IMG/VR virus record: IMGVR_UViG_2784746786_000001 | Span: 9,339-73,338 of that record | Direction: 5' to 3' (one strand) | Source of the DNA: a virus | Length of the DNA: 64,000 nucleotides | Shown: positions 1-64,000 of the stretch, one piece after another | Layout of the letters: each line of letters opens with the position of its first letter | Position numbering within the stretch: position 1 is the first letter of the stretch | Translations under genes and position numbers: made by a program | Notes under the pieces: model-generated | What the model was told of the DNA's origin: nothing | What the model saw: the letters and a program-made list of their open reading frames with translations, nothing else | Databases searched by the model: none

Positions 1-1
1 C

Positions 2-769
2 AGCAGTGTAGGTTTTTTGAAAGATAACGTCACCAGTATATTTTTCATTGCTTAGAATGCCAGCAATCGTGGAGCGTTGCCATCTTGGTCCGTGGCGAGG
101 TGTAGCGACACCGCGCTTGTTTAGATCATCTATAATGCTGATCACCTTTGTACCAGCCAGGTATTTTGTAAATATTTCTTTGACTATGGCGGCCTTATCG
201 GGAACAATTTGTAGATTGTCGCCATTCCAGCTATAACCATAGGGAGGAGAGCATAGCTTGTAGTTGCCATTTTTAAAACGGTGCTGAATAGACCAGTTGA
301 TGTTCTGTGCGGTTGAAGCGGATTCACCTTCAGCGACTGAGCTCATTACAGATAGCATGAGCTCGCTTTCCATAGTAGCGGTATTAAGCGCTTCCTTCTC
401 AAAATAGATTGGGATATCAAGTGACTGCAGCTTGCGGACGATTTCCAGGCAGTCCATGGTGTTTCGCGAAAGTCGGCTTAGTGATTTGGTGACGACCATA
501 TCTATTTGTCGGCTTTCACAGTCTGCCAGCAATCTTTGGAGAGCCGGTCGTTGATACATTTTTGTGCCACTGATGCCCTCATCAAAATATATGTCAGCTA
601 ATTTCCAATCTGGTCTAGAACTTATATAGTTTTCATAGTAGGCTTTTTGCGTTTCCAGGCTTTCTAGCTGCGCGTCACTGGCAGTGGATACGCGACAATA
701 TGCGGCCACACGCAGTTTTTTTCGTCTTATGCGCGGGCGTACAGACTTTATTTCAGTAATCTTTTTCAA
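2..769 (-). CDS. Large serine recombinase (integrase), N-terminal part; runs off the left edge
   Basis: My manual translation from TTG at 769 gives MKKITEIKSVRPRIRRKKLRVAAYCRVSTASDAQLESL (catalytic YCRVS), then KSLSRLSRN and NEKYTGDVIFQKTY (recombinase domain). Not in the ORF track because it is truncated by the window. Confidence 0.9.
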   Translation of the reverse strand, partial: MKKITEIKSVRPRIRRKKLRVAAYCRVSTASDAQLESLETQKAYYENYISSRPDWKLADIYFDEGISGTKMYQRPALQRLLADCESRQIDMVVTKSLSRLSRNTMDCLEIVRKLQSLDIPIYFEKEALNTATMESELMLSVMSSVAEGESASTAQNINWSIQHRFKNGNYKLCSPPYGYSWNGDNLQIVPDKAAIVKEIFTKYLAGTKVISIIDDLNKRGVATPRHGPRWQRSTIAGILSNEKYTGDVIFQKTYTA

Positions 770-817
770 AGAATCACTTCCTTCGGTAGTATCACATGTT
801 AACTCTAAATCGATAGA

Positions 818-1057
818 TTAGCCACTGATTTTTGGTAAAAGTTCAACTAAAAAAGGGGCAAAGGCTTGTCGATTCAGCTTAGTGACAGCGTTAAATTCCT
901 GTAGAGAAATGAGGTTTGCATTGTACATGCTTTGCAATAGTTGCTGGGCTTTATGATAGCCGCAGTCCTGCTGCAGTGCTATGGTGGTTGCTTTTTCCTT
1001 TGGCGTACTTGGCTGCCAGTTTCCTGCAACGGTTCTGATTTCCATAATATCCTCCAT
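818..1057 (-). CDS. SHOCT-like small protein preceding the serine recombinase (start may be 1048)
   Basis: 79 aa with C-terminal AQQLLQSMYNANLISLQEFNAVTKLNRQAF. Has a GGAGG RBS and sits directly upstream of the recombinase. Confidence 0.7.
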   Translation of the reverse strand: MEDIMEIRTVAGNWQPSTPKEKATTIALQQDCGYHKAQQLLQSMYNANLISLQEFNAVTKLNRQAFAPFLVELLPKISG

Positions 1058-1078
1058 CTTGATAATTCTATTTATAAT

Positions 1079-1107
1079 CCAATGGAGAAAAATATGTGAT
1101 TTTGACG
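1079..1107 (-). promoter_or_regulatory. Bipartite motif copy C (CGTCAAAA-N14-CCATTGG) upstream of SHOCT/recombinase
   Basis: Same two boxes and identical 14-nt spacing as the copies at 1212-1240 and 5553-5581. Confidence 0.65.
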
Positions 1108-1127
1108 AGGTCGGCCAAAATATTTTT

Positions 1128-1162
1128 ATAGCTTCCGTAATTGCGGAGGCTATATTTTTTTT
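1128..1162 (+). terminator. Intrinsic terminator-like hairpin between the divergent motif copies
   Basis: ATAGCTTCCG/CGGAGGCTAT stem followed by T8. Confidence 0.6.
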
Positions 1163-1211
1163 GTTTCCTTATAATTACGAGGATGAGCTTTTGAAAAAAT
1201 TGAAGCTATTT

Positions 1212-1240
1212 CGTCAAAAGTCGAATTTCAAGACCAGTGG
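1212..1240 (+). promoter_or_regulatory. Bipartite motif copy A (CGTCAAAA-N14-CCAGTGG) upstream of the recombination/replication operon
   Basis: Seen directly; about 50 nt upstream of the ATG at 1290. Confidence 0.65.
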
Positions 1241-1289
1241 ATATTGTAAGGAGCACACAGGATAAATGCTCCGACAGGAGGTGACGCGA

Positions 1290-1481
1290 ATGCATAGATT
1301 ACACAGACAATCTGAGATTGCTGCAGTTTTATGTGCTATCAGTCTGGTATCGGCTCGAATGGTATATAGGCTGCAAGGCAGAGGTCAAAAAGTGAAAGGA
1401 GGAGACAAGAGTGAAGGATTTAGCAGAGGCTATCATCAAGCTGCGGGATGCCGCTACATTTATCAATCAGCTGGCCGATGA
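1290..1481 (+). CDS. Small hypothetical phage protein
   Basis: GGAGGTG RBS then ATG 1290 (MHRLHRQSEIAAVLCAISLVSARM); first gene of the operon. Confidence 0.45.
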   Translation: MHRLHRQSEIAAVLCAISLVSARMVYRLQGRGQKVKGGDKSEGFSRGYHQAAGCRYIYQSAGR

Positions 1482-1704
1482 GCTGGACACAGGAAAAACA
1501 GGTGATGATAGGGAAGCTCCAGTGAAACCAAAGGTGACATTGGAAGAGGTCAGAGGCGTTTTGGCAGAAAAAGCAGGTCTTGGTTTTACTGCTGAGGTGA
1601 AGGAGCTTTTAAAGAAGCATGGCGGCAAGCGATTGTCTGAAATCGCAGAGACTGACTATGCTGGACTAAAGACGGATGCGGAGGTGCTAGGAAATGGCAG
1701 CTAA
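1411..1704 (+). CDS. Conserved phage protein (family often mislabelled rRNA biogenesis rrp5)
   Basis: VTLEEVRGVLAEK...EVKELLKKHGGKRLSEI motif; AGGAGG RBS; coupled to the DUF2800 gene. Confidence 0.7.
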   Translation: MKDLAEAIIKLRDAATFINQLADELDTGKTGDDREAPVKPKVTLEEVRGVLAEKAGLGFTAEVKELLKKHGGKRLSEIAETDYAGLKTDAEVLGNGS

Positions 1705-2833
1705 AGGACATGCCTTATTATCAGCATCCTCGGCTGGCCGCTGGATGCACTGCCCGCCCTCGGTTAGATTGGGTGAGGGCTTTGCTGATAAGAATAGCAG
1801 CTATGCGGTCGAAGGTACTGAGGCACACGCTTTGTGCGAATATAAGCTACTGAAGGCCTTGAAGCGCAGAGCTGTAAATCCAACTCGTAAGCTGCAATTT
1901 TACAACGAAGAAATGGAAGTTTGCGCGGAAGGCTACCGGGATTTCGTCATGGAGCTTGTCGAGCAAGCTAAGGTGAGAGGCAGTGCTCCGGTAGTATTGG
2001 TTGAGCAGAGGGTAGATTTTTCCAGCTGGGTGAAGGAAGGCTTCGGTACAGCTGATGCACTGGTTATTACTGAAGGGATGCTCACCATTTGTGACTATAA
2101 GCATGGGCAGGGCATTATGGTGGAGGCAACGAATAATGAACAGCTGAAATGCTATGCGTTGGGGGCGCTCTATATGTTTGATGCACTCTATGACATAGAT
2201 AAGGTACAGCTGGTGATCTATCAGCCTAGACGAGAAAATGTCAGTGTTTTTGAGTTGGCGGCAAAGAATTTATACGAGTGGGCTACTGAGTGCTTAGCAC
2301 CGCAGGCGAAACTTGCCTTTGCTGGTGAGGGCGAGTTTTCTTGTGGAGTCTGGTGCAGGTTTTGTAAGGCAAAGCATATCTGTAGAGCTCGTGCAGAGAA
2401 CAATCTTTTGCTTGCAAAGCATGATTTTCAGCTGCCGCCGACCTTGGATGATGTAGAAATAGAATTGATTCTATCAATGGTAGATGATTTATCTGTCTGG
2501 GCAAGCGACATCAAGGAATATGCACTTAGACAGGCTATTGCCGGGAAGGAATGGCAGGGCTGGAAGATCGTAGAGGGACGCTCAAATCGTCGCTATATGA
2601 ATGAAGCTGCGGTAACTGAGGTTGTCAGCAAGGCTGGGTTTGAGCCATACGAAAAGAAGCTTCTGGGCATCACTGCCATGCAGAAGCTTTTGGGTAAGAC
2701 TCGATTTGAAGAGTTGCTGGCAGCTTACATCGAAAAGCCACCTGGTAAACCAACATTAGTACCGAGCAGCGATAAACGCCCGGCAATGCATAATGCAAAA
2801 ACTGAATTTATGGAGGAAAAAGATCATGAGTAA
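1694..2833 (+). CDS. DUF2800 family PD-(D/E)XK (Cas4-like) exonuclease
   Basis: HALLSASSAGRWMHCPPS, EQRVDFS..GFGTADA, DYKHGQG and CRFCKAKHICRAR motifs. Confidence 0.85.
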   Translation: MAAKGHALLSASSAGRWMHCPPSVRLGEGFADKNSSYAVEGTEAHALCEYKLLKALKRRAVNPTRKLQFYNEEMEVCAEGYRDFVMELVEQAKVRGSAPVVLVEQRVDFSSWVKEGFGTADALVITEGMLTICDYKHGQGIMVEATNNEQLKCYALGALYMFDALYDIDKVQLVIYQPRRENVSVFELAAKNLYEWATECLAPQAKLAFAGEGEFSCGVWCRFCKAKHICRARAENNLLLAKHDFQLPPTLDDVEIELILSMVDDLSVWASDIKEYALRQAIAGKEWQGWKIVEGRSNRRYMNEAAVTEVVSKAGFEPYEKKLLGITAMQKLLGKTRFEELLAAYIEKPPGKPTLVPSSDKRPAMHNAKTEFMEEKDHE

Positions 2834-3398
2834 AAATGTAAAAGCTATGAATCCACTGAAGGTAATCACTGGCCCGGAGACTCGTTGGAGCTACGCAAAC
2901 GTATGGGAGCCCAAATCCATCAATGGAGGTACGCCAAAGTACAGCGTCAGCCTTATCGTACCGAAATCGGATACGAAAACTGTAGCCAAGCTAAAGGCAG
3001 CTATCGAGGCCGCTTATAAGGAGGGTGAGGCCAAGCTCAAGGGAAATGGCCGCAGCGTGCCAGCACTTTCTGTAATAAAGACGCCACTTCGTGATGGAGA
3101 CGTAGAGCGCCCGGATGATGCAGCCTATGCCAATGCCTACTTTGTTAATGCCAATGCCACTACGGCACCTGGAATTGTGGATACCGATTGCAATCCTATC
3201 CTGACCCGTTCAGAGGTTTATTCTGGAGTATATGGTCGAGCCAGCATCAGCTTCTACGCCTTCAATAGCTCTGGCAACAAAGGTATTGCCTGCGGTCTTA
3301 ATAACCTGCAGAAAATCAAGGATGGCGAGCCTCTTGGTGGTCGCAGCCGTGCAGAAGATGACTTTGCAACTGACGACGATGATGATTTCTTGAGCTGA
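2826..3398 (+). CDS. DUF2815 family single-stranded DNA-binding protein
   Basis: RWSYANVWEPK, PLRDGD, YSGVYGRASISFYAF and GLNNLQKIKDGEPLGG motifs, with an acidic tail (DDDDDFLS). Confidence 0.85.
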   Translation: MSKNVKAMNPLKVITGPETRWSYANVWEPKSINGGTPKYSVSLIVPKSDTKTVAKLKAAIEAAYKEGEAKLKGNGRSVPALSVIKTPLRDGDVERPDDAAYANAYFVNANATTAPGIVDTDCNPILTRSEVYSGVYGRASISFYAFNSSGNKGIACGLNNLQKIKDGEPLGGRSRAEDDFATDDDDDFLS

Positions 3399-3413
3399 TA
3401 GGAAGGATAGCGC

Positions 3414-3560
3414 ATGGGTATGGAAATTTATGAATTTGCAAAGCAGTTTGATGTTATAGTGGTCTTCATGTTATTTTCGATGATGATTGGATATTATGTG
3501 AAAGGCTTTACTGATCGGCTTGTCGATTGCTTGTTCGATAGATGGCAAAATAGAAAATAA
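3414..3560 (+). CDS. Small membrane protein (48 aa)
   Basis: Manual ORF MGMEIYEFAKQFDVIVVFMLFSMMIGYYVKGFTDRLVDCLFDRWQNRK with a GGAAGG RBS and one hydrophobic segment. Confidence 0.55.
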   Translation: MGMEIYEFAKQFDVIVVFMLFSMMIGYYVKGFTDRLVDCLFDRWQNRK

Positions 3561-3616
3561 AGGATACGAAGCGGTGGGGGATGTCCTCCATCGCTTCGTT
3601 TGTAAAGGAGTAAATT

Positions 3617-5545
3617 ATGAAGACATTAAGTATCGATATCGAGACTTTTTCCTCTGTGAATTTGGCAAAGTCTGGCGTATATCATTATGCAGAATCGCCT
3701 GATTTTGAAATACTGCTCTTTGGCTATTCAGTAGATGGCGGTGAAGTGAAGGTCGTAGATATGGTGGCAGGCGAGATGATACCTGTCGAGGTAGTGGGGG
3801 CATTGATGGACGATACCGTCATCAAGTGGGCATTCAATGCGTCATTCGAGAGGACGTGCCTGGCTAGATGGTTGGATGAATATATTTCCCCAGATTCCTG
3901 GCGCTGTACGATGATTTGGGCAGCTACACTTGGTCTGCCATTATCCTTGGAGGGCGTAGGAACTGTGCTAGGGTTGGAAAAGCAGAAGCTGACCGAGGGC
4001 AAGAGCCTCATTCGTTACTTTTGTGTGCCGTGTGCTGCGACCAAGGCCAATGGCGGCAGGACGAGAAATCTTCCAGAACACGATAAGGCAAAATGGGAAC
4101 TGTTTAAGTCATATAATCTGCGGGATGTTGAAACAGAAATGGCCATACAGGAAAAGCTGTCGAGGTTTCCAGTTCCTGATGCAATTTGGGAGGAGTACCA
4201 TCTAGATCAGGAAATCAATGATCGCGGCATTGGCATAGATATGACATTGGTAAAGCAGGCTATTGCCATGGATGAACGCTCGAAGGCTAGACTCATCGAG
4301 TTGATGCAGGAGCGGACGAACCTAGTTAATCCAAACTCGGTGCAGCAGATGAAAGCGTGGCTGGCAAATAACGGTTTGGAGACGGATAACCTTGGGAAGA
4401 AGGCTGTGGCAGAGCTTTTAAAGGAGGCGCCGGAGCCACTAGCTGAGGTGTTGGAGCTACGGCAGCAGCTTGCCAAGTCCAGCGTCAAGAAGTACACAGC
4501 CATGGGAAACGCAGTCTGCTCAGATAGCCGGGTAAAGGGAATGTTTCAGTTCTACGGTGCCAATCGGACAGGCCGCTTCAGTGGACGGCTTGTTCAGCTG
4601 CAAAACTTACCTCAAAACCACATGAGTGATTTGGCAGAGGCAAGGTCGCTGGTTCGCTCTGGCAATTATGAGGCAATGTCAATGCTATATGGTTCGATTC
4701 CGGATGCCTTGTCCGAGCTTATCCGCACATCCTTTGTGCCGCAGGACGGGCGAAAGTTTATCGTAGCTGACTTTTCTGCTATTGAGGCTCGTGTCATTGC
4801 CTGGCTTGCTGGCGAAGTCTGGCGGCTCGAGGTATTTAAAAGCGGTGGAGATATATACTGTGCCTCGGCATCACAGATGTTTAAGGTGAAGGTTGTGAAA
4901 AACGGAGAAAATGGGCATCTTCGCCAGAAAGGTAAAATATCGGAATTAGCGCTTGGGTATGGTGGCTCTGTTGGCGCATTAAAGGCAATGGGGGCGCTAG
5001 ACATGGGGCTGGAGGAAGATGAGCTACAAGGTCTCGTCAATGCCTGGCGTAATGCCAATCCGCACATCGTTCGATTGTGGTGGGATGTTGATCATGCTGT
5101 AAGGGTTTGTGTGGTAGAGCACCGTCAATCTATTTTGTATGGATTGCATTTTAGCTATGAGAGTGGTTTCCTTTTCATTACGCTGCCAAGTGGTCGGCGG
5201 CTTGCTTATGTCAAGCCAAAGATGGGCGTGAACAAGTTTGGCGGAGAGTCGGTCACCTATGAAGGTGTTGGGGCAACGAAGAAATGGGAACGGTTAGAAA
5301 GCTATGGCCCGAAGTTTGTGGAGAATATTGTCCAGGGCATTGCCAGGGATATTCTCCTGTATGCCATGAAGACATTACGGAATTGCTCTATCGTAGCGCA
5401 CATCCATGATGAGCTCATCATAGAAGCAGACAGACGAATGTCACTATCAGCCATATGTGAGCAGATGGGACGTACACCGCCGTGGGCAGAGGGATTGCTC
5501 CTTCGAGCTGATGGCTACGAATGTGATTTTTATAAAAAAGATTAA
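3617..5545 (+). CDS. polA: Phage family A DNA polymerase with 3'-5' exonuclease domain
   Basis: Exo I motif SIDIETFS, motif A ADFSAIEAR, motif B RQKGKISELALGYG, motif C HIHDE. Confidence 0.95.
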   Translation: MKTLSIDIETFSSVNLAKSGVYHYAESPDFEILLFGYSVDGGEVKVVDMVAGEMIPVEVVGALMDDTVIKWAFNASFERTCLARWLDEYISPDSWRCTMIWAATLGLPLSLEGVGTVLGLEKQKLTEGKSLIRYFCVPCAATKANGGRTRNLPEHDKAKWELFKSYNLRDVETEMAIQEKLSRFPVPDAIWEEYHLDQEINDRGIGIDMTLVKQAIAMDERSKARLIELMQERTNLVNPNSVQQMKAWLANNGLETDNLGKKAVAELLKEAPEPLAEVLELRQQLAKSSVKKYTAMGNAVCSDSRVKGMFQFYGANRTGRFSGRLVQLQNLPQNHMSDLAEARSLVRSGNYEAMSMLYGSIPDALSELIRTSFVPQDGRKFIVADFSAIEARVIAWLAGEVWRLEVFKSGGDIYCASASQMFKVKVVKNGENGHLRQKGKISELALGYGGSVGALKAMGALDMGLEEDELQGLVNAWRNANPHIVRLWWDVDHAVRVCVVEHRQSILYGLHFSYESGFLFITLPSGRRLAYVKPKMGVNKFGGESVTYEGVGATKKWERLESYGPKFVENIVQGIARDILLYAMKTLRNCSIVAHIHDELIIEADRRMSLSAICEQMGRTPPWAEGLLLRADGYECDFYKKD

Positions 5546-5552
5546 ATTGTTT

Positions 5553-5581
5553 CGTCAAAATCTGAAAAACATCTCCAGTGG
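5553..5581 (+). promoter_or_regulatory. Bipartite motif copy B (CGTCAAAA-N14-CCAGTGG) upstream of the primase operon
   Basis: Seen directly; lies just after the polA stop codon. Confidence 0.65.
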
Positions 5582-5611
5582 TTTATATAGAGAGGTGGTA
5601 GATTGCATAGG

Positions 5612-5640
5612 CGTTCATCTCAGAGATGGACGCTTTTTCT
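5612..5640 (+). terminator. Hairpin plus T-tract in the leader of the primase operon
   Basis: GCGTTCATCT-CAG-AGATGGACGC followed by TTTTTCT. Confidence 0.5.
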
Positions 5641-5675
5641 TGCCACAAATTATTCCGACAGAGGAGGTCGAGTCT

Positions 5676-5879
5676 ATGTTTTATGTTAAGGAAAAGCTCG
5701 GTGAAACTACGGAGGTAGCAGTAAAAATAACTGCTGAGAATGTGTTTTGCAAGTGCCCGCGTTGCCAGGCCGAGGTGCCAGTAGACCTCATGGAGTTTAT
5801 GGGGGACAAGGATTTTGGACTGTATGACTCAGCTGTTTACTGTGATAACTGTGTTGAGCTTTTGAAACGGGGGGTATGA
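5676..5879 (+). CDS. Small zinc-ribbon-like protein
   Basis: GAGGAGG RBS; CPRC...CDNC. Confidence 0.65.
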   Translation: MFYVKEKLGETTEVAVKITAENVFCKCPRCQAEVPVDLMEFMGDKDFGLYDSAVYCDNCVELLKRGV

Positions 5880-5880
5880 A

Positions 5881-6300
5881 ATGGACAGAGAGTATGTAAA
5901 TGCCGAGGGCTACCCTGATCCAACTTGCTATGCGGCACTAAATAAACTGCAACGAGAAGATAAAGCTATTTTCCGGCCTTTGGTATATATCTGCAGCCCA
6001 TATAGGGGGGATGAGCGAGAGAATACATTAAGGGCGCAGTACTATTGTCGGTTTGCTGTCAGTAAGGGATATATCCCCATAGCACCACATATCTACTTCA
6101 CGCAGTTTCTAGCTGATCAAAAAGAGTCAGAGCGTAGTGTAGCTATTTTTATGAATTTGGTGCTTTTAGGAAAATGCCATGAGCTGTGGTGCTTTGGTGA
6201 GAAGGTATCCGATGGTATGCAAGTAGAACTGGATAAGGCCAAACATCTAAGGAAAATACTGCGGTATTTTACGGAAGATTTGGAGGAGATATCGATATGA
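5881..6300 (+). CDS. DUF4406-like nucleotide-binding-fold protein
   Basis: VYICSPYRG, PIAPHIYFTQF and CHELWCFG...SDGMQVE motifs. Confidence 0.65.
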   Translation: MDREYVNAEGYPDPTCYAALNKLQREDKAIFRPLVYICSPYRGDERENTLRAQYYCRFAVSKGYIPIAPHIYFTQFLADQKESERSVAIFMNLVLLGKCHELWCFGEKVSDGMQVELDKAKHLRKILRYFTEDLEEISI

Positions 6301-8564
6301 GATTTACATTGTACCGAGCAAATTGTCGGGGTGAAGAACTAAATTCACTATATCCGACCAAGGAAGAAATCACAGATGAAGCAGCACTAGCGCATGCAGT
6401 GCAATATGATCATGTAATGGCATTATATAAAGGAAATCACCGTAGTAGTGCAAATTTCGAGCTTACGGACTGCATACCAGATGATTGTGATAATGACCAC
6501 TCAGACAGTCCGGAGGAGTGGATCACTGCTGAAAAGCTGGAACGCTATTTTCAGGATGTATCCTATGCTTTGGTTTATAGTCGCAGCCACAATAAGCAAA
6601 AAGGGGACAGAGCTCCAAGACCACGCTTCCATGTATATTTCCCTATTGAGGAACTATGCAAGGCAGATAGTTATGCAAGAGAGAAACAGCGTATTCTGTC
6701 CTATTTTCCTTACTTTGACAAAAATGCGCAGGATACAGCACGGTTTCTATACGGAACGGATAATCCACAGCTTTTGTGGCATGAGGGAAGCAAAACAGTC
6801 CTTGAATTTTTAACAGAACAGGATTTTAAGCGCTGGGAGGCTGACATTGAAAAGATTCCTGAAGGGCAACGAAATGCTACAATGTCAAAATTTGCTGGGC
6901 GCATCATAAAACGCTATGGTGATACCTCTGATGCTTGCAATATCTTTATGGAACGTGCCGGGAAATGTGAGCCGCCATTGGATGACCGTGAGCTGGCACG
7001 TATCTGGCAGAGTGCCCAGAGCTTTTATCAACGGATAGCAACTGAGCCTGGGTATGTTGCACCGGAGAATTACGAAAGTGGTTTTATGATAATGCCAGCA
7101 GATAAATCCGATGTTGGGCAGGCAGTCGTGCTCGCTAGAGAATATAGCTGGTGCCTTAGATATTCTCCGTCAACGGATTTTATTGTCTATAACGGCAGCT
7201 ATTGGGAGGAAAGCAAGCCTAAAGCACAGGGATTGTCTCAGGAGCTGACGGATAGACAGCTGGCTGAGGCAGAAGCAGAGATGGAAAAGGTGCGGGCAAT
7301 TCTAGAAGGCCAGGGCGTTGTTGATGTGATAAGGATAAATGCTAATCGTTGCTCAAAGGCAGATAGCGAGCGATTGGCTGTGCTTACAGAGGAACAACGG
7401 GCTTTATATTTACAGTATAAAAGAGCGGAAGCCTATCGGAATTATGCCATTAAACGGCGTGAGTCCAAATATATCGGTAACGCACTGAAGGAAAGCCGCC
7501 CAATGCTTGAAATTACACAGCGAGAGCTGGACAGCAATGAATATCTGTTGAACACGCCATCTTTTACTTATGATTTGAGACAAGGGGTGGCTGGTGTGAT
7601 GGAACATAGTGCAGAGCACTTTATCACGAAGCAAACACTGGTCGATGCGGATGAAGTTCGACGTGAGCTTTGGATGGATGCCCTGAATACTTTTTTCCTG
7701 ACTGATACGGAGCTTATTGGATATGTTCAACGAATTGTGGGGCTGGCAGCTATTGGCAAGGTGTTCATGGAGACATTGGTTATTGCTTATGGGGAAGGAC
7801 GTAACGGAAAATCTACCTTTTGGAATGTGCTGGCCAGAGTTTTAGGAAGCTATAGTGGAACGATGTCAGCGGAGACTTTAACCATTGGCTGTAGGAGAAA
7901 TGTTCGGCCGGAGCTGGCTGAGGCCAAGGGAAAACGTCTACTCATAGCAGCTGAGCTGGAAGAAGGAATGCGTCTAAGTACCGCCAATGTGAAGCAACTT
8001 TGTTCAACAGATGAGATTTCAGCTGAGAAAAAGTACAAGGATCCGTTTAGCTACACACCTAGTCATACATTGGTGCTCTATACCAATCATCTTCCTAAAG
8101 TGGGGGCGATGGACCAGGGAACGTGGCGCAGACTGATTGTTATCCCTTTTGATGCCAGAATTGAAGGAAGTTCAGATATTAAGAATTATACAGATTATCT
8201 ATTTGAGAACGCGGGGGGCGCAATCTTAAGCTGGATAATCGAGGGAGCGAGAAAGGTCATCGCAGAAGATTGCAAAATAACAGCGCCCCAAAGAGTGCAG
8301 AGAGCCATTAATGAATATCGAGAAATCAACAACTGGATGGAGCATTTTCTGGAGGAATGCTGTGAAGTAGGCCCGCTATTTGAGGCAAAATCTGGTGAGG
8401 TGTATGACAATTATCGAGCTTTCTGTGTTCGAACCGGTGAGTACGTCAGAAATAGTGCGGATTTTTACGGGGCGATAGAAGCTTCTGGCTTTGATCGCTA
8501 TAGAAGCAGCAAAGGCAAGTATATCAAGGGGTTACAGCTGAAATCAGAATTCTTGATAAATTAA
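6297..8564 (+). CDS. P4-family primase/SF3 helicase
   Basis: RPRFHVYFP, PriCT-like GQRNATM, D5_N region, Walker A GEGRNGKST, and TNHLPK. Confidence 0.92.
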   Translation: MRFTLYRANCRGEELNSLYPTKEEITDEAALAHAVQYDHVMALYKGNHRSSANFELTDCIPDDCDNDHSDSPEEWITAEKLERYFQDVSYALVYSRSHNKQKGDRAPRPRFHVYFPIEELCKADSYAREKQRILSYFPYFDKNAQDTARFLYGTDNPQLLWHEGSKTVLEFLTEQDFKRWEADIEKIPEGQRNATMSKFAGRIIKRYGDTSDACNIFMERAGKCEPPLDDRELARIWQSAQSFYQRIATEPGYVAPENYESGFMIMPADKSDVGQAVVLAREYSWCLRYSPSTDFIVYNGSYWEESKPKAQGLSQELTDRQLAEAEAEMEKVRAILEGQGVVDVIRINANRCSKADSERLAVLTEEQRALYLQYKRAEAYRNYAIKRRESKYIGNALKESRPMLEITQRELDSNEYLLNTPSFTYDLRQGVAGVMEHSAEHFITKQTLVDADEVRRELWMDALNTFFLTDTELIGYVQRIVGLAAIGKVFMETLVIAYGEGRNGKSTFWNVLARVLGSYSGTMSAETLTIGCRRNVRPELAEAKGKRLLIAAELEEGMRLSTANVKQLCSTDEISAEKKYKDPFSYTPSHTLVLYTNHLPKVGAMDQGTWRRLIVIPFDARIEGSSDIKNYTDYLFENAGGAILSWIIEGARKVIAEDCKITAPQRVQRAINEYREINNWMEHFLEECCEVGPLFEAKSGEVYDNYRAFCVRTGEYVRNSADFYGAIEASGFDRYRSSKGKYIKGLQLKSEFLIN

Positions 8565-8567
8565 ATA

Positions 8568-8666
8568 GTGCCACCTCATGCCACCTCTATATAGAAAGTC
8601 CTCTATAGGGACAAAAAATTTTAACTATATAGAGAGATTATAGGTAGGGCCGGCATGAGGTGGCAC
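8568..8666. repeat. 15-bp perfect inverted repeat flanking an AT-rich core; candidate replication origin
   Basis: GTGCCACCTCATGCC (8568-8582) and GGCATGAGGTGGCAC (8652-8666), directly after the primase gene. Confidence 0.6.
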
Positions 8667-8689
8667 AGCTTAGAACAATGGAGGCACTT

Positions 8690-8971
8690 ATGCGAGAAAC
8701 ACTGATAGAGCAAAAGCTGGTTAAAGACACTAAAGCGGCAGGAGGGATAGCACTGAAGTTTACGTCTCCTGGATTTGATGGGATGCCAGACCGTGTCCTC
8801 TTGTTTCCAGATGGCAGGCTGTGCTTTGTCGAGGTAAAAGCACCTGGGAAAAAGCCTAGGCCTTTGCAGCTTGCAAGACATAAGCTATTGCGGCGGCTTG
8901 GCTTTAAGGTCTATGTGCTGGATGCCGCAGAGCAGATTGGAGGGATACTGGATGATATTCAAGCCACATGA
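8690..8971 (+). CDS. VRR-NUC domain nuclease
   Basis: GMPDRVLL...FVEVKAPGKKPRPLQ. Confidence 0.9.
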   Translation: MRETLIEQKLVKDTKAAGGIALKFTSPGFDGMPDRVLLFPDGRLCFVEVKAPGKKPRPLQLARHKLLRRLGFKVYVLDAAEQIGGILDDIQAT

Positions 8972-10304
8972 TTACCAGAAATATGCAATACGATACATCG
9001 AGGAGCATGAGGTCACAGCGCTTCTTCTGGACATGGGCCTCGGCAAGACGATTATCACGCTGACAGCCATTAATGACCTCATCAATGACAGCTTTGAAGT
9101 CAGGAAAGTGCTTATTATTGCACCACTTAGAGTGGCTAGAGACACGTGGCCTGCAGAAATCAAGAAATGGGAGCACCTTAGGCACCTGACTGCAGCCGTT
9201 GTTGTCGGCAGCTTGGCAGAGCGCAAAGCTGCGCTGTCCAAGAAGGCAGACCTATACATCATCAACCGGGAGAACGTCCAGTGGCTCATTGAGAAAAGCG
9301 GCTGTCGTTTTGACTTCGATATGGTGGTCATTGATGAGCTTTCGTCCTTCAAGAATCATCAGGCTAAGCGATTCAAGTCCTTGATGAAAAAGCGTCCTGG
9401 AATAAAGCGCATCGTTGGACTTACTGGCACACCAAGCTCCAATGGCTTGATGGATTTGTGGGCTGAGTTTCGCCTGTTGGATATGGGAGAGCGCCTGGGA
9501 AGATTCATCAGCCAGTATCGGAGCAACTACTTCAGGCCAGATAAGATGAACGGACAGGTCGTGTTTTCCTACAAGCTGCTGCCGGGAGCAGAGAAGCAGC
9601 TTTATGAGCGGATAGCAGACATCACCATCTCCATGAAATGCACGGATCATCTGGTGATGCCGGAGCTCATCAGCACAGAATGCCAAGTACAGCTCTCGGA
9701 TACAGAGCGCAAGCGATACGACGAGTTGAAGAAAGACCTCGTGCTGCAGCTACCGGATGGAGAGATTACCGCTGCCAATGCCGCAGCACTTACAGGAAAG
9801 CTGGTACAGATGGCCAACGGAGCAGTTTACAGCGATGATGGTAGCACGATGGAAATTCATGACCGCAAGCTTGATGCCTTGGAGGACTTGATTGAAGCCG
9901 CCAACGGCAAGCCTGTTCTTGTAGCGTATTGGTTCAAGCATGACCTAGAGCGCATCAAAGCAAGGTTCGATGTGCGAGAGATAAAAAGCACCGCTGACAT
10001 AGCCGACTGGAATGCGGAGAAGATTCCGGTGGCATTGATCCATCCGGCATCCGCTGGACATGGACTCAACCTGCAGGCTGGCGGCAGTACGCTTATCTGG
10101 TTTGGACTTACTTGGTCACTGGAGCTTTATCAGCAGACGAATGCCAGACTGTGGCGGCAGGGACAGACAGCAGAGACCGTGGTCATACAGCACATCGTGG
10201 CTAAGGATACCGTTGATGAACATATCATGAAAGCCCTGGCTAAGAAGAATACAACACAACGTGCTTTGATGGATGCCGTCGAAGCAGAATTGGAGGATAT
10301 ATGA
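8952..10304 (+). CDS. SNF2-family DEAD/DEAH-like helicase
   Basis: DMGLGKT, DELS, LTGTP, GHGLNLQ and QTNARLWRQGQ motifs. Confidence 0.92.
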   Translation: MIFKPHDYQKYAIRYIEEHEVTALLLDMGLGKTIITLTAINDLINDSFEVRKVLIIAPLRVARDTWPAEIKKWEHLRHLTAAVVVGSLAERKAALSKKADLYIINRENVQWLIEKSGCRFDFDMVVIDELSSFKNHQAKRFKSLMKKRPGIKRIVGLTGTPSSNGLMDLWAEFRLLDMGERLGRFISQYRSNYFRPDKMNGQVVFSYKLLPGAEKQLYERIADITISMKCTDHLVMPELISTECQVQLSDTERKRYDELKKDLVLQLPDGEITAANAAALTGKLVQMANGAVYSDDGSTMEIHDRKLDALEDLIEAANGKPVLVAYWFKHDLERIKARFDVREIKSTADIADWNAEKIPVALIHPASAGHGLNLQAGGSTLIWFGLTWSLELYQQTNARLWRQGQTAETVVIQHIVAKDTVDEHIMKALAKKNTTQRALMDAVEAELEDI

Positions 10305-10492
10305 ATGAGTATGAACAGCTTGCCAATGCCATCGTCTTGCAGGCGGTGAAGGACTACCGACAGGCAAGGAAAAAGAAAGATTCAGCAGAGCTGATTCCGC
10401 TGGTAACATTCTTTCGGTCGAAGTGGTTTGCCGTGCTGACCAATGTGGATGGTCGGCTCTTGGAGCAGAGACTCAAGGAGGAATGTCGATGA
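10301..10492 (+). CDS. Conserved small phage protein
   Basis: YEQLANAIVLQAVKDYR motif; GGAGG RBS; coupled to both neighbours. Confidence 0.7.
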   Translation: MNEYEQLANAIVLQAVKDYRQARKKKDSAELIPLVTFFRSKWFAVLTNVDGRLLEQRLKEECR

Positions 10493-10929
10493 ACGCTAAG
10501 GAATATCTGAGCCAAGCATACCTTGTGGATCATCGCATTGATAGTAAGCTAGAGCAGCTGTCGGAACTCAAAGACCTGTCTGAGAAGGCTACCGCTACCA
10601 TTTCTGATATGCCAGGAAGTGCCACCAGAAATGTGCATCGGTTAGAAGATGTCATAGCTAATATGATTGACCTCCAGAATGAAATCAACGATGACATAGA
10701 TGGTTTGGTGAATCTGAAGCGAGAAATCATGCAGCAGATAAAGACCGTGCCTAGCCCGGAGTACCAGCTGATTCTGGAACGCAGGTACATGTCCTATAAA
10801 CCATGGGAGCAGATAGCTGTGGAGATTGGTTACAGCCTGCATTACCTGTACAAGATGCACAGTGCAGCGCTCCAATCCTTCGATGAGGTCAGGAAAAAAA
10901 CGCAGATTTTGAAATTGGATACTAAATGA
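10489..10929 (+). CDS. DUF1492/ArpU/RinA-like late transcription activator
   Basis: MNAKEYLSQAY; C-terminal sigma-4-like HTH (LERRY..KPWEQIAVEIGYS); located just before HNH/TerS. Confidence 0.75.
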   Translation: MNAKEYLSQAYLVDHRIDSKLEQLSELKDLSEKATATISDMPGSATRNVHRLEDVIANMIDLQNEINDDIDGLVNLKREIMQQIKTVPSPEYQLILERRYMSYKPWEQIAVEIGYSLHYLYKMHSAALQSFDEVRKKTQILKLDTK

Positions 10930-11046
10930 TAGAGATTGATACCTGCCAAGTATGATATAGTTAGAGTAGCAAAAATATAAAACATCGAGCCTTCATAGGA
11001 GCAATCCTTTGAGGGCTTTTCTTATGCCCGGAAAGAGGTGGTCAGC

Positions 11047-11439
11047 GTGCCGAAGAGACCAAAGAAACCCTGTGCGTATCCTGGCTGCCCAAGACTGACG
11101 GATGAACGCTACTGCGAGGAACATAAAAAGCTCGCTGTCAAACAATACGATAAGTACGGTCGTAGCCCTGAAGTCAAGAAAAGATATGGCTGGCAGTGGC
11201 AGAAGGTCAGGCGTGCATTCCTCGCCAAGCATCCGCTCTGCGAGATGTGCGAGAAGGAGCATCGGCTGACGAAAGCTACCGAGGTTCATCACATCCTGCC
11301 GCTGTCTGCTGGCGGGACAAGTGACGAGGACAACCTCATGCCGCTGTGCAAAGTCTGCCATTCCAGGATCACAGCAAAGACTGGCGGCAGATGGTCAAGG
11401 GGAGGGGGAGGTAAAATCTCCCAAAGCCCGCGAAGCTAG
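11047..11439 (+). CDS. Terminase-associated HNH endonuclease
   Basis: CAYPGC..YCEEH, HPLCEMC, VHHILP..GG...NLMPLCKVCH. Confidence 0.9.
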   Translation: MPKRPKKPCAYPGCPRLTDERYCEEHKKLAVKQYDKYGRSPEVKKRYGWQWQKVRRAFLAKHPLCEMCEKEHRLTKATEVHHILPLSAGGTSDEDNLMPLCKVCHSRITAKTGGRWSRGGGGKISQSPRS

Positions 11440-11480
11440 ACCGGACATAGGGTCACGCGCACAAAAATTGGGAATCAAAC
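11395..11480. other. Probable cos packaging region
   Basis: G-rich tract and GGTCACGCGCACAAAAA between HNH and terS, the usual position in HK97-like cos phages. Cut site not determined. Confidence 0.4.
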
Positions 11481-11509
11481 GGGGGATTAACCCCATTGGA
11501 GGTGATGGC

Positions 11510-12073
11510 ATGGCGAAAGACGGTACGAATCGCGGCGGCAGGCGCGCACGGTCTGGCGTGAAATCTGGTGCGCTGGCAGACAAGATAGCTGCCGGGAAGG
11601 CAGCAACCGTGCTTGACCTTCCCGTTGTCGAACTGCAGGGTACAGACCTTGGAGAAGCCGCTGACCTGCAAGGGGAGGATATGCCGAATCCCAGTGACTA
11701 TCTGTCAGCCAGGCAGCGTGATGGCAGCCCGCTCGGCGCAGATGAAATCTTCAGGGAAATATGGCAGTGGCTGAAAGAGCGCGGCTGTGAGAGACTGGTA
11801 AATCCACGTCTGTTGGAAAGCTATGCGCAGGCCTTTGCTCGTTTTATCCAGTGTGAAGATGCCATCAGCACCTATGGCCTGCTGGGGAAGCATCCGACAA
11901 CCGGCGGTGTGATCACCAGCCCGTTTGTGCAGATGAGCCAAAGTTTTCAAAAGCAGGCGAATATGCTGTGGTATGAGATTTTTGATATCGTCAAGCAGAA
12001 CTGCACGGCATCATTTACGGACAATCCGCAGGATGACATGATGGAACGGCTGCTTCGTGGGCGCAGAAAATAA
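11510..12073 (+). CDS. terS: Terminase small subunit (P27 family)
   Basis: MAKDGTNRGGRR; LESYAQAFARFIQCE; GFLGKHPTT-like LLGKHPTTG. Confidence 0.85.
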   Translation: MAKDGTNRGGRRARSGVKSGALADKIAAGKAATVLDLPVVELQGTDLGEAADLQGEDMPNPSDYLSARQRDGSPLGADEIFREIWQWLKERGCERLVNPRLLESYAQAFARFIQCEDAISTYGLLGKHPTTGGVITSPFVQMSQSFQKQANMLWYEIFDIVKQNCTASFTDNPQDDMMERLLRGRRK

Positions 12074-12126
12074 GCAAATGAATCTGCAGCAGGTGTGTTT
12101 CCTGTGATGATTAGGAGGTGTAAATA

Positions 12127-13386
12127 TTGGGAAAAACTACGACACAAATGAAAATGGTGTCCATCAATAAATTAGTGCCCTATGTGAATAATGCACGGAC
12201 ACATTCCAAAGAACAGATTGCCAAGCTCCGTGGGAGCCTTCGGGAATTCGGGTTCATCAATCCAGTCATTATCGATAAGGATTACGGTATCATTGCTGGA
12301 CACGGAAGAGTATTGGCTGCCAAAGAAGAAAACATGGATCAGGTTCCCTGCGTATTGGTAGATTATCTTACGGCAGCACAGAAAAAGGCATACATCCTGG
12401 CAGATAATCGTTTTGCCATGGATGCAGGCTGGGATGAGGAAATGCTGCGGGTCGAGATTGAGTCCCTGCAGGGAGAGGACTTCGATATATCTCTCACAGG
12501 CTTTGACGAAAAAGAATTGGCAGACTTGTTTGGGGCAGGCAGTGATGCGAAAGAAGATGATTTCGATGTGGATGCGGAATTGCAGAATCCTTGCTTTTCC
12601 CGGGATGGAGATATCTGGCATTTGGGAAAGCATAAGGTTATCTGTGGGGATTCCACCTTGCCGGAAACTTATCAGCGGCTGTTAGGCGATACAAAGGCAA
12701 ATCTGGTTTGCACGGATCCACCGTATCTGGTGAATCTTGAGAGTGCATCCGGGAAAATAAAAAATGATGATCTCAGTGATGAGGAAGGATACAAATTCCT
12801 TCATAAGGCATTCTCGTCTATGCATGACAGCATGGCGAAGGATGCCTCTATTTATGTGTTCTATGCGACATCCAAGGCCCGCGTTTTCCATGATGCCTAT
12901 GAGGACGCGGGCTTCAAGGTCGGTGCCGGACTTGTCTGGAAGAAGAATCGGCTGGTGCTGACCCGTACCGATTGGAAGTATATCCATGAGCCTATCATCT
13001 GGGGATGGCGCAAAGACGGACGGCATCGCTGGTATGGCAATCAGAAGCAGACCACGGTGTTCGAGTTTGACCGCATCAAGAATTCCAAGGAAGATGGCTG
13101 CGGGCATCCGTCCAGCAAGCCAGTGCCGCTCCTGGCATATCTTATCCAGCAATGTACACAGACCAATGGGCTGGTGCTGGACGGATTCCTTGGTTCAGCA
13201 TCCACGCTGATTGCTTGCGAGCAGCTGGAGCGAATCTGTTATGGCATCGAATTGGAACCTAAATTCGTCGACGTAGCAGTCAAGCGTTATATTGAACTGA
13301 AAGAAGGGGTGGATGATGATGTATTTGTAGAGCGCGATGGCAGGAAGATTGCTTATAACGATTTGCCAAAACCGAAGGAGGAATGA
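12127..13386 (+). CDS. ParB-like N-terminal domain plus N6/N4 DNA methyltransferase
   Basis: PYVNNARTH..FGFINPVII..IIAGHGR, TDPPY, HPSSKP and DGFLGSASTL motifs; TTG start. Confidence 0.88.
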   Translation: MGKTTTQMKMVSINKLVPYVNNARTHSKEQIAKLRGSLREFGFINPVIIDKDYGIIAGHGRVLAAKEENMDQVPCVLVDYLTAAQKKAYILADNRFAMDAGWDEEMLRVEIESLQGEDFDISLTGFDEKELADLFGAGSDAKEDDFDVDAELQNPCFSRDGDIWHLGKHKVICGDSTLPETYQRLLGDTKANLVCTDPPYLVNLESASGKIKNDDLSDEEGYKFLHKAFSSMHDSMAKDASIYVFYATSKARVFHDAYEDAGFKVGAGLVWKKNRLVLTRTDWKYIHEPIIWGWRKDGRHRWYGNQKQTTVFEFDRIKNSKEDGCGHPSSKPVPLLAYLIQQCTQTNGLVLDGFLGSASTLIACEQLERICYGIELEPKFVDVAVKRYIELKEGVDDDVFVERDGRKIAYNDLPKPKEE

Positions 13387-13389
13387 ACA

Positions 13390-13938
13390 ATGCGTGTATT
13401 TTTGAACCCGGGGCATGATCGGGAACGCGACAGCGGGGCTGTCAATCCTGTCAGCGGACTTCGGGAGTGTGATGTCGCGGCTGGCATTGGTGAACTGGTG
13501 AAAGGGTATCTGGAAACAGCTGGCTGTGAGGTGCAGCTGCTCCAAAGCGACAATCTTGCGGGAGAAACACCGGAACTGCCCTGCGTGGTGGATACAGCGA
13601 ATGGCTGGCCGGCCGATGTTTTTGTTTCGCTTCACTGCAATGCCGCTAGTGGCAGCGCGCAAGGGACAGAAACGCTGATCTATGCGGATGGCGGTGAATC
13701 AGCGCAGCTTGCGGACTGCATCCAGTCGCAGATTATTGCCAGCCTTGGCACTATCGACCGTGGTCTCAAGGAACGTCCGGATCTGATTGTCCTGAACAGC
13801 ACGGACATGCCAGCGGTCTTGGTGGAAATGGCGTTTGTGGATAATGAGGAAGATGCGCAGCTCCTGACAGACAGGGCTGACGAATTTGCCCGGGCAATCG
13901 CTCGCGGCATCACAGATTTTGAAGGGGGAAATGAATGA
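13390..13938 (+). CDS. N-acetylmuramoyl-L-alanine amidase (Amidase_3), copy 1
   Basis: NPGH, ECD, SLHCN and LVEMAF zinc/catalytic motifs. Confidence 0.88.
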   Translation: MRVFLNPGHDRERDSGAVNPVSGLRECDVAAGIGELVKGYLETAGCEVQLLQSDNLAGETPELPCVVDTANGWPADVFVSLHCNAASGSAQGTETLIYADGGESAQLADCIQSQIIASLGTIDRGLKERPDLIVLNSTDMPAVLVEMAFVDNEEDAQLLTDRADEFARAIARGITDFEGGNE

Positions 13939-14228
13939 TGGATATTGAGAACATCAAGAACGAACTGAAGGAACATGTACTGGATTCGGTAAAGGACGAA
14001 GCCAAGGCGGCAACGATGTCCTGGCTGAAGGACAAGATCCTGCCAGCGGCAAAAGAGATTGCTGAAACTTACACAGCGGCTTTGAAAGAATCTGCTGCCA
14101 GTGAGACGGGGTGGAATAAGTTCCGTGATACCGTATTCCTGCCGACCTTGGTCGATGGGGCGTTCTGGCTCTTTGATAAGGTGCTGGAAAAGATGGTGGC
14201 TGTCCCTGCGGTAAAAGAAAGTGCTTAA
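13935..14228 (+). CDS. Hypothetical protein coupled to amidase 1
   Basis: 97 aa, overlaps the amidase stop codon; amphipathic C-terminal segment. Confidence 0.7.
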   Translation: MMDIENIKNELKEHVLDSVKDEAKAATMSWLKDKILPAAKEIAETYTAALKESAASETGWNKFRDTVFLPTLVDGAFWLFDKVLEKMVAVPAVKESA

Positions 14229-14293
14229 GCTGGGCAGCCTGTTTTCCGGCATTGCGTACTTTGCGGAAAAGAATCATGGAGAATCCACATAAA

Positions 14294-14345
14294 TCCCTTG
14301 CTATATCTGCTGGTTAGAGTGATATATGTACATGGGAAAAGAAAA
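14294..14345 (+). promoter_or_regulatory. Moron promoter-like repeat, copy 1
   Basis: CTTGCTATAT...AGAGTGATATAT, shared with 15488 and 17154. Confidence 0.6.
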
Positions 14346-14364
14346 AACGAAAGGGGACTTTACC

Positions 14365-15069
14365 ATGAAAATCATATATCATGCACAAGCAGGGAATCGC
14401 AAGGCACTGGCTGATGCCATCAGCCGTATTACCGGGGCGAGAAAGGTGTACAAGGGAATTCCAAGCTACGCTTACGAAATCGATTCTTTCACCATCGACC
14501 GTGAGGGTAACCTCAACTTCGATGACCGGACAGACAGCGAGGAAGTTGAGAATCTTATTGAGAAACTTGCTGGCATGGGCTTTTCTGCCGAGCCAACAGA
14601 GAATCAAGCTGAGGCACCGCGGGCATCTGTAGAAACACAGCAGCCTCAAATGATGGGCATCACGATTTCCCTGCCGCAGGAAGGTTTTACGGACACCGCA
14701 CTGGAGAACCTGCAAAAATTAGTAGCTTCTAAAGCCAGCCTGATTCAGAAAGCTTTTGGCAGAACCAGCCTGCCTATCGAAGTCAAAGAAACGCAGATTG
14801 ATTTTCCCTGGCTGGATGGCACGGAAGATGCGGATGTGCTGCAGGCGCGTACTGCTTTCATCGCGGCGCTTTGCCGGACTGCGAAAAACCAGAAGCGGGT
14901 CACGGCTAAGGAAAAGCTGGTGGAAAACGAGAAATATGCCTTTCGGTGTTTCCTCCTGCGTCTGGGCTTCATTGGCAGGGAATATGCGAAAGAAAGGAAA
15001 ATCCTGCTGGGAAACCTCAGCGGGTCAGCGGCATTCAAGGGAGGGGCGAAACATGAAGTTTCCCAATAA
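14365..15069 (+). CDS. Conserved prophage moron protein (so-called virulence-related protein)
   Basis: KGIPSYAYEI N-terminus; ENEKYAFRCFLLRLGFIG C-terminus. Confidence 0.75.
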   Translation: MKIIYHAQAGNRKALADAISRITGARKVYKGIPSYAYEIDSFTIDREGNLNFDDRTDSEEVENLIEKLAGMGFSAEPTENQAEAPRASVETQQPQMMGITISLPQEGFTDTALENLQKLVASKASLIQKAFGRTSLPIEVKETQIDFPWLDGTEDADVLQARTAFIAALCRTAKNQKRVTAKEKLVENEKYAFRCFLLRLGFIGREYAKERKILLGNLSGSAAFKGGAKHEVSQ

Positions 15070-15286
15070 AGAGCGGGTTGAACTGCTCCGGCGGCAATAT
15101 ACAGCCGGGACACGGGTGGAACTTTTGCGGATGGAAGATATGCAGGCACCGCCAGCAGGGACGAAGGGAACCGTATATGGAGTCGATGATACCGGCTCCA
15201 TTCTGGTTCATTGGGATAATGGGTCCGGACTCAATGTCATTTATGGGGTTGACCGCTGCCAGATATGCCGGAATGAGGGGAAATGA
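15053..15286 (+). CDS. DUF4314 domain protein
   Basis: GTRVELLRMED..APPAGTKGTV..VDDTGSILVHWDNGSGL. Confidence 0.75.
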   Translation: MKFPNKERVELLRRQYTAGTRVELLRMEDMQAPPAGTKGTVYGVDDTGSILVHWDNGSGLNVIYGVDRCQICRNEGK

Positions 15287-15288
15287 GC

Positions 15289-15462
15289 ATGGACGAGAAA
15301 ATAAAAGAACAGATTCTGGCAATCCGGGAAACTGCATTGACGAATATGTTCGATATCCAGCAGGTGAAATGCCTGGCCTGCGAGAGTGACTATGATGAAC
15401 TGGCTGTTTTCATTGAAAGAGAGCCTGCCCAATATCTGCATTTCATCCTCACGGGAGAGTAA
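15289..15462 (+). CDS. DUF5049 domain protein
   Basis: Manual ORF MDEKIKEQILAIRETALTNMFD...YLHFILTGE. Confidence 0.7.
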   Translation: MDEKIKEQILAIRETALTNMFDIQQVKCLACESDYDELAVFIEREPAQYLHFILTGE

Positions 15463-15487
15463 AAAAGTTTGTGTATACTTGTCCGGA

Positions 15488-15562
15488 ATCGCTTGCTATA
15501 TGTGCCTTTCAGAGTGATATATAGACATACCGAAAGGGAAAACACAGCAAGCGAAAGCGAGG
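15488..15562 (+). repeat. Moron promoter/leader repeat, copy 2 (about 75 nt)
   Basis: ATCGCTTGCTATAT..TTCAGAGTGATATATAGACATACCGAAAGGGAAAA, nearly identical to 17154-17230. Confidence 0.75.
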
Positions 15563-15571
15563 ATGAGGAAC

Positions 15572-16471
15572 ATGAAAACACAGACATTCGGTATTGAGAT
15601 GGAACTCACGGGGATTACGCGCACGGAGGCAGTGAAAACCATTGCCGCTTATTTCGGCACCCACTGCACTTACATCGGCGGGGCTTATTACGCTCATGAA
15701 GCCACGGATCGCCAAGGCCGGAGATGGCAGGCCATGCGGGATTCCAGTATCCGGGCGCAGAAAAAATCCTTTGATGGGCAGAAAGTCAGCGCCGGAGATG
15801 ATTACAAAACTGAGGTGGTCAGCCCAATCCTTCATTACGAGGATATTGAAGATGTGCAGGAACTGGTGCGGCAGCTCAGAAAGAAAGGGGCTTTTGCCAA
15901 CAGTTCCTGCGGCATTCATATCCATATCGGCGCGGAACGCTTCACGCCGCAGACCTTGCGGAACATCGTGAACATTATCGCCAGCAAAGAGGACATCCTT
16001 TACCGAGCCTTGAAAGTTGACGGCAATCGGCTGGGTTACTGCAAAAAGACGAATGCGGATCTTCTGCGAATCATCAACCAGCAGAAACCGAGAACCATGG
16101 CGAAACTGGCCGACATCTGGTATCGCGAGGATCCCTGCGGACGCAATCAGCATTACAACAGCACCCGCTATCATGGGCTGAACCTGCATGCGACTTTCAC
16201 CAAGGGGACAGTCGAGTTTCGGCTTTTCAACGGCACAACCCATGCCGGCGAGATAAAAGCCTACATCCAATTTTGCCTGGCAGTTACGCATCAGGCCCTC
16301 AGCCAAAAGAAGGCAACCTGCCGCAAGACGGTGACGGATAACGAAAAGTACGCTTTCCGGTGCTGGATGCTGCGGCTGGGGCTTATCGGAGAAGAATTCA
16401 AGACCTGCCGATTTCATTTCCTTAAATATCTGACCGGAAACAGCGCATGGCGAAGCGGACGGGCTGCTTGA
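15572..16471 (+). CDS. Amidoligase-2 family enzyme
   Basis: FGIEMELTG, EVVSPIL, SCGIHIHIG, RYHGLNL and TVEFRLFNGT motifs. Confidence 0.88.
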   Translation: MKTQTFGIEMELTGITRTEAVKTIAAYFGTHCTYIGGAYYAHEATDRQGRRWQAMRDSSIRAQKKSFDGQKVSAGDDYKTEVVSPILHYEDIEDVQELVRQLRKKGAFANSSCGIHIHIGAERFTPQTLRNIVNIIASKEDILYRALKVDGNRLGYCKKTNADLLRIINQQKPRTMAKLADIWYREDPCGRNQHYNSTRYHGLNLHATFTKGTVEFRLFNGTTHAGEIKAYIQFCLAVTHQALSQKKATCRKTVTDNEKYAFRCWMLRLGLIGEEFKTCRFHFLKYLTGNSAWRSGRAA

Positions 16472-16559
16472 AAGACATAGCCACAGGCACACCAAGAGAG
16501 CGGGACAGCCGCTCTTGCGGTGGTAGAAGGACAAACCTTCGGGAAAGGATGCGATTGCA

Positions 16560-17015
16560 ATGAAGAGAAAAATTTATGTGGCCTATGGGAGCAACATGGA
16601 CTTGGCGCAGATGGCGTACCGCTGCCCACAGGCCAAGCTTTTAGGAAAGGGTTTGATGAAGGATTGGCAGCTGCTTTTCAAAGGCTCACAGACGGGATCG
16701 TACGCGACTATCGAGCAAGCCGGAAATCATGAGGTGCCAGTGCTGCTGTGGGAAATCTCCAGGTCAGATGAGGCAAGGCTGAACGTCTACGAAGGATATC
16801 CAAAGTTCTATTACAAGAAAACTGTGCAGGTCAAGACGGAAAATGGCCTAGTGACTGGCATGGTCTATATCATGCACGAGGAGCGAGAGACAGGCATCCC
16901 TTCGGCAGAATATTATGATGTGCTGGAACAGGCATATAAGGAATTTGGTTTCGACTTGAAAATTTTACAGGAAGCCTGTCGGGTAAGCCATGATAAGAGT
17001 CGGCAGAATATGTAA
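16560..17015 (+). CDS. Gamma-glutamylcyclotransferase family protein
   Basis: YVAYGSNM; LNVYEGYPKFY. Confidence 0.88.
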   Translation: MKRKIYVAYGSNMDLAQMAYRCPQAKLLGKGLMKDWQLLFKGSQTGSYATIEQAGNHEVPVLLWEISRSDEARLNVYEGYPKFYYKKTVQVKTENGLVTGMVYIMHEERETGIPSAEYYDVLEQAYKEFGFDLKILQEACRVSHDKSRQNM

Positions 17016-17121
17016 ATCGGTTCGTTCTGGGTGGTTCACTTTTCAGTAGCGGCTGGCTCAGTTATTCAATAGCGGAGCGGCTCACAATTTCGATAGCGGG
17101 CAGGCCATTTTTTCATTGACA
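17011..17121. mobile_element. 111-bp IS21-like miniature element or relic
   Basis: Ends TGTAAAT...ATTGACA enclose three 23-24-nt GG(C/T)TCA..TAGCGG repeats. No target-site duplication seen. Confidence 0.35.
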
Positions 17122-17153
17122 TTCACAATAAAAATAGCGGGATATCCTCAGAA

Positions 17154-17230
17154 ATCGCTTGCTATATATGTGCTTCAGAGTGATATATAGACATACCGAA
17201 AGGGAAAAGTACATCAAGCGAAACGGAGGA
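17154..17230 (+). repeat. Moron promoter/leader repeat, copy 3
   Basis: Near-identical to 15488-15562. Confidence 0.75.
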
Positions 17231-17237
17231 AAAGACA

Positions 17238-17450
17238 ATGTGGACAGTAGGAAAAATTGATGGATTCGATTTTGAGGTCAAGCATTTTGAAGAGGGTTCA
17301 GGATTTGGAATCGATGAGGGAAGGATTTCCAGGCTTTTCCTTAGCAAGGCGGGCAGGATTTATGTGAGTTATGAGCGCGGCTGGGAGGTGCGTCCGACAG
17401 GGAAACGTGCGAAATGTGCTTATGAGAAACTTCTGAAGAAATTCAACTGA
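17238..17450 (+). CDS. Small conserved moron protein (DUF7678-like)
   Basis: EVKHFEEGSGFGIDEGRISRL...YERGWEVRP; GGAGG RBS. Confidence 0.65.
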   Translation: MWTVGKIDGFDFEVKHFEEGSGFGIDEGRISRLFLSKAGRIYVSYERGWEVRPTGKRAKCAYEKLLKKFN

Positions 17451-17549
17451 GAAAACACAGCAGCAGTCCTTGAAGGGGCTGTTGCTCGTTATAGCGAAAT
17501 TTTGAGGGCTGCTGAAAAACGGCAGTCTTTTTTATTGGGGTGATAACAG

Positions 17550-19154
17550 ATGATGCGTAAACTGGAAAACTATAAGCCAACGCAATTTATGGCAGAGGAC
17601 TCGAAGTATAGTAAGGCAGCGGCAGATTATGCCGTGGATTTTATTGAATGCCTGTGTCATACCAAGGGTACCTGGGCCGGGAAGCCATTTGAACTGATTG
17701 ACTGGCAGGAGCGTATCATCCGTGACTTGTTCGGTGTACTGAAACCTAACGGATATAGACAGTTTAATATTGCCTATATCGAGATTCCAAAAAAAATGGG
17801 GAAAAGTGAGTTGGCGGCAGCGATTGCGCTGCTTCTCTGCTGCGGAGATGGGGAGGAACGTGCCGAGGTTTATGGATGTGCAGCAGATCGGCAGCAGGCG
17901 GGTATCGTTTTCGATGTGGCGGCAGATATGATCCGTATGTGTCCGGCATTGGCAAAACGAGTGAAACTCCTGGCATCGACTAAGCGTATCGTTTATTTGC
18001 CAACCAACAGCTTCTATCAGGTGCTTTCGGCAGAAGCCTATTCCAAGCATGGATTCAACGTGCATGGGGTTGTCTTTGATGAACTTCATTCTCAGCCAAA
18101 TAGAAAATTGTTTGATGTTATGACAAAAGGATCTGGTGATGCCAGAATGCAGCCATTATATTTTTTGATTACTACTGCCGGAACAGATACCCATAGTATC
18201 TGCTATGAGACACATCAGAAAGCATTGGATATTATTGAAGGACGAAAGATTGACCAGACTTTTTATCCAGTGATATACGGAGCCAAAGAAGATGAAGATT
18301 GGACAAATCCAAAGGTGTGGGCAAAAGCTAATCCGTCTTTGGGCATTACGGTGGGGATAGATAAAGTAAAGGCCGCCTGCGATTCCGCACGGCAAAATCC
18401 TGCCGAGGAAAATTCGTTTCGCCAGCTCCGCTTAAACCAATGGGTAAAGCAGGCAATCCGTTGGATGCCGATGGAAAAATGGGATGCCTGTGCTTTTACC
18501 GTCAATGAGGATGATTTGGAAGGAAGAATCTGCTATGGTGGACTAGACCTTTCATCTACCACAGATATAACTGCCTTTGTTTTAGTCTTTCCGCCGATTG
18601 ACGATGATGACAAATTCCATGTGCTGCCGTATTTTTGGATACCGGAGGATAATATCGACCTTCGAGTGCGGCGTGACCATGTGCCGTATGACCTCTGGGA
18701 GAGGCAGGGAAAGCTCATGACCACCGAGGGCAATGTGGTGCATTATGGTTACATCGAGAAATTCATTGAGCGCCTTAACGAGCGATACAATATCCGAGAG
18801 ATTGCTTTCGACCGCTGGGGCGCAGTGCAGATGGTACAGAATCTTGAGGGAATGGGCTTCACGGTTGTACCGTTCGGTCAGGGCTTTAAGGATATGAACC
18901 CGCCAACTAAGGAGTTGATGAAGCTGACGCTGGAGCAGCGCATCGCCCATGGCGGGCAGCCAGTTCTCAGGTGGATGATGGATAACATTTTCATCAAGAC
19001 AGATCCGGCTGGCAATATCAAGCCGGACAAAGAAAAATCCACAGAGAAGATTGACGGTGTTGTGGCCACGATAATGGCATTAGACCGTGCAATTCGCTGT
19101 GGACTTGATTCTGGGGAAAGCGTCTATGATGGACGCGGGATTTTACTGATTTAG
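17550..19154 (+). CDS. terL: Terminase large subunit
   Basis: Walker A IPKKMGKS, VFDELH, ITTAG, GGLDLSSTTD, FDRW and EKIDGVVA motifs. Confidence 0.95.
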   Translation: MMRKLENYKPTQFMAEDSKYSKAAADYAVDFIECLCHTKGTWAGKPFELIDWQERIIRDLFGVLKPNGYRQFNIAYIEIPKKMGKSELAAAIALLLCCGDGEERAEVYGCAADRQQAGIVFDVAADMIRMCPALAKRVKLLASTKRIVYLPTNSFYQVLSAEAYSKHGFNVHGVVFDELHSQPNRKLFDVMTKGSGDARMQPLYFLITTAGTDTHSICYETHQKALDIIEGRKIDQTFYPVIYGAKEDEDWTNPKVWAKANPSLGITVGIDKVKAACDSARQNPAEENSFRQLRLNQWVKQAIRWMPMEKWDACAFTVNEDDLEGRICYGGLDLSSTTDITAFVLVFPPIDDDDKFHVLPYFWIPEDNIDLRVRRDHVPYDLWERQGKLMTTEGNVVHYGYIEKFIERLNERYNIREIAFDRWGAVQMVQNLEGMGFTVVPFGQGFKDMNPPTKELMKLTLEQRIAHGGQPVLRWMMDNIFIKTDPAGNIKPDKEKSTEKIDGVVATIMALDRAIRCGLDSGESVYDGRGILLI

Positions 19155-19567
19155 GCAATCGAAATTGTTTTAATGATTTTTAATCTTGCAGGAGAATTAA
19201 GCTCGTAACAAGCAGCTGACGAAAAGAATTTGGAGTTAGTAAGACGTTTTGATTTTACCGGAGTATATCCAAATGGTTCAAGTACAATTTTTTGTAAAGT
19301 ACCTATCGCCTGTTTTGTTGCATCATCTGTTAAATTTATCCCGCAGGATGGGTTGTTTAATACGTAATCTTCAATCTTGCTTACATTTGCAGAAAGTGCG
19401 GGCCTATTTACTTCAGAGATATCGATAGCCGAAATTAAAGATTCATCGGTATTAAGGATATTAAAAATAGCCTTAAACGAAGGATTATCCTTTAATTCAT
19501 TTTTTATTCTGTTGGCATCTAAAACTTGATTAAAGGTGGTTTTGAGGGATTGAATTGTTGTATCCAT
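19151..19567 (-). CDS. AT-rich antisense moron, hypothetical protein
   Basis: 138-aa ORF with AAGGAG RBS and its own promoter, between terL and portal. Confidence 0.75.
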   Translation of the reverse strand: MDTTIQSLKTTFNQVLDANRIKNELKDNPSFKAIFNILNTDESLISAIDISEVNRPALSANVSKIEDYVLNNPSCGINLTDDATKQAIGTLQKIVLEPFGYTPVKSKRLTNSKFFSSAACYELNSPARLKIIKTISIA

Positions 19568-19628
19568 AACTAAACATCTCCTTTTAAATATTTAAATATA
19601 AATGTGTTAAATTACATCTTATAAACTT

Positions 19629-19657
19629 ATAATAACACATGTAAAATTACATGTCAA
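19629..19657 (-). promoter_or_regulatory. Sigma-70 promoter of the moron, overlapped by a palindromic operator
   Basis: TTGACA-17-TATTAT on the minus strand; ACATGTAA-AA-TTACATGT palindrome at 19637-19654. Confidence 0.7.
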
Positions 19658-19668
19658 GGAGGGGTTAT

Positions 19669-20922
19669 ATGAATTTTTTCAGTAAGCTTTTTCATTCAAG
19701 AGATAAGCCGCAGAACTACATCAGCAGTCACCTGTCGTTCCTGTTTGGTCAGACAGCGGCTGGGCAGAAGGTCAATGAGTGCACGGCAATGCAGGTGACT
19801 GCAGTCTATGCCTGCGTCAGAATCTTGGCGGAGGCGATTGCTGGTTTGCCACTTTCAGTCTATCGCTATACGGAATCCGGCAGCAAAGAGAAGGTGCTGG
19901 AGCACCCGCTGTACAAGCTCCTACACGATGAGCCGAATCCGGAAATGACTAGCTTTATTTTCCGTGAGACCATGATGAGCCATCTGCTTTTATGGGGTAA
20001 TGCCTATGCGCAGATTATCCGTGATGGCAGAGGGCAGGTCGTGGGGCTTTATCCACTGCTTCCCAGCAAGATGGATGTAGGCAGGGCGGCAGACGGCAGA
20101 CTAGTCTACAGCTATGAACGCAGCATGGATGAGTTTGGCAGCAGCAAAAAGAGTGAGCGCATAGAGCTAAGGCGTGAGGATGTACTGCATATTCCAGGAC
20201 TTTCCTTTGATGGTCTTATCGGCTATAGTCCAATTGCCATGGCGAAAAATGCCATCGGTATGGCGCTTGCCACCGAGTCTTATGGTTCGACCTTCTTTGC
20301 CAATGGTGCTACGCCGGGCGGTGTCCTGGAGCATCCAGGAGTGGTGAAAGACCCAGCACACCTCAGGGAAAGCTGGCATGCCCAGTTCTCAGGTAAGAAC
20401 AGCCATAACGTAGCGGTACTCGAGGAAGGCATGACTTTTCATCCGATGTCCATACCGCCGGAAGAAGCGCAGTTCTTAGAGACTAGGAAGTTCCAGATTG
20501 ATGAGATTGCCCGTATCTTCAGAGTGCCGCCGCATATGGTCGGTGACCTTGAGAAATCGAGCTTTTCTAATATTGAACAGCAGTCTTTGGAATTTGTGAA
20601 ATATACCTTGGATCCTTGGGTGGTTCGTTGGGAGCAGGCTATGCACCAGGCATTATTATTGCCGAGTGAAAAGCCGGCTCTTTTCTTTAAGTTTAATGTG
20701 GATGGACTGCTTCGCGGTGACTACCAAAGCCGCATGAACGGCTATGCCGTTGGGAGGCAGAATGGCTGGTTATCTGCAAATGACATTCGTGAGCTCGAGA
20801 ACATGAACCATATCAGCGAGGAAGAAGGAGGAAATCTGTATCTTATCAATGGAAATATGACCAAACTCAAGGATGCCGGCTTATTTGCCGGCAGTAATGG
20901 AGGAGAAATAAATGAAACGTAA
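19669..20922 (+). CDS. Portal protein, HK97 family
   Basis: TAVYACVRILAE, LLWGNAY, IARIFRVPPH and FNVDGLLRGD motifs. Confidence 0.95.
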   Translation: MNFFSKLFHSRDKPQNYISSHLSFLFGQTAAGQKVNECTAMQVTAVYACVRILAEAIAGLPLSVYRYTESGSKEKVLEHPLYKLLHDEPNPEMTSFIFRETMMSHLLLWGNAYAQIIRDGRGQVVGLYPLLPSKMDVGRAADGRLVYSYERSMDEFGSSKKSERIELRREDVLHIPGLSFDGLIGYSPIAMAKNAIGMALATESYGSTFFANGATPGGVLEHPGVVKDPAHLRESWHAQFSGKNSHNVAVLEEGMTFHPMSIPPEEAQFLETRKFQIDEIARIFRVPPHMVGDLEKSSFSNIEQQSLEFVKYTLDPWVVRWEQAMHQALLLPSEKPALFFKFNVDGLLRGDYQSRMNGYAVGRQNGWLSANDIRELENMNHISEEEGGNLYLINGNMTKLKDAGLFAGSNGGEINET

Positions 20923-21613
20923 ATTTTGGAATTGGGTGCGCGATGCCGATACCGGTGCGCGTACTTTGGTGTTAAACGGCGAAATCTCAGAGAGCACCTG
21001 GTTTGGCGATGAGGTTACACCGGGTATTTTTCGAGATGAGCTGTGTTCCTGTGAGGGAGATATCACAGTATGGATAAACTCACCGGGCGGTGATTGTTTT
21101 GCCGCAGCACAGATTTATAATATGCTGATGAATTACAAAGGAAACGTCAAGGTGCGTATTGATGGCTTGGCGGCATCTGCGGCATCGGTCATTGCGATGG
21201 CTGGCAACACTGTCGAGATGTCTCCAGTGGCCATGCTGATGATCCATAACCCAGCAACCGTTTCTATTGGTGATGAACACGAGATGAAAAAGGCCATAGA
21301 TATGCTCTCTGAGGTCAAGGAAAGCATCATAAATGCCTACGAAATAAAAACCGGCATGGGACGTGGCAAAATTTCAAACCTTATGGATGCCGAAAGCTGG
21401 ATGAACGCCAAGAAAGCTGTGGAGCTTGGCTTTGCCGATAGCATCATGTTTGCTGATGATGAAAAGGATGATGGCACGGAAATCGAAGCCATGATGTTTT
21501 CAAGAGCTGCTGTCACCAATTCATTTCTCAGCAAGTTCAAGACAGAAAAACAGTCAGATAACCGTATTGATGCAGAGTCGCTAAATAAGCGGCTCTTTTT
21601 AATTGCACACTAA
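20912..21613 (+). CDS. ClpP-like head maturation protease
   Basis: INSPGGD, GLAASAAS, MIHNP and MDAESWM motifs. Confidence 0.93.
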   Translation: MKRKFWNWVRDADTGARTLVLNGEISESTWFGDEVTPGIFRDELCSCEGDITVWINSPGGDCFAAAQIYNMLMNYKGNVKVRIDGLAASAASVIAMAGNTVEMSPVAMLMIHNPATVSIGDEHEMKKAIDMLSEVKESIINAYEIKTGMGRGKISNLMDAESWMNAKKAVELGFADSIMFADDEKDDGTEIEAMMFSRAAVTNSFLSKFKTEKQSDNRIDAESLNKRLFLIAH

Positions 21614-21631
21614 ATTTAGGAGGAATAATAC

Positions 21632-22813
21632 ATGGATAAGATTTTAGCAATGAGAGAAAAAAGAGCGAAGGCATGGGAGGATACCAAATACTTTCTGGAT
21701 ACGCACACGGATGCAGATGGCAAGCTTTCTGCCGAGGATGCGGTTGCCTATGACAAGATGGAGGCAGAGGTTGTGGAACTTGGCAAGGATATCGAACGCC
21801 TTGAGCGTCAGGCGGTGCTTGATGCCAAGCTTAGTCAGGCTACCACGGCACCAATCACGAATCAGCCGGGTGAAAAGGCGAAGACGGGCAGGGCGAGTGA
21901 TGTCTATAAGGAGGCAATGCTCAAAGCACTTCGCACCAACTTCCGCCAGGTAGAAAATGTTCTGCAGGAGGGCATTGATGCCCAGGGCGGTTACCTCGTA
22001 CCGGAGGAGTACGACCGCCGGCTTATTGATGTGTTGATCGAGGAAAACATCATGCGCAGTCTTGCGACACATATCACGACCAGCGGGGAACATAAAATCA
22101 ATATCGCAGCTACCAAGCCGGCGGCATCCTGGATTGAAGAGGGCGGTGCACTGTCCTTCGGTGAGGCAACCTTCGACCAGATTATCATGGACGCACACAA
22201 GCTTCATGTTGCCATCAAGGTCACAGAGGAGCTGCTCTACGATAATGCCTTCAACCTTGAAAGCTATATCATTGACCAGTTTGGCAAGGCAATCGGCAAT
22301 GCTGAAGAGGATGCCTTCCTTAATGGTGACGGCAAGAGCAAGCCACTGGGACTGTTCCCTAGTGCGACTGTAGGGGTTACAACCTCCACGGTAAGCGTAA
22401 CGGCTGACGATATCATCAACCTAATTTATGCTCTAAAGCGTCCATACCGCAAGAGCGCCTCCTTTATTACAAACGACCAGACGCTGGCGGTTATCCGTAA
22501 GCTCAAGGACAATAACGGCGCATATCTCTGGCAGCCGTCCTATCAGGCAGGCGAGCCGGACAGAATCCTCGGCTATGCGATTCATACCTCGGCTTATGTG
22601 CCGACTATTGCTGTTGGACAGGCGGTTATGTCCTTTGGTGACTACAGCTACTACAATATCGGTGATCGCGGCAGCCGTTCCCTGCAGGAACTCAAGGAGC
22701 TTTTTGCCGGCAATGGCATGATTGGTTATGTCATGAAGGAACGTGTGGATGGCAAGCTGATTCTCCCAGAGGCAGTACAGCTTCTCAAAATGAAGGGAAC
22801 GGCATCGGCGTAA
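21632..22813 (+). CDS. Major capsid protein, HK97 family
   Basis: Coiled-coil delta domain, GGYLVPEE, EELLYDNAFN and RVDGKL motifs. Confidence 0.95.
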   Translation: MDKILAMREKRAKAWEDTKYFLDTHTDADGKLSAEDAVAYDKMEAEVVELGKDIERLERQAVLDAKLSQATTAPITNQPGEKAKTGRASDVYKEAMLKALRTNFRQVENVLQEGIDAQGGYLVPEEYDRRLIDVLIEENIMRSLATHITTSGEHKINIAATKPAASWIEEGGALSFGEATFDQIIMDAHKLHVAIKVTEELLYDNAFNLESYIIDQFGKAIGNAEEDAFLNGDGKSKPLGLFPSATVGVTTSTVSVTADDIINLIYALKRPYRKSASFITNDQTLAVIRKLKDNNGAYLWQPSYQAGEPDRILGYAIHTSAYVPTIAVGQAVMSFGDYSYYNIGDRGSRSLQELKELFAGNGMIGYVMKERVDGKLILPEAVQLLKMKGTASA

Positions 22814-22849
22814 GTGGCGCCTTGTGATTTGGAAAGCGAGGTATTTTCT

Positions 22850-23125
22850 ATGATTGTAGAAATCACAGAAACGAAAACCTATCTTCGGGTGGATGGGGAT
22901 TACGATGATGCCCTCATCAAAGGGCTGATGCTGGCGGGGCAGGAAATCTGCCTTGGTATTCTTCGCGTTGAGGAATCCGAGGCAGATGCTAAAAATGAGC
23001 AGCTTAGGACAGCAATCTTCTATGCGGTGTCGTATCTCTATGAACACCGCGAAGAAGCTGATCATGCGGCCTTGGTTAGAACCTTGAAGGCGCTGCTATC
23101 CAGTATTCGGAAGGAGGCATTCTGA
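22850..23125 (+). CDS. Head-tail connector (gp6-like)
   Basis: KTYLRVDGDYDDALI...YLYEHRE. Confidence 0.85.
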   Translation: MIVEITETKTYLRVDGDYDDALIKGLMLAGQEICLGILRVEESEADAKNEQLRTAIFYAVSYLYEHREEADHAALVRTLKALLSSIRKEAF

Positions 23126-23439
23126 TGCGGATTGGAAAAATGAATCGGCGGATAACTCTGTTGAAGCCAGTCCGAGAAGATGACGAGTATGGCGGGGCAA
23201 AGACCGTCTATATTTCTACCTGCACACTTTGGGCGGAGTTTCTTCGGCCGAATTTCCGAGAGCAGACGCTTGAGGGAGTTGGCTCAGCGGTTATTCTTAC
23301 GCAGGGCATAAGGCTGCGGCCTATAGAGGTAGAAAAGGAATGGCGCGTTGAGTGCGGGGAGCGTTTATATAACGTGCTACATGTGGATGCCTCAGTTCCC
23401 AGCGAAATCATCCTCACAACGCAGGAGGTGGAGCGTTGA
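23125..23439 (+). CDS. Head closure / head-tail adaptor
   Basis: MRIGKMNRRITL..D.YGG..LWAE; expected position in the module. Confidence 0.75.
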   Translation: MRIGKMNRRITLLKPVREDDEYGGAKTVYISTCTLWAEFLRPNFREQTLEGVGSAVILTQGIRLRPIEVEKEWRVECGERLYNVLHVDASVPSEIILTTQEVER

Positions 23440-23885
23440 TGGCTAGAAAGTTTTGGGTGCATACCAATAGAAATACAGAAATCACGGCTGCAGTTACGAA
23501 TATCGCCCACTATAGCGAGTCTGTGCAAAGAGAAATCAAAAAGAGCATTCAGGAGAGCACCAAGGCTGTGTTTGATGGAGCAATAAAGCGTGTGCCGGTA
23601 CAGACTGGTGAGCTGCAGCGTTCTATGAAGATGCGCTTTGGCCGCGACCAGCTTTCTGGCTTTGTATCGGCAAATGCACCACATGCTCATCTGGTGGAGT
23701 TTGGTGCAAGTGCCGCCTACATTGAGCCGAAGAAAAAGAAGGCGCTAAAGTTCAATGGCCGCTATGCCAGCCACGTGTTAATTAAAGCACGTAAAGCACA
23801 TCCTTTTTTGCGTCCGGCGGCGGATGATGAAAAAGGAAGGCTGGAGAAAAGAATCACGGAGGCGATAGAGCATGGGCGTCATTAA
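23439..23885 (+). CDS. HK97 gp10-family tail component
   Basis: PVQTGELQRS, HLVEFG and HPFLRPA motifs. Confidence 0.85.
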   Translation: MARKFWVHTNRNTEITAAVTNIAHYSESVQREIKKSIQESTKAVFDGAIKRVPVQTGELQRSMKMRFGRDQLSGFVSANAPHAHLVEFGASAAYIEPKKKKALKFNGRYASHVLIKARKAHPFLRPAADDEKGRLEKRITEAIEHGRH

Positions 23886-24291
23886 ACAGCGGGTGCCGAT
23901 ACTTGCGATGCAGAAGGTATTGGTGAAGCTCTTGAAGGCTGGGCAGACGTATCCTGTCTATGATGATGTAGAGCGTCATGCAAAGCTCCCGTATATCACC
24001 ATTGGAGCAATAAATGCCAAGCCTAATGGGGCAAAACACACCGCCATCTATGATGTGTCGGTGCAGCTGCATTTTTGGTCAGAGTACCAAGGAAAGCGCG
24101 AAGTCAATCTGATGATGAATGATGTAGCAACCGTTCTGACCTATGTAAAGCTGGATATGTCTGGCGATGGCTTTCGGGCAATCGCGCAGGAGATAGATTT
24201 CTATGAGGTCTTTGCTGAAGAAGAGCAGGGCTATCATGGAGTCATTACGTTAATAATCAAAATACAGGATATGGAGTGTGAAACAATATGA
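23872..24291 (+). CDS. Tail terminator (DUF3168-like)
   Basis: VYDDV...PYITIG...HFWSEYQGKREV. Confidence 0.75.
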   Translation: MGVIKQRVPILAMQKVLVKLLKAGQTYPVYDDVERHAKLPYITIGAINAKPNGAKHTAIYDVSVQLHFWSEYQGKREVNLMMNDVATVLTYVKLDMSGDGFRAIAQEIDFYEVFAEEEQGYHGVITLIIKIQDMECETI

Positions 24292-24779
24292 CAACAACCC
24301 TAGAAAACATTACACTGCCGAGCAATCCGGATATCAGTGCAGCCGAGGTCGGCAAGGACTTTCTGCTGTACGTCAATACCGGCACGATGGCTCTGCCCGA
24401 GTGGCAGATGATTGGCGGACAGCGAAATTCCGGCCTGTCGCGTCAGGCAGAAAGCATTGATGTATCGCATAAGACCAGCGGCGGCTGGTCAGCAACGAAA
24501 GCCGGACTTCGCTCCTGGAGCATAGACCTTTCCGGACTTGTACTTTTGCAGGACATCGGTGTCAGAGCACTGTCGACTGCCTTTGAGAGCAGCAAGGATG
24601 TGCATCTGAAGCTTGCGTATCCGGATCGTTCGTACCGTACCGGCTGGGCATCGGTTACAGAGTTCAGCATCGATATTCCGCATGATGGTGCGGCAACACT
24701 TACAGGTAAGCTTTCCGGTAACGGAGCACTTACGGCTCTAACGAAAGCAGCAAATGGAACGGAGGGTATTGACGGATGA
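24288..24779 (+). CDS. Major tail tube protein (TP901-1-like)
   Basis: IGGQR, IDVSHKTSGGW..GLRSWSI and LSGNGAL motifs. Confidence 0.85.
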   Translation: MTTTLENITLPSNPDISAAEVGKDFLLYVNTGTMALPEWQMIGGQRNSGLSRQAESIDVSHKTSGGWSATKAGLRSWSIDLSGLVLLQDIGVRALSTAFESSKDVHLKLAYPDRSYRTGWASVTEFSIDIPHDGAATLTGKLSGNGALTALTKAANGTEGIDG

Positions 24780-25117
24780 AAAAGGACATAGTATTTAAGA
24801 TCTGCGGTAAGGATACCGCAATTTCCTACAACATTTTACGGCTTTCTAAATTCGAGAAGGCTATCGGCCAGAGCCTGTTCTTTGTGATGAGTGCTGGCGG
24901 GGTGCTCAAGGCGATGGACATCAATTTCACGCTGGCGGGTCTTGCTTACGGCCTAAAGAATGAGCTGACTATCGCCGAGGCGGCGGAGCTGGTGCAAAAG
25001 CACTGCGATGAGGGTGGACTCCTGGATGACATCAATGATGCCATCTACAGAGCTATTGTGGCCTCCGGACTTTTTATCAAAACGGACGCAGGGGAAACGG
25101 TGAAGGAGACCAAGTAA
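24776..25117 (+). CDS. Tail assembly chaperone
   Basis: Position between tube and tape-measure genes; 113 aa. Confidence 0.7.
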   Translation: MKKDIVFKICGKDTAISYNILRLSKFEKAIGQSLFFVMSAGGVLKAMDINFTLAGLAYGLKNELTIAEAAELVQKHCDEGGLLDDINDAIYRAIVASGLFIKTDAGETVKETK

Positions 25118-25434
25118 CCTCTTTTGCGTCCTGGATAGATAGAGCTGAGTCCGTTGCCTATGGTGCGTTATCCTTAAAACCTCGAGAGTTTGAGGATTTG
25201 CAGCCAAGCGAGTTTTACAAGTTAATCAAGGGCTATGAGGAGCGGCGTGACAGTGAAAATACTGTCGCGTCGTATTTCGTAGCAAATCTAATGAATTTAT
25301 TTGGGAAGTCCCTCAGGGAAAACATCACGATAGAAAAACTCATGAAGCCGATAAGGTTTGGTGAGGCGGTTTCTAAGGATACAAGAAAAGCAGATGAGGA
25401 ATATTTGAAAGCAAAATTCAAGCTGGGGAGGTGA
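25039..25434 (+). CDS. Tail chaperone C-terminal extension in the -1 frame (probably reached by frameshift)
   Basis: The -1 frame is open from 25039 to 25434 (..SWIDRAESVAYGALSLKPREFEDLQPSEF..) and lacks a well-spaced RBS/start. Confidence 0.6.
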   Translation, partial: CHLQSYCGLRTFYQNGRRGNGEGDQVTSFASWIDRAESVAYGALSLKPREFEDLQPSEFYKLIKGYEERRDSENTVASYFVANLMNLFGKSLRENITIEKLMKPIRFGEAVSKDTRKADEEYLKAKFKLGR

Positions 25435-25438
25435 GAGT

Positions 25439-28400
25439 ATGTCAGTAATAAGCAGTCTGATGGTAAAAATCGGTGCAGATTCATCTGGCCTAAAGAAAGG
25501 TCTGGATGAGGCAAAAACAGCTGTGGAGAAGTCCTTTGATACAAATCCTGTCAGTAAGTTCTCGGCTCATGTTGAGGATACCGGGAAAAGGATGGAGGGA
25601 CTCATTGGCAGGATGAAGACATTTGCTGCCGTTGCGGCGGCTGGCTTTGGTCTTTCAGCACTGGTAAATGATGCGGCAGCAGCCGGGGATAATATTTATC
25701 GGCTTAGTCAGCGGATGCATATAAGCGCAGGTGAAGCTGGGAATCTTTCAAGAATTATGAGCCTTACAGGAGGTGATGTGACCTCACTCTCCACGGCTAT
25801 GATGAGGCTGGATAAATCCTTCACCTCAGCTAGTACCGAGGGTGAAAAGACGCGTAGTATCCTCGCGGCGGTTGGCGTAGAGCTAACCAATGCTAATGGT
25901 CAGCTTCTTCCCATCAATGAACAGCTGAAAGGACTGGCGGCTGGCTACAAAAAAGCTACTGAGGCCGGCTATGGGCAGGAGCTTATTATGAACACGCTGG
26001 GCGTTCGTGGTATGGCGTTGGTCAGCACTCTTGAGCAATACAACGATGCGGCAGAGACGGCTGGCAAGGTCAAGACTATCGGCCTTGATGCCAAGGGGAT
26101 GCACGAGCTGAATATGCAGCTCAAGATAATGCAGATGGAGAGCAGTCAGATTCAGCTGGCCTTGGTGGCTGGATTTGCGCCAGTGGTCAATGAATTTCTG
26201 CCGGGGATAATGTCAGGACTGCAAAGCACAGTCACCTTCCTGCGTGAGAACAAGACAGAAATAGCTACAGTCACCAAGGCTGCGGTTGAGTTCTATGCAG
26301 CGATGAAGGCAATCAGCCTTATAGGAAGTGCTGGTGCAGGGATTCTTTCCTTTTGGAATAGTATCAAGGTGGCAGCCGTTCAGACGGCGGTGGTGCAGGA
26401 AACAGCAGAGGCAGAGCTTTCGGCAGCTCAGATAAAGCACATCAACAAGGTCGTGGCTCGTTCACAGCAAGCATACACAAAGCGCGAGATAGATGCCATA
26501 AGAGCGGCGCAACAAGAAGGGCTTGCTTCAGATGAAGCACGGGCAAAATTAGAAACGAACCTTGTAGCTATTCAGCTTGAAGCGGAAAAATCTGCGGCTT
26601 CTATTTCGGCTGCGTTCACCAGACATTTCATGGAGGTAAACCGAGCCGCAGCGGTGATGGCAGCTGAAACGAATACTGCTATTGCATCTACTGGTGTAAC
26701 AGCGGCAGAGGCAATAGCAGTCCAGACAACAGCTACAGCCAACCTTACAGCAGCACATATGGCAGAAGGCACAGCGGCAACAGTCGCTGGGGCGAAAAAT
26801 ACGGCCGCCAAGGGTGCAGCAACAAAGGCAACTGCAGCACAGATTGTGGCAACGGGGCAGCTTACAGCAGCACATGTAGCAGAGGGAACGGCTGCAGCGG
26901 CTGCGGGTGTGAAGTCCATATCCTTTACGGGTACTGCCATCAAGGGCGTCAGAACACTTGGCACAGCGGTGCTGGCTCTTACTGGCGGATGGATTGGCCT
27001 TGCTGCGGCGATTGCCTATGCCGGGTATTGTCTCTATCAGTACAAAAACGAGCAGTTTGCTGAGGAAAAAGCCCATACCTATAGTGTGGACGGCGAAAAC
27101 TATATCGAAAAGGATGGCTATTTCTACAGGAAAGGTACAGGCCGGGTTCTGAATCCAGAGGCTTTGAACTCCGGCTATGTAAACGATGAAGAAATTGAGT
27201 ACGATACTGGCGGTCAGCTTGTTTCAGATGACAGCCTCAATGAAAAGCTCCAGTCAGCCTGGTGGGAGCGTCATAAGGATGATGCAGATTACAAGGCACA
27301 GCTGGAAAAAGAAGAAGCTGATGAACGGCTGAGAAATGCCGACAGTGAGCTTGCGGCTCTGATGCAGAATATGAATTCCGCCGGCAGTACAGAAAGCTCT
27401 GGCGGTTCAGCAGAAAAACAGCCTGTGACCTACCAGGTGGCGGTGCCTATTGGCGAGGACATTGTAGGCTCGGCATTGAACCATATCGGTGAAAGCTGGG
27501 GCGAAAATACCTGCGCCATCTTTGCCTCGTCCATGCTTGAAGAAGCTGGTGTCTATGGCCTATCGGATCCAAACGGCGATAACATGAAGGCCAATGCCGG
27601 AGCTGCCTACCACGATGTGAATGATGGCTATCAGCCAAAAGCTGGTGACATTATTGAGTGGGGGGGCCATGTTGGTATATATGATGGCAACGGCGGCTAT
27701 ATTGCCAGCAACACCAAGACAGGCATCCACCAAGGCAGTATGGCTGAGGCGGAGGATTGGTTTGGACCTGTTCAAGGGTATATCAGCACCGCTGAATACA
27801 CTGGCAACAAAACAGTCACCAAGACTATGGACAGTGAAGCGAAGGCCGCTGAGGACAGTCTGCAAAAGCTGAATAAAGCCAAGGAAGATGCCACTAAGCT
27901 ATTTAATTCCATGGAAATAGAGATAGGCCGTGAAACCAAAACGGACTATAGCTATGGCATGGATCAGCTTGAAGCCAATATCCGAAAAAAGCAGGTCGAA
28001 ATAAATCAGCTGAAGACAGCCGGTGTAGATACGACCATGCTGGAAAGTGAACTCGCGGATTACGGAGCGGCTCTAAAATCCAAGGTAGTCGAAAAATGGC
28101 AGGAAGCCAGTGAAAGCATCAAAAACACCACAGCCATTACCCTTGCCGAAACGAACAGCGATTACAAAGCAGCTGCCGAGGCGCAGTATCAGATGACGCT
28201 TACCAAGCTGAGTAAAGAGCGCAAGGATAAAGAAAAGGCTGTACTAAAAGACAAAGATGATGCTGAGGGCAGGCTTGCAATAGATAAGTGGTATGTGGCT
28301 GAATCCAATAAGGCTATGAAGGAACTCACTAAGGCAAAAAATGAGAGCTTCAATAGAGCCATTTCAGATTTTCAGAGCCTTGGCGATTTGAAAAATATCA

Positions 28401-29173
28401 GGATTGCGCTTGAAAGCAGTGATGCCAATGACGCGATGTTCCTTGAAGGACAGCAGGAGCTGGCAAAAGAATATGTAGAGCTTTGGAAGGCATCACATAA
28501 GACGGTGCAGAGCTATGCGGCTACCCTTGCGGCAAATGTAAATCAGACTATGGCAGACAGCTTCAAGGAATTTATTCAGGGAACGAAATCTGCTATGGAT
28601 TTGGTACATGATTTTGGGCGTGTTGTGCTGAATACCATCGCTGAGATAGTTGCCAAGCAAGCTGCATCTCAGCTGGTAGGCTCGCTCTTTAAGTCATTTA
28701 AATTGTTCAGCGATGGCGGTGAGATAAACGGCTATGCATCTGGCGGAGCACTTGCCGGCGGCAGTATCAATGGAGCTGGCACAGGGACCTCAGACAGTAT
28801 TCTTGCCTACCTGGAGCAGACGGGGCAGTTTATCCGTCTTTCTGACGGTGAGTTTGTCATGACTGCTGAGGCTACGAAGAAAAACAGACCAATGCTGGAG
28901 GCGATGAATGCCGGTGCCTTTAAAAATGGCGGTTCAATTTCAGCTCCAGCGATTAGAAGTGCTAGTGCAGACAGCAGCTATGGCAGCTCGGCATCAGCAC
29001 CCAAGGGCGGTGTCATTGTCAATATTACCAACAATACCAACAGCGAGGTCACGGCAAAGCAGAGCGGCTTTGAGCAGTCTACACAGCGGTACATCCTGGA
29101 CATTGTGATTGACGGCGCACAGCGGAATGTGAATGGCTTTGGCAATAACCTGAAAGCAGTAATGGGGGGATAA
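25439..29173 (+). CDS. Tape measure protein with internal NlpC/P60-like domain
   Basis: MSVISSLMVKIGADSS start, Ala-rich helical body, ENTCAIFAS...GGHVGIY, and C-terminal GGSINGAGTGTSDSI..LSDGEFV. Confidence 0.9.
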   Translation: MSVISSLMVKIGADSSGLKKGLDEAKTAVEKSFDTNPVSKFSAHVEDTGKRMEGLIGRMKTFAAVAAAGFGLSALVNDAAAAGDNIYRLSQRMHISAGEAGNLSRIMSLTGGDVTSLSTAMMRLDKSFTSASTEGEKTRSILAAVGVELTNANGQLLPINEQLKGLAAGYKKATEAGYGQELIMNTLGVRGMALVSTLEQYNDAAETAGKVKTIGLDAKGMHELNMQLKIMQMESSQIQLALVAGFAPVVNEFLPGIMSGLQSTVTFLRENKTEIATVTKAAVEFYAAMKAISLIGSAGAGILSFWNSIKVAAVQTAVVQETAEAELSAAQIKHINKVVARSQQAYTKREIDAIRAAQQEGLASDEARAKLETNLVAIQLEAEKSAASISAAFTRHFMEVNRAAAVMAAETNTAIASTGVTAAEAIAVQTTATANLTAAHMAEGTAATVAGAKNTAAKGAATKATAAQIVATGQLTAAHVAEGTAAAAAGVKSISFTGTAIKGVRTLGTAVLALTGGWIGLAAAIAYAGYCLYQYKNEQFAEEKAHTYSVDGENYIEKDGYFYRKGTGRVLNPEALNSGYVNDEEIEYDTGGQLVSDDSLNEKLQSAWWERHKDDADYKAQLEKEEADERLRNADSELAALMQNMNSAGSTESSGGSAEKQPVTYQVAVPIGEDIVGSALNHIGESWGENTCAIFASSMLEEAGVYGLSDPNGDNMKANAGAAYHDVNDGYQPKAGDIIEWGGHVGIYDGNGGYIASNTKTGIHQGSMAEAEDWFGPVQGYISTAEYTGNKTVTKTMDSEAKAAEDSLQKLNKAKEDATKLFNSMEIEIGRETKTDYSYGMDQLEANIRKKQVEINQLKTAGVDTTMLESELADYGAALKSKVVEKWQEASESIKNTTAITLAETNSDYKAAAEAQYQMTLTKLSKERKDKEKAVLKDKDDAEGRLAIDKWYVAESNKAMKELTKAKNESFNRAISDFQSLGDLKNIRIALESSDANDAMFLEGQQELAKEYVELWKASHKTVQSYAATLAANVNQTMADSFKEFIQGTKSAMDLVHDFGRVVLNTIAEIVAKQAASQLVGSLFKSFKLFSDGGEINGYASGGALAGGSINGAGTGTSDSILAYLEQTGQFIRLSDGEFVMTAEATKKNRPMLEAMNAGAFKNGGSISAPAIRSASADSSYGSSASAPKGGVIVNITNNTNSEVTAKQSGFEQSTQRYILDIVIDGAQRNVNGFGNNLKAVMGG

Positions 29174-29174
29174 T

Positions 29175-29534
29175 ATGCGTACATTTCCAGATATAGAGCC
29201 GAATATTCCAGCGGCAAATTCCTGTGGAGACAGCTACAAAATGTCTATAACGGACAGTACGATTTCAACGACTACGGATGCCAACTATAAACACACCAGA
29301 CCACGAGCCACGAGAATGCTGGAATCGTGGTCGTTTTCCTGGGTTGCGCTCTCGGCTGAGGAGTTTAATGTCATCACCTCATTTTTCCGCGAGGTTGGCA
29401 CCTTTGAGCAGTTTTTATTCAAAAATCCTATCGATGGCAAGGCATATACCGTTCGGTTTGCTGAGGCGATGAAGGACTGGCAGTACGTCTACCCTTACGG
29501 CTGGCAGGGCAAGCTGTCTTTTGAGGAGGTCTAG
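29175..29534 (+). CDS. Distal tail protein (lambda gpM-like)
   Basis: Follows the tape measure gene; FLFKNP..GKAYTVRF...LSFEEV. Confidence 0.65.
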   Translation: MRTFPDIEPNIPAANSCGDSYKMSITDSTISTTTDANYKHTRPRATRMLESWSFSWVALSAEEFNVITSFFREVGTFEQFLFKNPIDGKAYTVRFAEAMKDWQYVYPYGWQGKLSFEEV

Positions 29535-29536
29535 CT

Positions 29537-30121
29537 ATGCAGGTATGGTCACAGGCGGCAACGCTTGCAAAGAATGCACTCACCAATGACGGTGCGTTCC
29601 TTATTTTTCTTGAGATAAGATATTATGGGCTGGCAACAGTAAGACTGGTGCGAAATACAGATGATGTAAAATGGCAGGGCGTCACCTGGACGAGGTTTCC
29701 CTTTGCGCTTGAAACGTCATCTGAGGATGGCAAAACTATCCCGTCCATGAATCTTCAAATCTCAAACTGTCAGGGCATGATTCAGCAATACCTGCAAAAG
29801 TACAATGGCTTTTGTGATGCTGATGTAAAAATCATGGTGGCTTACAGTAAAAATCTAGAGAATCCTAATCCTGAGTTTGAGCTGGACTATATAGTGCAGT
29901 CATCGAGCTATGATGAGGAATGGATAAAGTTCACGCTTTCTGCCAGCAGTGAGTTAATCAACCGATATCCGCAAGGTAGGTACATAGCAGATTTTTGCCC
30001 GTTTCGCTGCGGAGATATACGCTGCGGTTATACGGGAAATGATGTCTGTGTGAATACGCTGAAAAGCTGCCAGGTGCCAAGTCGCTTTGGCGGTGAACCA
30101 GGCATGACGACTACAAGATGA
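29537..30121 (+). CDS. Minor tail protein (lambda gpL/DUF1833-like)
   Basis: WTRFPFAL; C-terminal Cys cluster CPF.C...CGY...C...C. Confidence 0.65.
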   Translation: MQVWSQAATLAKNALTNDGAFLIFLEIRYYGLATVRLVRNTDDVKWQGVTWTRFPFALETSSEDGKTIPSMNLQISNCQGMIQQYLQKYNGFCDADVKIMVAYSKNLENPNPEFELDYIVQSSSYDEEWIKFTLSASSELINRYPQGRYIADFCPFRCGDIRCGYTGNDVCVNTLKSCQVPSRFGGEPGMTTTR

Positions 30122-30135
30122 TAAAGGAGGATAAG

Positions 30136-30525
30136 ATGCAGTATACAGATTTAATCGGTGTTCCGTTTAAGGACGGCGGCAGAGACAAAAATGGTCTGGA
30201 TTGCTGGGGACTGGTGAAAATATTACTAGAGCGTCAGGGCTATAAGTATATTCAGGACTACGATATATCCGCCTTTAACATCAAGGACATCCATGATGAG
30301 CTGGAAACAAACCGTCATACCTGGCGAAAAATAGAAAAACCAGAGGTGGGCTGTGTAATACTTTTAGCCAATGGCTGCACAGCGGCCGCAAACCATGTCG
30401 GCATTGTGGTGGATGATAGTAGGTTCATCCACGCCTATGCACGGACTGGTGTATGTGTTTCTACGCTGAAACGCTGGCAGGCACATATTCTTGGCTTCTA
30501 TCTGCCACCGGAGGTGATAACATGA
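30136..30525 (+). CDS. NlpC/P60 tail-assembly peptidase (lambda gpK-like)
   Basis: GGRDKNGLDCWGLV; NHVGIVVDDSRFIHA. Confidence 0.85.
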   Translation: MQYTDLIGVPFKDGGRDKNGLDCWGLVKILLERQGYKYIQDYDISAFNIKDIHDELETNRHTWRKIEKPEVGCVILLANGCTAAANHVGIVVDDSRFIHAYARTGVCVSTLKRWQAHILGFYLPPEVIT

Positions 30526-33500
30526 TTCAGATTATTGTTGTAGAAAATCCCTTGGAACCTAAAATCCATGAAACCTATGATGCCTATTATTCAGGCAAAG
30601 ACATCCGTTCCTACTATAACGTGACCGAGGCAAATAGTGTGTTTCTGAATGGTCAGCGGGTAAAAGATATGGATGGCACAATACCACAGGACGGAAGTCA
30701 GCTCATCATAACGCCATGTGTTGCTGGTGGTGACTTCGGTAAAATTCTAGGCTTTGTGGCAATGGTCGCATTGACGGCATGGAGCGGGGCCATTCTTGGT
30801 GGTAGTGGTGTCTTTGGAATGGCGATTAAGGGATATACCTTCGGTGCGTATCTTGCCGCGGGTGCGGTGATGTATCTGGGCGGACGGCTTATAAACAGTG
30901 TCTTTCCGCAGCAGGCGGCCAATGTGGGTTGGCATGACTATGAGAAATCGCAGACCTACGGCTGGGATTTACCGACAGTTCAGACGATGGAAGGCGGTGT
31001 CATTGGCGAAACCTATGGCACCTGTATTCCGCAGCCGCAGCTTTTAGAGGAGCACGTTGAAACAAGCGACCAGGACGGCAAGCAGTACCTAAATCTCTTG
31101 TACTGCGGCGGCTATGGTGAAATTGACAGCATCACAGATATTCGTATCGATAGTACACCTATAGAGAATTATAGCAATGTCCAGCTTGAGACACGGCTTG
31201 GCACTAATGACCAGACGCCAATCAGTTTCTTTACTAATACACCGACAGACCAGTCTGTGGGGCTGATGCTGGATATAAATCAGCCGCTTATCCGTACCAC
31301 AAATAGTACAGCGGCCTGCTCACTGGAGATTACGCTGGAGTGGAATAACGGTCTGTATCATCTGAATGATGACGGCAGCTACAGCAACGCCAGCATTTCC
31401 ATTCAAGTAGAATATAAAAAAACAGGTATCCCGGATTGGACACTCTCGGGAAAATACACCTTCACAAACAGCAGCCCGGATGCCTTTAGACGCTCGGTCA
31501 AGATTGCCAGCAATATCGAGGCGGGGCAGTATGATGTCAAGGTCACGGCAGTCAGTAAGGATTCTGGCAGCCGCAACATGACCATCACCTATTGGTCGAT
31601 TCTCACCTCGTACAATAATGGCGTCTATGTCAGACCAAACAAGGTGCTGGTGGCCATGCGAATACTGGCAACGAATCAGCTCAGCGGCGGTGTGCCAAAT
31701 ATCAACTGGCGGCAGACCCGCTCGAAGGTTTATGTTTATAACCCAAAGAAAAGTCAGTACGAGGTCAAGGCAGCGGATAATCCTATCTGGGCTGCCTATG
31801 ATATTTTGCATGGCTGCCGCTATCTCAAGAATCTCAACACCGGCAAGAAAGAGTACGTGGTGTTTGGTTGTCAGCATCAGCAGCTTGATGCGTACTTCGA
31901 ACAGTGGTGTGAGTCAGCAGCCTATGCAGATGAGCTGGTTCCGGATGAATACGGCGAGTTTGAAAAGAGGTATCTCTTTGATGCTTACTTCGATACCAGT
32001 CAGAAACGCTTCGAGGCAGCTACCAAAGCGGCTGCGGTAGGTCATTCCAGCATCATCATCCACGGCACGAGATATGGCATCGTAACAGATAAGCCGGGGA
32101 TGATTTCGCAGGTATTTGCTGAGGGCAGGACAACGGTATCCTCGGTCAAAGGTACCTTTACCTCCAAGGAAGAAAGAGCCAAGTCCGTAGAGCTTCAGTA
32201 CAATGACCGCCACAATGACTTTAAGAACACAGTGTTCACGCTGCGGTCTAAGGATTGGGCAAGCGAGGACTGTCAGGACAATACGGCACAGCTGACTTTG
32301 TTCGGTGTAAGCCGGAGAAGCCAGGCATACCGCGAGGGCGTCAGAGCACTTGCCACCAATGAACGCCAGCTGCAGTTCGTGGAGCTTTCCACGGATATTG
32401 ATGGCCTGGTCTGTGAATATGGTGATATTGTCGGCTATGCCCATACCATTTCAAGAGTCGGCATTGCCTCTGGCAGGCTCATTTCGGCTACAGCAAATAC
32501 CATTACCTTGGATAAGGCGGTGACACTGGATGCGGGCAAGACCTATGAAATCTACGTAACGCTCGCCAATGATAAGCTGGAAAAGAAGGAAGTCGCAGCG
32601 CCTATGCAAACTATCACCACAGATACGCTGACCGTGACGGCTGCATTTTCTGACGTTCCAGCACAGTATGATAACTACGCCTTTGGCGAAACCAACAAAG
32701 CCATCAAGCCATACCGGGTAGTCGGAGCGTCTCGTGATGGCGAAATGCTGGTTCAGCTCCAGCTTGCTGAATATGACGAATCTATCTATGCTACGGATAT
32801 AAACTACGACCGCTACCCGCATATGGATTACACTAATTATGCTGGTCTCAGCGGGGACAAAATCCAGTCTGAGGTGGCGGATTCTCTGGAGATAAACAGC
32901 CGCACCAATTATGTAAAGACAGAGGACGGCTATCAAATAATCATTACGAAAAAAGAGCCGGACAATATCACCTATACTTTTCCAACTGAGCCGGATGTTA
33001 TAGCCAATGGTCTCTTAAATATCTCGTTCGGCTCACGCGTTAGGACACTTGGCTATTATCGCCCGAATGATGGCGGCGGGGCAGAATACATCTGCCGCTA
33101 TATTTATGATCCGCAGAATCATCCGTGGGCGCTTTACCTGGGTGAATCTGCGGAATACGAATACAAGGTGGTCACCGACGTTTCGGGCATCCCAATGACG
33201 AATGTCAGCGGCGATTATGTCTATGAAACAGACAGCGAAGGGAAAATGGTGGTTAATACCGATGAGTTTGGCAATCCTAAGCGCCGTAAGATTTATGCGG
33301 TGATATGTGAAAAAGTAGTCAACTATCGGATGTTTGGGGCAAAGCTGGATGGCGTTACAGACGATTACCAAGCCATCAAGGACTGCCATGATTACCAAAT
33401 GAGCTGCTATGAGATTGAGCCGGAAAGCAAGCGCAAGCATTATCTGGTAAGCGTAGAAAATCATCAGGGCATTATAAGAAAGGACAATAATGAGCCAATC

Positions 33501-36500
33501 ACCTGTGCTGGGAACATCGATATTTCTGGCAGCAAGCTCTTAGTGCAGGACTGCAATGCTACCTGGTTTGGTTTTTACCTTTGGGGAGATAATGAAGGGG
33601 ACTTCATGACCTATGAGCCGCTGTACGAAACGAAGGAAACCTACCAGAAGGATAATTTCGTTATTGGGACAGAGGGAAAGCTCAGTCAGCTGGGAAACAA
33701 CTCGCTAATGTTCCTGAAGGAATCCAGCTATGCGGTGCGTGATGATGCCGGGTATCTCTATTCTGAGCCACGTTATGAATTGCTTTTCCACACCATGGAT
33801 GGAATCCTTGCCAATCCCATCACCTATGACTGGTCGATTGCTGGCGGTCTTGAAATAAAGACGCCAGTCTCAGACTATGTGACGCATGAGGTATCCACGG
33901 AGACGATAAACAGCCAGTTCGAGCTGTCCTATACACGGCTGCCAAATGCCCATTACAACTTTAAGGGCTGCCAGGTAAGGTTTGAGACCTCGGCAAATAA
34001 ATACTGTTCAGTGCTGTGGTGCAAATGCCATAACGCCCATGTATCTGGCTTCAGCTTTTATCCCGACACCAATCAGATGCATAACACGGTATTCAAAAAT
34101 ACCATGATTTATATGTGGGGCTGCTACAATGCGGAGGTCTCAGATATTACCGGTTTCAATAACTCCGGCAAAAGAGAGAATGGTGTTGATGCGACTTCTG
34201 GCTATGTCATACGTGCCACGAACTGTCTGAACCTCCATATCCATGACTGCCATGTGCAGGGCTATTGGGGGGCAACGGCAATGAATTGCGTGAAGGACGT
34301 GCATATTGAGCGTGTAAGCATCAACCGTCTGGATATCCATAACTATTTCTATAATCTCTACATCGATCACTGCAACCTTTTCAATCATGCCATTCAGATT
34401 GGTGAGGGCAGAGGCATCTGTCAGATTACCAATAGCTGCTTTTACGTCAATTCACTTCCAGCCGACAGCTACCCTCATGCCCATATCCTGGAGCTGAATG
34501 CCACCTATGGACGGATATTCGAGGGCAAGATTCTCATAGATAACTGCAAGGCTTATTTGAAGGATGCAGAGGGAGGTGAGTTCGATGTCATAAAATGCGA
34601 GTTTTCACCGGAGGCTGTTTCGACCTTGGATACATTCAAGTGGCCGGAAACGACTATCCGGGAATGTAACTTCTTCTCGTATAACCCAGGAACCTATCTT
34701 GTGTACAATATGGTATCCGGTACTCGAAGCTGCAGGACTTCGACCAAGGCACCGACTAATGTCAAGGACTGGTGCAAAGATACAGGCAATGCGGATAGCG
34801 GCAAGCTCAACTGGAAATATCTCGGCCGCGGCCTTGACTGGGTGAATGACGGCAATACCGCAAATCATGAGGTGTACAAGGGCGAGATCATCCGCACCTA
34901 TAAGACAACCATGACCAGTGATAATAAGACCGCCTTCTATGACAGGCATTATTTCGTGGTGGTGCAGGCGGGAAACCTGAACATCGCGGAAAAGCTCGAG
35001 ACGAATATGCCAAGCGATTTATCCGGCAATGAATTTACCTATGGCACAGCAATCCTAAGGTATGTGAAATGGTATGAATGGCAGGCAAATAAAAGCTATG
35101 TTGTTGGGGATTTCTGTTATGTGGAAAGCTCCATGTGGCTGCCGGTTTATTCGTGGGAGTGTGTTTCTGCAGGACTGTCCAATGGCTATCGCCCTGCACA
35201 TACAGTGGGAACGGTGATCGAGGGCGAAGATATCTATCCGAAGAATCTCGATGCTTGCTGGTGGACGTATGCTGGACCAAAGGCAGATTTCGTGAATGTC
35301 GAATTCAAGCCGAATATGACAGTTGAAAAAGGCCAAATCATCTATGCTGACCATAAGCTTTACAATGTTTTAGAGGCAGGAAAGCTGGATGCTATACCAC
35401 CGCAGAATACGGCATGGAATGGCTCTTTTAAGCATGGCACGGCAATGCTGTCCTTTATCGGCAAGGAATGGTCGAGCAAGACCTGGTGGGCCAAGAATCA
35501 CTACTGCATATCCGTTGACCGTAATGGTACTGAAGCAGTCTATAAGCTGGTCAAGCAGGACGGTACGACCTCCGGAGAATCACCAGTACGTGGAAATGCC
35601 CGCTGTGTGGATGGCGATATCATCTGGGAATGGACTTCAAGCGGGGATGACGGAAGTGCCTGGCTGCCGCAGACACGCTACAACGTAGGCGATATAGTTC
35701 ATGCCAATGGGAATACCTATAAGTGTGTATTCGATGGCAGGCTTGAAATGCCATCACATATTATTCTTGAAAACATCTCAACCAATATGACAGTTGGCGG
35801 AGATGTTTTTGCTTTCTATGAAGGAGGTACGGATGTACCCATAAGAACCAATTACTCTGGTAAGTGGACAATAAAGGTCGATAACGTGGAGCGGTATAGG
35901 TTCCGAGATTTTGCTGATGGATATTTTGGTGTCAGCTCGAATCCGCTGCCGACGATATATGGCTCTGGCGGCAGTTTGTCTGAGGGCTACAGCAAGACGG
36001 AGGTAGATGTGCTGCTTTCGGGCAAAGCAAATAAAGCTGCTGTCTACACCAGAGAGGAAATAGACAGGCTGCTTTCCGGCACTGAAGATGGCAAGGCTGA
36101 TGAGACTAGCTATACGAAGGCTCAGGTGAATGCACTCCTAGCCAAGAAAGCTGACCTAGAGCATGAACACAGCGAATATGCAACTGTGGCGGCTCTTGAT
36201 AAGAAGCTCGATGCTGACGATCTACGTATCCATGCCAGCCGTCATATCGGTACCCATGATGTGGATGAAGCAGGACTGGCTGATGGCATGGCTATGTATT
36301 ATGATGCAGCATCCAAGACCTACAAATTCAAGAAGGTCACGGCAGCAGATGAACCAGAAATCGACCCGCCAGCAGAGGATAAGGTGCCGCTCCAAACTAT
36401 CATCTACACGAAATCTGTTTACTGCGATAAGACCTTTACGTCCCAAGAAGCTGATGCGGATTACCAGTTCACCATTCCAGAGGGGGCAGAGAAGTTCCGT

Positions 36501-37187
36501 GTGGTTGCTGTTCCAGCTACTAGCGTGAGTATATCTGCAGATACTTATATTGAGTTTGTGAATGCCGATGGAACGCTGGCAAAGAAAGTCAGCTGGTCTG
36601 AGGTGTCCGCTGATGGCATTATTGCTGACTGTACTGTTGGCAAGACCTATGCCTTCAAGTGTTCCATTACAACAAGCGGTGCGACAACGATTGCACTCTA
36701 CGTTGATTGCGGTGAGAAGATCAACCAGCTCGTGGCCAATACTTCGAATGTTCCTGCGCTCGATAGCAAGAAGGTAGAAGAGCCGCCGATAGAGGATGCT
36801 GTGCCACTGACTGTTTTGGCTACCAAGACACTTACGGCCAGTGGCTCTGGTACAGAGTATGCGTGTGAGGATTGGTCAGCGGGCAGTGAGTTCCAATTTA
36901 CGATTCCCGTTAGTGTGACGAAATTCAGGTTCTCAGTAACGCCTGCAGATGCAACAGCAAGAATCAGCAATGCAGATGTTACCTTTATCGATGCCGATTG
37001 GAACGCACAGGTAAAGATCAAGGCGCAAACGCCAGCCGTGCTAAGCTGCATAAAGGGGAAGACCTATGCTTGGTGTATCTGGGTAGGTACGAATATGAAG
37101 ACAGATGTTATTTGTAAGGTAGAGGTTGGCGGTGAGGTCGAGACTTCGGCTGTGACCGAGGCAACGGTAATACCTGCCTATAGCTGA
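30522..37187 (+). CDS. Tail-tip hub (lambda gpI/gpJ-like) fused to tailspike/beta-helix and carbohydrate-binding modules, 2221 aa
   Basis: Ubiquitin-like N-terminus, GETYG..GGYGEID, DNPIWAAYDILH, RMFGAKLDGVTDD (pectate-lyase-like start), W...T.Y.VGD repeats and tandem C-terminal domains. Confidence 0.85.
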   Translation: MIQIIVVENPLEPKIHETYDAYYSGKDIRSYYNVTEANSVFLNGQRVKDMDGTIPQDGSQLIITPCVAGGDFGKILGFVAMVALTAWSGAILGGSGVFGMAIKGYTFGAYLAAGAVMYLGGRLINSVFPQQAANVGWHDYEKSQTYGWDLPTVQTMEGGVIGETYGTCIPQPQLLEEHVETSDQDGKQYLNLLYCGGYGEIDSITDIRIDSTPIENYSNVQLETRLGTNDQTPISFFTNTPTDQSVGLMLDINQPLIRTTNSTAACSLEITLEWNNGLYHLNDDGSYSNASISIQVEYKKTGIPDWTLSGKYTFTNSSPDAFRRSVKIASNIEAGQYDVKVTAVSKDSGSRNMTITYWSILTSYNNGVYVRPNKVLVAMRILATNQLSGGVPNINWRQTRSKVYVYNPKKSQYEVKAADNPIWAAYDILHGCRYLKNLNTGKKEYVVFGCQHQQLDAYFEQWCESAAYADELVPDEYGEFEKRYLFDAYFDTSQKRFEAATKAAAVGHSSIIIHGTRYGIVTDKPGMISQVFAEGRTTVSSVKGTFTSKEERAKSVELQYNDRHNDFKNTVFTLRSKDWASEDCQDNTAQLTLFGVSRRSQAYREGVRALATNERQLQFVELSTDIDGLVCEYGDIVGYAHTISRVGIASGRLISATANTITLDKAVTLDAGKTYEIYVTLANDKLEKKEVAAPMQTITTDTLTVTAAFSDVPAQYDNYAFGETNKAIKPYRVVGASRDGEMLVQLQLAEYDESIYATDINYDRYPHMDYTNYAGLSGDKIQSEVADSLEINSRTNYVKTEDGYQIIITKKEPDNITYTFPTEPDVIANGLLNISFGSRVRTLGYYRPNDGGGAEYICRYIYDPQNHPWALYLGESAEYEYKVVTDVSGIPMTNVSGDYVYETDSEGKMVVNTDEFGNPKRRKIYAVICEKVVNYRMFGAKLDGVTDDYQAIKDCHDYQMSCYEIEPESKRKHYLVSVENHQGIIRKDNNEPITCAGNIDISGSKLLVQDCNATWFGFYLWGDNEGDFMTYEPLYETKETYQKDNFVIGTEGKLSQLGNNSLMFLKESSYAVRDDAGYLYSEPRYELLFHTMDGILANPITYDWSIAGGLEIKTPVSDYVTHEVSTETINSQFELSYTRLPNAHYNFKGCQVRFETSANKYCSVLWCKCHNAHVSGFSFYPDTNQMHNTVFKNTMIYMWGCYNAEVSDITGFNNSGKRENGVDATSGYVIRATNCLNLHIHDCHVQGYWGATAMNCVKDVHIERVSINRLDIHNYFYNLYIDHCNLFNHAIQIGEGRGICQITNSCFYVNSLPADSYPHAHILELNATYGRIFEGKILIDNCKAYLKDAEGGEFDVIKCEFSPEAVSTLDTFKWPETTIRECNFFSYNPGTYLVYNMVSGTRSCRTSTKAPTNVKDWCKDTGNADSGKLNWKYLGRGLDWVNDGNTANHEVYKGEIIRTYKTTMTSDNKTAFYDRHYFVVVQAGNLNIAEKLETNMPSDLSGNEFTYGTAILRYVKWYEWQANKSYVVGDFCYVESSMWLPVYSWECVSAGLSNGYRPAHTVGTVIEGEDIYPKNLDACWWTYAGPKADFVNVEFKPNMTVEKGQIIYADHKLYNVLEAGKLDAIPPQNTAWNGSFKHGTAMLSFIGKEWSSKTWWAKNHYCISVDRNGTEAVYKLVKQDGTTSGESPVRGNARCVDGDIIWEWTSSGDDGSAWLPQTRYNVGDIVHANGNTYKCVFDGRLEMPSHIILENISTNMTVGGDVFAFYEGGTDVPIRTNYSGKWTIKVDNVERYRFRDFADGYFGVSSNPLPTIYGSGGSLSEGYSKTEVDVLLSGKANKAAVYTREEIDRLLSGTEDGKADETSYTKAQVNALLAKKADLEHEHSEYATVAALDKKLDADDLRIHASRHIGTHDVDEAGLADGMAMYYDAASKTYKFKKVTAADEPEIDPPAEDKVPLQTIIYTKSVYCDKTFTSQEADADYQFTIPEGAEKFRVVAVPATSVSISADTYIEFVNADGTLAKKVSWSEVSADGIIADCTVGKTYAFKCSITTSGATTIALYVDCGEKINQLVANTSNVPALDSKKVEEPPIEDAVPLTVLATKTLTASGSGTEYACEDWSAGSEFQFTIPVSVTKFRFSVTPADATARISNADVTFIDADWNAQVKIKAQTPAVLSCIKGKTYAWCIWVGTNMKTDVICKVEVGGEVETSAVTEATVIPAYS

Positions 37188-37207
37188 TTTTAAGGAGGAA
37201 AGATTAT

Positions 37208-37645
37208 ATGGTTTTATGGACAACTACAGAACTGAAGACAGGAACCCTATTCGGGCTACTGTGGGGGCTGCTGAATCTAATGCTGGGAGGCATTGATGCA
37301 CCGATACTTGCACTGAGCGGCCTGATCATGCTCGATTTCCTGACGGGCATTACAGCCGCCTATAAAAATGCAGAACTCAATTCCCGTACAGGAGCTGCCG
37401 GTCTTATGCGTAAGGCCGGTATCTTTGTCTGCATTATTATCGCCTATCTTCTGGACACTGCTACGGGGTTGATGATGTTTCGGGGAATGGTGATTACAGG
37501 CTTTGCCATCATTGAGGTCATGAGCCTGGTCGAGAACTTCGACCGCATGGGCTATGGCGAGATTATTCCCGTGTTTTTGCGGATACATCTGCAAAAGATT
37601 GCCGCTGAGAAGAACTTAAAAGTAAAGGAGTCTGATGACAAATGA
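37208..37645 (+). CDS. Holin (phage holin 4_1-like)
   Basis: Hydrophobic segments; LDFLTGI..A..S..G..G..RK...D; EVMSLVEN..RMG. Confidence 0.85.
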   Translation: MVLWTTTELKTGTLFGLLWGLLNLMLGGIDAPILALSGLIMLDFLTGITAAYKNAELNSRTGAAGLMRKAGIFVCIIIAYLLDTATGLMMFRGMVITGFAIIEVMSLVENFDRMGYGEIIPVFLRIHLQKIAAEKNLKVKESDDK

Positions 37646-38181
37646 AGATTTTTATCAATCCAGGGCATGCGCCAAACGGTCAGCCGGATCCAGGTGCCTG
37701 CAATAAATATACTGGGCTGCAGGAAAGTGAGGTGGCATTCTGTGTAGGTGAGAAGACAGCAGATTATCTTAATGCTGTCGGCATCGAGACGGAAAGTTTG
37801 CAGTCGGATAGTTTGGCGGAGGTATGTATTGCGGCAAATGCCAGCGGAGCAGATTTTTTTATTTCCGTCCATTGCAATAGCGCCAACACAACTTCCGCCA
37901 ATGGCACAGAAACCTGGGCATGCGCAGGCTCGGCTGAGGGAAGGAAGCTTGCCCAGTGCATCAATGACCAGATTGTTGACGCTCTTGGCACCACTGACCG
38001 CGGGGTGAAGATTGCCGCGCCAGGAATCAACGGCTTGTATGTTCTCAGCAATACAGATATGCCGGCGGTGCTCGTAGAGCTTGCTTTCATCTCGAATGCT
38101 GAGGATGTGGTGCTTCTTACCGAGCAGCAGGATGAGTTTGCCCGAGCCATTGCCCGTGGTGTGACGGATTATTTCAATTGA
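37642..38181 (+). CDS. Endolysin, N-acetylmuramoyl-L-alanine amidase, copy 2
   Basis: NPGH, ESE, SVHCN and LVELAF motifs; coupled to the holin. Confidence 0.9.
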   Translation: MKIFINPGHAPNGQPDPGACNKYTGLQESEVAFCVGEKTADYLNAVGIETESLQSDSLAEVCIAANASGADFFISVHCNSANTTSANGTETWACAGSAEGRKLAQCINDQIVDALGTTDRGVKIAAPGINGLYVLSNTDMPAVLVELAFISNAEDVVLLTEQQDEFARAIARGVTDYFN

Positions 38182-38191
38182 GGTGGTGGAC

Positions 38192-38563
38192 GTGAATGAT
38201 AGGACTAAAAAAATTCTGGTGGCTATTGTTGTTGCTGTTATTGTCTGTGCCGCAGCTTTCCTTTGCAGCCGAAGCAGAGCCGATGTACCAGATAACGGAA
38301 ACCGAGCTGATGACGCTCGAGAACAACTTGAACGAGCTAGACTCAATCAACAAGCAGCAGAAGGACAGCTTGATGAAGCTTCAGACACAGCTAAAGACCT
38401 CGGAGGAGAGATTACAGGCATCCGAGAAGAAGTCCATGAAGCTCGAATTACAGCTGACGGGATTAAAGAAGACAATGACCGAGCAGGACGGCTTATTACA
38501 GAATGCCGAGAAATCCTTGAACGAGTCCATCGCCGAGGAGAAAGCCAAGCAGGCGAGAACTAA
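38192..38563 (+). CDS. Candidate inner-membrane spanin-like protein (N-terminal TM plus coiled coil)
   Basis: GTG start (38183 or 38192) with GAGGTG RBS; KKILVAIVVAVIVCAAAFLC followed by a heptad-rich region. Confidence 0.6.
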   Translation: MNDRTKKILVAIVVAVIVCAAAFLCSRSRADVPDNGNRADDAREQLERARLNQQAAEGQLDEASDTAKDLGGEITGIREEVHEARITADGIKEDNDRAGRLITECREILERVHRRGESQAGEN

Positions 38564-38627
38564 GCGTGAGAGAAACTTAGCGTATGGAATTTTAGGAATC
38601 TTGCTGTACGCCTATATACAGAAATGA
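38196..38627 (+). CDS. Overlapping-frame partner: signal peptide, coiled coil, C-terminal hydrophobic anchor
   Basis: MIGLKKFWWLLLLLLLSVPQLSFA-AE; ends NLAYGILGILLYAYIQK; followed by a terminator. Confidence 0.6.
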   Translation: MIGLKKFWWLLLLLLLSVPQLSFAAEAEPMYQITETELMTLENNLNELDSINKQQKDSLMKLQTQLKTSEERLQASEKKSMKLELQLTGLKKTMTEQDGLLQNAEKSLNESIAEEKAKQARTKRERNLAYGILGILLYAYIQK

Positions 38628-38629
38628 TA

Positions 38630-38678
38630 ATGGCTCGTGCCTTGAGAAGTAAATTCTTGAGGTACGAGCCATATTTTT
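38630..38678 (+). terminator. Terminator of the lysis operon
   Basis: ATGGCTCGTGCCTT...AGGTACGAGCCAT stem followed by TTTTT. Confidence 0.8.
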
Positions 38679-38684
38679 ATTTAA

Positions 38685-39080
38685 GGAATTGCTGATAAAT
38701 CAACAGTTTCCAATCATTGATTTATCCACAAGTCGATTTTTGAAATTAACTTGCATTAAATTCATTAATCGATGCTTTGGGCACATCCATTCTCCGGCCT
38801 TTCTGATTTAGGGAGGTATTTCCCTAAATCTAGACAAACCTATCCAAGGACTGCACCAAATTCTTTCTGTCGTCCAGCCCTTATGCACAGTACCAGATTT
38901 GCTGAAGCAAACAACAGTTGAAACATCTGGTAGTTCTTTTTCAATCCACGGTATTTTGTTTTCCTGCATTTGAAAAAATTCTTTATGATGTGGAATGGAT
39001 GCTCTACTTTACAACGTATGGAAGATTTTTCATGCTCAATCAGTTTATCCCAGTTCATCCCTTCATAAATTTCTGTCAAG
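38685..39080 (-). mobile_element. IS5-family remnant (3' transposase fragment and right end)
   Basis: SSIRCKVEHPFHIIKNFFKCRKTKYRGLKKN; end sequence TTTATCAGCAATTCC next to TTAA. Confidence 0.75.
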
Positions 39081-39412
39081 TGATTCTGGGACGGACGCTT
39101 GGCAACGCGAAAATCTACGCAGTATGATCCGAAAATTCTTGGCAAAAATGGTATAGTCGACCCATTGTCGCTTGCTATAGCGTTGCAGGATTCAGCAGAT
39201 GAGAGAGTAGAGCAGGTAATCGACGAGATGTTGACGAAGGTTTTTGGGGGAAAAAATTAAGATGGTAGGTGGATTTACCAGATTTAAATAGTGGTTCAAG
39301 GGTTTTGAAGAAGAATGAGATTATTGATATGAAACAGCTCGGTTTGCGTGGGATGACAAAAGACGATGCGCTGCTAATATACAAAAAGTTGTACACACCT
39401 AGTATCGGATAG
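39081..39412 (+). pseudogene. Remnants of a probable type IV TA-like pair (regulator C-terminus plus internally deleted nucleotidyltransferase-like gene)
   Basis: YDPKILGKNGIVDPLSLAIALQDSADERVEQVIDEML*, then MVGGFTRFK*WFKGFEE joined out of frame to IDMKQLGLRGMTKDDAL. Family recognised from memory only. Confidence 0.4.
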
Positions 39413-39428
39413 AATACAGAAATGAATG

Positions 39429-39473
39429 AAGCCGGAGCACTGGAGGATTGATTCCTCGGTGCTCCGGCTTTTT
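39429..39473. terminator. Strong hairpin terminator between convergent units
   Basis: AAGCCGGAGCAC..GAGGA-TTGAT-TCCTC..GTGCTCCGGCTT followed by TTT. Confidence 0.8.
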
Positions 39474-39477
39474 GCGT

Positions 39478-40002
39478 TTATAGCAGGTCAGGGAACTCCT
39501 GACGTAAGGTTTTTCTGGCCTTTTCTAATCGAGATAAAAGTGTCGTGCGGGGAATACCGAGCTGCTTGGCTATGGCAGTATCGCTTATGCCACTCTCCTG
39601 CGCGATGATGATATCGTGGCCACCAGGTAAAAGCTCGTCCAAACGCTGGAATAACTCTTGTAGCAAAATAGAATCTATGGCCTGGTCGATAGTAGCCGTG
39701 CTGCTTTCAGTGCTGAGTGTGTCGAGCAGAGTTGGCGTTTCGCCATCAATGCCTTGATACTCATAGTTTAGAGAAAGGCAATTCCCAGCGCGATGAAATT
39801 CACAGCTAAGGCAATCGCTATCACATAGCCACCATTTCTGGCGAGTGCATACGCATTGTCCTTGGTCTTGCATCTTTTTGCGGACGGTTCTGTTGGAATT
39901 GACGAAGTAGCGATATACTTCCTTCGAGACTACATTCCAGGTACGGGATGGTTTGTCATAGATACGGGGTACGTCTTGAGTCTGAGTGTCGTTGGTTTTC
40001 AT
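39478..40002 (-). CDS. Sigma-70 region-4-like (ECF-type) phage transcription factor with Cys cluster
   Basis: CVC...C..DC..CEF, then C-terminal HTH ISDTAIAKQLGIPRTTLLSRLEKARKTL. Confidence 0.75.
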   Translation of the reverse strand: MKTNDTQTQDVPRIYDKPSRTWNVVSKEVYRYFVNSNRTVRKKMQDQGQCVCTRQKWWLCDSDCLSCEFHRAGNCLSLNYEYQGIDGETPTLLDTLSTESSTATIDQAIDSILLQELFQRLDELLPGGHDIIIAQESGISDTAIAKQLGIPRTTLLSRLEKARKTLRQEFPDLL

Positions 40003-40206
40003 TAGATTGTCTCCTTCCGGCTTTTAAGCCGAAGCGGAGACAACCTGCATTGCTGCCAGATATATTGTTCATACGTTGGTCACCTCATACGGATTGCTCC
40101 GCCTCAAATTGGTGACCAGCCGTTCGTTAAGCTGGCACTGTATATTCAATTTCTTCCATCCATCAGCTACGAACACACTACCCGGCCGGGATAATAGTGA
40201 GCTGAT
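40003..40206 (-). ncRNA. Candidate structured cis-regulatory leader of the sigma-like gene
   Basis: Several nested stems, including a GCAA tetraloop hairpin and a stem (TTGTCTCC/GGAGACAA) that sequesters the RBS. Confidence 0.5.
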
Positions 40207-40430
40207 TTCAGGAAAAGTAGTTTTATGCCTTGCTTAGGGCGGAATAATTTTTGTTTAGATAAGTCTTACCTGTTAGTACATTTAGATTGTAGTTCAAACA
40301 TTAGGCATAAGCTAACGAGTCTTGTGACTATATATATTCTTGAAGAAGTAGGCGCAAATACTGGTAAAATAAAAGCATTCGTAGTAGAATGTTGTTATGC
40401 ACATAAGCATATTTTATTCGAATTGAGAAT

Positions 40431-41051
40431 ATGGAGAACGATGTGGCGATGGAACTAGATATTTTAAAGGAACGTTTGCGAGAAACTTTTGGTGATGATT
40501 CGCAAGAAATAGTGGGTGGAAAACTAAATATGACCCAGGGTAATGTGAGTAGATTGCTATCTGGCTCTCAACAGCCGACTCCGGATACGCTCTATCGAAT
40601 TGCCGAAGTATATGAGGTATCCATCGACTGGCTAATGGGGCTGTCAAATAATAAGAAAAGAGCCACAGCAAAAGAAAAAACTTCTTATGCTGTGGCAGTT
40701 GAAATGCTAATGCAGTTGTACCAGCATGGTAGTAATATTGAATTTAAGAGTTCTGGCTACGAGCTAAAGCTCAGTATTAAGGATCCGCTTTTAAAGGCCT
40801 TACTAAAAAAGAGCATTACACTCTCGAAAACTGACAAGGAGTTATACCAGAGCTGGAAAGAAATGAAGCTTTCTCTTTTTAATGATAAGTCGCTGGTTTA
40901 TCAAAAAATGTGGCAGGATAATGATGTTGGCTTTCTAGCAGGAGAAGCTACTGCAGAAGCACATTGGCTTGAAGTATATAATTTAGCAAAGGCTAAGGAA
41001 GCAGAATATGCTGAAATGATGGGCGATGCCCCTGGCCCGTTTGGAGGTTGA
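40431..41051 (+). CDS. XRE-family HTH protein 1
   Basis: SQEIVGGKLNMTQGNVSRLLSGSQQPTPDTLYRIAEVYEVSIDWLMG. Confidence 0.85.
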   Translation: MENDVAMELDILKERLRETFGDDSQEIVGGKLNMTQGNVSRLLSGSQQPTPDTLYRIAEVYEVSIDWLMGLSNNKKRATAKEKTSYAVAVEMLMQLYQHGSNIEFKSSGYELKLSIKDPLLKALLKKSITLSKTDKELYQSWKEMKLSLFNDKSLVYQKMWQDNDVGFLAGEATAEAHWLEVYNLAKAKEAEYAEMMGDAPGPFGG

Positions 41052-41055
41052 TATT

Positions 41056-41754
41056 TTGGATGATCTTAGACAAATAATAAAAGATCGCCTATCAAAAACC
41101 TTTAGCGGGAATACTCAGGAAGTGACTGCACGTAAGCTGAACACAACACAAGGAAATGTGAGTAAATGGGTTAACGGTACTCAGATTCCGACCCCAGATA
41201 TGCTGCTGGAAATTTCTAAAGCATATAAGGTCTCGGTGGACTGGTTGCTGGGTATCAGTGAACAACGAGAGATCGATGGTCTCGTTGTTGAAAAACTAAC
41301 ATATGAGCATATCGCGAGGGTTTTAGATAAACTGATTGAAAACAATACAATTGAAATACCAGATCTGGTTGTGATGGCGAACGAGAATGGCCTCAGTTCT
41401 ATTGCAGAAGATGATGTCGAAGATGAAGAAGAATCTATCACAAAGGAATCAGTATTCGATCCTGATTACATAAAAATTAAGGACCGACTGCTTTCCTACA
41501 TAATGCGAAGGCGTTATAAACTTGCATCAATTGATTTGGAAATGTTCGATGAGTGGAAGGAAAAACTGAATAATTTTCAGGGACTAAGGCTTCTTGCTTA
41601 TAACGAAAAAGTGGAAGCGGCAATCGATTATAAAAGTCCAGCGCAATTTAAAGATGGTGATTGGGTTGAACTGGTACGTTATTTATCGACAATGACAACA
41701 GAAGAGTTACATCAACTCGTAGAAGAATTAAAGAAAAAGGATGGGACAAACTAA
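41056..41754 (+). CDS. XRE-family HTH protein 2
   Basis: TQEVTARKLNTTQGNVSKWVNGTQIPTPDMLLEISKAYKVSVDWLLG; TTG start with GGAGG RBS. Confidence 0.85.
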   Translation: MDDLRQIIKDRLSKTFSGNTQEVTARKLNTTQGNVSKWVNGTQIPTPDMLLEISKAYKVSVDWLLGISEQREIDGLVVEKLTYEHIARVLDKLIENNTIEIPDLVVMANENGLSSIAEDDVEDEEESITKESVFDPDYIKIKDRLLSYIMRRRYKLASIDLEMFDEWKEKLNNFQGLRLLAYNEKVEAAIDYKSPAQFKDGDWVELVRYLSTMTTEELHQLVEELKKKDGTN

Positions 41755-43277
41755 TGGCAGAAAAGAATACAGCCGACATCGGTTTTGAAAAAGAAATATG
41801 GGATGCGGCCTGTGTACTTAGAGGAAATATGGATGCATCAGAATACAAGAACGTTATCCTTGGCCTTATTTTCTTAAAGTACATTTCCGATAGCTTTGAA
41901 AGTAGATACCAAGAGTTACTTAATGAAGGCGATGGGTTTGAGGAAGATAGAGATGAGTATACTTACAAGAATATTTTCTTTGTTCCAACAGGTGCTCGCT
42001 GGAAAGATATTGCAGATAAAGCGCATACTCCTGAAATTGGAACAACTATCGACAATGCAATGATTGCTATAGAATCTGAAAACAAAAAATTAAAAGGAAT
42101 TCTACCTAAGAATTTTGCTCGTCCCGAATTAGATAAGAGAAGACTAGGAGAAGTCGTTGATTTGTTCACCAATGTTCAAATGGCAGATGGTGCGGACGAG
42201 AAAGATTTACTTGGTAGAACTTATGAATATTGTCTTCGTAACTTTGCTGAACAGGAGGGGAAAAATGCTGGACAATTCTATACACCATCCTGTGTTGTAA
42301 GAACCATTGTTGAAATCCTACAGCCATTCAATGGTCGTGTATATGATCCTTGCTGTGGAGCTGGCGGTATGTTTGTTCAGTCTGCAGGGTTTGTAAAGAA
42401 TCATCAGGGTAATATTAATGACATTTCTGTTTATGGTCAGGAGTCAAATCCTACCACATGGAAGATGGCAAAGATGAATCTTGCAATAAGAGGAATAGAT
42501 TGTAATTTAGGTGAAATTCCAGACGATACCTTTTTAAATGACCAGCATCCAACAATGCGTGCCGATTTTGTGATGGCAAATCCACCATTCAATCTAACTC
42601 CTTGGGGAGCTGACAAATTAAAAGAGGATCAACGCTGGAAGTATGGAATGCCACCAGCAGGAAATGCCAACTTTGCATGGATTCAGCATATGATTTGGCA
42701 TTTATCACCAAACGGAAAGATGGGCATGGTCCTTGCAAATGGATCACTTTCATCTCAAACGGGTGGAGAGGGAGAAATTAGAAAAAATATCATTGATGCC
42801 AATCTTGTTGAATGCATCATTTCCCTTCCAGACAAATTATTCTACACGACTGGTATCCCAGTTAGCCTTTGGTTTATTAACAAAAATAAAAAGCATCAAG
42901 ATCAGACATTATTCATTGATGCACGAAATATGGGTACTATGGTAACTAGAGCTTTACGTGAGTTAACGGATGGTTCGGATGATCCTCAGAATAACGATAT
43001 AAAAAAGATTGCCGATACCTATGCAGCGTTTATTGAGGGGACTTTAGAAAACGTCTCTGGTTATTGTGCAGTGGTAACGACTGAGAAAATTGCCTCTCAG
43101 GATTATATACTTACACCAGGACGTTATGTTGGAATTGAAGAACAGGAAGACGACGGAGAGCCGTTTGATGAAAAGATGACGAGACTCACAGCTGAACTGT
43201 CAGGAATGTTTGAAAAATCCCATGAACTTGAGGCTGAGATTAAAAAGAAGCTGGGGGCAATTGGGTATGAAATATAA
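41754..43277 (+). CDS. hsdM: Type I R-M methyltransferase subunit
   Basis: LIFLKYISD, GQFYTP, DPCCGAGGMF, NPPF and LTPGRYVG motifs. Confidence 0.95.
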   Translation: MAEKNTADIGFEKEIWDAACVLRGNMDASEYKNVILGLIFLKYISDSFESRYQELLNEGDGFEEDRDEYTYKNIFFVPTGARWKDIADKAHTPEIGTTIDNAMIAIESENKKLKGILPKNFARPELDKRRLGEVVDLFTNVQMADGADEKDLLGRTYEYCLRNFAEQEGKNAGQFYTPSCVVRTIVEILQPFNGRVYDPCCGAGGMFVQSAGFVKNHQGNINDISVYGQESNPTTWKMAKMNLAIRGIDCNLGEIPDDTFLNDQHPTMRADFVMANPPFNLTPWGADKLKEDQRWKYGMPPAGNANFAWIQHMIWHLSPNGKMGMVLANGSLSSQTGGEGEIRKNIIDANLVECIISLPDKLFYTTGIPVSLWFINKNKKHQDQTLFIDARNMGTMVTRALRELTDGSDDPQNNDIKKIADTYAAFIEGTLENVSGYCAVVTTEKIASQDYILTPGRYVGIEEQEDDGEPFDEKMTRLTAELSGMFEKSHELEAEIKKKLGAIGYEI

Positions 43278-43307
43278 GCTTTCAGCTATTTGCCATTATG
43301 TAAAGGG
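43267..43307 (+). pseudogene. hsdS: 5' stub of an hsdS copy truncated at the IS3 junction
   Basis: ATG overlapping the hsdM end, MKYKLSAICHYVKG, then an abrupt switch to IS3 sequence. Confidence 0.5.
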
Positions 43308-43780
43308 TATGTTAGAGTAAACTACAAATGGAATTACGTGTGTGTGTTGGTAGATTTATTTAACCGTGAAATTATTGGTTATAGTGCTGGCGTGCATAAA
43401 AACGCTCAATTGGTATATGATGCCTTTGCAACAGTAAAAACAGATTTGCGAAAAATCCAAATGTTTCACTCGGACAGAGGAAGTGAGTTTAAAAATGAAT
43501 TGCTTGAAAAAGTAATCACTACATTTGAAATTAAACGATCTTTGAGTATGAAGGGGTGTCCGTATGACAATGCTGTTGCCGAGGCGACATTCAAAATATT
43601 TAAAACGGAATTTGTTTATGGACGCAATTTCGACAGTTTAAGCCAGTTGCGGTACGAATTAAAGAGTTATGTGAAATGGTTTAACAATAATAGAATTCAT
43701 GGATCATTAAATTATATGACTCCGGTGGAATTTAGAAAATTGACCTTATAAAAAGTGTCCGACAAAGTGTTGACAATCCA
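43308..43780 (+). mobile_element. IS3-family remnant (3' rve domain and right inverted repeat)
   Basis: YVCVLVDLFNREIIG, FHSDRGSEF, GCPYDNAVAE and NRIHGSLNYMTP motifs; ends ...GTGTTGACAATCCA. Confidence 0.88.
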
Positions 43781-44236
43781 GATCTTTTATCATCAACGGG
43801 TATGAGAGTTGGTGAGCTGGTTTTACTTAATCGAGAAGATATTGATTTCAATGAACGAGAATGCATTGTTCTAGGTAAAGGTGACAAAGAGCGAATAGTA
43901 TACTTCGATGCAAGGACTAAACTTCATCTGCAGGAATATTTGAAAAGCAGATCAGATACTAATCCGGCATTATTCGTTGGATTGAGAGCTCCGAATGAAC
44001 GACTTGAAATTGGTGGCGTTGAAGTCAGAATTCGTAAACTTGGAAGAAGTATTGGTATTAAGAAATGTCATCCTCATAAGTTCAGAAGAACGATGGCGAC
44101 AGTAGCAATAGACAAAGGAATGCCTATTGAGCAAGTGCAGAAGCTCTTAGGGCATGAGAAGATAGATACAACTCTTCACTATGCGATGGTGAAGCAGAGT
44201 AACGTTAAGAATGCACATAGAAAATATATTGGGTAG
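43781..44236 (+). pseudogene. Tyrosine recombinase of the hsdS locus, 5'-truncated
   Basis: STGMRVGE, GKGDKER, HPHKFRRT and LLGHEKIDTTLHY present; N-terminal domain missing at the IS end. Confidence 0.8.
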
Positions 44237-44241
44237 GTGAT

Positions 44242-45441
44242 TTGATGATAAATTGGAAAGAAACTAGAGTTGGCGATATTGGAAAAGTAATTACGGGAAA
44301 AACGCCTAAAACTAGTATAGATGAAAATTATGGTGGCGATATTCCATTTATAACTCCATCTGATGATATGACGACAAAATATATCTTCACTACAAATAAA
44401 AAATTAACCGAAATGGGTGCGCAATCAGTTAAAAATAATATAATACCTCCAAATACAATTTGTGTAAGTTGTATTGGTTCAGATTTAGGAAAAGTCGTTA
44501 TTTCAACTGAAACATCAGTAACAAATCAGCAAATAAACTCTATAGTTTTAAATGAAAATGAATATGATTTAGATTTTATATATTATGTTATGACAAGTTT
44601 AGGTAAAGTGATGAATCATCACAGTAAAACATCTACAGCAGTGCCGATTGTGAATAAAACCCAATTTTCAGATTATACTTTTATGTGTCCTGATTTGATT
44701 ACACAGAAAAAAATTGGTGGAGTACTCGCTAGTTTAGATGATAAAATTTCTAACAACAGATCGATAAATAGGAATTTAGCAGAGCAGGCAGCCACATTGT
44801 TTCAGGCGTGGTTCGTAAAATTCGAGCCTTATGGCGGGTCAATGCCTGATAACTGGTCTGAAGGCAATCTCGGGCAAATTGCTGAGCTTAAAACAAGAAG
44901 TTTTTCACCTGCAAAAAATCCTGACGTTACTCTTGAACATTACAGTATTCCGTCTTATGACGAGAAACATTTCCCAGTATTTGAGATTGCCTCTGGCGTA
45001 AAAAGTAACAAGTATGTTTTGACGCCATCCTCCGTAATGATTTCAAAACTGAATCCTGATACAAAGCGTATATGGAGACCTCTTTGCCTTACGAGCCATG
45101 CAGTGTGTTCTACTGAGTTCATGGTTTATGAAGCAATCAATCCAGAACATAAAGATTATGTTTATTCAATAATAGATGATCCTATGTTCAGTGCCTTTTT
45201 ATGTGCTCATACAACCGGTTCCACCAACAGTCGTCAGCGTGCTACGCCAAGCGTAACTTTGACTTATCCTGTTCTAATTCCGCCAGACGATGTAATAAAT
45301 GAATTCTGTTCTATTGTGTCGCCAATGTATGATCTCATAGGTGCTAACACTTTAGAAAATCAGAAGCTTGCAAACACTCGTGATTCTCTACTTCCAAAGT
45401 TGATGTCGGGAGAATTGAATGTCTCAGGAATAATATCTTAG
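44242..45441 (+). CDS. hsdS: Type I R-M specificity subunit (two TRDs)
   Basis: VITGKTP, TNQQINSI, LDDKISNNR..NLAEQA and RDSLLPKLMSGE motifs. Confidence 0.92.
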   Translation: MMINWKETRVGDIGKVITGKTPKTSIDENYGGDIPFITPSDDMTTKYIFTTNKKLTEMGAQSVKNNIIPPNTICVSCIGSDLGKVVISTETSVTNQQINSIVLNENEYDLDFIYYVMTSLGKVMNHHSKTSTAVPIVNKTQFSDYTFMCPDLITQKKIGGVLASLDDKISNNRSINRNLAEQAATLFQAWFVKFEPYGGSMPDNWSEGNLGQIAELKTRSFSPAKNPDVTLEHYSIPSYDEKHFPVFEIASGVKSNKYVLTPSSVMISKLNPDTKRIWRPLCLTSHAVCSTEFMVYEAINPEHKDYVYSIIDDPMFSAFLCAHTTGSTNSRQRATPSVTLTYPVLIPPDDVINEFCSIVSPMYDLIGANTLENQKLANTRDSLLPKLMSGELNVSGIIS

Positions 45442-45498
45442 GCCGCTAAATTCTTGTTTTTTATAAAATTTTAACGCCCTTAAGGAGGTGCATAAAGA

Positions 45499-48400
45499 AT
45501 GTCAGTTATTAATGAAGCCAGCTATGAAAACTCAATTATAGAATTATTCGAGAATATGGGTTACACATATGCCTATGGCCCAGAAGTGAATACAGACCAC
45601 CATAATCCTTTAAGGGCTGATGAACTTCGTAGCTCAATTGAAAGTATTAATCCCAAACTGCCATCGGTTGCTATTGATGAGGCGATACTAAAGCTTACAT
45701 CCTACGAGGCCGGTTCATTGGTGTCAAAAAACGCTGTGTTCATGGACTACTTGCAGAATGGCATCGAGGTTTCTTATCATCTAAATGGTGAAAGCATAAG
45801 TGCATTGGTGTATCTTGTTGACTTTAATAACGTGAATACAAATAGCTTTGTGGTTGCCAATCAATGGACCTTTGAGGAATATGAAACTAAGCGACCGGAT
45901 ATGGTTATCTTTCTAAATGGTATGCCGGTAGTTGTGATGGAACTTAAATCACCTAAAACTGATTCTGTAACAATCGAGGATGCTTATTTACAGATTAGAA
46001 ACTACATGAAGTCTATCGAGAGTTTCTTTATCTACAACGCATTCTGCGTAATCAGTGATCAATCTCAGACAAGAGCTGGTACAATTACTGCTAGTCTTGA
46101 CCGTTTTATGGAATGGAAAACGGTTGATGGAGATTATGAAGAAACGCGATATGCTGATTTCACAACTTTGATGAAAGGTATGTTTTCAAAGACTCGCTTC
46201 TTGGATATACTTCACAACTTCATTTGTTTTTCAAAAGAAGCAGGTGGAGATGCAAAAATTCTGGCGGCCTATCATCAGTATTTTGCAGTCAAGAAAGCTG
46301 TAGAATCTACCGCAAAAGCAAGTGCAGATGGTGGAGATGGACGAGGCGGTGTGTTCTGGCATACACAAGGCAGCGGAAAGTCACTGTCGATGGTGTTCTA
46401 TGCCAAGTTGCTACAAACTGCTTTGAACAGCCCGACCATCGTGGTTATTACAGATAGAAATGACTTAGATGACCAGTTGTTTTCACAGTTCTCCAAGTGT
46501 AAGGATTTTTTGAGACAGACTCCGGTTCAGGCCGAAAAAAGAAAGCTCTCAGAGGATGAAATCAAAAACGGCTCCAAGGCAATCGGATTGAAGGATTGGC
46601 TGGATGGTCGTGAGGCAAATGGAATCATCTTTACTACCATGCAGAAGTTTGAGGAATCAGATGATGCATTGAATGCAAGAAGAAATATTGTGGTAATGGC
46701 TGATGAGGCCCACCGAAGCCAGTATGGATTTGAGGAAAAGGTTAATGCTAAAACTGGTAAGATTACAATCGGTAATGCAAGAAGAGTACGAGATGCACTT
46801 CCAAATGCTACATATATTGGATTTACTGGAACACCGATCGAATTAGAAGATAGAAATACGCTTGAGGTGTTTGGTAACTATATTGACGTTTATGATATGA
46901 CCCAGGCCGTTGCGGATGGAGCGACCAGACCTATTTACTATGAAAGCCGAGTAATAAAGCTTGGACTTGATCCAAATACATTGCAGAATATTGATGCTCT
47001 TTATGAAAGTCTTAAGGGCCGTGCCAATGAAGTGGATATCGAAAAGAGCAAGCATGACCTGGCAAAGATGGACGGAGTGCTTGGAGCCCCAACGGTTGTG
47101 GATTCTCTTTGTGACGATATTATTAATCACTATGAAACTTACCGACAGTATGAACAAACGGGAAAAGCAATGATTGTAGCTTATTCTCGTCCAATGGCTA
47201 TCAAGATTTATGACAAGATGCTGAAGATGCGTCCAGAATGGAAAAACAAAGTAAAGATAGTCATGACTGGCGGCAATCAGGACCCAGAAGAATGGAAATC
47301 TTTGACTGGTAATAAAGCCTATCGTGAAGGCTTGGCTCGTGAGTTTAAGGATAACAATAGCGAATTCAAAATTGCCATTGTCATTGACATGTGGCTAACC
47401 GGATTTGATGTTCCTTCTATGTCTACAATGTATATCTTTAAGCCTATGAAGGGACATAACCTTATGCAGGCAATTGCTCGTGTAAACCGAGTATTCAAGG
47501 ATAAAGAGGGCGGCTTGATTGTTGATTACATAGGCATAGCATCTGCACTGAAAGCAGCTATGAAACAGTACACGGATCAGGACCGCAAGAACTATGGCAA
47601 TATGGATATCGGGGAAACTGCTTATAAGAAGTTCCAGGAAAAATTGCTCGTGTGCCATGACTTGATGTATGGATTTGATTATTCAGAGTTTATGACGACT
47701 GAAAGTGATTTGAAGAGAGCATCTTTAATCACCGGTGGTGTTAACTTCTTATCAGATCCTAAGATGGAAAGTACAAAGGAGGACTTCATCACTGAAGCGT
47801 ACCTGATGCGTCAATCGTTCTCTCTTTGTAAGAGTATTGCAACAGCAGAAGAAAGACGTGAAGAGGCTTATCTGGAAACAGTACGTTCTGTTTTAGTTAA
47901 GATTGAAAGACCGGGCCCTCTATCACTGAAGGATATCAATGCTCAGATTAACGAACTGCTAAAGCAGAGCGTTCAAAGTGGCGGTGTTGTGAATCTGTTT
48001 ACAGATGTGGATAAAGAGTTCAACCTATTCAATACCGCTTTCATGCAAGAAATTGCTAAAATGCCTGAGAAGAATCTGTCCATTGAACTTTTGAAAAAGC
48101 TGATTGCAGAACAGGTTCGACTTTACAAACGAACAAACGTAGTGAAGTCACAGCAGTTCTCAGAAATGCTGGATAGAATTGTAAAGTCCTACCTTAACGG
48201 TATGCTGACTAATGAGGAAGTCATCGGTGAGTTGATGAAGATGGCTCAGGATATGGCAGCAGCTCATGCTAGTGGAAATGCAATGGGTCTCTCGGATGAG
48301 GAGATTGCATTCTATGATGCGCTGACAAGGCCTGAGGCTGTAAAGGACTTTTATTCCAACGACCAGCTGATTGCAATAACGAGAGAGCTTACCGAACAAC

Positions 48401-48570
48401 TCAGACGTTCACGCACTGTTGACTGGGAAAAGAAAGAATCTGCCAGAGCAGGCATGAGACGAATGATTAAACGGCTTCTTAAAAAATATGATTATCCACC
48501 AGAGGGAATGGAGGATGCTTTACAAACAGTAATCAGCCAGTGCGAGATGTGGACGGATAATGTAAATTGA
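45499..48570 (+). CDS. hsdR: Type I R-M restriction subunit
   Basis: PDMVIFLNGMPVVVMELK, HTQGSGKS, DEAHRSQY, FTGTP and QAIARVNR motifs. Confidence 0.95.
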   Translation: MSVINEASYENSIIELFENMGYTYAYGPEVNTDHHNPLRADELRSSIESINPKLPSVAIDEAILKLTSYEAGSLVSKNAVFMDYLQNGIEVSYHLNGESISALVYLVDFNNVNTNSFVVANQWTFEEYETKRPDMVIFLNGMPVVVMELKSPKTDSVTIEDAYLQIRNYMKSIESFFIYNAFCVISDQSQTRAGTITASLDRFMEWKTVDGDYEETRYADFTTLMKGMFSKTRFLDILHNFICFSKEAGGDAKILAAYHQYFAVKKAVESTAKASADGGDGRGGVFWHTQGSGKSLSMVFYAKLLQTALNSPTIVVITDRNDLDDQLFSQFSKCKDFLRQTPVQAEKRKLSEDEIKNGSKAIGLKDWLDGREANGIIFTTMQKFEESDDALNARRNIVVMADEAHRSQYGFEEKVNAKTGKITIGNARRVRDALPNATYIGFTGTPIELEDRNTLEVFGNYIDVYDMTQAVADGATRPIYYESRVIKLGLDPNTLQNIDALYESLKGRANEVDIEKSKHDLAKMDGVLGAPTVVDSLCDDIINHYETYRQYEQTGKAMIVAYSRPMAIKIYDKMLKMRPEWKNKVKIVMTGGNQDPEEWKSLTGNKAYREGLAREFKDNNSEFKIAIVIDMWLTGFDVPSMSTMYIFKPMKGHNLMQAIARVNRVFKDKEGGLIVDYIGIASALKAAMKQYTDQDRKNYGNMDIGETAYKKFQEKLLVCHDLMYGFDYSEFMTTESDLKRASLITGGVNFLSDPKMESTKEDFITEAYLMRQSFSLCKSIATAEERREEAYLETVRSVLVKIERPGPLSLKDINAQINELLKQSVQSGGVVNLFTDVDKEFNLFNTAFMQEIAKMPEKNLSIELLKKLIAEQVRLYKRTNVVKSQQFSEMLDRIVKSYLNGMLTNEEVIGELMKMAQDMAAAHASGNAMGLSDEEIAFYDALTRPEAVKDFYSNDQLIAITRELTEQLRRSRTVDWEKKESARAGMRRMIKRLLKKYDYPPEGMEDALQTVISQCEMWTDNVN

Positions 48571-48610
48571 AATTGTATATGATACAATACTTTAAGCTGA
48601 AGGTGAAATA

Positions 48611-48895
48611 ATGAGTTTAAGCGTGAAAAAAGATGCGCATGTCATTGATATGGAAACAAGGTCCAAGATTTCTATGAGATATAAAAGAATCACAAAAGCT
48701 ATAGATTCCCATAGTATACCTCCTGGAATAAAGAAGCTTCGTCAAACGTCTCTGATTGACGAACAAGGGATTCTGCAAGAAAACGTTTTACTAAATAGCC
48801 CCTCATATGCAGCATCGTTTGTTATTGGTGGTCATGTCAATGGTCAGATTGAATGGAAGAACAACGATGGTAAAAGTCTAAAAGAAATTGAGTGA
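48611..48895 (+). CDS. DUF4357 domain protein
   Basis: SPSYAASFVIGGHVNGQIEWKNNDGKSLKEIE. Confidence 0.7.
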   Translation: MSLSVKKDAHVIDMETRSKISMRYKRITKAIDSHSIPPGIKKLRQTSLIDEQGILQENVLLNSPSYAASFVIGGHVNGQIEWKNNDGKSLKEIE

Positions 48896-48915
48896 TAGGA
48901 TTAGGAGAATGCTTT

Positions 48916-49508
48916 ATGGCAGATGTATATAAATTTAAAGTAAAGCTACGAGAATTAGAAAATGTTATATGGCGTGACATTGAAATCACTTCTGTTTCCA
49001 GTGTTGCCAAGCTTGGATATGCAATATTGGCATCATTTGAAAGTACAGCAAGTCATTTATTTAATATACGATTTGCTGGCAAACGTTATGAAATCGTATT
49101 TGAAGATAATGTTTTTTTGATGAGCCAGTTGTCGATCCAATAAGGACTAAGCTCTCCACTTTAAAACTTAGTATTGGAGATAAGTTAAGTATGGAATACG
49201 ACTATGGTGCAGGTTGGGGATTTGAGATAGAATTGTTATCAATGTCTGAAATGAAGCGTGGAGCAGGAACACATTATCCTTATGTTACTGACGGAAACGG
49301 TAGAGGAATCATTGAGGATATCTCGCCGTATGAACTTGCTGAAATAGTCACAAAAACAGATATGAACGGCATATTGCCGCAGATTATGGATATGTATGCT
49401 AATCGGGAGATATCATGGGATTACCGGAAACTTGACTTAAAATACTGCAATGCCTTTTTAAAAAATGATGTTTGGAAAATCCAAAATGCTTATGAGGTAT
49501 GCGAATAA
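48916..49508 (+). pseudogene. pRiA4b Orf3-family protein, frameshifted at a T7 run
   Basis: IWRDIEI..HLFNI in one frame and YDYGAGWGFEIEL in the next; shift at 49112-49118. Confidence 0.7.
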
Positions 49509-49541
49509 AAGTAATGCAGTTAGGTAAAGGCGGAGAGTCGT

Positions 49542-50343
49542 ATGGACAATCACGGCGAAATGTTGATTTATCAGACATAAGATGGTCTGACCAAAATAGA
49601 TGTATCATTTGAAAACGATACTGTGTGGCTTTCAAAAAATCAGATGGTCGAACTGTTTCAAAGAGACAGAAGCGTTATTTCAAAACATATAAAAATGTTT
49701 TTGAAGAAGGCGAATTAGTATAAGAAAGCAACGTGCAAAATTTGAACGTTGCTAATTCTGACAAGCCTGTTGATTTTTATAGCCTTGATGTTATCATTTC
49801 CGTTGGCTATCGTGTGAAATCACAGCGTGGTGGCGGATACTTCAAGGAGCTGCTGGAAAGAATCCGTGACATTCGTGCATCAGAGAAAGTATCCTATCAT
49901 CAGGTGCTGGAAATCTATGCGACCAGCATTGATTACAATCCCAAAGCAGAGGTTATCGCAGAAAATGACTTCATGGGACTGATGACATTTTCCGGCGACC
50001 AGCCGACCTTGCGAGAAGCGAAAGTTGCGAAAAACTATCTGGATGAGAAAGAACTGCGAGCGATGGGACAGCTCGTATCCCCGGATGCCTTGGTTTGGCA
50101 GAGAGACAGGCTGAGCGTGAAATCAAGATGACCATGGAGGATTGGTCGAAGCATCTGGATGGAATTTTAACATCTACCGGTGAAAATCTTCTGATTGGAA
50201 ACGGCACGATTAGTCACAATCAGTCTATGGATAAAGTGCAGACAGAATACAAGAAATACAAAGCAAAAACACTTAGCAGTGTAGAGCAAGACTATCTTGA
50301 TAGCATAAAACAGCTGGAGAAAAAGGCAAGTGGTAGAAGATAA
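49542..50343 (+). pseudogene. rhuM: RhuM-family gene, decayed
   Basis: In-frame stops, frameshifts and deletions, but retains DVIISVGYRVKSQRG, YFKELLERIRDIRASE and VAKNYL. Confidence 0.8.
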
Positions 50344-50358
50344 AGAAGGTGATTTTTA

Positions 50359-51378
50359 GTGGTTGAAAAAAATAACAAGCTTCAAATCCGTAATAGTACT
50401 GTGGATTTCCTTGTGTTCACTATGGATGCGAAGGAAGACGGAATAGAAGTACGTGTACAGGATAATGATGTGTGGCTGACCCAAAAAGCAATTGGACAGC
50501 TTTTTAATGTGGATAGAAGTGTTGCAACAAAGCATTTAAAAAATATTTTTGACAGTGGGGAACTTGACGAAAATACAACTTGTGCAAATTTTGCACAAGT
50601 TGCTGATAACGGCAAGACCTATCAATATAAATTCTATGCCCTGTCTGCGATTATTGCAGTAGGCTACCGTATTAATTCCGGTAGAGCTACGCAGTTTAGA
50701 CAATGGGCAACGAAGGTGCTGGACACCTTTGCGAAACAGGGGTATGTACTGGATAAAAGCAGGCTTATCAATGGGCAAATATTTGATGAAGATTACTTCG
50801 ACCATTTAGTTTCTGAAATACAGGAAATCCGAGCCAGTGAGCGTCGCTTCTATCAGAAGATTACGGACATCTATGCTACTGCAGTCGATTATTCATTAGA
50901 TAGCCAAACCACAAAGAATTTTTTCGCAACAGTACAGAATAAGATGCATTATGCTGTACACGGCAATACGGCTGCTGAGTTAATTGTGACAAGGGCAGAC
51001 CACACGAAAGAGCATATGGGGCTTACCACGTGGCGAAATGCACCTGATGGCAAGATTGTAAAAGCGGATGTGTCCATAGCTAAAAATTATCTGGCGGTTA
51101 ATGAAATGGCGGAGTTGAATGAAATCGTTACTATGTATCTAGACTATGCCACCAGGCAAGCCCGAAGACATATACCGATGACAATGATTGACTGGTCATC
51201 AAAATTAGATGCATTTTTGCAGTTCAATGATGCTGAAATATTGCAAGACAAAGGCAAGGTAACGGCAGCAATTGCGAAATCCTTTGCTGAAAGTGAATTT
51301 GAACAATACAGAGTGATTCAGGATGGTCTGTATCAGAGCGACTTTGACCGTCTTATCGCAAACCTGGAAAAAGAATAA
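50359..51378 (+). CDS. rhuM: RhuM-family protein, intact
   Basis: WLTQKAIGQLF, AVGYRINS.RATQFRQWA, IRASERRFYQKITDIYA and IAKNYL motifs. Confidence 0.88.
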   Translation: MVEKNNKLQIRNSTVDFLVFTMDAKEDGIEVRVQDNDVWLTQKAIGQLFNVDRSVATKHLKNIFDSGELDENTTCANFAQVADNGKTYQYKFYALSAIIAVGYRINSGRATQFRQWATKVLDTFAKQGYVLDKSRLINGQIFDEDYFDHLVSEIQEIRASERRFYQKITDIYATAVDYSLDSQTTKNFFATVQNKMHYAVHGNTAAELIVTRADHTKEHMGLTTWRNAPDGKIVKADVSIAKNYLAVNEMAELNEIVTMYLDYATRQARRHIPMTMIDWSSKLDAFLQFNDAEILQDKGKVTAAIAKSFAESEFEQYRVIQDGLYQSDFDRLIANLEKE

Positions 51379-51439
51379 TGTAACGATTACGGTAAGCATA
51401 TTCCCAGCCTAAAATCGGGGTTAGCTGTCCATTCAACCA

Positions 51440-51810
51440 GCTCGAGACGTTAGCCGTGGACATGTTTTTACAAACGGAAAAAGGAAAATCCTTGTATGGG
51501 CGATGAAGCCAGCAATATAGCGGCTTTTGGTCGGTGCATAATATTCTCAGCAGGGTGGAGTAGAAATGTTCCCTAAGACATTGACGGCTGTAGACATGTC
51601 TCCTTGGACAGACTTTTGCAAGCGCATAGAAATAGACGTCTCGAGCCACGTCGAGGCTGTAGCGTTGATACAACGCCGTACTATGTAGAAATCCTTAATT
51701 TCCGCTACTTCTACCGCCATTGCATCTTTGTAAAAAAGGATGGTTTTGAGCGCAAAAAGGTAGTTAAGGACTACATCAATGTCTCGGTAGTTATCAACCT
51801 AGTATGAGTA
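51440..51810. other. Cluster of degenerate att-like scars
   Basis: Repeated GTRGAMATGT motifs (reading VDMF, VEMFPKT, VDMSPWT) and SHVEAVAL, resembling the rlmD/rumA 3' end. Confidence 0.3.
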
Positions 51811-51880
51811 GACACAAGAAATTGCTTATTTCGTCAGTCAAGAGAATTTGATTCTACAATAAAATAATGAGTTTATTATT

Positions 51881-51913
51881 AGACGTTCAATATTCGTATT
51901 GGGCGTCTTTTTT
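51881..51913 (+). terminator. Terminator-like hairpin
   Basis: AGACGTTCAATA-TTCG-TATTGGGCGTCT followed by a T-tract. Confidence 0.65.
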
Positions 51914-51936
51914 ATTTGCCAAAGGAGGAAACAGAA

Positions 51937-52371
51937 ATGTTAAGGAAAGGCATGATTGAACGATTTAGAAAGGCTGCTCCAATAATCAGGGAGTTGGTTG
52001 ATGACTTGGCATGGATTCAGAATGAATTCAATCCAGAGAATGCAACAGAAGAAGAACGTACCTATGTGAAGCATTTACTGAGCTTGGGCAGCAATTGCTT
52101 TGATGAAAGCGACTGGCGTTTTAAACGGATGTTTGCAGCCATAGGAAGGAAAGGACGCTTAATCAGGAATTCAGTTGGTAGATTTGAAATGGAAGGCACA
52201 GATATTGAATTCACGTGTGGAAGTGGCTGTGAGGTTTATGCACCGTATTTCTCAGATGAAGAAGAATGGATGACCTGGCTTCCGACGTCCATTGAATATA
52301 GTGGAGATTATTATTTTACGGCACGTCCGGATATGAAGCTGGAGGGTGCCTTAGTAAGGATCAAAGGTTGA
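51937..52371 (+). CDS. DUF5348-like protein
   Basis: AAGGAGG RBS; GRLIRNSVGRFE...FTCGSGCEV...IEYSGDYY..LEG. Confidence 0.6.
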   Translation: MLRKGMIERFRKAAPIIRELVDDLAWIQNEFNPENATEEERTYVKHLLSLGSNCFDESDWRFKRMFAAIGRKGRLIRNSVGRFEMEGTDIEFTCGSGCEVYAPYFSDEEEWMTWLPTSIEYSGDYYFTARPDMKLEGALVRIKG

Positions 52372-52525
52372 TGAAAAATTGGGTATGAAAAAAGCACTAT
52401 CAGTTAGCCGCTGATAGTGCTTGACGTGAAAATTTGCTACAAACAAAATTCTTTCCTTAAAATTTATTATAGCAGATTTTCGCTTGATTTGTATAGAAAA
52501 GTTAAGCGAAAGGACTTGAAAATTT

Positions 52526-53275
52526 ATGAAAACATTTTCGTTCATCAATAAAAAAGGCGGCGTTGGCAAAACAACGATTACTGTTAATATGGCATATGCC
52601 ATTGCAGAAAGCTGTGATTTAAGAGTATTGGTCATAGACAATGACGATCAGGGGAATGATTCACAGTTCTTTGATGCAGATCCAGAAAAATCATTAGCAG
52701 ATATCCTGCTAGGTAAGGCAGAGATTCAGGATGTTATCCAGCCTACGCGCTATTCGAACATTGACATTGTTGCCAGCGGTGCTGCTTTACTAGATGCCAA
52801 TGTGGCCGTCATAAAAGATGAGGAGATTGTGCAACAGACTATTTTAAAAGAATCCTTGGAAAAGGTTGCTGCAAATTATGATGTATGTCTTATCGATAAT
52901 CCTCCGACAATTAATGCCTCCGTTATCAATGCCTTGGTAGCCAGTGATGAAGTCATTATTGTGACAACACCGGATATTTATGGCATTCGCGGCGTTTCAC
53001 AGATGACTGACTATATAGAAGCAATTAAGGAATATAATCCTAAACTGCGGTTTCGTGGTTGCCTTCTCAACAAATTCTCCTCTACTCCGCATGGGTTCCG
53101 TTGTATTGAGCTATTAGGGAGTCAATTTCCCTTATTTAAAACGAGAATTCGGTACACAAAAGATAAGCTGGAAGCATCAGCAGAAGAAAGAAAATCTATT
53201 TTCGAGTATTCACCTAATTGTGGTTTTGCACGGGATCTTGTGCAATTTTTTAAAGAACTTTTAGCGGGGGAATGA
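52526..53275 (+). CDS. parA: ParA/Soj partition ATPase
   Basis: Deviant Walker A KKGGVGKTT; VIDND.QG; IDNPP. Confidence 0.92.
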   Translation: MKTFSFINKKGGVGKTTITVNMAYAIAESCDLRVLVIDNDDQGNDSQFFDADPEKSLADILLGKAEIQDVIQPTRYSNIDIVASGAALLDANVAVIKDEEIVQQTILKESLEKVAANYDVCLIDNPPTINASVINALVASDEVIIVTTPDIYGIRGVSQMTDYIEAIKEYNPKLRFRGCLLNKFSSTPHGFRCIELLGSQFPLFKTRIRYTKDKLEASAEERKSIFEYSPNCGFARDLVQFFKELLAGE

Positions 53276-53278
53276 AAC

Positions 53279-54496
53279 ATGAAAAAACAGTCAGTAAGCT
53301 TAATTGCAAAGCTTTTAAATAAAAATTCTCAGCCAGGACAGGGCAGCAGTAATGACCTTAAGACTACAGAAGAAATCATTATGAGAGACGTTCATGAATT
53401 GGTGCCAAATCCTAAGAATGAAAAGTACAGTTTAGATAATATTGAAGAACTGGCGATGATGATCCAGCTTACTCATAATATCGAGCCAATTATTTTAAAG
53501 ACGATGGAGGATGGCCGATTGATGATTACCAGCGGCCATCGTCGCCGCTTGGCACAGCTTTATCGCTTAGAAAATGGAATGACGGATATCCCTATGGTTC
53601 CGACCATTACACGGGAAATTATCAATGATTTTGAGGATGCCATAACAGATGATGAAATGGAAACGTTGAATATCGTGTTTCCGAATAAAGGGCAGCGCAG
53701 AAATCTGACACCTTCGCAGGAAACGGATGAAATTGCATTGATTAAGCCCATTATCAAGAAACTTTATGATTATCAGAAAGCGGCTGGAAATATTGATGGT
53801 AAGTTTCGGCCTTATTTTGCCAATATTCTTGGCATTTCGGAGACTTCCTTGCAGCGTAAAGAAGCGATTCGGAAGGTTTCAGAGGAAGTTAAGGTGGAGA
53901 TTGATTCAGGAAATATTACAGCCACGGCTGCAGCAGAACTCGCAAGCATGGATAAAGAAGAACAAAATTTAGTAATTGAGGCAATTAAGGATCGGGGCGA
54001 AGAAGTTACGGTACAGGCGGTAAAAGAGGAAAAGAAAAAAATCGTTGTGCCTAAAAATGACCCTATTCCTGTTGTAAAAGAGAGTCCGACAGAATGTGAA
54101 TTAGAGGATGAGGGTCAGACAAAATTGTTCGACCAAACGCGAAAAAATAATACAGATAAAAATATAAGCAATGACGGTGTTAATTCTACTGATGAGGTTG
54201 TACCACCTGTGCAAAAGCAAGAAGCGACAGATCAAGATACTGCCGCGAAAATGTGGTTTCAGAAAGAAATCGTTGAAAAATTAAAAGACGCTGAGCAACG
54301 GCTTTCCGTAGAAACTGCTGATAAAACAGAAAAAGAGTGTCAGGAGTGGCAGGCACGTGTCAAGGTTATAAAAGATGTCTTGGCTTATTTAGATGAATCT
54401 CATTGCCAGGAACGATGCAAAGAATGTTGTGATGATTGTGATCGGCCCTGTGAGCATTCGAAAAACTTTCAAGTCGCAAATACCATGAATAATTAA
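53279..54496 (+). CDS. parB: ParB-like partition protein with long acidic C-terminus
   Basis: PNPKN..Y..IEELA..I; ITSGHRRRLA; downstream HTH-like segment. Confidence 0.8.
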   Translation: MKKQSVSLIAKLLNKNSQPGQGSSNDLKTTEEIIMRDVHELVPNPKNEKYSLDNIEELAMMIQLTHNIEPIILKTMEDGRLMITSGHRRRLAQLYRLENGMTDIPMVPTITREIINDFEDAITDDEMETLNIVFPNKGQRRNLTPSQETDEIALIKPIIKKLYDYQKAAGNIDGKFRPYFANILGISETSLQRKEAIRKVSEEVKVEIDSGNITATAAAELASMDKEEQNLVIEAIKDRGEEVTVQAVKEEKKKIVVPKNDPIPVVKESPTECELEDEGQTKLFDQTRKNNTDKNISNDGVNSTDEVVPPVQKQEATDQDTAAKMWFQKEIVEKLKDAEQRLSVETADKTEKECQEWQARVKVIKDVLAYLDESHCQERCKECCDDCDRPCEHSKNFQVANTMNN

Positions 54497-54523
54497 TGAT
54501 CTGCAGTTGGGAGAGAGAAGAAA

Positions 54524-55645
54524 ATGAGTAAATTATTGATCAATGAGGTTCCTTTGATGTGCCTGCCCAGCCTTGCAGTAAAAATCGGCTTGAATGAAGC
54601 GCTTTTTATACAGCAACTGCATTATTGGGTGGACCGCAGTAAAAATATTATCGATGGTCGGCAATGGGTGTATAACACCATGGCGGACTGGTTAAAGCAA
54701 TTTCCGTTTTGGTCGCAGAAGACCTTATCGCGGACGATTTCCAACTTAGAAAAGCAAAAACTGGTTATTTCCGGCAACTACAATCAAAAAGGCTATGATC
54801 GCACAAAGTGGTACACGATTGATTATCTTGAGTTGGAACGGCTAGAAAAGGAGGCGCCGGAAACGGAAAATCATGAAGAGTCAGAGCCAGATGTATCAGG
54901 AGAAAATGATGCTGCCGTTAGTGACCAGTCCATAGGGACAAAATGTCCACATGAGGAAAATCGAGGGCTCACGGATACTGTGGGAGATGCTTCCGTTGGT
55001 GACCAATCCATAGGGACAAATTGTCCTTATGAGGTAATTCAAGGCTTGCCGGGTCCTTTGGCGGAGAATACCCAAAATGACCGTTTCATAGGGACAAGTT
55101 GTCCAAATCCATCCGGTCATTTTGTCCCTATGGAATCGGACAATCTGTCCTCACCAATACCAGAGAATAACAACAGAGAATTCTCAGAAAAAACAACAAC
55201 AAACAGGAATGAGGAAACTGTTGTTGGAGATATGGTTAACATAAAAGATTCACTGGAACGCTTGCTTTTTGTAATGCCAAGCTATGGTATTACGCTTGCT
55301 ACCGCAAAGAAATTTATTGCTGAATACGGTCTTGAGGCAGTTGAACAGCAATGGGAACTTTTGAAAAAGGCATTGCAAAAAGGGAAGATAAATAATCCTG
55401 CAGGTTGGCTGCATATGGCGTTGCGGGAAGGATATGTTGATGCTCCAGCTGCGTTTAAACAGCTTCAGGAGGAAAAGAAAGCTGCTATGCGAGAAAAAAT
55501 GGCGGAGATAGAACGGCAACAAATAGCTGCTCTGGAACGAGAAGCAGAAGAGGAAGCCAATCAATTTGAAATTCCTGGAAATAGTCCATTTCACGCTTTT
55601 CTTGCAAAATATAAAAAAGAGCAGGATGAAAAGAGTCCGGTGTGA
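54524..55645 (+). CDS. Replication initiator (wHTH N-terminus) with internal iterons
   Basis: LAVKIGLNEALFIQQLHYW..WVYNT..WS..T..R...YDRTKWYTIDY; C-terminal NPAGWL. Confidence 0.8.
   Translation: MSKLLINEVPLMCLPSLAVKIGLNEALFIQQLHYWVDRSKNIIDGRQWVYNTMADWLKQFPFWSQKTLSRTISNLEKQKLVISGNYNQKGYDRTKWYTIDYLELERLEKEAPETENHEESEPDVSGENDAAVSDQSIGTKCPHEENRGLTDTVGDASVGDQSIGTNCPYEVIQGLPGPLAENTQNDRFIGTSCPNPSGHFVPMESDNLSSPIPENNNREFSEKTTTNRNEETVVGDMVNIKDSLERLLFVMPSYGITLATAKKFIAEYGLEAVEQQWELLKKALQKGKINNPAGWLHMALREGYVDAPAAFKQLQEEKKAAMREKMAEIERQQIAALEREAEEEANQFEIPGNSPFHAFLAKYKKEQDEKSPV
54923..55134 (+). repeat. Iteron array inside the rep gene
   Basis: GACCRDTYCATAGGGACAADWTGTCC-type copies at 54923, 55001 and 55079 (78-bp period), plus an inverted copy TTTGTCCCTATGGA at 55121. 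Confidence 0.85.
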
Positions 55646-55660
55646 ATGTCTGGAAGTTAA

Positions 55661-55679
55661 GGTGTCCATTATGGACACC
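55661..55679. repeat. 19-bp palindrome, copy 1 (parS candidate)
   Basis: GGTGTCCAT-T-ATGGACACC, perfect 9-1-9. Confidence 0.7.
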
Positions 55680-55782
55680 TTGACTGACTGTAGGCAAATT
55701 TAATCTTGGGGTAGGTGGGGCGCATTGTCGTATAAAAACGACCGATTTTGCCCCTGCTTCTTAGGATACGTCGATTCGTTTG

Positions 55783-55801
55783 GGGGTCCATAATGGACAC
55801 C
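55783..55801. repeat. 19-bp palindrome, copy 2
   Basis: GGGGTCCATAATGGACACC. Confidence 0.7.
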
Positions 55802-55864
55802 CGATTCGGCTTGTAATAATTTTTTATGGGGAAAATCAATGTGCTGGTCAAGGATGTGGTTTGA

Positions 55865-56041
55865 ATGAGGGTGGAGTTTATTGAAAATGGGAGAAGAATT
55901 ATATCGACCAATCGCGGTGTATTCAAGGATAATGAGCTCATTTGGTATGATAATGCCTATGTTTTGAGTTTGAAATTTGATGAGGAAAAGGTCGAAATTG
56001 TGATAAAAAAGATACCAAAAGCAGGAGGTGAAGTGCGATGA
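55865..56041 (+). CDS. Small hypothetical protein
   Basis: Manual ORF MRVEFIENGRRIISTNRG...GGEVR; overlaps the next ATG. Confidence 0.4.
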   Translation: MRVEFIENGRRIISTNRGVFKDNELIWYDNAYVLSLKFDEEKVEIVIKKIPKAGGEVR

Positions 56042-56154
56042 AGGCGGAAAAACCGATGGAAGATTACGGAATGGAACTAAATGAACAAGTGCTGACTGAG
56101 GAAGAGCAAGAGGAATTGGCGCAGGAATCCGATGAGGAAAACGCAAAACGTTAG
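56038..56154 (+). CDS. Small acidic peptide (38 aa)
   Basis: AGGAGGTG RBS; MKAEKPMEDYGMELNEQVLTEEEQEELAQESDEENAKR. Confidence 0.45.
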   Translation: MKAEKPMEDYGMELNEQVLTEEEQEELAQESDEENAKR

Positions 56155-56165
56155 GGGGTGAGGTT

Positions 56166-57251
56166 ATGGCGTTACCAGAGCATGTGCAAGAGCAACGGAA
56201 TGCTCTTGTGGAAAAAGTAATAAAAGATATTGAGGCAGGAAAGCCATTCTTTTGGGATTCTGAACACTTTGGCAAACCAGCGCATAATATGGCCCTTGGT
56301 TCATCCTATCGAGGACTCAATCGCATGCGCCTGATGATTGCAGCGGAGGACAAAGGTTATACAGATAGTCGCTGGTGCACGTATAAACAGGCGCAGGATA
56401 AAGGCTGGCAGGTCAAAAAAAGCGAAAAAGGGACACATATTGAATTTTGGTCGAAATCGGTCACGGTCAAAGAAGTAAATCAAGAAACCGGTGAAGAAGA
56501 GAAAAAATTGAAAGATTTAGATTGTCCCATAGTTAAATACTATACGGTATTCAATGCACAGCAAATGGAAGGGGTTCCTCCAGAATATTCTGTGATCATT
56601 GATGAGAATGAGAAGAATAAATACATGGAAAATATGCTGAAAAACAGTGAGGCAAAAATTTTTTTTGATCAGAGCAATCGGAATTTTTATAGCCCTACTA
56701 CAGATGAAATCCATGTATTGCCGCGAGAAAAATTTAAGACACTGGATGGCTTTTATGCGACTTGTGCACATGAAATTGCCCATAGTACCGGACATCCTAC
56801 CCGGATGAACCGGGCTATGCTCAATTTTGAAAAAAGCGAATATGCCAAAGAAGAACTGCGGGCCGAGCTTGCCTCCACGTTTTTGCAGCAGCAATATGGG
56901 ATTAAATTTGATGAAAAGCATTATGAGAATCATGCCGCATACCTGCAGTCTTGGGCAAAGGTTTTAAAAGATGATCCCAATGAATTGTATCGGGCAGCTT
57001 CTAAGGCACAAGAAATGGCCGATTACATTGAGAAGAACATGCTTTTGAAAGGACTTGAACAAGTAGCGCCAAAAGCGATGGAAAATGGCAAGGAAGTACT
57101 GCTTAGTAAAGAGGTCAAGGAACCGACAAAAGTATCGCCGTTTCAGGAGATTGCGGATCGGGCAATGGAGAAGAAAAAACGGCAGCAACGTAAGCAAAAA
57201 TTGCAAGTTTCGATAAAGGATAAGCCAAAACAGGCCGAGCTGGCACGATGA
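56166..57251 (+). CDS. ardC: ArdC-like antirestriction protein (ssDNA-binding domain plus zincin-like domain)
   Basis: YRGLNRMRL, RWCTYKQAQ.KGWQVKK.EKGT, HEIAHSTGHPTRMNR and YAKEELRAEL motifs. Confidence 0.85.
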   Translation: MALPEHVQEQRNALVEKVIKDIEAGKPFFWDSEHFGKPAHNMALGSSYRGLNRMRLMIAAEDKGYTDSRWCTYKQAQDKGWQVKKSEKGTHIEFWSKSVTVKEVNQETGEEEKKLKDLDCPIVKYYTVFNAQQMEGVPPEYSVIIDENEKNKYMENMLKNSEAKIFFDQSNRNFYSPTTDEIHVLPREKFKTLDGFYATCAHEIAHSTGHPTRMNRAMLNFEKSEYAKEELRAELASTFLQQQYGIKFDEKHYENHAAYLQSWAKVLKDDPNELYRAASKAQEMADYIEKNMLLKGLEQVAPKAMENGKEVLLSKEVKEPTKVSPFQEIADRAMEKKKRQQRKQKLQVSIKDKPKQAELAR

Positions 57252-57257
57252 TGCAAA

Positions 57258-57276
57258 GGGGTCCATAATGGACGCC
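57258..57276. repeat. 19-bp palindrome, copy 3
   Basis: GGGGTCCATAATGGACGCC, just after the ardC stop. Confidence 0.7.
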
Positions 57277-57921
57277 TTTTTAACTTGAAGGGAGAAAAGA
57301 GTTACGGGAAAAGTGTACAAGTTACAATAATAGATAAATCCCCGGAAAGCATGTGTTGTGATATTGATAAAGCTGCAGAGGATTTGTATGAAAAGATGGA
57401 TCAGTTTTTAAAGGTAGAACAGGAATATATACTATCGCCGGAAACTTGGTTGGAATATGAGCCGAAACATGAAGCTATCAAGGAGAGTTTGCAGAATTTA
57501 CAAGCCGTACAGGCGAATGATAATATTTGTTGTTTGAATTCCTTAGTATATTCTCGTCTTGTTCGTTTCTTCAGTTGGCCGCTCCTTTTGTTTTCTTATT
57601 ATTTTAGAGCAGCTCATCAAGAAAACTGTCTATTTTATATTGTAGCCTATCCAGGAGCCTTGGGAGAGCTTACTTGAATTTCATAATGAAATAAAAATTT
57701 TAATATTTGAAAATCTGAGGAAACAGCGGTTTTATCTTGAATAACAATGACACACGCCCTTTTAACTGTGGATATATATTATAATTTTATGAACAACATT
57801 ATAATATATATAAATCTTAAATACATATTAATCATTCAATTAATGTTATTCTATCGGTAGGATTCAAGACGTGAAAGCTATATGGACTATTGATGTTAGC
57901 AAAATTTAACTCTGATAAAAG

Positions 57922-57965
57922 AGGCTTTATGAAGTGGACTTTTTACTTTATAAAGCCTTTTTTAA
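57922..57965 (+). terminator. Terminator-like hairpin upstream of the defence operon
   Basis: AGGCTTTAT...ATAAAGCCT followed by a T-tract. Confidence 0.55.
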
Positions 57966-58167
57966 TTTTTAATGTCATAAATCAAAAAATATTATAATAG
58001 AAAATAACAGTTTTTTTTGACTGAATTTTCAGTATAGAGAGTATTAATGTTGTGAATTGACAGAAAAAGGTATAAAATCGAGGTAATAGTATCATTTAAT
58101 GTGCATAGATAAAAATTACTACTTAATTAATTAAATAAATAATATCAATGTTCGAGGATGGAATATA

Positions 58168-59202
58168 ATGACGGTAAATATTAAAGTTTTAAGAGCGCTT
58201 TATGGAGATTGTATAATTGTTTCTTATGGAGTAGAAAAAGATAAATATATTCTAATTGATGGAGGGATAGGTAAAGAGTGCTATAGAAGCTTAAAATTAT
58301 TTATGGATAATCTTAAAGAAAATATTAGATTATTAATTTTGACACATATTGATTCAGATCATATAGATGGAATATTAAAACTGTTTTCGGAAGAATACTT
58401 TGATTTTTCTAAAATTGATCAAATGTGGTTTAATTATGGGGAATTCTTAAATAAAGCATTAGCTATAGAACGAAATAAAGAAAAAAAAGATATTTTACTT
58501 CAAAATGTAGGAACAAAAATAAGTTGGAGCCAAGGAAAAAGTCTTGAACTTATTTTAAAACAAGCAGGATTTCAATATGAAAAGATTATTAAAATGTACG
58601 ATGAATTTAATATTGACGGCGCTCAAATAACAATACTTTCACCAAGTTTAGAAGCATTAAGAGCATTTAATGAACAATGGACTATCGAAGGTGAACGAGA
58701 AACAAAAATATCAAAGAGCTCAGATTATGATAAGACTATTGAAGAGTTAATGACGCTAGAATTTTGTGAGAAAATATCTTTAGAGAATAAAAGCAGTTTA
58801 GCATTTATTTTCCAATACAACAAGATCACAGCGTTATTTTTAGGAGATGCATCGGCGACAGAAATTAAACGATCGTTATCGAATTTAGGATATTCTGAAG
58901 CAAACCCGATAAAGGTCGACATATGTAAGATATCGCATCATGCTAGTAAGTATAGTACAAGTGATAGTTTAATAAAGATGCTAGAATGTAAAAATTATAT
59001 TATAAGTACTAATCTTACAAGCTCTGGCAGGCCAACTAAAGAATGTTTAAGTAGGATTATATGTAATTCAAAAAGTCCAGTTAATTTTTACTGCAATTAT
59101 GAAATAGATTTTAGTAAAATTTTTTCTGAAAGAGAATTTGAAAAATATAGAATGAATTTTATAACAATCGGTAAAGAAGGAATTGATTTGGAGGACTTGT
59201 AA
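58168..59202 (+). CDS. MBL-fold (ComEC/Rec2-like) metallohydrolase; putative defence nuclease
   Basis: GDCII, LIDGG, THIDSDHIDG, N.SSL, FLGDA and KISHHAS motifs. Confidence 0.88.
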   Translation: MTVNIKVLRALYGDCIIVSYGVEKDKYILIDGGIGKECYRSLKLFMDNLKENIRLLILTHIDSDHIDGILKLFSEEYFDFSKIDQMWFNYGEFLNKALAIERNKEKKDILLQNVGTKISWSQGKSLELILKQAGFQYEKIIKMYDEFNIDGAQITILSPSLEALRAFNEQWTIEGERETKISKSSDYDKTIEELMTLEFCEKISLENKSSLAFIFQYNKITALFLGDASATEIKRSLSNLGYSEANPIKVDICKISHHASKYSTSDSLIKMLECKNYIISTNLTSSGRPTKECLSRIICNSKSPVNFYCNYEIDFSKIFSEREFEKYRMNFITIGKEGIDLEDL

Positions 59203-60509
59203 TGGAAGATAAATTTTATGATCAAGTTGTAGTTAAAATAAAATATAACGGTGAAATCGGATCAGGTGTATTAATACCGACAGAAAGCAAGCGTTGTTTA
59301 TATTTGATAACTGCGTGGCATTGTATAAAACAAGAAGAATCACCGGATTTAAAATTAATTGAAGTATATAAACAAAATAATAGCAACTTAGAAAAAATTC
59401 CTGTTTTAGCTTTAGAAATATTAATTCTTAATGAAAAGGATTTAGCTATCATAAAATTGGAATATATTTTGGACAGTTTATTGTTTGGGATTAGTTCAAT
59501 ATCTGTAGGTGATGAAGTCTTTATTGTAGGTTTTCCAAAAGGAATGGAAGATGCTAGTATACCTAGATATCCATTGAGCGCAAAAATAGTAAGTCTGCCT
59601 GGAGATAATAATATACAACTGAATAGCCTTCGATCAACAAGTTCATATTCACAAAATTCAAAGGAAATTATGTCAGGATTTTCTGGGAGTGGTATTTTTA
59701 AAGTCATAAACAATGAAGTTTTTTTATGCGGAATTATTACAGATCTAGCTTCAACTGATGGTGCATTTGATGCTGTAAGCGGTGTATCAGGAGAGTGTAT
59801 TCAGAACGAATTGCTAAAACAACAGTGGGAGCAATTGTGTGATATAAAAGTATCTAGCTTTAATGTTTTTAAAGATAGTGTTATCGGTATATTTGAAGAA
59901 CCCATGAACAGAATTTGTTCTGTTCAAATGCCTAATATAAAAGCGAATGTTAGACCTTATGAAATTAAAAATCGTTGTGGCAAGAAATTGGTATGGCCAT
60001 ATTCTGAAAACAATCTTCAATGTAAAGAAATTTGGGAAGGTTGGCTTTTATATTTGATTTTTAGATCAATAGAGAATCAAGAAAATTTAAAAAATGAAAA
60101 TTACTATATTGTTAATAATGAAAATGGGAATAGAAGAGTAAAATTAATTTATGTCACGAATAAAACTACACTTTCTGAGTTTTTAAAAGATTATTTGCAA
60201 AATGCATATAGAGATATTAATGAAGGGGATTTTTTAATTATCAAGACTAATAGGGTACCAGCAACGATGGTTTTGCAATCATCTCAACTTGATAAGGTTG
60301 TAATGGATATAAGTAATGCGATATGTGTTAAAGAAGAACTTCGTATAGATGATGTTAAAAGTAATATAAAGAAACTTTCATTAATTCATATAAGAAAAAT
60401 TGTTGATGAACTTAACCCTATTTTAGAAGAGATTGACGATAAAGTCGATGAAATGTATTTAGAAAAAAGATTGGGGCAAAGAATAGGAGAGATGCTGCAT
60501 GAGTTTTGA
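59202..60509 (+). CDS. Trypsin-like serine protease with C-terminal domain (ABC-3C/Lamassu effector-type)
   Basis: Triad TAWHC, DLAII, GFSGSG; overlaps both neighbours. Confidence 0.8.
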   Translation: MEDKFYDQVVVKIKYNGEIGSGVLIPTESKRCLYLITAWHCIKQEESPDLKLIEVYKQNNSNLEKIPVLALEILILNEKDLAIIKLEYILDSLLFGISSISVGDEVFIVGFPKGMEDASIPRYPLSAKIVSLPGDNNIQLNSLRSTSSYSQNSKEIMSGFSGSGIFKVINNEVFLCGIITDLASTDGAFDAVSGVSGECIQNELLKQQWEQLCDIKVSSFNVFKDSVIGIFEEPMNRICSVQMPNIKANVRPYEIKNRCGKKLVWPYSENNLQCKEIWEGWLLYLIFRSIENQENLKNENYYIVNNENGNRRVKLIYVTNKTTLSEFLKDYLQNAYRDINEGDFLIIKTNRVPATMVLQSSQLDKVVMDISNAICVKEELRIDDVKSNIKKLSLIHIRKIVDELNPILEEIDDKVDEMYLEKRLGQRIGEMLHEF

Positions 60510-61050
60510 GGCATATAAGCAAGGAGTTGAAGCTCTAAATAATAAAGATAATGAAAATTGGTTAAGCCTAATAACTTGTTGGATAAAAAAAGTGGCTGGA
60601 TATAATATTTATATTTTTCAAGTTGTTGTTGACAATGAAAGTATGTTAGAAGAATATTATGATTCAATTGCCTCAGCTATAGCTATCGAATTTCAAACTA
60701 AGTTAGAACTGGTAATTGAAAGATGGAATATATATTTAATTTTTGAATGTCAAAATCGAATAACAGAGGAATTAAAAGAAAAAATTGAACAAGACAAATA
60801 TTCATCTAGAAAAATGGTATGGGATTCTTTGAATGAATATGATTTGGGAAATGAAGAGTATTTAGAAAACAGATTATTATATTTACATATAGATGTTAGT
60901 AATCGAATACCTAAAGAAAAGATTCCATTATTGGATCAAATTAAAAGTATCGATTTAGATTTATTTTATGCAATTAGAGATATTGATCAAAATGTGGATC
61001 AAAAAGTGGCGATTTATTTGGGAGGCAACTCAAATGGGCAAAAAGATTAA
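60499..61050 (+). CDS. ABC three-component middle component (LmuC-like)
   Basis: 183 aa between effector and ATPase; ERWNIYLIF..KIEQDKYSSRK. Confidence 0.65.
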   Translation: MSFEAYKQGVEALNNKDNENWLSLITCWIKKVAGYNIYIFQVVVDNESMLEEYYDSIASAIAIEFQTKLELVIERWNIYLIFECQNRITEELKEKIEQDKYSSRKMVWDSLNEYDLGNEEYLENRLLYLHIDVSNRIPKEKIPLLDQIKSIDLDLFYAIRDIDQNVDQKVAIYLGGNSNGQKD

Positions 61051-61906
61051 AGAGATAACAATTGAGGCTTTTAGAGCTTATGAAAAACTACAAGCATTTG
61101 ATTTTAGACATAATGAAAGTAAGAACATAGCAGATTTGGTAGTTATATATGCACCAAATGGATATGGGAAGACATCTTTTTTTGACGCTGTAGAATGGGC
61201 AATTACTGATGAAATAGGTCGTTTTAAAAGCTCTAATGCAATTAAACAAGAAGTAAGTGCTGAAAAAGGTGATATTTTAAAAAATAGAAACTCAAATCTT
61301 TTGCAAGGCATGGTTCGTATAGTAACCGAAAATGATAGTATATTTGAGAAAAAGACTAAAAGACGTATTGGAAATATGAAAAGTGATTATAAACCAGGTG
61401 AATTGGAACTTATAGCTCATGAACTAGAAGGAATATTAAAGGAAAAAAATACATTCTGCACAACAAATATGTTAGCACATGATAAAATAACTAGTTTTTT
61501 GCAAAACTATACAGCTGAAGATAAAACAAAAGCTTTAGAAATATTTTGGGATACGAATGGATATTCTGACACGTTGAAGATGATAAACAACTTATTTGAT
61601 GAAATTACTAATAAAGAAAAAACGTTATCAACAGAACTCCAAAAAGAAAATAAAGAACTAAAACAATATAAATATGAATTAAATAAAGAAAATGAAGTAA
61701 GACAGCTAATTGATAATTTTAATTCTAAAAACGATCTCCAGATTAATCTAGAAAATTTGACATCTAATATTGAGTGCTCATTAGATAAAGCAACTTCTAT
61801 TTTAAAAAAAATACAAGAAAATAAATTTAAGAATGAAGAAAAAATCAATAATATTGAATTATTAATTAATAAATTGGATAGAGTACAATTAAGTTCGCAA
61901 AAGTAA
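61034..61906 (+). pseudogene. SMC/Rad50-like ABC ATPase (LmuB-like), truncated by IS256
   Basis: IEAFRAY, Walker A APNGYGKTSFFDAVEW, then a coiled coil ending at IS sequence. No signature or Walker B motif in the window. Confidence 0.8.
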
Positions 61907-62415
61907 AAAAAGGAAAAGCCATCGAAACTCCGAAAAAGGTAAGTGTCTAGCAAACCAATAAGGAGTGAAAATCGATGGCCTACCAAAATTCTACCGTATC
62001 TTTTGAAAAAATGCTATTGAAATTTATAGCAGATGAAGATCCAATGCAATCCATGCTTAAATGGCTTTGCGAGCGGTTAATGGAAACTGAAGTTGAAAAC
62101 AAGCTTTGTGCTGAAAAATCAGAGCGAAACAATGAACGTCAAGGATACCGCTCAGGCTATCGCGTTCGCCGCTTTGACACAAGAATGGGAACCATATATC
62201 TTATGGTTCCTAAAATCAGAAATGGAGGCTATATTCCGTTTTTTGTGGAAACAAAAAGACGTTCAGAGGCCGCGCTCATGAATGTTATTCAAGAAGCTTA
62301 TATCAATGGTGTTTCCACACGGAAAATCGATAAATTAACGAAAACACTAGGGATAGAATCCATCTCACGCAGTCAGGTTTCTGCAATCACCAAAGACTTG
62401 AATCAACATGTTTTT
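61880..62415 (+). mobile_element. IS256-family element, 5' part (transposase starts at 61975), interrupted by IS21
   Basis: RSGYR.R.FDTRMG..L.VPKIR.GG..P; EAYINGVSTRKI..S.SQVS. Left boundary is approximate. Confidence 0.85.
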
Positions 62416-62504
62416 TGTCAAGTAAAAATCCCTAAAATGAGCGTCATAATTCCCTTTTTTCGTACAGGGAAATTCCCTGTTTTGAGCGGGAGCTTTTAAG
62501 TCTA

Positions 62505-63269
62505 TCAAGAAGCTGCTGCCGTTTGCCGCATCAATGCATGTTCCATTCGGTAGCTACGCCCCTCAAATAGCAGCAAGTGCCCATGGTGCACAAGTCGGTC
62601 AATCATTGCCGCAGCCATCTGGTCATCTGTAAAGATGCTTCCCCATTTCGAAAATTCCAGGTTCGTCGTCAGAATCAGGCTCTTGCTCTCGTAACTGTCA
62701 GAGATCACTCGAAACAATAGCTGCGACCCTTCTTTGTCTACGGGAACGTAGCCCCATTCATCAAGGATCAGCAGATCCAATGACTGCAGCTCGCGCACCA
62801 GTCGTTCCAACGTTCCGTTTTTCCTCGCTTCTGCTAGTTTCAGTACTAGCTGGGTCACCGTGTAGAATTTCGTCTTGTAGCCAAGCTCACAAGCTTTTAT
62901 CCCGGCGGCGGTAGCTAAATGCGTTTTTCCAATCCCTACCGGGCCATACAGCACTAGGTTTGTTTTCTCGGCAACAAAGCGGCAGGTTTCCAGCTCTTCC
63001 TGGCTGAATGCCGGCGGTAGCTTAACGTTTTGGTAGCTGTAGCCCTCAAAGGTCTTGTAAACGGGGAATCCCGCTCGCTTAATCAAGCGTTGCCGTTTGT
63101 TCTGCTCGCGCAGGCGCAGTTCTTCCTGCAATACATACAAGAGGAATTCTGCCTGTTTGGGCGTGCCTTCTTCTTTACAGATCTCGCCGATCCTGTTGGA
63201 AAGGAAGAGCTGCCTTGCGGCCTGGGTTACGTCTTCATCAAGCTCCGCACGCATTTTTGGTGTCATCAT
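62505..63269 (-). CDS. istB: IS21 helper ATPase
   Basis: GPVGIGKTHLA, LILDEWGY, TTNLEFSKW and DRLVHH motifs. Confidence 0.95.
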   Translation of the reverse strand: MMTPKMRAELDEDVTQAARQLFLSNRIGEICKEEGTPKQAEFLLYVLQEELRLREQNKRQRLIKRAGFPVYKTFEGYSYQNVKLPPAFSQEELETCRFVAEKTNLVLYGPVGIGKTHLATAAGIKACELGYKTKFYTVTQLVLKLAEARKNGTLERLVRELQSLDLLILDEWGYVPVDKEGSQLLFRVISDSYESKSLILTTNLEFSKWGSIFTDDQMAAAMIDRLVHHGHLLLFEGRSYRMEHALMRQTAAAS

Positions 63270-63999
63270 CGGCCGATCCTCCTTTTAAGAAGAGATCATC
63301 GTAGACATACAGCGATGGACCTTGTTCTGGCGGCGTATTGATACCATACCCGGTAATTCTTGCCGCCAGTACAGAAGCATCACAGATATTTACCGATCCG
63401 TTCCGAACGGTTAGCTCCATGGCCGAGATGGCGGCTTTTACGCCATACTGCCCAGCCAGTTCCTGCATCATTCTCAGGCAGTTGCGCAAGACTGGCTTCG
63501 GCTGGGCGTCGAGGTAATCACGCAAAAGATCCGGCACTTCCTGACGAAAGCCACTGTTGAACCAGGCACCCGCGTTGTTGAGCAAGGTGGCAAGCGTTGT
63601 ACTGTAGTCAGAGATGTCGCTGCGCTTGTCGCCGTAAACCCGTTGGTGCTCAACGACGACCCGGCCGCCATCGTTAAGAATATCAATCCGGTTGGCACGG
63701 ATGCCGACGAGAACTTTTTTGTGCGCATTTTCCGGTCGAGTGGAGTAATAGTGTTTTCCTTCGAGGCAAATCTTGCCATAACCATCTGCTTTCAGCCATT
63801 CATAACGGCAAACATTAAAGGGTTTTAGCGGCAAGGGCTGCAAGGCGGCTTTATCCGCAGAAAACAGTACCTGGATCTGCTCGCCTTTTTTGTAATGGGG
63901 TTCAACGGCTTTAATCTGATGTGCTGCCAGCAGCTGCCGGTTATATGTTTCCCGGTCGTTGAACTTCGGCACGGGAACGAAGAGATTGGCACGGGTATA
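63238..63999 (-). CDS. istA: IS21 transposase, C-terminal part
   Basis: Frame open to the window edge (YTRANLFVPVPKF..); ADGYGKICLEGKHYYS; overlaps istB. Confidence 0.85.
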   Translation of the reverse strand, partial: YTRANLFVPVPKFNDRETYNRQLLAAHQIKAVEPHYKKGEQIQVLFSADKAALQPLPLKPFNVCRYEWLKADGYGKICLEGKHYYSTRPENAHKKVLVGIRANRIDILNDGGRVVVEHQRVYGDKRSDISDYSTTLATLLNNAGAWFNSGFRQEVPDLLRDYLDAQPKPVLRNCLRMMQELAGQYGVKAAISAMELTVRNGSVNICDASVLAARITGYGINTPPEQGPSLYVYDDLFLKGGSADDDTKNACGA

Positions 64000-64000
64000 G

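Follow-up and report, generated by a model that had tools for sequence, protein, structure and literature searches.

When a prophage carries the same short element at the head of three separate operons, the question is what reads it, and whether one phage protein could set replication and recombination in motion together. In the window (the whole 64,000-nucleotide stretch of viral DNA analysed here) the pattern CGTCAAAA-N14-CCAKTGG has exactly three exact matches, at 1079-1107 on the minus strand and at 1212-1240 and 5553-5581 on the plus strand. The original prediction of two boxes exactly 14 nt apart at three sites was reproduced by this exact pattern scan, and its description of the spacers as unconserved also held, the three being mutually unrelated. 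All three copies are intergenic and each is aimed into the operon downstream. Chance is excluded as their origin by three exact copies in the window against an expectation of 0 (100 dinucleotide-preserving shuffles), by their being the only copies in the whole genome (2,637,495 bp; reversed-pattern control, 0 matches), and by the recurrence of the exact motif three times in each of five other genomes, with all copies inside a related prophage and the reversed control again at 0. A scan of the window at up to one mismatch returned no extra copy, and the best further match has two mismatches and lies antisense within an amidase gene. The boxes were also said to differ from the host TTGACA/TATAAT, and a simple sigma-70 consensus scan agreed, finding no promoter of that type at any of the three sites. 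Reading box 1 on the reverse strand (TTGACG) as a sigma-A -35 was considered and dropped, as the consensus scan finds no such promoter and every copy points the way its operon is read.

The genes downstream suggest what is at stake. Candidate promoter P1 (1212..1240, plus strand; box 1 CGTCAAAA, a 14-nt spacer and box 2 CCAGTGG) heads an operon (1290..5545, plus) of a 63-aa ORF, a 97-aa ORF (PHROG 408), a DUF2800 nuclease, an Enc34-type ssDNA-binding protein and a family A DNA polymerase (PolA). Candidate promoter P2 (5553..5581, plus), 8 nt past the PolA stop codon, is followed by a 67-aa ORF (PHROG 21057), DUF7768, a D5_N/DUF5906 primase-helicase, an SNF2 helicase and, last in the operon (5676..10929, plus), a DUF1492/ArpU-like late activator (10423-10929, plus). 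Candidate promoter P3 (1079..1107, minus; CGTCAAAA-N14-CCATTGG) points into an operon (2..1057, minus) in which a SHOCT_2 protein (818-1057, with 1045 the likely start) is followed by a large serine recombinase continuing beyond the window; the genome to the left also encodes a 138-aa Recombinase-domain protein and another serine recombinase, of 522 aa. Between the divergent P3 and P1 sits a terminator-like hairpin with a run of eight Ts (1127..1162, plus). Ca. Heliusviridae-type phages have nine signature genes (PMC9226167); the check here covered five of them, DUF2800, the Enc34-type ssDNA-binding protein (PF10991), PolA, SNF2 and TerL, all of which were found.

Comparison with relatives links these sites to a single gene. 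Among 80 DUF2800-anchored prophage loci, a homologue of the window's 174-aa sigma-like protein (39478..40002, minus) is encoded directly upstream of the DUF2800 operon and its motif in approximately 45, with 25-45% identity (for example, E = 6e-37 to L012). The position equivalent to P1 is kept directly 3' of the sigma-like gene and its terminator, the gene ending 20-100 nt before the motif and the terminator always lying 10-25 nt upstream of box 1. A forward CCAKTGG occurs within 1 kb upstream of DUF2800 in 18/41 loci with the gene and 1/37 without it, counts that overstate independence because related loci are kin; the lone gene-less locus is the sole relative sharing the window's rearranged layout. 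The proposed co-occurrence of motif and gene was thereby recovered, and the motif did not prove equally common where the gene is lacking: among 401 genomes of the phylum, multiple copies were confined to the window's genome and the gene-bearing G050, and the six single matches (five for the reversed control) fell in genomes without the family. The relative with the window's layout (G005) has three motif copies and no factor gene in its assembly, and is counted neither for nor against since its phage contig ends at 15.4 kb.

The layout is constant across these relatives: an 8-mer whose last letters are AAA and a CCAGTGG-like 7-mer, separated by exactly 14 nt in 32/32 compiled instances, the fixed spacing expected of a cognate bipartite promoter of the sigma-70 family. 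Both boxes are specific to the phage lineage, and each phage uses its own variants at its two or three promoters: CGTCAAAC...CCAAGTG twice in L028, CGCCAGAA...CCATTAG twice in L035, TTCCGAAA...CCATTTG twice in L030, TACTCAAA...CCTGTGG three times in L039 and CGCTCAAA...CCAGTGG three times in L009/15/7. Within a phage the boxes show an identity of 0.98, against 0.66-0.69 from one phage to another; for the spacers the corresponding values are 0.50 and 0.34. The second copy, after PolA, is kept with its own box variants in L008, L011-13, L016, L077, L026, L028, L030, L035, L058, L009/15/7 and L039. The third copy stands before SHOCT and a serine recombinase in four other phage genomes (G001-G004), 32-37 kb downstream of P1 and past the lysis terminator, which bears out the suggestion that recombination and replication are coupled; in L008, P3 and P1 are divergent as in the window. 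The window's layout is non-canonical: the core is flipped with respect to the recombinase and sigma-like arms, and 38 kb, including a transposase fragment (38840-39145), separate P1 from the factor gene, which is encoded on the opposite strand. From the relatives we infer that this gene shares one functional element with the three promoters. A megablast of positions 1-9000 against phage records gave a single 345-bp match, and no empty integration site was found, the flanks of the element matching same-genus genomes only as scattered IS-like pieces.

Where transcription would begin can be narrowed from the same alignments. In three canonical P3 promoters the Shine-Dalgarno sequence GGAGG starts 6 nt past box 2, so the transcript must begin within those 6 nt; past box 2 there is no conserved sigma-A -10, and box 2 itself is, judged from sequence position, in the -10 position. 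Four RNA-labelled runs compared with positions 1-12000 yielded scattered short contigs that show neither starts nor strand.

The protein most closely tied to the motif is the sole member of its family in the genome and belongs to PHROG 13787, a group of approximately 900 cluster representatives, nearly all of 160-180 aa, annotated as 'unknown function'. It comprises an N-terminal four-cysteine domain, an acidic 'SLD' linker and a C-terminal sigma region 4 helix-turn-helix. When compared by hhalign with sigma factors of the host and its relatives, columns 71-165 match with a probability of 96.9% (E = 1.3e-10), which covers the linker and region 4, and residues 98-172 of its model match region 4 of SigB, sigma-28, sigma-32, SigK, SigW and SigE (VIA-align, Z 5-7). 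A PDB profile search returned SigE, SigF and SigA at E ~1e-3, Foldseek of the whole model against PDB gave only weak sigma rows, and the family has partial NCBIfam sigma70-ECF matches, with all curated family scores below cut-off. The linker carries an invariant S77 and a near-invariant D79 followed by an acidic stretch, aligns with the sigma linker from column 71 and, in our own reading, resembles SigA region 3.2, so that the family shows both the region 4 helix-turn-helix of the sigma-70 family and an acidic linker preceding it. Where region 2 would be expected, the model has a beta-hairpin followed by a long helix and a knuckle with four cysteines: Pfam finds no Sigma70_r2, profile comparison of the N-terminal part with sigma factors gives a probability of 0.1%, a fold search with its model reaches a best Z of 3.1 and no known fold, and a protein atlas search with this domain returned only 'hypothetical protein' clusters. 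For the homologue in L024, an alignment to TIGR02937 that starts at profile position 51 is a weak hint only of region 2. By these comparisons the factor is sigma-derived, and the label 'sigma' may need to be read as 'sigma-derived factor' given that no region 2 is detectable; in the sigma-70 family this region contacts the beta' clamp helices and both reads and melts the -10 element, so its apparent lack counts against the reading. A single-sequence search of the genome collection found no close relative of the window's protein, and tblastn places the family only in uncultured phage records, labelled 'hypothetical protein'.

Taken together, the three sites are probably private prophage promoters that depend on this 174-aa protein. 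Within that reading the protein is plausibly a sigma factor that replaces the host sigma, and possibly an activator that works with the polymerase in another way. The claim that the promoters are read by the sigma-like protein is supported by comparison with relatives and by the presence of region 4 and its linker. Further support comes from box 1, whose 5' half varies in step with the predicted recognition helix (alignments read by eye): RTT..SRL goes with CGTC/CGTA, RNT.xY.R with CGGC, Q(R/K)TF.D.M with CGCT, RKAF..RR with GGAC and QSAVNYRK with TGTT.

This correspondence bears directly on the alternative that survives best, although we consider it unlikely, in which the sites are promoters or operators of another phage protein, such as an Xre-type repressor or a small early protein, and the sigma-like gene is a mere syntenic neighbour. 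Some repressor must act on the early operons, CCAGTGG and CCATTGG are 7-bp palindromes, and an Xre-type HTH gene divergently adjoins the sigma-like gene in several relatives and in the window, where two paralogous Xre-type HTH_3 genes (40431..41754, plus) are candidate CI-like repressors of the switch. Their HTH region is 32-36% identical to that of the Xre-type genes which, in L019, L030/31 and L035/36, are likewise divergently upstream of the sigma-like gene. Nevertheless, the genes upstream of the sigma-like gene vary (Xre-type at 5 loci, excisionase-like HTH at 8, others elsewhere) while the motif layout is constant and follows the sigma-like gene, whose recognition helix tracks box 1. Many box 2 variants are not palindromic (CCAAGTG, CCATTAG, CCAGATG) and each copy runs in the direction of its operon, which favours a directional promoter over a dimer operator, and the small early proteins could not fire P1 first because they are encoded downstream of it. 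A repeat search upstream of the factor gene (40000-40440) found no telling operator-like repeats.

It is less probable still that the phage exploits promoters of a host alternative sigma factor. The elements are bipartite, with -35/-10-like spacing and no sigma-A consensus, and there is precedent for host control of a prophage int gene: in Staphylococcus aureus prophages, a promoter that depends on host sigma-H has been described upstream of int (PMC2869324). Set against this, the host chromosome is free of copies apart from those in the prophage, the window's genome yields only four sigma-70-family matches, and the boxes change with the phage lineage and not with the host, the identical CGTCAAAA...CCAGTGG version being shared by the window's genome and hosts labelled Muricomes, Eubacterium and Oscillospiraceae. 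Least probable of all is that the sites serve recombination or inversion, replication or packaging, or are remnants of module shuffling: the inverted core of the window and the P1 and P3 copies facing each other 104 bp apart beside serine recombinase genes would suit such a role, but in every relative the position relative to upstream terminators and downstream RBS and start codons is fixed, the three operon heads are conserved whether the layout is direct or divergent, and conservation of the boxes while the spacer drifts is typical of promoter elements read by a protein.

If the sites are indeed promoters of the sigma-like factor, the switch could operate as follows. In the lysogen, the factor would be kept off by the Xre-type repressor, whose gene is divergent from that of the factor; once the factor is made, its C-terminal region 4 domain would read box 1 (CGTCAAAA, -35 position), and box 2 (CCAKTGG, -10 position) would be used by core RNA polymerase along with the linker and the N-terminal four-cysteine domain of the factor, with transcription starting within ~6 nt past box 2. 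P1 (DUF2800/SSB/PolA), P2 (primase, helicases and the ArpU-like late activator) and P3 (SHOCT and serine recombinases) would fire together, such that replication, recombination and the late cascade would all hang on one factor. More speculatively, PHROG 13787 might constitute a new minimal class of sigma factor in which a small zinc-binding domain replaces region 2 and reads a CCAGTGG-type -10 element, with a lineage-specific code pairing the region 4 helix with box 1 and the cysteine domain with box 2.

Parts of this arrangement have counterparts in well-known systems. Promoters of ECF (group 4) sigma factors, such as SigW of B. subtilis, have a -35 'AAC' and a -10 'CGT' separated by ~16-17 nt; the factor here is similarly small (~170 aa), with a region 4 homologous to those of ECF and group 3 sigmas, and its putative promoters are bipartite and strictly spaced with a -35 box ending AAA(C), whereas it has no detectable region 2, no anti-sigma partner was seen for it, its family scores fall below curated cut-offs and its -10 box is CCAGTGG-like and not CGT. 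Phage-encoded sigma factors with private promoters are exemplified by gp28 and gp33/34 of B. subtilis phage SPO1, and the proposal is alike in that a phage factor would redirect host polymerase to phage-specific bipartite promoters heading several operons in a temporal cascade; here, unlike in SPO1, the phage is temperate, and the factor would top the cascade and serve only three promoters, those of replication and recombinase genes. PBSX pairs the Xre repressor with Xpf, a sigma-like positive control factor acting on late packaging and lysis genes, and a similar pairing of an Xre-type repressor with a small sigma-like activator is predicted in this Bacillota prophage-like element, though the likeness is one of arrangement and the factor would act here on the early operons for replication and recombination. 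In T4, sigma function is reduced and split into minimal parts, gp55/gp33, with gp55 keeping a region 2-like part and no region 4; it is a precedent for a phage sigma missing one of the two canonical DNA-reading domains, the factor here being its converse in retaining region 4 with region 2 missing or replaced. Finally, the RinA/ArpU/LtrC/DUF1492 proteins, which are small and have a sigma region 4-like HTH, activate late genes in Gram-positive phages; they are encoded before terS and turn on packaging and lysis genes (PMC3753634). The factor would resemble them as a small phage protein with such an HTH dedicated to phage operons, but it belongs to PHROG 13787, a family HMM search gave it no DUF1492 or ArpU match, and its homologues precede the early DUF2800 operon; the window's own member of that superfamily is the separate gene at 10423-10929, to which the late genes appear to be left.

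A phage cascade run by its own factor, as the sequence indicates here, is of a familiar kind; in the literature on DUF2800, Heliusviridae and phage-encoded sigma factors, we found no description of one for the DUF2800/SSB/PolA phage group and no paper on the regulation of the group, the factor or the motif. This Ca. Heliusviridae-like group is reported to occur in >90% of human gut samples (PMC9226167). If the proposal is true, one small protein and a 29-bp element would explain how replication and recombination are switched on, and late genes too, through the ArpU-like gene in the P2 operon; prophage induction would be directly testable by expression of a single gene, and early operon starts could be annotated in thousands of prophages. 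PHROG 13787 would then offer a natural set of diversified, mutually orthogonal factor/promoter pairs, possibly with sigma function in the absence of a canonical region 2, heading the lysis-lysogeny switch in a phage group that is among the commonest in the gut.

The leaders that follow the two plus-strand promoters have features of their own. The octamer TCCGACAG lies immediately 5' of the Shine-Dalgarno sequence at 1270-1277 and 5654-5661, so the sharing noted earlier applies to the plus-strand copies (1212 and 5553) and does not extend to the minus-strand copy. The P2 leader (5586..5678, plus) contains a 12-bp hairpin (5609-5635; z = -2.7) and TTTTTCTT, which together are terminator-like, then TCCGACAG, an RBS and the ATG at 5676. 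A terminator-like hairpin ~25 nt past P2 is odd for a promoter and counts against the promoter reading; an equivalent hairpin and T-run are present in the P2 leader of L008. The P1 leader (1244..1292, plus) consists of a hairpin GGAGC...GCUCC, whose 5' arm is Shine-Dalgarno-like and whose 3' arm is complementary to it, followed by TCCGACAG, the RBS AGGAGG and the ATG at 1290, and in relatives its stem varies on both sides (GGAGC/GCTCC, GGGGC/GCCCC and AAGGC/GCCTT, read by eye).

A bipartite motif heads three operons of this prophage, each copy lying between genes and pointing into the operon that follows it. The exact pattern, CGTCAAAA-N14-CCAKTGG (box 1, a 14-nt spacer and box 2), occurs at 1212-1240 on the plus strand (P1), at 5553-5581 on the plus strand (P2) and at 1079-1107 on the minus strand (P3), where shuffled sequence gives an expectation of zero. 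Throughout the 2.64-Mb genome, of which the window is contig C14:9339-73338, there is no further match and none to a reversed control, and a scan tolerating up to three mismatches returned no convincing extra copy. The three spacers show no mutual resemblance, and a consensus scan detected no sigma-A-type promoter at any of the sites. The original prediction of three strictly spaced copies heading operons, with unconserved spacers and boxes unlike the host promoter consensus, is thus upheld.

From P1 extend two small ORFs, DUF2800, an Enc34-type ssDNA-binding protein and PolA; from P2, a small ORF, DUF7768, a D5_N primase, an SNF2 helicase and a DUF1492/ArpU-like gene. On the minus strand, P3 leads into a SHOCT_2 gene and then a large serine recombinase, and beyond the window's left edge the same genome carries a 138-aa Recombinase-domain protein and a second serine recombinase after this operon. 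P3 and P1 stand back to back with a terminator (1127-1162) between them, and both plus-strand leaders contain TCCGACAG immediately 5' of the ribosome-binding site. Elsewhere the element has the usual make-up of a tailed prophage, with HNH, TerS, TerL, structural genes, holin and amidase reaching to ~38.6 kb. Two Amidase_3 paralogues are present, one in the packaging region (13390-13938) and one after the holin (37642-38181), and Amidoligase_2 and GGACT genes (15563-17015) sit among the packaging genes as apparent cargo.

Comparison with other prophages indicates that the three-operon regulon is conserved. Each of five other genomes holds the window's exact motif three times, always inside a prophage, and the reversed control not once. 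Four of the five are collinear, with P1 after the gene for a sigma-like protein (hereafter the factor), P2 after PolA, and P3 32-37 kb further on, past the lysis-gene terminator and before SHOCT and the serine recombinase. At such P3 promoters the Shine-Dalgarno sequence begins 6 nt past box 2; a transcript containing it cannot start later than this 6-nt gap, an arrangement that puts box 2 at the -10 position. The consensus of 32 instances has no sigma-A -10 element downstream of box 2. The window shares with L008, its closest relative of the same layout, a rearranged order: P3 and P1 adjoin and diverge, and the factor gene is found on the opposite strand at the other end of the element. A DDE transposase fragment comprising the last ~100 aa (38840-39145), between the lysis module and the factor gene, marks a rearrangement where the window's layout leaves the canonical one.

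The sites co-vary with the factor across related prophages. Eighty related loci were gathered by their DUF2800 protein alone, independently of both motif and factor, and in about 45 of them the DUF2800 operon is immediately preceded by the gene for a factor homologue (25-45% identity). Following its stop codon, usually past an intrinsic terminator, come an 8-mer whose last three bases are AAA, a spacer of exactly 14 nt and a CCAGTGG-like 7-mer. The versions of these boxes are lineage-specific, and the promoters of any one phage share both: CGTCAAAC with CCAAGTG (two copies, L028), CGCCAGAA with CCATTAG (two, L035), TTCCGAAA with CCATTTG (two, L030), TGTTCAAA with CCAGTGG (two, L026), CGCTCAAA with CCAGTGG (three, L009/15/7) and TACTCAAA with CCTGTGG (three, L039). 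Boxes of one phage have an identity of 0.98 and those of different phages 0.66-0.69; for the spacers the corresponding values are 0.50 and 0.34. The 5' half of box 1 also appears to follow the predicted recognition helix of region 4, RTT..SRL accompanying CGTC or CGTA, RNT.xY.R accompanying CGGC and Q(R/K)TF.D.M accompanying CGCT, a correspondence that is suggestive rather than statistical proof because it was read by eye among loci that are kin.

Counts point the same way. Of the 41 loci that have the factor gene, 18 carry a forward CCAKTGG no more than 1 kb upstream of DUF2800, vs one of the 37 that lack the gene, the single exception being L008, so the predicted co-occurrence of motif and gene in related prophages is borne out. 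Nor is the motif equally common where the gene is missing: a sample of 401 genomes from the phylum contains just two with several exact copies, the window's own and G050, and in G050 a full-length factor gene precedes the first exact copy by 4.6 kb. Single hits occurred in six genomes of this sample, vs five for the reversed control; the factor family is absent from all six, two of which match through an ordinary sigma region 4 only.

The factor itself is a 174-aa protein (39478-40002, minus strand), encoded past the lysis genes and the transposase fragment and divergent from two Xre-type HTH_3 genes. It is the sole member of its family in the genome, obtains only weak HTH matches from Pfam, and falls in PHROGs family 13787, 'unknown function'; the family comprises 925 cluster representatives (E <= 1e-10), nearly all of 160-180 aa. 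Across 32 aligned members, four cysteines (C50, C60, C64, C67) are invariant within the first 75 residues; next come an invariant serine in an 'SLD'-like motif, an acidic linker and a C-terminal HTH. Profile comparison with sigma factors from the host and from host relatives gave a match (probability 96.9%, E = 1e-10) covering the linker and region 4 only. An AlphaFold model (pLDDT 81) comprises a beta-hairpin, a long helix, a cysteine knuckle, the linker and a four-helix domain, the last resembling region 4 of many sigma factors (Z 5-7); the N-terminal domain found no match by fold search (best Z 3.1) or by profile. The factor is therefore sigma-derived, without a recognisable region 2. The host genome has a small sigma repertoire, with just four sigma-70-family matches at E <= 1e-15.

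Could the sites instead be operators bound by a repressor? This is unlikely, as many box 2 variants are non-palindromic, the copies are oriented, and the adjoining regulator genes vary where the motif layout stays constant. Promoters of a host alternative sigma are likewise improbable, given that the chromosome has no further copy and that the boxes track the phage, not the host. A non-transcriptional role would leave unexplained why the sites keep a fixed position relative to terminators and ribosome-binding sites.

We favour promoters dependent on the factor and propose that in the lysogen it is repressed, probably by the divergent Xre-type genes, which resemble genes at the same position in L019, L030 and L035. 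Once made, the factor would read box 1 through its region 4 and, acting with the polymerase, use box 2 through its linker and cysteine domain; P1, P2 and P3 would fire jointly. The ArpU/DUF1492-like gene ending the P2 operon (10423-10929; PHROG 36, transcriptional regulator), directly before HNH and TerS, would then switch on the late genes; its product is likely a late-gene activator forming the second step of the cascade, with which the role of its superfamily agrees (PMC3753634). The factor may replace the host sigma or assist it; the absence of a sigma-A -10 speaks for replacement, and the absence of a recognisable region 2 calls for caution.

In the stretch 40431-43277, adjoining the factor gene, the two Xre-type genes show translational coupling to a type I hsdM gene, and in the related locus L012 a type I hsdM/hsdS pair (329-3161) likewise adjoins the gene for the sigma-like protein. 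The lysogeny arm of these phages may carry restriction-modification as cargo.

Systems in which a phage encodes a sigma factor with private promoters are already known. The present family, which keeps region 4 and the linker and has a four-cysteine domain where region 2 would be expected, is annotated 'hypothetical' or 'unknown function', and for this Ca. Heliusviridae-like phage group (PMC9226167) we found no paper on regulation.

Both plus-strand leaders can fold. About 25 nt 3' of P2, before the first gene, a strong, terminator-like 12-bp hairpin (5609-5635, z = -2.7) is followed by a T-run (to 5643) and has an equivalent in L008; its role may be to end the PolA transcript, to act as an attenuator of P2, or both, and it could be an antitermination target. 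The P1 leader hairpin (1244-1289) pairs a Shine-Dalgarno-like 5' arm, AAGGAGC, with a 3' arm, GCTCC, that is complementary to it and lies directly ahead of the actual ribosome-binding site; the stem varies on both sides among relatives, and the hairpin might work as a switch of translation or stabilise the 5' end of the mRNA. Thirteen metagenome runs, drawn from at least nine studies of wastewater, bioreactors and freshwater, contain the region spanning these leaders (900-6300) nearly in full (75-95% of sampled words), so the phage or its host is apparently common in such habitats.

Follow-up and report, generated by a model that had tools for sequence, protein, structure and literature searches.

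The stretch of viral DNA analysed here (64,000 nucleotides, called the window below) contains a complete-looking prophage on the + strand, with the lysis cassette at its end. The prophage genes in the window include a DUF2800/PD-(D/E)XK nuclease, a D5-type primase-helicase, the large terminase, the portal and the capsid, as well as a tail fibre of 2244 aa; where a tape measure is usually found lies an ORF of 1244 aa. The lysis cassette consists of a holin, an amidase endolysin in which a signal or SAR domain is absent, two overlapping ORFs (A and B), and an intrinsic terminator that closes the operon (Table 1).

Table 1. Lysis cassette of the prophage in the window; positions are nucleotides of the window, and parts of proteins A and B are listed below their genes.
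Feature	Position	Strand	Evidence or detail
Holin (145 aa), first gene of the lysis cassette	37208..37645	+	Pfam PF05105 Phage_holin_4_1, E = 9.4e-23; PHROG 199 holin
Endolysin, N-acetylmuramoyl-L-alanine amidase (179 aa)	37642..38181	+	Pfam PF01520 Amidase_3, E = 1.4e-38; PHROG 435 endolysin
Shine-Dalgarno-like stretch GAGGTGGTGG, single, putatively serving both start codons	38180..38189	+	sequence
Gene B (123 aa from GTG 38192; frame A+2)	38192..38563	+	ORF
B, predicted TM helix	38213..38266	+	aa 8-25
Gene A (143 aa, ATG start)	38196..38627	+	ORF
A, predicted signal peptide	38196..38267	+	aa 1-24
A, predicted coiled-coil rod	38268..38576	+	aa 25-127
A, hydrophobic tail	38577..38624	+	aa 128-143, 16 residues
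Intrinsic terminator closing the lysis operon	38630..38682	+	19-bp stem (8 GC pairs), 5-nt loop, then ATTTTTATTT

The arrangement of the two ORFs agrees with a preliminary description of this DNA. The start codons of B (GTG 38192) and A (ATG 38196) lie 4 nt apart behind one Shine-Dalgarno-like (SD) stretch, GAGGTGGTGG, which overlaps the endolysin stop codon. Frame A+2 is open from 38183 to 38563; GTG 38192 is the likeliest start of B, and further in-frame GTGs are present at 38183 and 38186. The overlap in different frames, which had been put at about 370 nt, measures 368 nt; dual coding covers about 85% of A and practically the whole of B. The terminator reported behind the pair was found as well, with a T tract after its stem.

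Protein A is the ORF that had been described with a type I signal peptide, a coiled coil and a C-terminal hydrophobic tail, and all three parts are recovered. The signal peptide has a K-rich n-region and a Leu-rich h-region, and its cleavage site (SFA/AE, the slash marking the predicted cut) conforms to the (-3,-1) rule. The predicted mature protein has the conserved segment EPMYQITETEL in its N-terminal part. The rod that follows includes a polybasic stretch (aa 116-126), and AlphaFold2 predicts one long helix covering residues 35-142 (pLDDT 85). The relatives of A have signal peptides with (-3,-1) sites such as VQA/E, SFA/A and IQA/E. Their mature N-terminus, with the consensus E-[AP]-[MT]-Y-Q-I-[ST]-E-x-E-L-x-x-L-E-x-N-L, is the best-conserved block of the family. 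The tail, which is made of 14-17 hydrophobic residues with K or R usually the last one, is preceded by a polybasic collar: the 16 residues ahead of the tail contain 5.9 K/R on average, and 121 of 141 representatives have a Q-R-N-like motif there. The conserved Tyr is separated from the Q-R-N motif by 73, 80, 87, 94, 101, 108 or 115 residues in 120 of 124 sequences. These spacings are heptad-quantised, indicating that the length of the A rod shifts by whole heptads only. Because the polybasic stretch would lie on the periplasmic side of the tail, the tail may either remain in the inner membrane or extend to the outer one. Homologues of A are misannotated in public records, for example as "peptidase M24" or "chromosome segregation ATPase".

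Protein B is the ORF for which an N-terminal TM segment and a coiled coil had been described. Its N-terminus is short and K-rich, its TM segment has a Kyte-Doolittle score of 2.2-3.3, and aa 26-123 form a heptad-patterned helix, predicted to be periplasmic, with the C-terminal conserved motif I-L-x-x-V-x-x-R-G. These assignments match the helices of the AlphaFold2 model (residues 3-30, the TM helix, and 38-122; pLDDT 70). The relatives of B share a short basic N-terminus, a TM helix, the motif R-x-D-V-[SP]-D, an Ala-rich helix and a C-terminal I-[LI]-x-x-V-R-x-R-G. The predicted topology is i-spanin-like, namely that of a type II protein of the inner membrane whose periplasmic domain is helical and about 95 residues long. 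The hydropathy of the TM segment exceeds the mean of a synonymous-shuffle null in 25 of 25 loci. Part of the TM hydrophobicity and of the heptad pattern of B is a genetic-code by-product of the A sequence, the null means being already high.

The preliminary description had found no canonical lipobox in either ORF, and a motif check bears this out. The signal peptide of A has no Cys and no canonical lipobox was found in A; among the family representatives of A just 5 of 141 have one. In B, the sequences VIVC and AFLC do not match [LVI][ASTVI][GAS]C. Membership of B among the lipoproteins was considered and rejected, as the Cys ahead of R-x-DVSD is missing in some lineages. Judged by these motifs, neither A nor B is a lipoprotein.

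Genomes, metagenomes and viral contigs supplied the homologous loci. The homologues of A form 34 clusters, the most distant at 48% identity, and an exhaustive profile search gave 445 clusters at E <= 1e-10; B was called independently as a gene in 5 clusters. In the window locus alone, the open B frame is not significant when A is shuffled synonymously (P = 0.10). Among the more than 60 homologous loci examined, whose identity falls to about 30%, none has a closed frame A+2, whereas frame A+1 is closed in all of them and reaches a maximum of 51 codons. In 38 of 38 loci with the N-terminal motif of A, frame A+2 has an open stretch of at least 105 codons, and in the 35 complete loci its stop lies 61-79 nt upstream of the A stop, just before the tail-encoding DNA. 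It is likewise open in 5 of 5 further divergent members from the profile search, in loci L040-L043 and L046, and in all 30 hits sampled across the range of match strength in a class-wide genome search. The B stop of these 30 hits is located 34-106 nt before the A stop in 26 and at or just beyond the A stop in 4. The synonymous-shuffle P of individual loci ranges from 0 to 0.10 (25 distinct sequences). In all 25 distinct lineages one SD precedes two starts 2-16 nt apart, and the paired starts are arranged as RTGNATG (RTGAATG, ATGTATG), ATGTG or TTGTG. These comparisons, together with the conservation and substitution patterns given below, indicate that both frames are very probably protein-coding.

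Both frames are under purifying selection across divergent relatives, which is the pattern for which the preliminary description had proposed a test among homologs. Cross-frame identity was compared with a null of independent synonymous shuffling. For divergent pairs aligned on A (mean identity 0.37), the B-frame identity was 0.30 versus 0.17 in the null (mean z 4.0), and for pairs aligned on B (mean identity 0.35), the A-frame identity was 0.40 versus 0.24 (mean z 4.75). The adjacent single-coding endolysins, used as a control in the same test, gave z from -0.8 to +1.6. The excess was observed in all four quarters of the overlap and in both directions, although the pooled z of this comparison by quarters is overstated by the non-independence of the pairs. 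A frameshift fusion of the two frames was rejected, since both are constrained in all four quarters.

The substitution pattern also differs between the dual-coded and the single-coded DNA. By codon position of A, the substitutions are distributed 27/30/44% in the overlap, versus 25/18/58% in the A-only tail and 26/20/54% in the endolysins, so that the tail shows a normal third-position-dominated pattern and the overlap a flattened spectrum. The dS of A in the overlap is 0.08-0.50, which is below the dS of the A-only tail and of the adjacent endolysin in most close pairs. The naive omega is lower for A (0.2-0.65) than for B (0.3-1.5), the value for B being uninformative because the synonymous sites of B are second codon positions of A.

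A and B both have a strong 3.5-residue hydrophobic periodicity, whose phase is identical along the shared codons. This periodicity exceeds the synonymous-shuffle null mean in 25 of 25 loci, with P <= 0.05 in 19 of 25. Since the two proteins share DNA, a heptad insertion or deletion would change both rods equally. With the heptads in phase and running in the same N-to-C direction, a parallel in-register bundle with one anchor per end is possible. No charge complementarity was found between the A and B rods, and the family alignments of A and B have no conserved periplasmic Cys and no conserved Cys pair.

The pair is closely linked to lysis genes in differing phage backbones, one of which is T7-like and has the pair between the amidase and terminase genes. 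It adjoins or overlaps the 3' end of four unrelated endolysin families (Amidase_3, Amidase_2, GH25 and Glucosaminidase), with an endolysin-to-pair gap of -20 to +13 nt. This linkage to unrelated endolysins supports a role in lysis, and its modular character is as would be expected of a lysis gene.

The host belongs to the Selenomonadaceae, the family of Anaerovibrio lipolyticus LB2005. The preliminary description had assumed a diderm host, and the host genome (100% complete) contains LpxC and Omp85/BamA, whereas LolA was not found in it. This gene content is that of a diderm Firmicute with LPS. LpxC is likewise present, and LolA absent, in five other carrier genomes. LolA and LolB are encoded in no Negativicutes genome (Antunes et al. 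2016, PMC5007114). An o-spanin of the lipoprotein kind could not be sorted by Lol in hosts without LolA, and A, with no lipobox, fits such a Lol-less host.

The preliminary description had proposed to check whether homologs are restricted to diderm hosts, and the matches were confined to LpxC-positive genomes. The named genomes with matches are all Negativicutes (Anaerovibrio, Acidaminococcaceae, Dialister and Veillonellaceae). In a sample of this class, matches at E <= 1e-8, often several per genome, occur in 107 of 401 genomes (27%), which represent 43 of 110 genera. A phylum sample comprised 401 genomes, 86 of them LpxC-positive, and 2 of the 401 have a match at E <= 1e-8; these are the window's own genome and G386, both LpxC-positive and LolA-negative. 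None of the 315 LpxC-negative genomes of the phylum sample matched the pair. Outside the class, 1 of about 73 LpxC-positive genomes carries the pair, and envelope type is confounded with phylogeny. Phylum-level hits of the A profile with E > 1e-7 were partial and mostly inside much longer open frames, and they were discarded as generic coiled-coil hits. No match was found when A and B relatives were searched by tblastn against 50,697 phage records.

The evidence from both frames, the lysis cassette and the host envelope favours the reading that the A/B pair is a lipoprotein-independent two-component spanin equivalent of Negativicutes phages, which would breach the outer membrane after the holin and the endolysin have acted. 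We put the probability of this reading at about 60%. The preliminary description had likewise proposed an outer-membrane disruption device of a different topology, and the proposal is supported in this conditional form; of the computable findings that would speak against it, neither conservation of one frame only nor a monoderm host was observed.

In the spanin-equivalent reading, A and B would both be initiated from the one ribosome-binding site. B would be inserted in the inner membrane as a type II protein, and A would be exported via its SPase-I-type signal peptide. The two proteins may then form a periplasm-spanning coiled-coil assembly. After removal of the peptidoglycan by the endolysin, the assembly would disrupt the outer membrane or fuse it with the inner membrane, and in this way A and B would do the job of Rz/Rz1 without a lipoprotein. 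A more specific version is a two-anchor rod with the B TMD in the inner membrane and the A tail in the outer membrane. In it, A would be released from the inner membrane by signal peptidase I and its polybasic-hydrophobic tail would engage the inner leaflet of the outer membrane, the rod would be about 11-17 nm long, and the shared SD would fix the ratio of the two proteins and their site of synthesis. This version, which is possible but doubtful, would imply Lol-independent and lipoprotein-independent targeting as well as membrane fusion.

Both genes could also be real and serve another role, as antiholin-like regulators of holin timing, in superinfection exclusion, or as a membrane pair for lysogenic conversion. 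As predicted, A and B are small, membrane-anchored coiled coils without a catalytic domain, and their position between the lysis and lysogeny modules is also a site of lysogenic-conversion genes. Accessory genes are common between the lysin and the lysogeny module in Firmicute-type prophages (bioRxiv 10.1101/606087). Such a role is nevertheless unlikely, because the pair is tightly coupled to the 3' ends of unrelated endolysin genes with a terminator behind it, and because holin regulators and exclusion proteins are not tied to an envelope type, whereas the pair occurs in about a quarter of diderm-class genomes and in no LpxC-negative genome sampled. The heptad-quantised rod with its conserved ends further suggests a structure that spans a distance.

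A different division of labour within the pair would make A alone the effector. A would then be unimolecular, with its tail as a stop-transfer segment in the inner membrane and its N-terminus in contact with the outer membrane or OmpM, and B would be an accessory protein or a regulator; alternatively, A and B would be antiparallel with both anchors in the inner membrane. The combination of an export signal with a C-terminal hydrophobic segment as in T1 gp11 (PMC6139136), the strong conservation of the mature N-terminus of A and the lower naive omega of A than of B would all suit these models. We regard them as quite unlikely, however, since A has no lipobox for a hold on the outer membrane, its N-terminal motif is acidic and polar rather than membrane-active, its tail is short with the polybasic cluster before instead of after it, which is atypical of a stop-transfer anchor, and B is kept in every lineage.

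It is very improbable that only A is a gene and that B is an accidental frame, arising from purine-rich, T-poor coiled-coil codons, or the target of a programmed frameshift: the window locus is not significant alone, the alternative frames of Leu-rich and E/K/Q-rich coding sequence are often first hydrophobic and then free of stops, with high null means, and the naive dN/dS of B is about 1, but the B frame stays open in every locus while A+1 never does, the B start beside that of A and the position of the B stop are both conserved, the B-frame identity is nearly twice the shuffle null in four quarters with no excess in control genes, the dS of A is suppressed in the overlap only, and in a frameshift fusion each frame would be constrained only before or only after the shift site, which was not observed.

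We know of no account of how phages of diderm Firmicutes cross the outer membrane. These bacteria (Veillonella, Selenomonas, Megasphaera, Dialister and others) are abundant in the gut, the mouth and the rumen, and the pair offers a concrete candidate for outer-membrane exit in about one quarter of the sampled Negativicutes genomes. If the two-anchor version of the spanin-equivalent reading is true, the pair would be a class-wide, previously unrecognised spanin system of diderm Firmicutes, and if the A tail does reach the outer membrane, these bacteria would have a lipoprotein-independent route of outer-membrane targeting. The locus is also an extreme case of dual coding, in which nearly a whole gene is read in two frames, with a shared start region, retention at the level of a class and registers in phase. 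To our knowledge, A and B are among the most extensive conserved dual-coding arrangements in phages. They point to a blind spot of annotation as well, as gene callers report one of the two frames.

In a survey of 485 Negativicutes prophages, exit through two membranes is required and no spanin is mentioned (bioRxiv 10.1101/606087). Nothing relevant was found by a literature search linking spanins to Negativicutes genera or diderm Firmicutes. Pfam gave no match for A or B, and NCBIfam and a PDB sequence search gave generic coiled-coil or below-cut-off hits only. The relatives of B matched the Rz-like families PHROG 89 (7 of 24 members, best E = 9.7e-8) and PHROG 214 (7 of 24 members, best 3e-6), the window's own B being unmatched in both cases; members of the A family also match PHROG 214. 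One B relative scored 22 bits against TIGR03495 LysB, for which the cut-off is 92.75. This weak similarity to Rz families probably comes from the TM-plus-coiled-coil composition and would be a likeness of architecture, homology to spanins being unproven.

Periplasmic coiled coils are also found in the Lpp/OprI alanine-zipper lipoproteins (NF040598), which resemble B in the Ala-rich heptad helix (E = 4.8e-5, 23.8 bits, cut-off 43). Membership of B in this family was rejected on account of the sub-cut-off score, and B further differs in the absence of a lipobox, the encoding by a phage and the N-terminal TM anchor. Long out-of-frame overlapping gene pairs of phages and viruses are like A/B in that one DNA encodes two frames under purifying selection. 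A and B differ from other overlapping pairs in how much of both proteins is dual-coded and in having one SD for both starts, class-wide retention and heptads in phase.

The unimolecular spanin consists of a lipoprotein signal and a C-terminal TMD, and the genes of two-component spanins are embedded, overlapped or separated (Kongari et al. 2018, PMC6139136). T1 gp11, a u-spanin, shares with A the export signal at the N-terminus and the hydrophobic segment at the C-terminus, and A is likewise found at the end of the lysis cassette. In contrast to A, T1 gp11 has a lipobox, and its periplasmic domain is a beta domain, whereas that of A is predicted to be helical; moreover, A always occurs with a co-encoded second gene.

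The closest comparison is with the two-component systems lambda Rz/Rz1 and P2 LysB/LysC (PMC6139136), which like the A/B pair are the last unit of the lysis cassette, belong to diderm hosts and share DNA across frames. An i-spanin of the Rz/Rz1 type has an N-terminal TMD (N-in, C-out) and a periplasmic coiled coil, and B is predicted to have both. The o-spanin of this type is a small proline-rich lipoprotein with a lipobox and a lipoylated Cys. A does not conform to it, as its signal is of the SPase-I type and it has a long coiled coil with a C-terminal polybasic-hydrophobic tail. The genes also overlap differently: an embedded o-spanin gene typically begins about 0.4-0.5 of the way along the i-spanin gene, whereas A and B start together and overlap almost in full. 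Classical two-component spanins have a periplasmic Cys pair, which is not conserved in A and B, and classical spanins depend on a Lol-sorted lipoprotein, whereas the hosts of A and B are without LolA/LolB. From these comparisons, the locus would be a variant of the spanin functional kind, with a partner protein and a gene architecture that appear unlike those of any described spanin.

The conserved blocks of the two overlapping reading frames, A (signal peptide, coiled coil and C-terminal hydrophobic tail) and B (N-terminal transmembrane helix followed by a long helix), lie mostly at coinciding positions. The same nucleotides, window positions 38268-38330 and their homologous positions, encode E-P-M-Y-Q-I-T-E, where conservation of A is highest, and R-x-D-V-P-D, which is the best-conserved N-terminal block of B. 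For instance, where the Tyr codon of A switches synonymously between TAT and TAC, B alternates between Ser and Pro. The coincidence of the blocks could reflect a contact between the matching parts of the two proteins, or merely the DNA that they share.

The end of the B frame varied among the homologous loci. At L090, L092, L094 and L096 (genomes G519, G538, G660 and G705, respectively), the B frame reaches or slightly passes the stop codon of A (offset -11 to +4), and the encoded protein carries a terminal tail with abundant Ser, Thr and Asn. In the other sampled genomes, the frame ends 34-106 nt ahead of the stop codon of A. B at these four loci looks like a variant with an added C-terminal extension, which overlaps the DNA encoding the tail of A.

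Gene callers had called A in 34 protein clusters and B in 5, and wherever gene calls were listed for a locus, they covered just one of the two frames. The public names of A homologues include "peptidase M24" and "chromosome segregation ATPase" (P0025, NCBI MBE6105316.1 from Anaerovibrio lipolyticus, and P0004, from JGI), and both names are unsupported. Three or four copies of the A/B pair were observed in several Negativicutes genomes, with four matches in G028 and four each in G462, G556 and G724, presumably one copy for each prophage.

Short broken ORFs lie immediately 3' of the terminator in the window, and a type I restriction-modification locus is found farther downstream. The lysis cassette probably marks the end of the prophage.

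Features downstream of the lysis cassette in the window and near the pair at two homologous loci
Feature	Position	Strand	Context
Short broken ORFs	38689-39160	both	immediately 3' of terminator
ORF, 101 aa	38840-39145	minus	among the broken ORFs
Type I restriction-modification locus	within 41026-48570		farther downstream
HsdM	41754-43277		restriction-modification locus
ORF, 1023 aa	45499-48570		restriction-modification locus
Non-endolysin gene	L029:2703-2945		immediately upstream of A/B pair
T7-like element	L066:2384-5457		within 630-kb scaffold

The neighbours of the pair were also inspected in other lineages. The gene immediately upstream in the L029 lineage encodes an 81-aa protein with a coiled coil, a hydrophobic segment at the C-terminus and a weak DUF7201 match, which is possibly a holin-like protein or a third lysis component. 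The element at L066 carries Phage_T7_tail and a T7-type terminase, and its gene order is Amidase_2, the A/B pair, the small terminase gene and the large terminase gene. The spanin genes 18.5/18.7 of T7 itself occupy roughly the same position as the A/B pair does in this element.

Follow-up and report, generated by a model that had tools for sequence, protein, structure and literature searches.

In this study, we found that the roughly 240 nt at positions 40003-40240 (minus strand) of the window, that is, the whole 64,000-nt stretch of viral DNA that was analysed, are the 5' leader of the mRNA for a Cys-rich prophage regulator resembling sigma region 4, and that this leader represents a diverged form of RF02960 (DUF2800 RNA), an orphan RNA motif already known, with control confined to translation. 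We consider that the leader acts in cis as a two-state switch of the sigma-like regulator and is off by default, a reading to which we assign a probability of about 0.6. The features of the leader and of its surroundings are collected in Table 1.

The unconstrained MFE fold of minus-strand positions 39990-40215 had an energy of -78.1 kcal/mol, compared with -57.4 +/- 4.6 for 200 dinucleotide shuffles (z = -4.54), none of which (0/200) was as stable as the leader. Every minus-strand stem that the initial annotation had listed was present in this fold. The annotation had described a multi-stem leader of about 200 nt; its stems stand, but its extent was drawn too short, as the conserved element reaches about 40240 and carries two pseudoknots and alternative pairings. 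Two details also had to be corrected: the GGAG of the SD lies 8 nt before the AUG rather than 5 nt, and the inner hairpin given as CGGCUU/AAGCCG would leave a 2-nt loop when fully paired, the actual hairpin being UUCGGCU/AGCCGGA with a UAAA loop.

Table 1. Features of the leader, of the gene behind it and of the surrounding prophage (positions are those of the window).
Feature	Position	Strand	Description
P0 hairpin	40227-40240	-	Stem GCC/GGC, 8-nt loop, CUAAGCAA; 5'-most conserved part
PK0	40215-40235	-	P0 loop AAGCA (40231-40235) with UACUU (40215-40219), just 5' of P1
P1, three-segment hairpin	40152-40216	-	UUUUCC/GGAAGA; AUCAGCU/AGCUGAU; CAC...GUG with CCCGG/CCGGG tip
P1 middle segment	40200-40206 with 40162-40168	-	AUCAGCU with AGCUGAU; encloses CACUA/UAGUG and CCCGG/CCGGG
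PK 5' strand	40169-40174	-	GUUCGU; in 3' internal loop of P1
PK 3' strand	40122-40127	-	ACGAAC; in P2-P3 junction, which is also the loop of alternative hairpin P2*
Single-stranded linker	40138-40151	-	Conserved AAUAU block (alignments A4, A5; RF02960 consensus)
P2	40132-40137 with 40054-40059	-	UGCCAG with CUGGCA; MFE fold; closes P3/P4 domain
P2*, alternative local hairpin	40130-40136 with 40115-40121	-	GCCAGCU with GGCUGGU; excludes P2 and the base of P3
P3	40111-40118 with 40077-40084	-	UGGUCACC with GGUGACCA; MFE fold; encloses P4
P4	40090-40101	-	CGGA-GCAA-UCCG; MFE fold
SD-arm mimic, candidate anti-sequestor	40097-40106	-	UGAGGCGGAG; P3-P4 junction and 5' strand of P4
SD-sequestering hairpin	40004-40046	-	AGGUUGUCUCC with GGAGACAAUCU around inner UUCGGCU/AGCCGGA hairpin
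Anti-SD target	40030-40039	-	CUCCGCUUCG; opposing arm of SD hairpin
SD	40011-40014	-	GGAG; 3' arm of SD hairpin; AUG at 40000-40002
Sigma-like regulator gene	39478-40002	-	174 aa; Cys cluster C50, C52, C60, C64, C67 and sigma-70 region 4-like C-terminal domain
GC-rich hairpin	39431-39468		Directly after stop codon; T-run follows on +, TTCATTCATTT follows on -; read from sequence
Serine recombinase	2-769	-	Prophage
DUF2800 replication gene	1694-2833	opposite to leader	501.6 bits
Terminase small subunit	11321-12073		
Holin	37208-37645		
Amidase	37642-38181		
Transposase fragment	38840-39145	-	
Two XRE-type regulator genes	40431-41754	+	Divergent from leader
hsdM	41754-43277	+	Type I restriction-modification; after XRE genes

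Domain and PHROG scans identified a prophage in the window. Besides the DUF2800 gene, its replication genes include an Enc34-type SSB, PolA, a D5-type primase and SNF2, and the large ORFs at 25439-37187, among them frames of 1244 and 2244 aa, are probably structural genes, judging from their size and position. The hairpin directly behind the sigma-like gene is probably a bidirectional terminator, in which case the gene would be monocistronic. The leader model found one copy in this genome and matched 6 of 151 related genomes and none of the 4 same-genus genomes searched (0/4), a sparse distribution that fits prophage cargo. Roughly one in two genomic homologues of the gene is preceded by another leader type, which still has an SD hairpin at its 3' end.

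The 174-aa protein had no match to a Pfam family above threshold; it matched phrog_13787, and a phage sigma PHROG weakly. An exhaustive protein search returned 498 cluster representatives and a word-indexed search 4 relatives. In an alignment of 41 representatives, C50, C60, C64 and C67 were invariant and C52 nearly so, followed by a helix-turn-helix domain. Among PDB entries, the family profile matched ECF sigma region 4 (SigW 5wuq, E = 3e-5) and, below threshold, TIGR02937, while the AlphaFold model of the protein (pLDDT 90) gave a weak overall match to sigma factors and a good match to the sigma-4 domain (3hug_C, 3.7 A, 79 columns). On the strength of these profile and predicted-structure matches to sigma region 4, the term sigma-like holds for the C-terminal half of the protein, the N-terminal half being Cys-rich. 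From the context of its gene, it is plausible that the regulator is a master activator.

At the gathering threshold, Rfam had no match anywhere in the window. In E-value mode, the Rfam search that the initial annotation had suggested aligned RF02960 over its full length (model positions 1-158 of 158) to 40049-40212 (minus strand) with 33.6 bits (E = 8.9e-4), which is below the gathering score of 60.2 bits. Helices P1, P2, P3 and P4 of the model, which coincide with stems of the initial annotation, are all formed in order in the window copy, in agreement with the MFE fold, P1 corresponding to model positions 1-51, and non-pairs occur solely at the outer 3 bp of P1 and at one P2 pair. The AAUA columns of the linker are nearly invariant in alignments A4 and A5 and in upper case in the RF02960 consensus. 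Features that lie outside the RF02960 model (PK, P0/PK0 and the SD hairpin) are common to the window copy and the canonical members, and a model built from canonical and divergent leaders together found non-seed members, all of them 5' of the gene where checked. Rfam types RF02960 as "Cis-reg" and, as described below, the upstream domain covaries; the view of the initial annotation that the sigma-like gene has a conserved, structured cis-regulatory leader is thereby borne out.

Sub-threshold full-length RF02960 matches were also found directly 5' of seven homologues of the sigma-like gene in other genomes, on the gene strand (30.6 bits in L021/L008, 28.9 in L003, 40.3 in L017, 35.2 in L019, 34.6 in L020, 31.5 in L022 and 28.3 in L016). 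With the most conserved core of the RF02960 consensus we retrieved 23 IMG/VR contigs, and in at least 21 of them the core is followed by a gene of the Cys-rich sigma-like family (101-110 nt) and then by the DUF2800 gene (~550 nt); the eight canonical-type loci scored with Rfam (7 of the 23 contigs and genome locus L070) reached 117-161 bits. Two complete genomes of Ca. Heliusvirales (PV036449 and PV036425) have, in this order, divergent lysogeny/cargo genes, the sigma-like gene, two small genes, an exonuclease and a polymerase, where the exonuclease gene would be the DUF2800 gene according to its position and size; the paper on Heliusvirales is silent on both the regulator and the RNA. Because this gene family comes first after the RNA in at least 21 of the 23 contigs and at the seven homologue loci, RF02960 is the leader of the sigma-like regulator, which indicates that its true partner is this small gene, not the DUF2800 gene. 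We take RF02960 (DUF2800 RNA) to go back to the 2017 work of Weinberg et al. The main text of that article does not name DUF2800 RNA (Weinberg et al., 2017; PMC5737381).

The arrangement in the window further supported this partnership. The DUF2800 gene of the same prophage lies ~37 kb from the leader, and the RNA and its gene, in the window as well as in L002/L021 (same family, another genus), run convergently to the lysis genes and stand apart from the DUF2800 operon. RNA and gene were thus kept together despite the loss of linkage to that operon, and the function of the RNA is tied to this gene rather than to a long operon. This bears on the idea of a processive antitermination RNA of the HK022 put or Bacillus EAR type, which would modify RNA polymerase at the head of an early operon. 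Canonical phages do carry the RNA at the start of a multi-kilobase replication operon; however, in the window and in L002 it precedes a single gene with its own probable terminator hairpin, convergent with the lysis genes, and the conserved sequestration of the SD points to translational control of the adjacent gene. We regard antitermination as very improbable.

Covariation among homologous leaders, another check that had been suggested, was clearly present. A covariance model made from 13 canonical and divergent leaders recovered 32 leaders (alignment A7), in which 83.4% of the cells are paired and both-side changes affect 35 of 41 pairs, counts that overstate independence as many of the 31-32 leaders are close kin. 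In 500 shuffles, the covariation score, the percentage of paired cells and the numbers of pairs and of cells with both-side changes were never matched, the observed count of further pair types was reached once, and pairing dropped to 31-46% when the partner strand was slid. With covariation and pairing across the 32 leaders beyond those of the shuffles, the structure is not due to chance. Both-side changes occurred at 17 of 17 pairs in P1, at 5 of 5 in P4 (90% paired) and at 5 of 6 in P2 (helix 5; 78% paired), which is absent in the L019-L022 group; P3 was 78% paired. A further helix, P2a (GGGU/ACCC), was dropped, being not conserved outside the canonical group. RNAalifold on the MAFFT alignments recovered little structure, yet pointed to the pseudoknot.

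This pseudoknot, PK, is not part of the covariance model, and its helix is not shown in the printed Rfam structure line of RF02960. It was 93.5% paired on A7, with both-side changes at 5 of 6 pairs, and 89.7% paired on the MAFFT-only alignment A5. Its variants are GCUCAA/UUGAGC, GUUCGC/GCGAAC, AUCCAG/CUGGAU, GUUCAG/CUGAAC and GCUCG/CGAGC, in addition to CCCAG/CUGGG, which in our reading is shifted by one base against the alignment columns. The hairpin P0 and the second pseudoknot, PK0, were together 92% paired on the MAFFT alignment A8: P0 was 97% paired, with a stem pair covarying between U-A, C-G and A-U, and PK0 had 89% of its cells paired and both-side changes at 4 of 6 pairs, with the variants UGAGCA/UGCUCA, UCGGUA/UGCCGA, CAGGCA/UGCCUG and UGAAC/GUUCA. 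Four of the five PK0 pairs are formed in the window copy.

The P0 motif GUCC-N-GAC(A/G)UUAAAC is found in 19 of 31 related leaders, that of the window included, and its single copy per locus ruled out P0 as a multi-copy, sigma-specific promoter. In the window, GCAWGRCRTWAAAC has a single exact match (40220-40233), and looser matches with up to 2 mismatches occur at chance frequency. The prophage has a repeated bipartite promoter-like motif, TCGTCAAAA...CCAGTGGAT, at 1067-1108 (minus), ~1211-1246 (plus) and 5552-5593 (plus), the sequence of which differs from the P0 motif and which is absent 5' of the leader. A pattern search upstream of the leader on the minus strand found no convincing sigma-70 promoter for it.

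The same data bear on the strand and the molecule in which the structure acts. According to the main text of Weinberg et al. (2017; PMC5737381), the method used there cannot separate single-stranded DNA motifs from RNA motifs, and a phage that encodes a primase and polymerase module of its own could be imagined to use a single-stranded DNA element as a replication or priming signal. However, the leader structure is on the coding strand in all cases, its 3' end lies 1 nt 5' of the start codon and it includes the SD, and the leader alignment contains 101 G-U pairs and 51 A-C mismatches, an excess that favours a sense-strand structure, so a DNA element is improbable in the extreme. The initial annotation had also thought of antisense control, for which a plus-strand transcript from ~40070 to ~40245 would anneal to the leader, thereby blocking or destabilising it. 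On that strand, the leader is flanked by a promoter-like match (40037-40066) and a terminator-like hairpin (40226-40241), and in L016 the equivalent hairpin is followed immediately by a U-run on the antisense strand. These weak matches, however, occur at background frequency (promoter-like, 4 against 3.1 expected; terminator-like, 2 against 1.2 expected), the U-run in the window begins only 8 nt past the stem, and the canonical relatives have no A-run there. The supposed terminator is better explained as P0, which covaries as a sense-strand element with a pseudoknot of its own; P0 as an antisense terminator was therefore rejected as a conserved feature, and antisense control does not seem probable to us.

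Sequestration of the RBS, as claimed in the initial annotation, was confirmed and extended to the gene family. In the computed ensemble of the window leader, the SD has an unpaired probability of at most 0.001. Of 42 distinct family leaders, 37 have the whole SD within the 3' arm of a hairpin, as do 28 of 115 controls taken from the remaining strong-SD genes of these loci, the mean dG of the hairpin being -22.9 and -13.4 kcal/mol, respectively, a comparison whose statistics are inflated by close kin. The arm sequences differ widely among the leaders, and the hairpin thus reappears in varying sequence. Of 51 leaders, 19, nearly all canonical ones among them, have a U-run behind the hairpin, and in these relatives, to judge from the sequence, the SD hairpin should also be a transcription terminator. 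The U-run is absent in the window copy, L016 and L073, so that control in the window copy is translational only.

A second pairing competes for the anti-SD strand. Within the window leader, UGAGGCGGAG and CUCCGCUUCG can form a 10-bp duplex that includes 2 G-U pairs. In 27 of 31 leaders (~7 independent sequence types; -12 to -26 kcal/mol; mean z of -3 relative to shuffles), no site in the whole sensor domain hybridises better with the anti-SD arm than the P3-P4 junction together with the 5' strand of P4, a complementarity that is partly trivial in that both segments contain GGAG/CUCC. Compensatory variants of this anti-sequestor pairing are CGAAACGGAG/CUCCGUUUCG, GGAACGGAG/CUCCGUUCC, GAAACGGAGC/GCUCCGUUUC, GGGGCGGGGAG/CUCCGUCCC and AAUGAGGAU/GUCCUCAUU; on the 13-sequence MAFFT alignment A4 the duplex was 90% paired, but both-side changes were limited to two pairs. 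An exchange in which P4 and the SD hairpin simply swap strands was also considered; as the SD would stay buried in that case, it was replaced by the longer pairing, which takes in the P3-P4 junction. The subgroup of L019, L020, L022 and L021 lacks the anti-sequestor pairing and has instead a GC-rich helix with a U-tract, GAGCAUGG/CCAUGCUC, overlapping the PK strand; through this helix, the subgroup would arrive at a comparable competition by another path. An equivalent of P2*, a local stem of 6-8 bp with differing sequence, is present in all non-canonical groups except L010, L012 and L025 (3-4 bp), and forcing P2* in the window leader cost 2.2 kcal/mol (-82.2 compared with an MFE of -84.4).

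By nearest-neighbour energies, the state in which the SD would be free is much less stable than the off state and therefore needs an additional factor. The dominance of the off fold in the computed ensemble would also suit a static structure without switching, in the role of a stabiliser, of a site for RNase processing or of a lasting brake on the translation of a toxic or potent regulator. However, damping fails to explain the two covarying pseudoknots, the conserved junctions, P2* and an anti-SD complement that is specific in position, and we see little probability in a static role.

Considering the above results, we have proposed a model for the two-state switch. In the off state, which would be the thermodynamic default, P0/PK0, P1, PK, P2 or P2*, P3 and P4 would all be folded, and the hairpin at 40004-40046 would pair the GGAG with the anti-SD arm, with the result that no ribosome could be loaded. 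In the on state, UGAGGCGGAG, a near copy of the SD-bearing arm, would leave P4 and capture the anti-SD arm CUCCGCUUCG, and the SD would be freed. The exchange between P2 and P2* and the two pseudoknots would set the state in response to a signal, which may be a small ligand, a protein or an RNA. In relatives with the U-run, transcription would also be terminated, whereas in the window copy translation alone would be controlled. We infer that such switching occurs, in this direction and upon such a trigger.

A structured sensor and a platform with mutually exclusive pairings, as in riboswitches, are both found in the element, as seen from the covariation, the SD hairpin, the P2/P2* pair and the anti-sequestor. 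It is possible, as a tentative proposal, that the DUF2800 RNA class including the window copy is a riboswitch for a host metabolite or signal, gating translation (and mostly also transcription) of an early activator of the Ca. Heliusvirales type. Alternatively, the leader may be a protein-bound translational operator, in which the sigma-like protein itself (by feedback) or a phage or host repressor would lock the SD hairpin without a small ligand. Such an operator would agree with an RNA that travels strictly with one gene, even off its operon, with a gene product that has a Cys cluster and a helix-turn-helix and could bind nucleic acid, and with the two XRE-type regulator genes divergent from the leader. 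However, typical protein operators are less elaborate than this 240-nt leader, with its two pseudoknots and its conserved nucleotides in the junctions, and we think a protein operator rather unlikely; it would moreover be a variant of the switch proposed here, with the same platform and another input, and not an exclusive alternative to it.

RF02960 had been an orphan motif, named after a gene several genes downstream. Its partner gene, its two pseudoknots and a candidate switching helix are new here, and the motif gains a testable mechanism consisting of a two-pseudoknot sensor, an SD-arm mimic and an SD-sequestering hairpin that would also terminate in many members. The regulator stands at the head of the early genes in Heliusvirales-type prophages, a very widespread lineage of gut phages. 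If the switch reads a host signal, it would provide an RNA-level input into prophage induction, and if the riboswitch reading is true, the decision between lysogeny and lysis would be set directly by an RNA sensing host physiology. The window copy, monocistronic and translational only, is a natural minimal version and could be a convenient test object.

Compared with known systems, the window copy is closest in its parts to the RF02960 members, with which it shares the order of P1, AAUA linker, P2, P3 and P4, the phage context and the next gene family, as well as the pseudoknot, the SD hairpin and the anti-sequestor logic. It differs from them in scoring lower, in its longer P1 and in having no U-tract after the platform hairpin, and its gene is monocistronic, inverted and distant (~37 kb) from the DUF2800 gene of the prophage. 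The thiM TPP and SAM-II riboswitches are translational riboswitches with SD-sequestering expression platforms. As in these, a pseudoknotted sensor comes first and a hairpin burying the SD next, and a segment of the sensor can compete for the anti-SD strand; in contrast to them, the window element is larger than most small-molecule aptamers, and its target is a phage transcription regulator rather than a metabolic gene.

The P4 CI RNA and the P1/P7 c4 RNAs of phages, to which the initial annotation had likened the leader, are processed small RNAs acting in trans on target sites. They have in common with the window element that early or lytic functions of a temperate phage are controlled at the RNA level, by leader-encoded RNA and through complementary segments; however, the complementary segments of the window element lie within one leader and pair intramolecularly, and on this point the analogy is not supported. 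HK022 put and Bacillus EAR are cis-acting RNAs that act on the processivity of RNA polymerase, and, like the canonical relatives of the window element, they are structured RNAs at the head of phage or other long operons. In contrast to these antitermination RNAs, the window element is linked to the SD of one gene, with which it has remained in a monocistronic arrangement.

The sigma-like protein, whose C-terminal domain resembles sigma-70 region 4, carries a CxC-x7-C-x3-C-x2-C cluster in its N-terminal half. In an alignment of 41 family members, C50, C60, C64 and C67 were invariant and C52 nearly so, and the Cys-containing half was predicted with pLDDT >90. No clear structural relative of this half was seen among the whole-protein matches of the sigma-like protein. 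This half probably binds metal as a domain that takes the place of sigma region 2.

Divergent from the leader of this gene, across a 190-bp AT-rich gap, lie two XRE-type HTH genes, which likely form the repressor side of a genetic switch. From these genes rightwards, the GC content of the window falls from ~0.49 to ~0.39. On the plus strand the leader is bracketed by a promoter-like and a terminator-like site, both weak matches of a kind found at background frequency. The recombinase, replication and primase operons are preceded by a bipartite motif (TCGTCAAAA-N-CCAGTGGAT; three copies); the leader of the sigma-like gene in the window has no copy upstream of it.

Features around the sigma-like gene and in related loci (window positions unless a locus is named)
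Feature	Position	Strand	Description
Bipartite motif, copy 1	1067-1108	-	
Bipartite motif, copy 2	about 1211-1246	+	
Bipartite motif, copy 3	5552-5593	+	
DDE transposase fragment	38840-39145	-	C-terminal part of domain only; between lysis cassette and sigma-like gene
GC-rich hairpin	39431-39468		between convergent sigma-like gene and lysis side
Sigma-like gene	39478-40002	-	Cys cluster in N-terminal half
Promoter-like site	40037-40066	+	
Terminator-like site	40226-40241	+	
XRE-type HTH genes	40431-41754	+	tandem, overlapping; 206 and 242 aa
Reduced leader	L073:1330-1452		most of P1 gone
Different leader	L044:5850-5994, L018:1250-1330		shared ~50-nt block; terminator-like hairpin before SD hairpin

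On the 3' side of the sigma-like gene, the GC-rich hairpin is followed by a clean T-run on the plus strand and is therefore read as a probable bidirectional terminator. The transposase fragment may mark a rearrangement that split the sigma-like gene from the DUF2800 operon, the replication genes of the same prophage; against this, L002, a homologous locus from another genus, shares the convergent layout. A transposase-like frame was not seen in the short flank of L002.

Among homologous loci in other genomes, L073 holds a sensor domain closely related to that of the window; this locus retains the pseudoknot strand GUUCGU, helices P2, P3 and P4, and the SD hairpin that buries the ribosome-binding site. 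Some homologues of the sigma-like gene, including that of phage NatCom_35866, are preceded by a different conserved leader, whose L044 and L018 examples have a block in common (CCGACCUACCGAACGAUUGGAUAG) as well as a terminator-like hairpin before the SD hairpin. The sigma-like regulator may thus have a second class of leader that is as yet undescribed.
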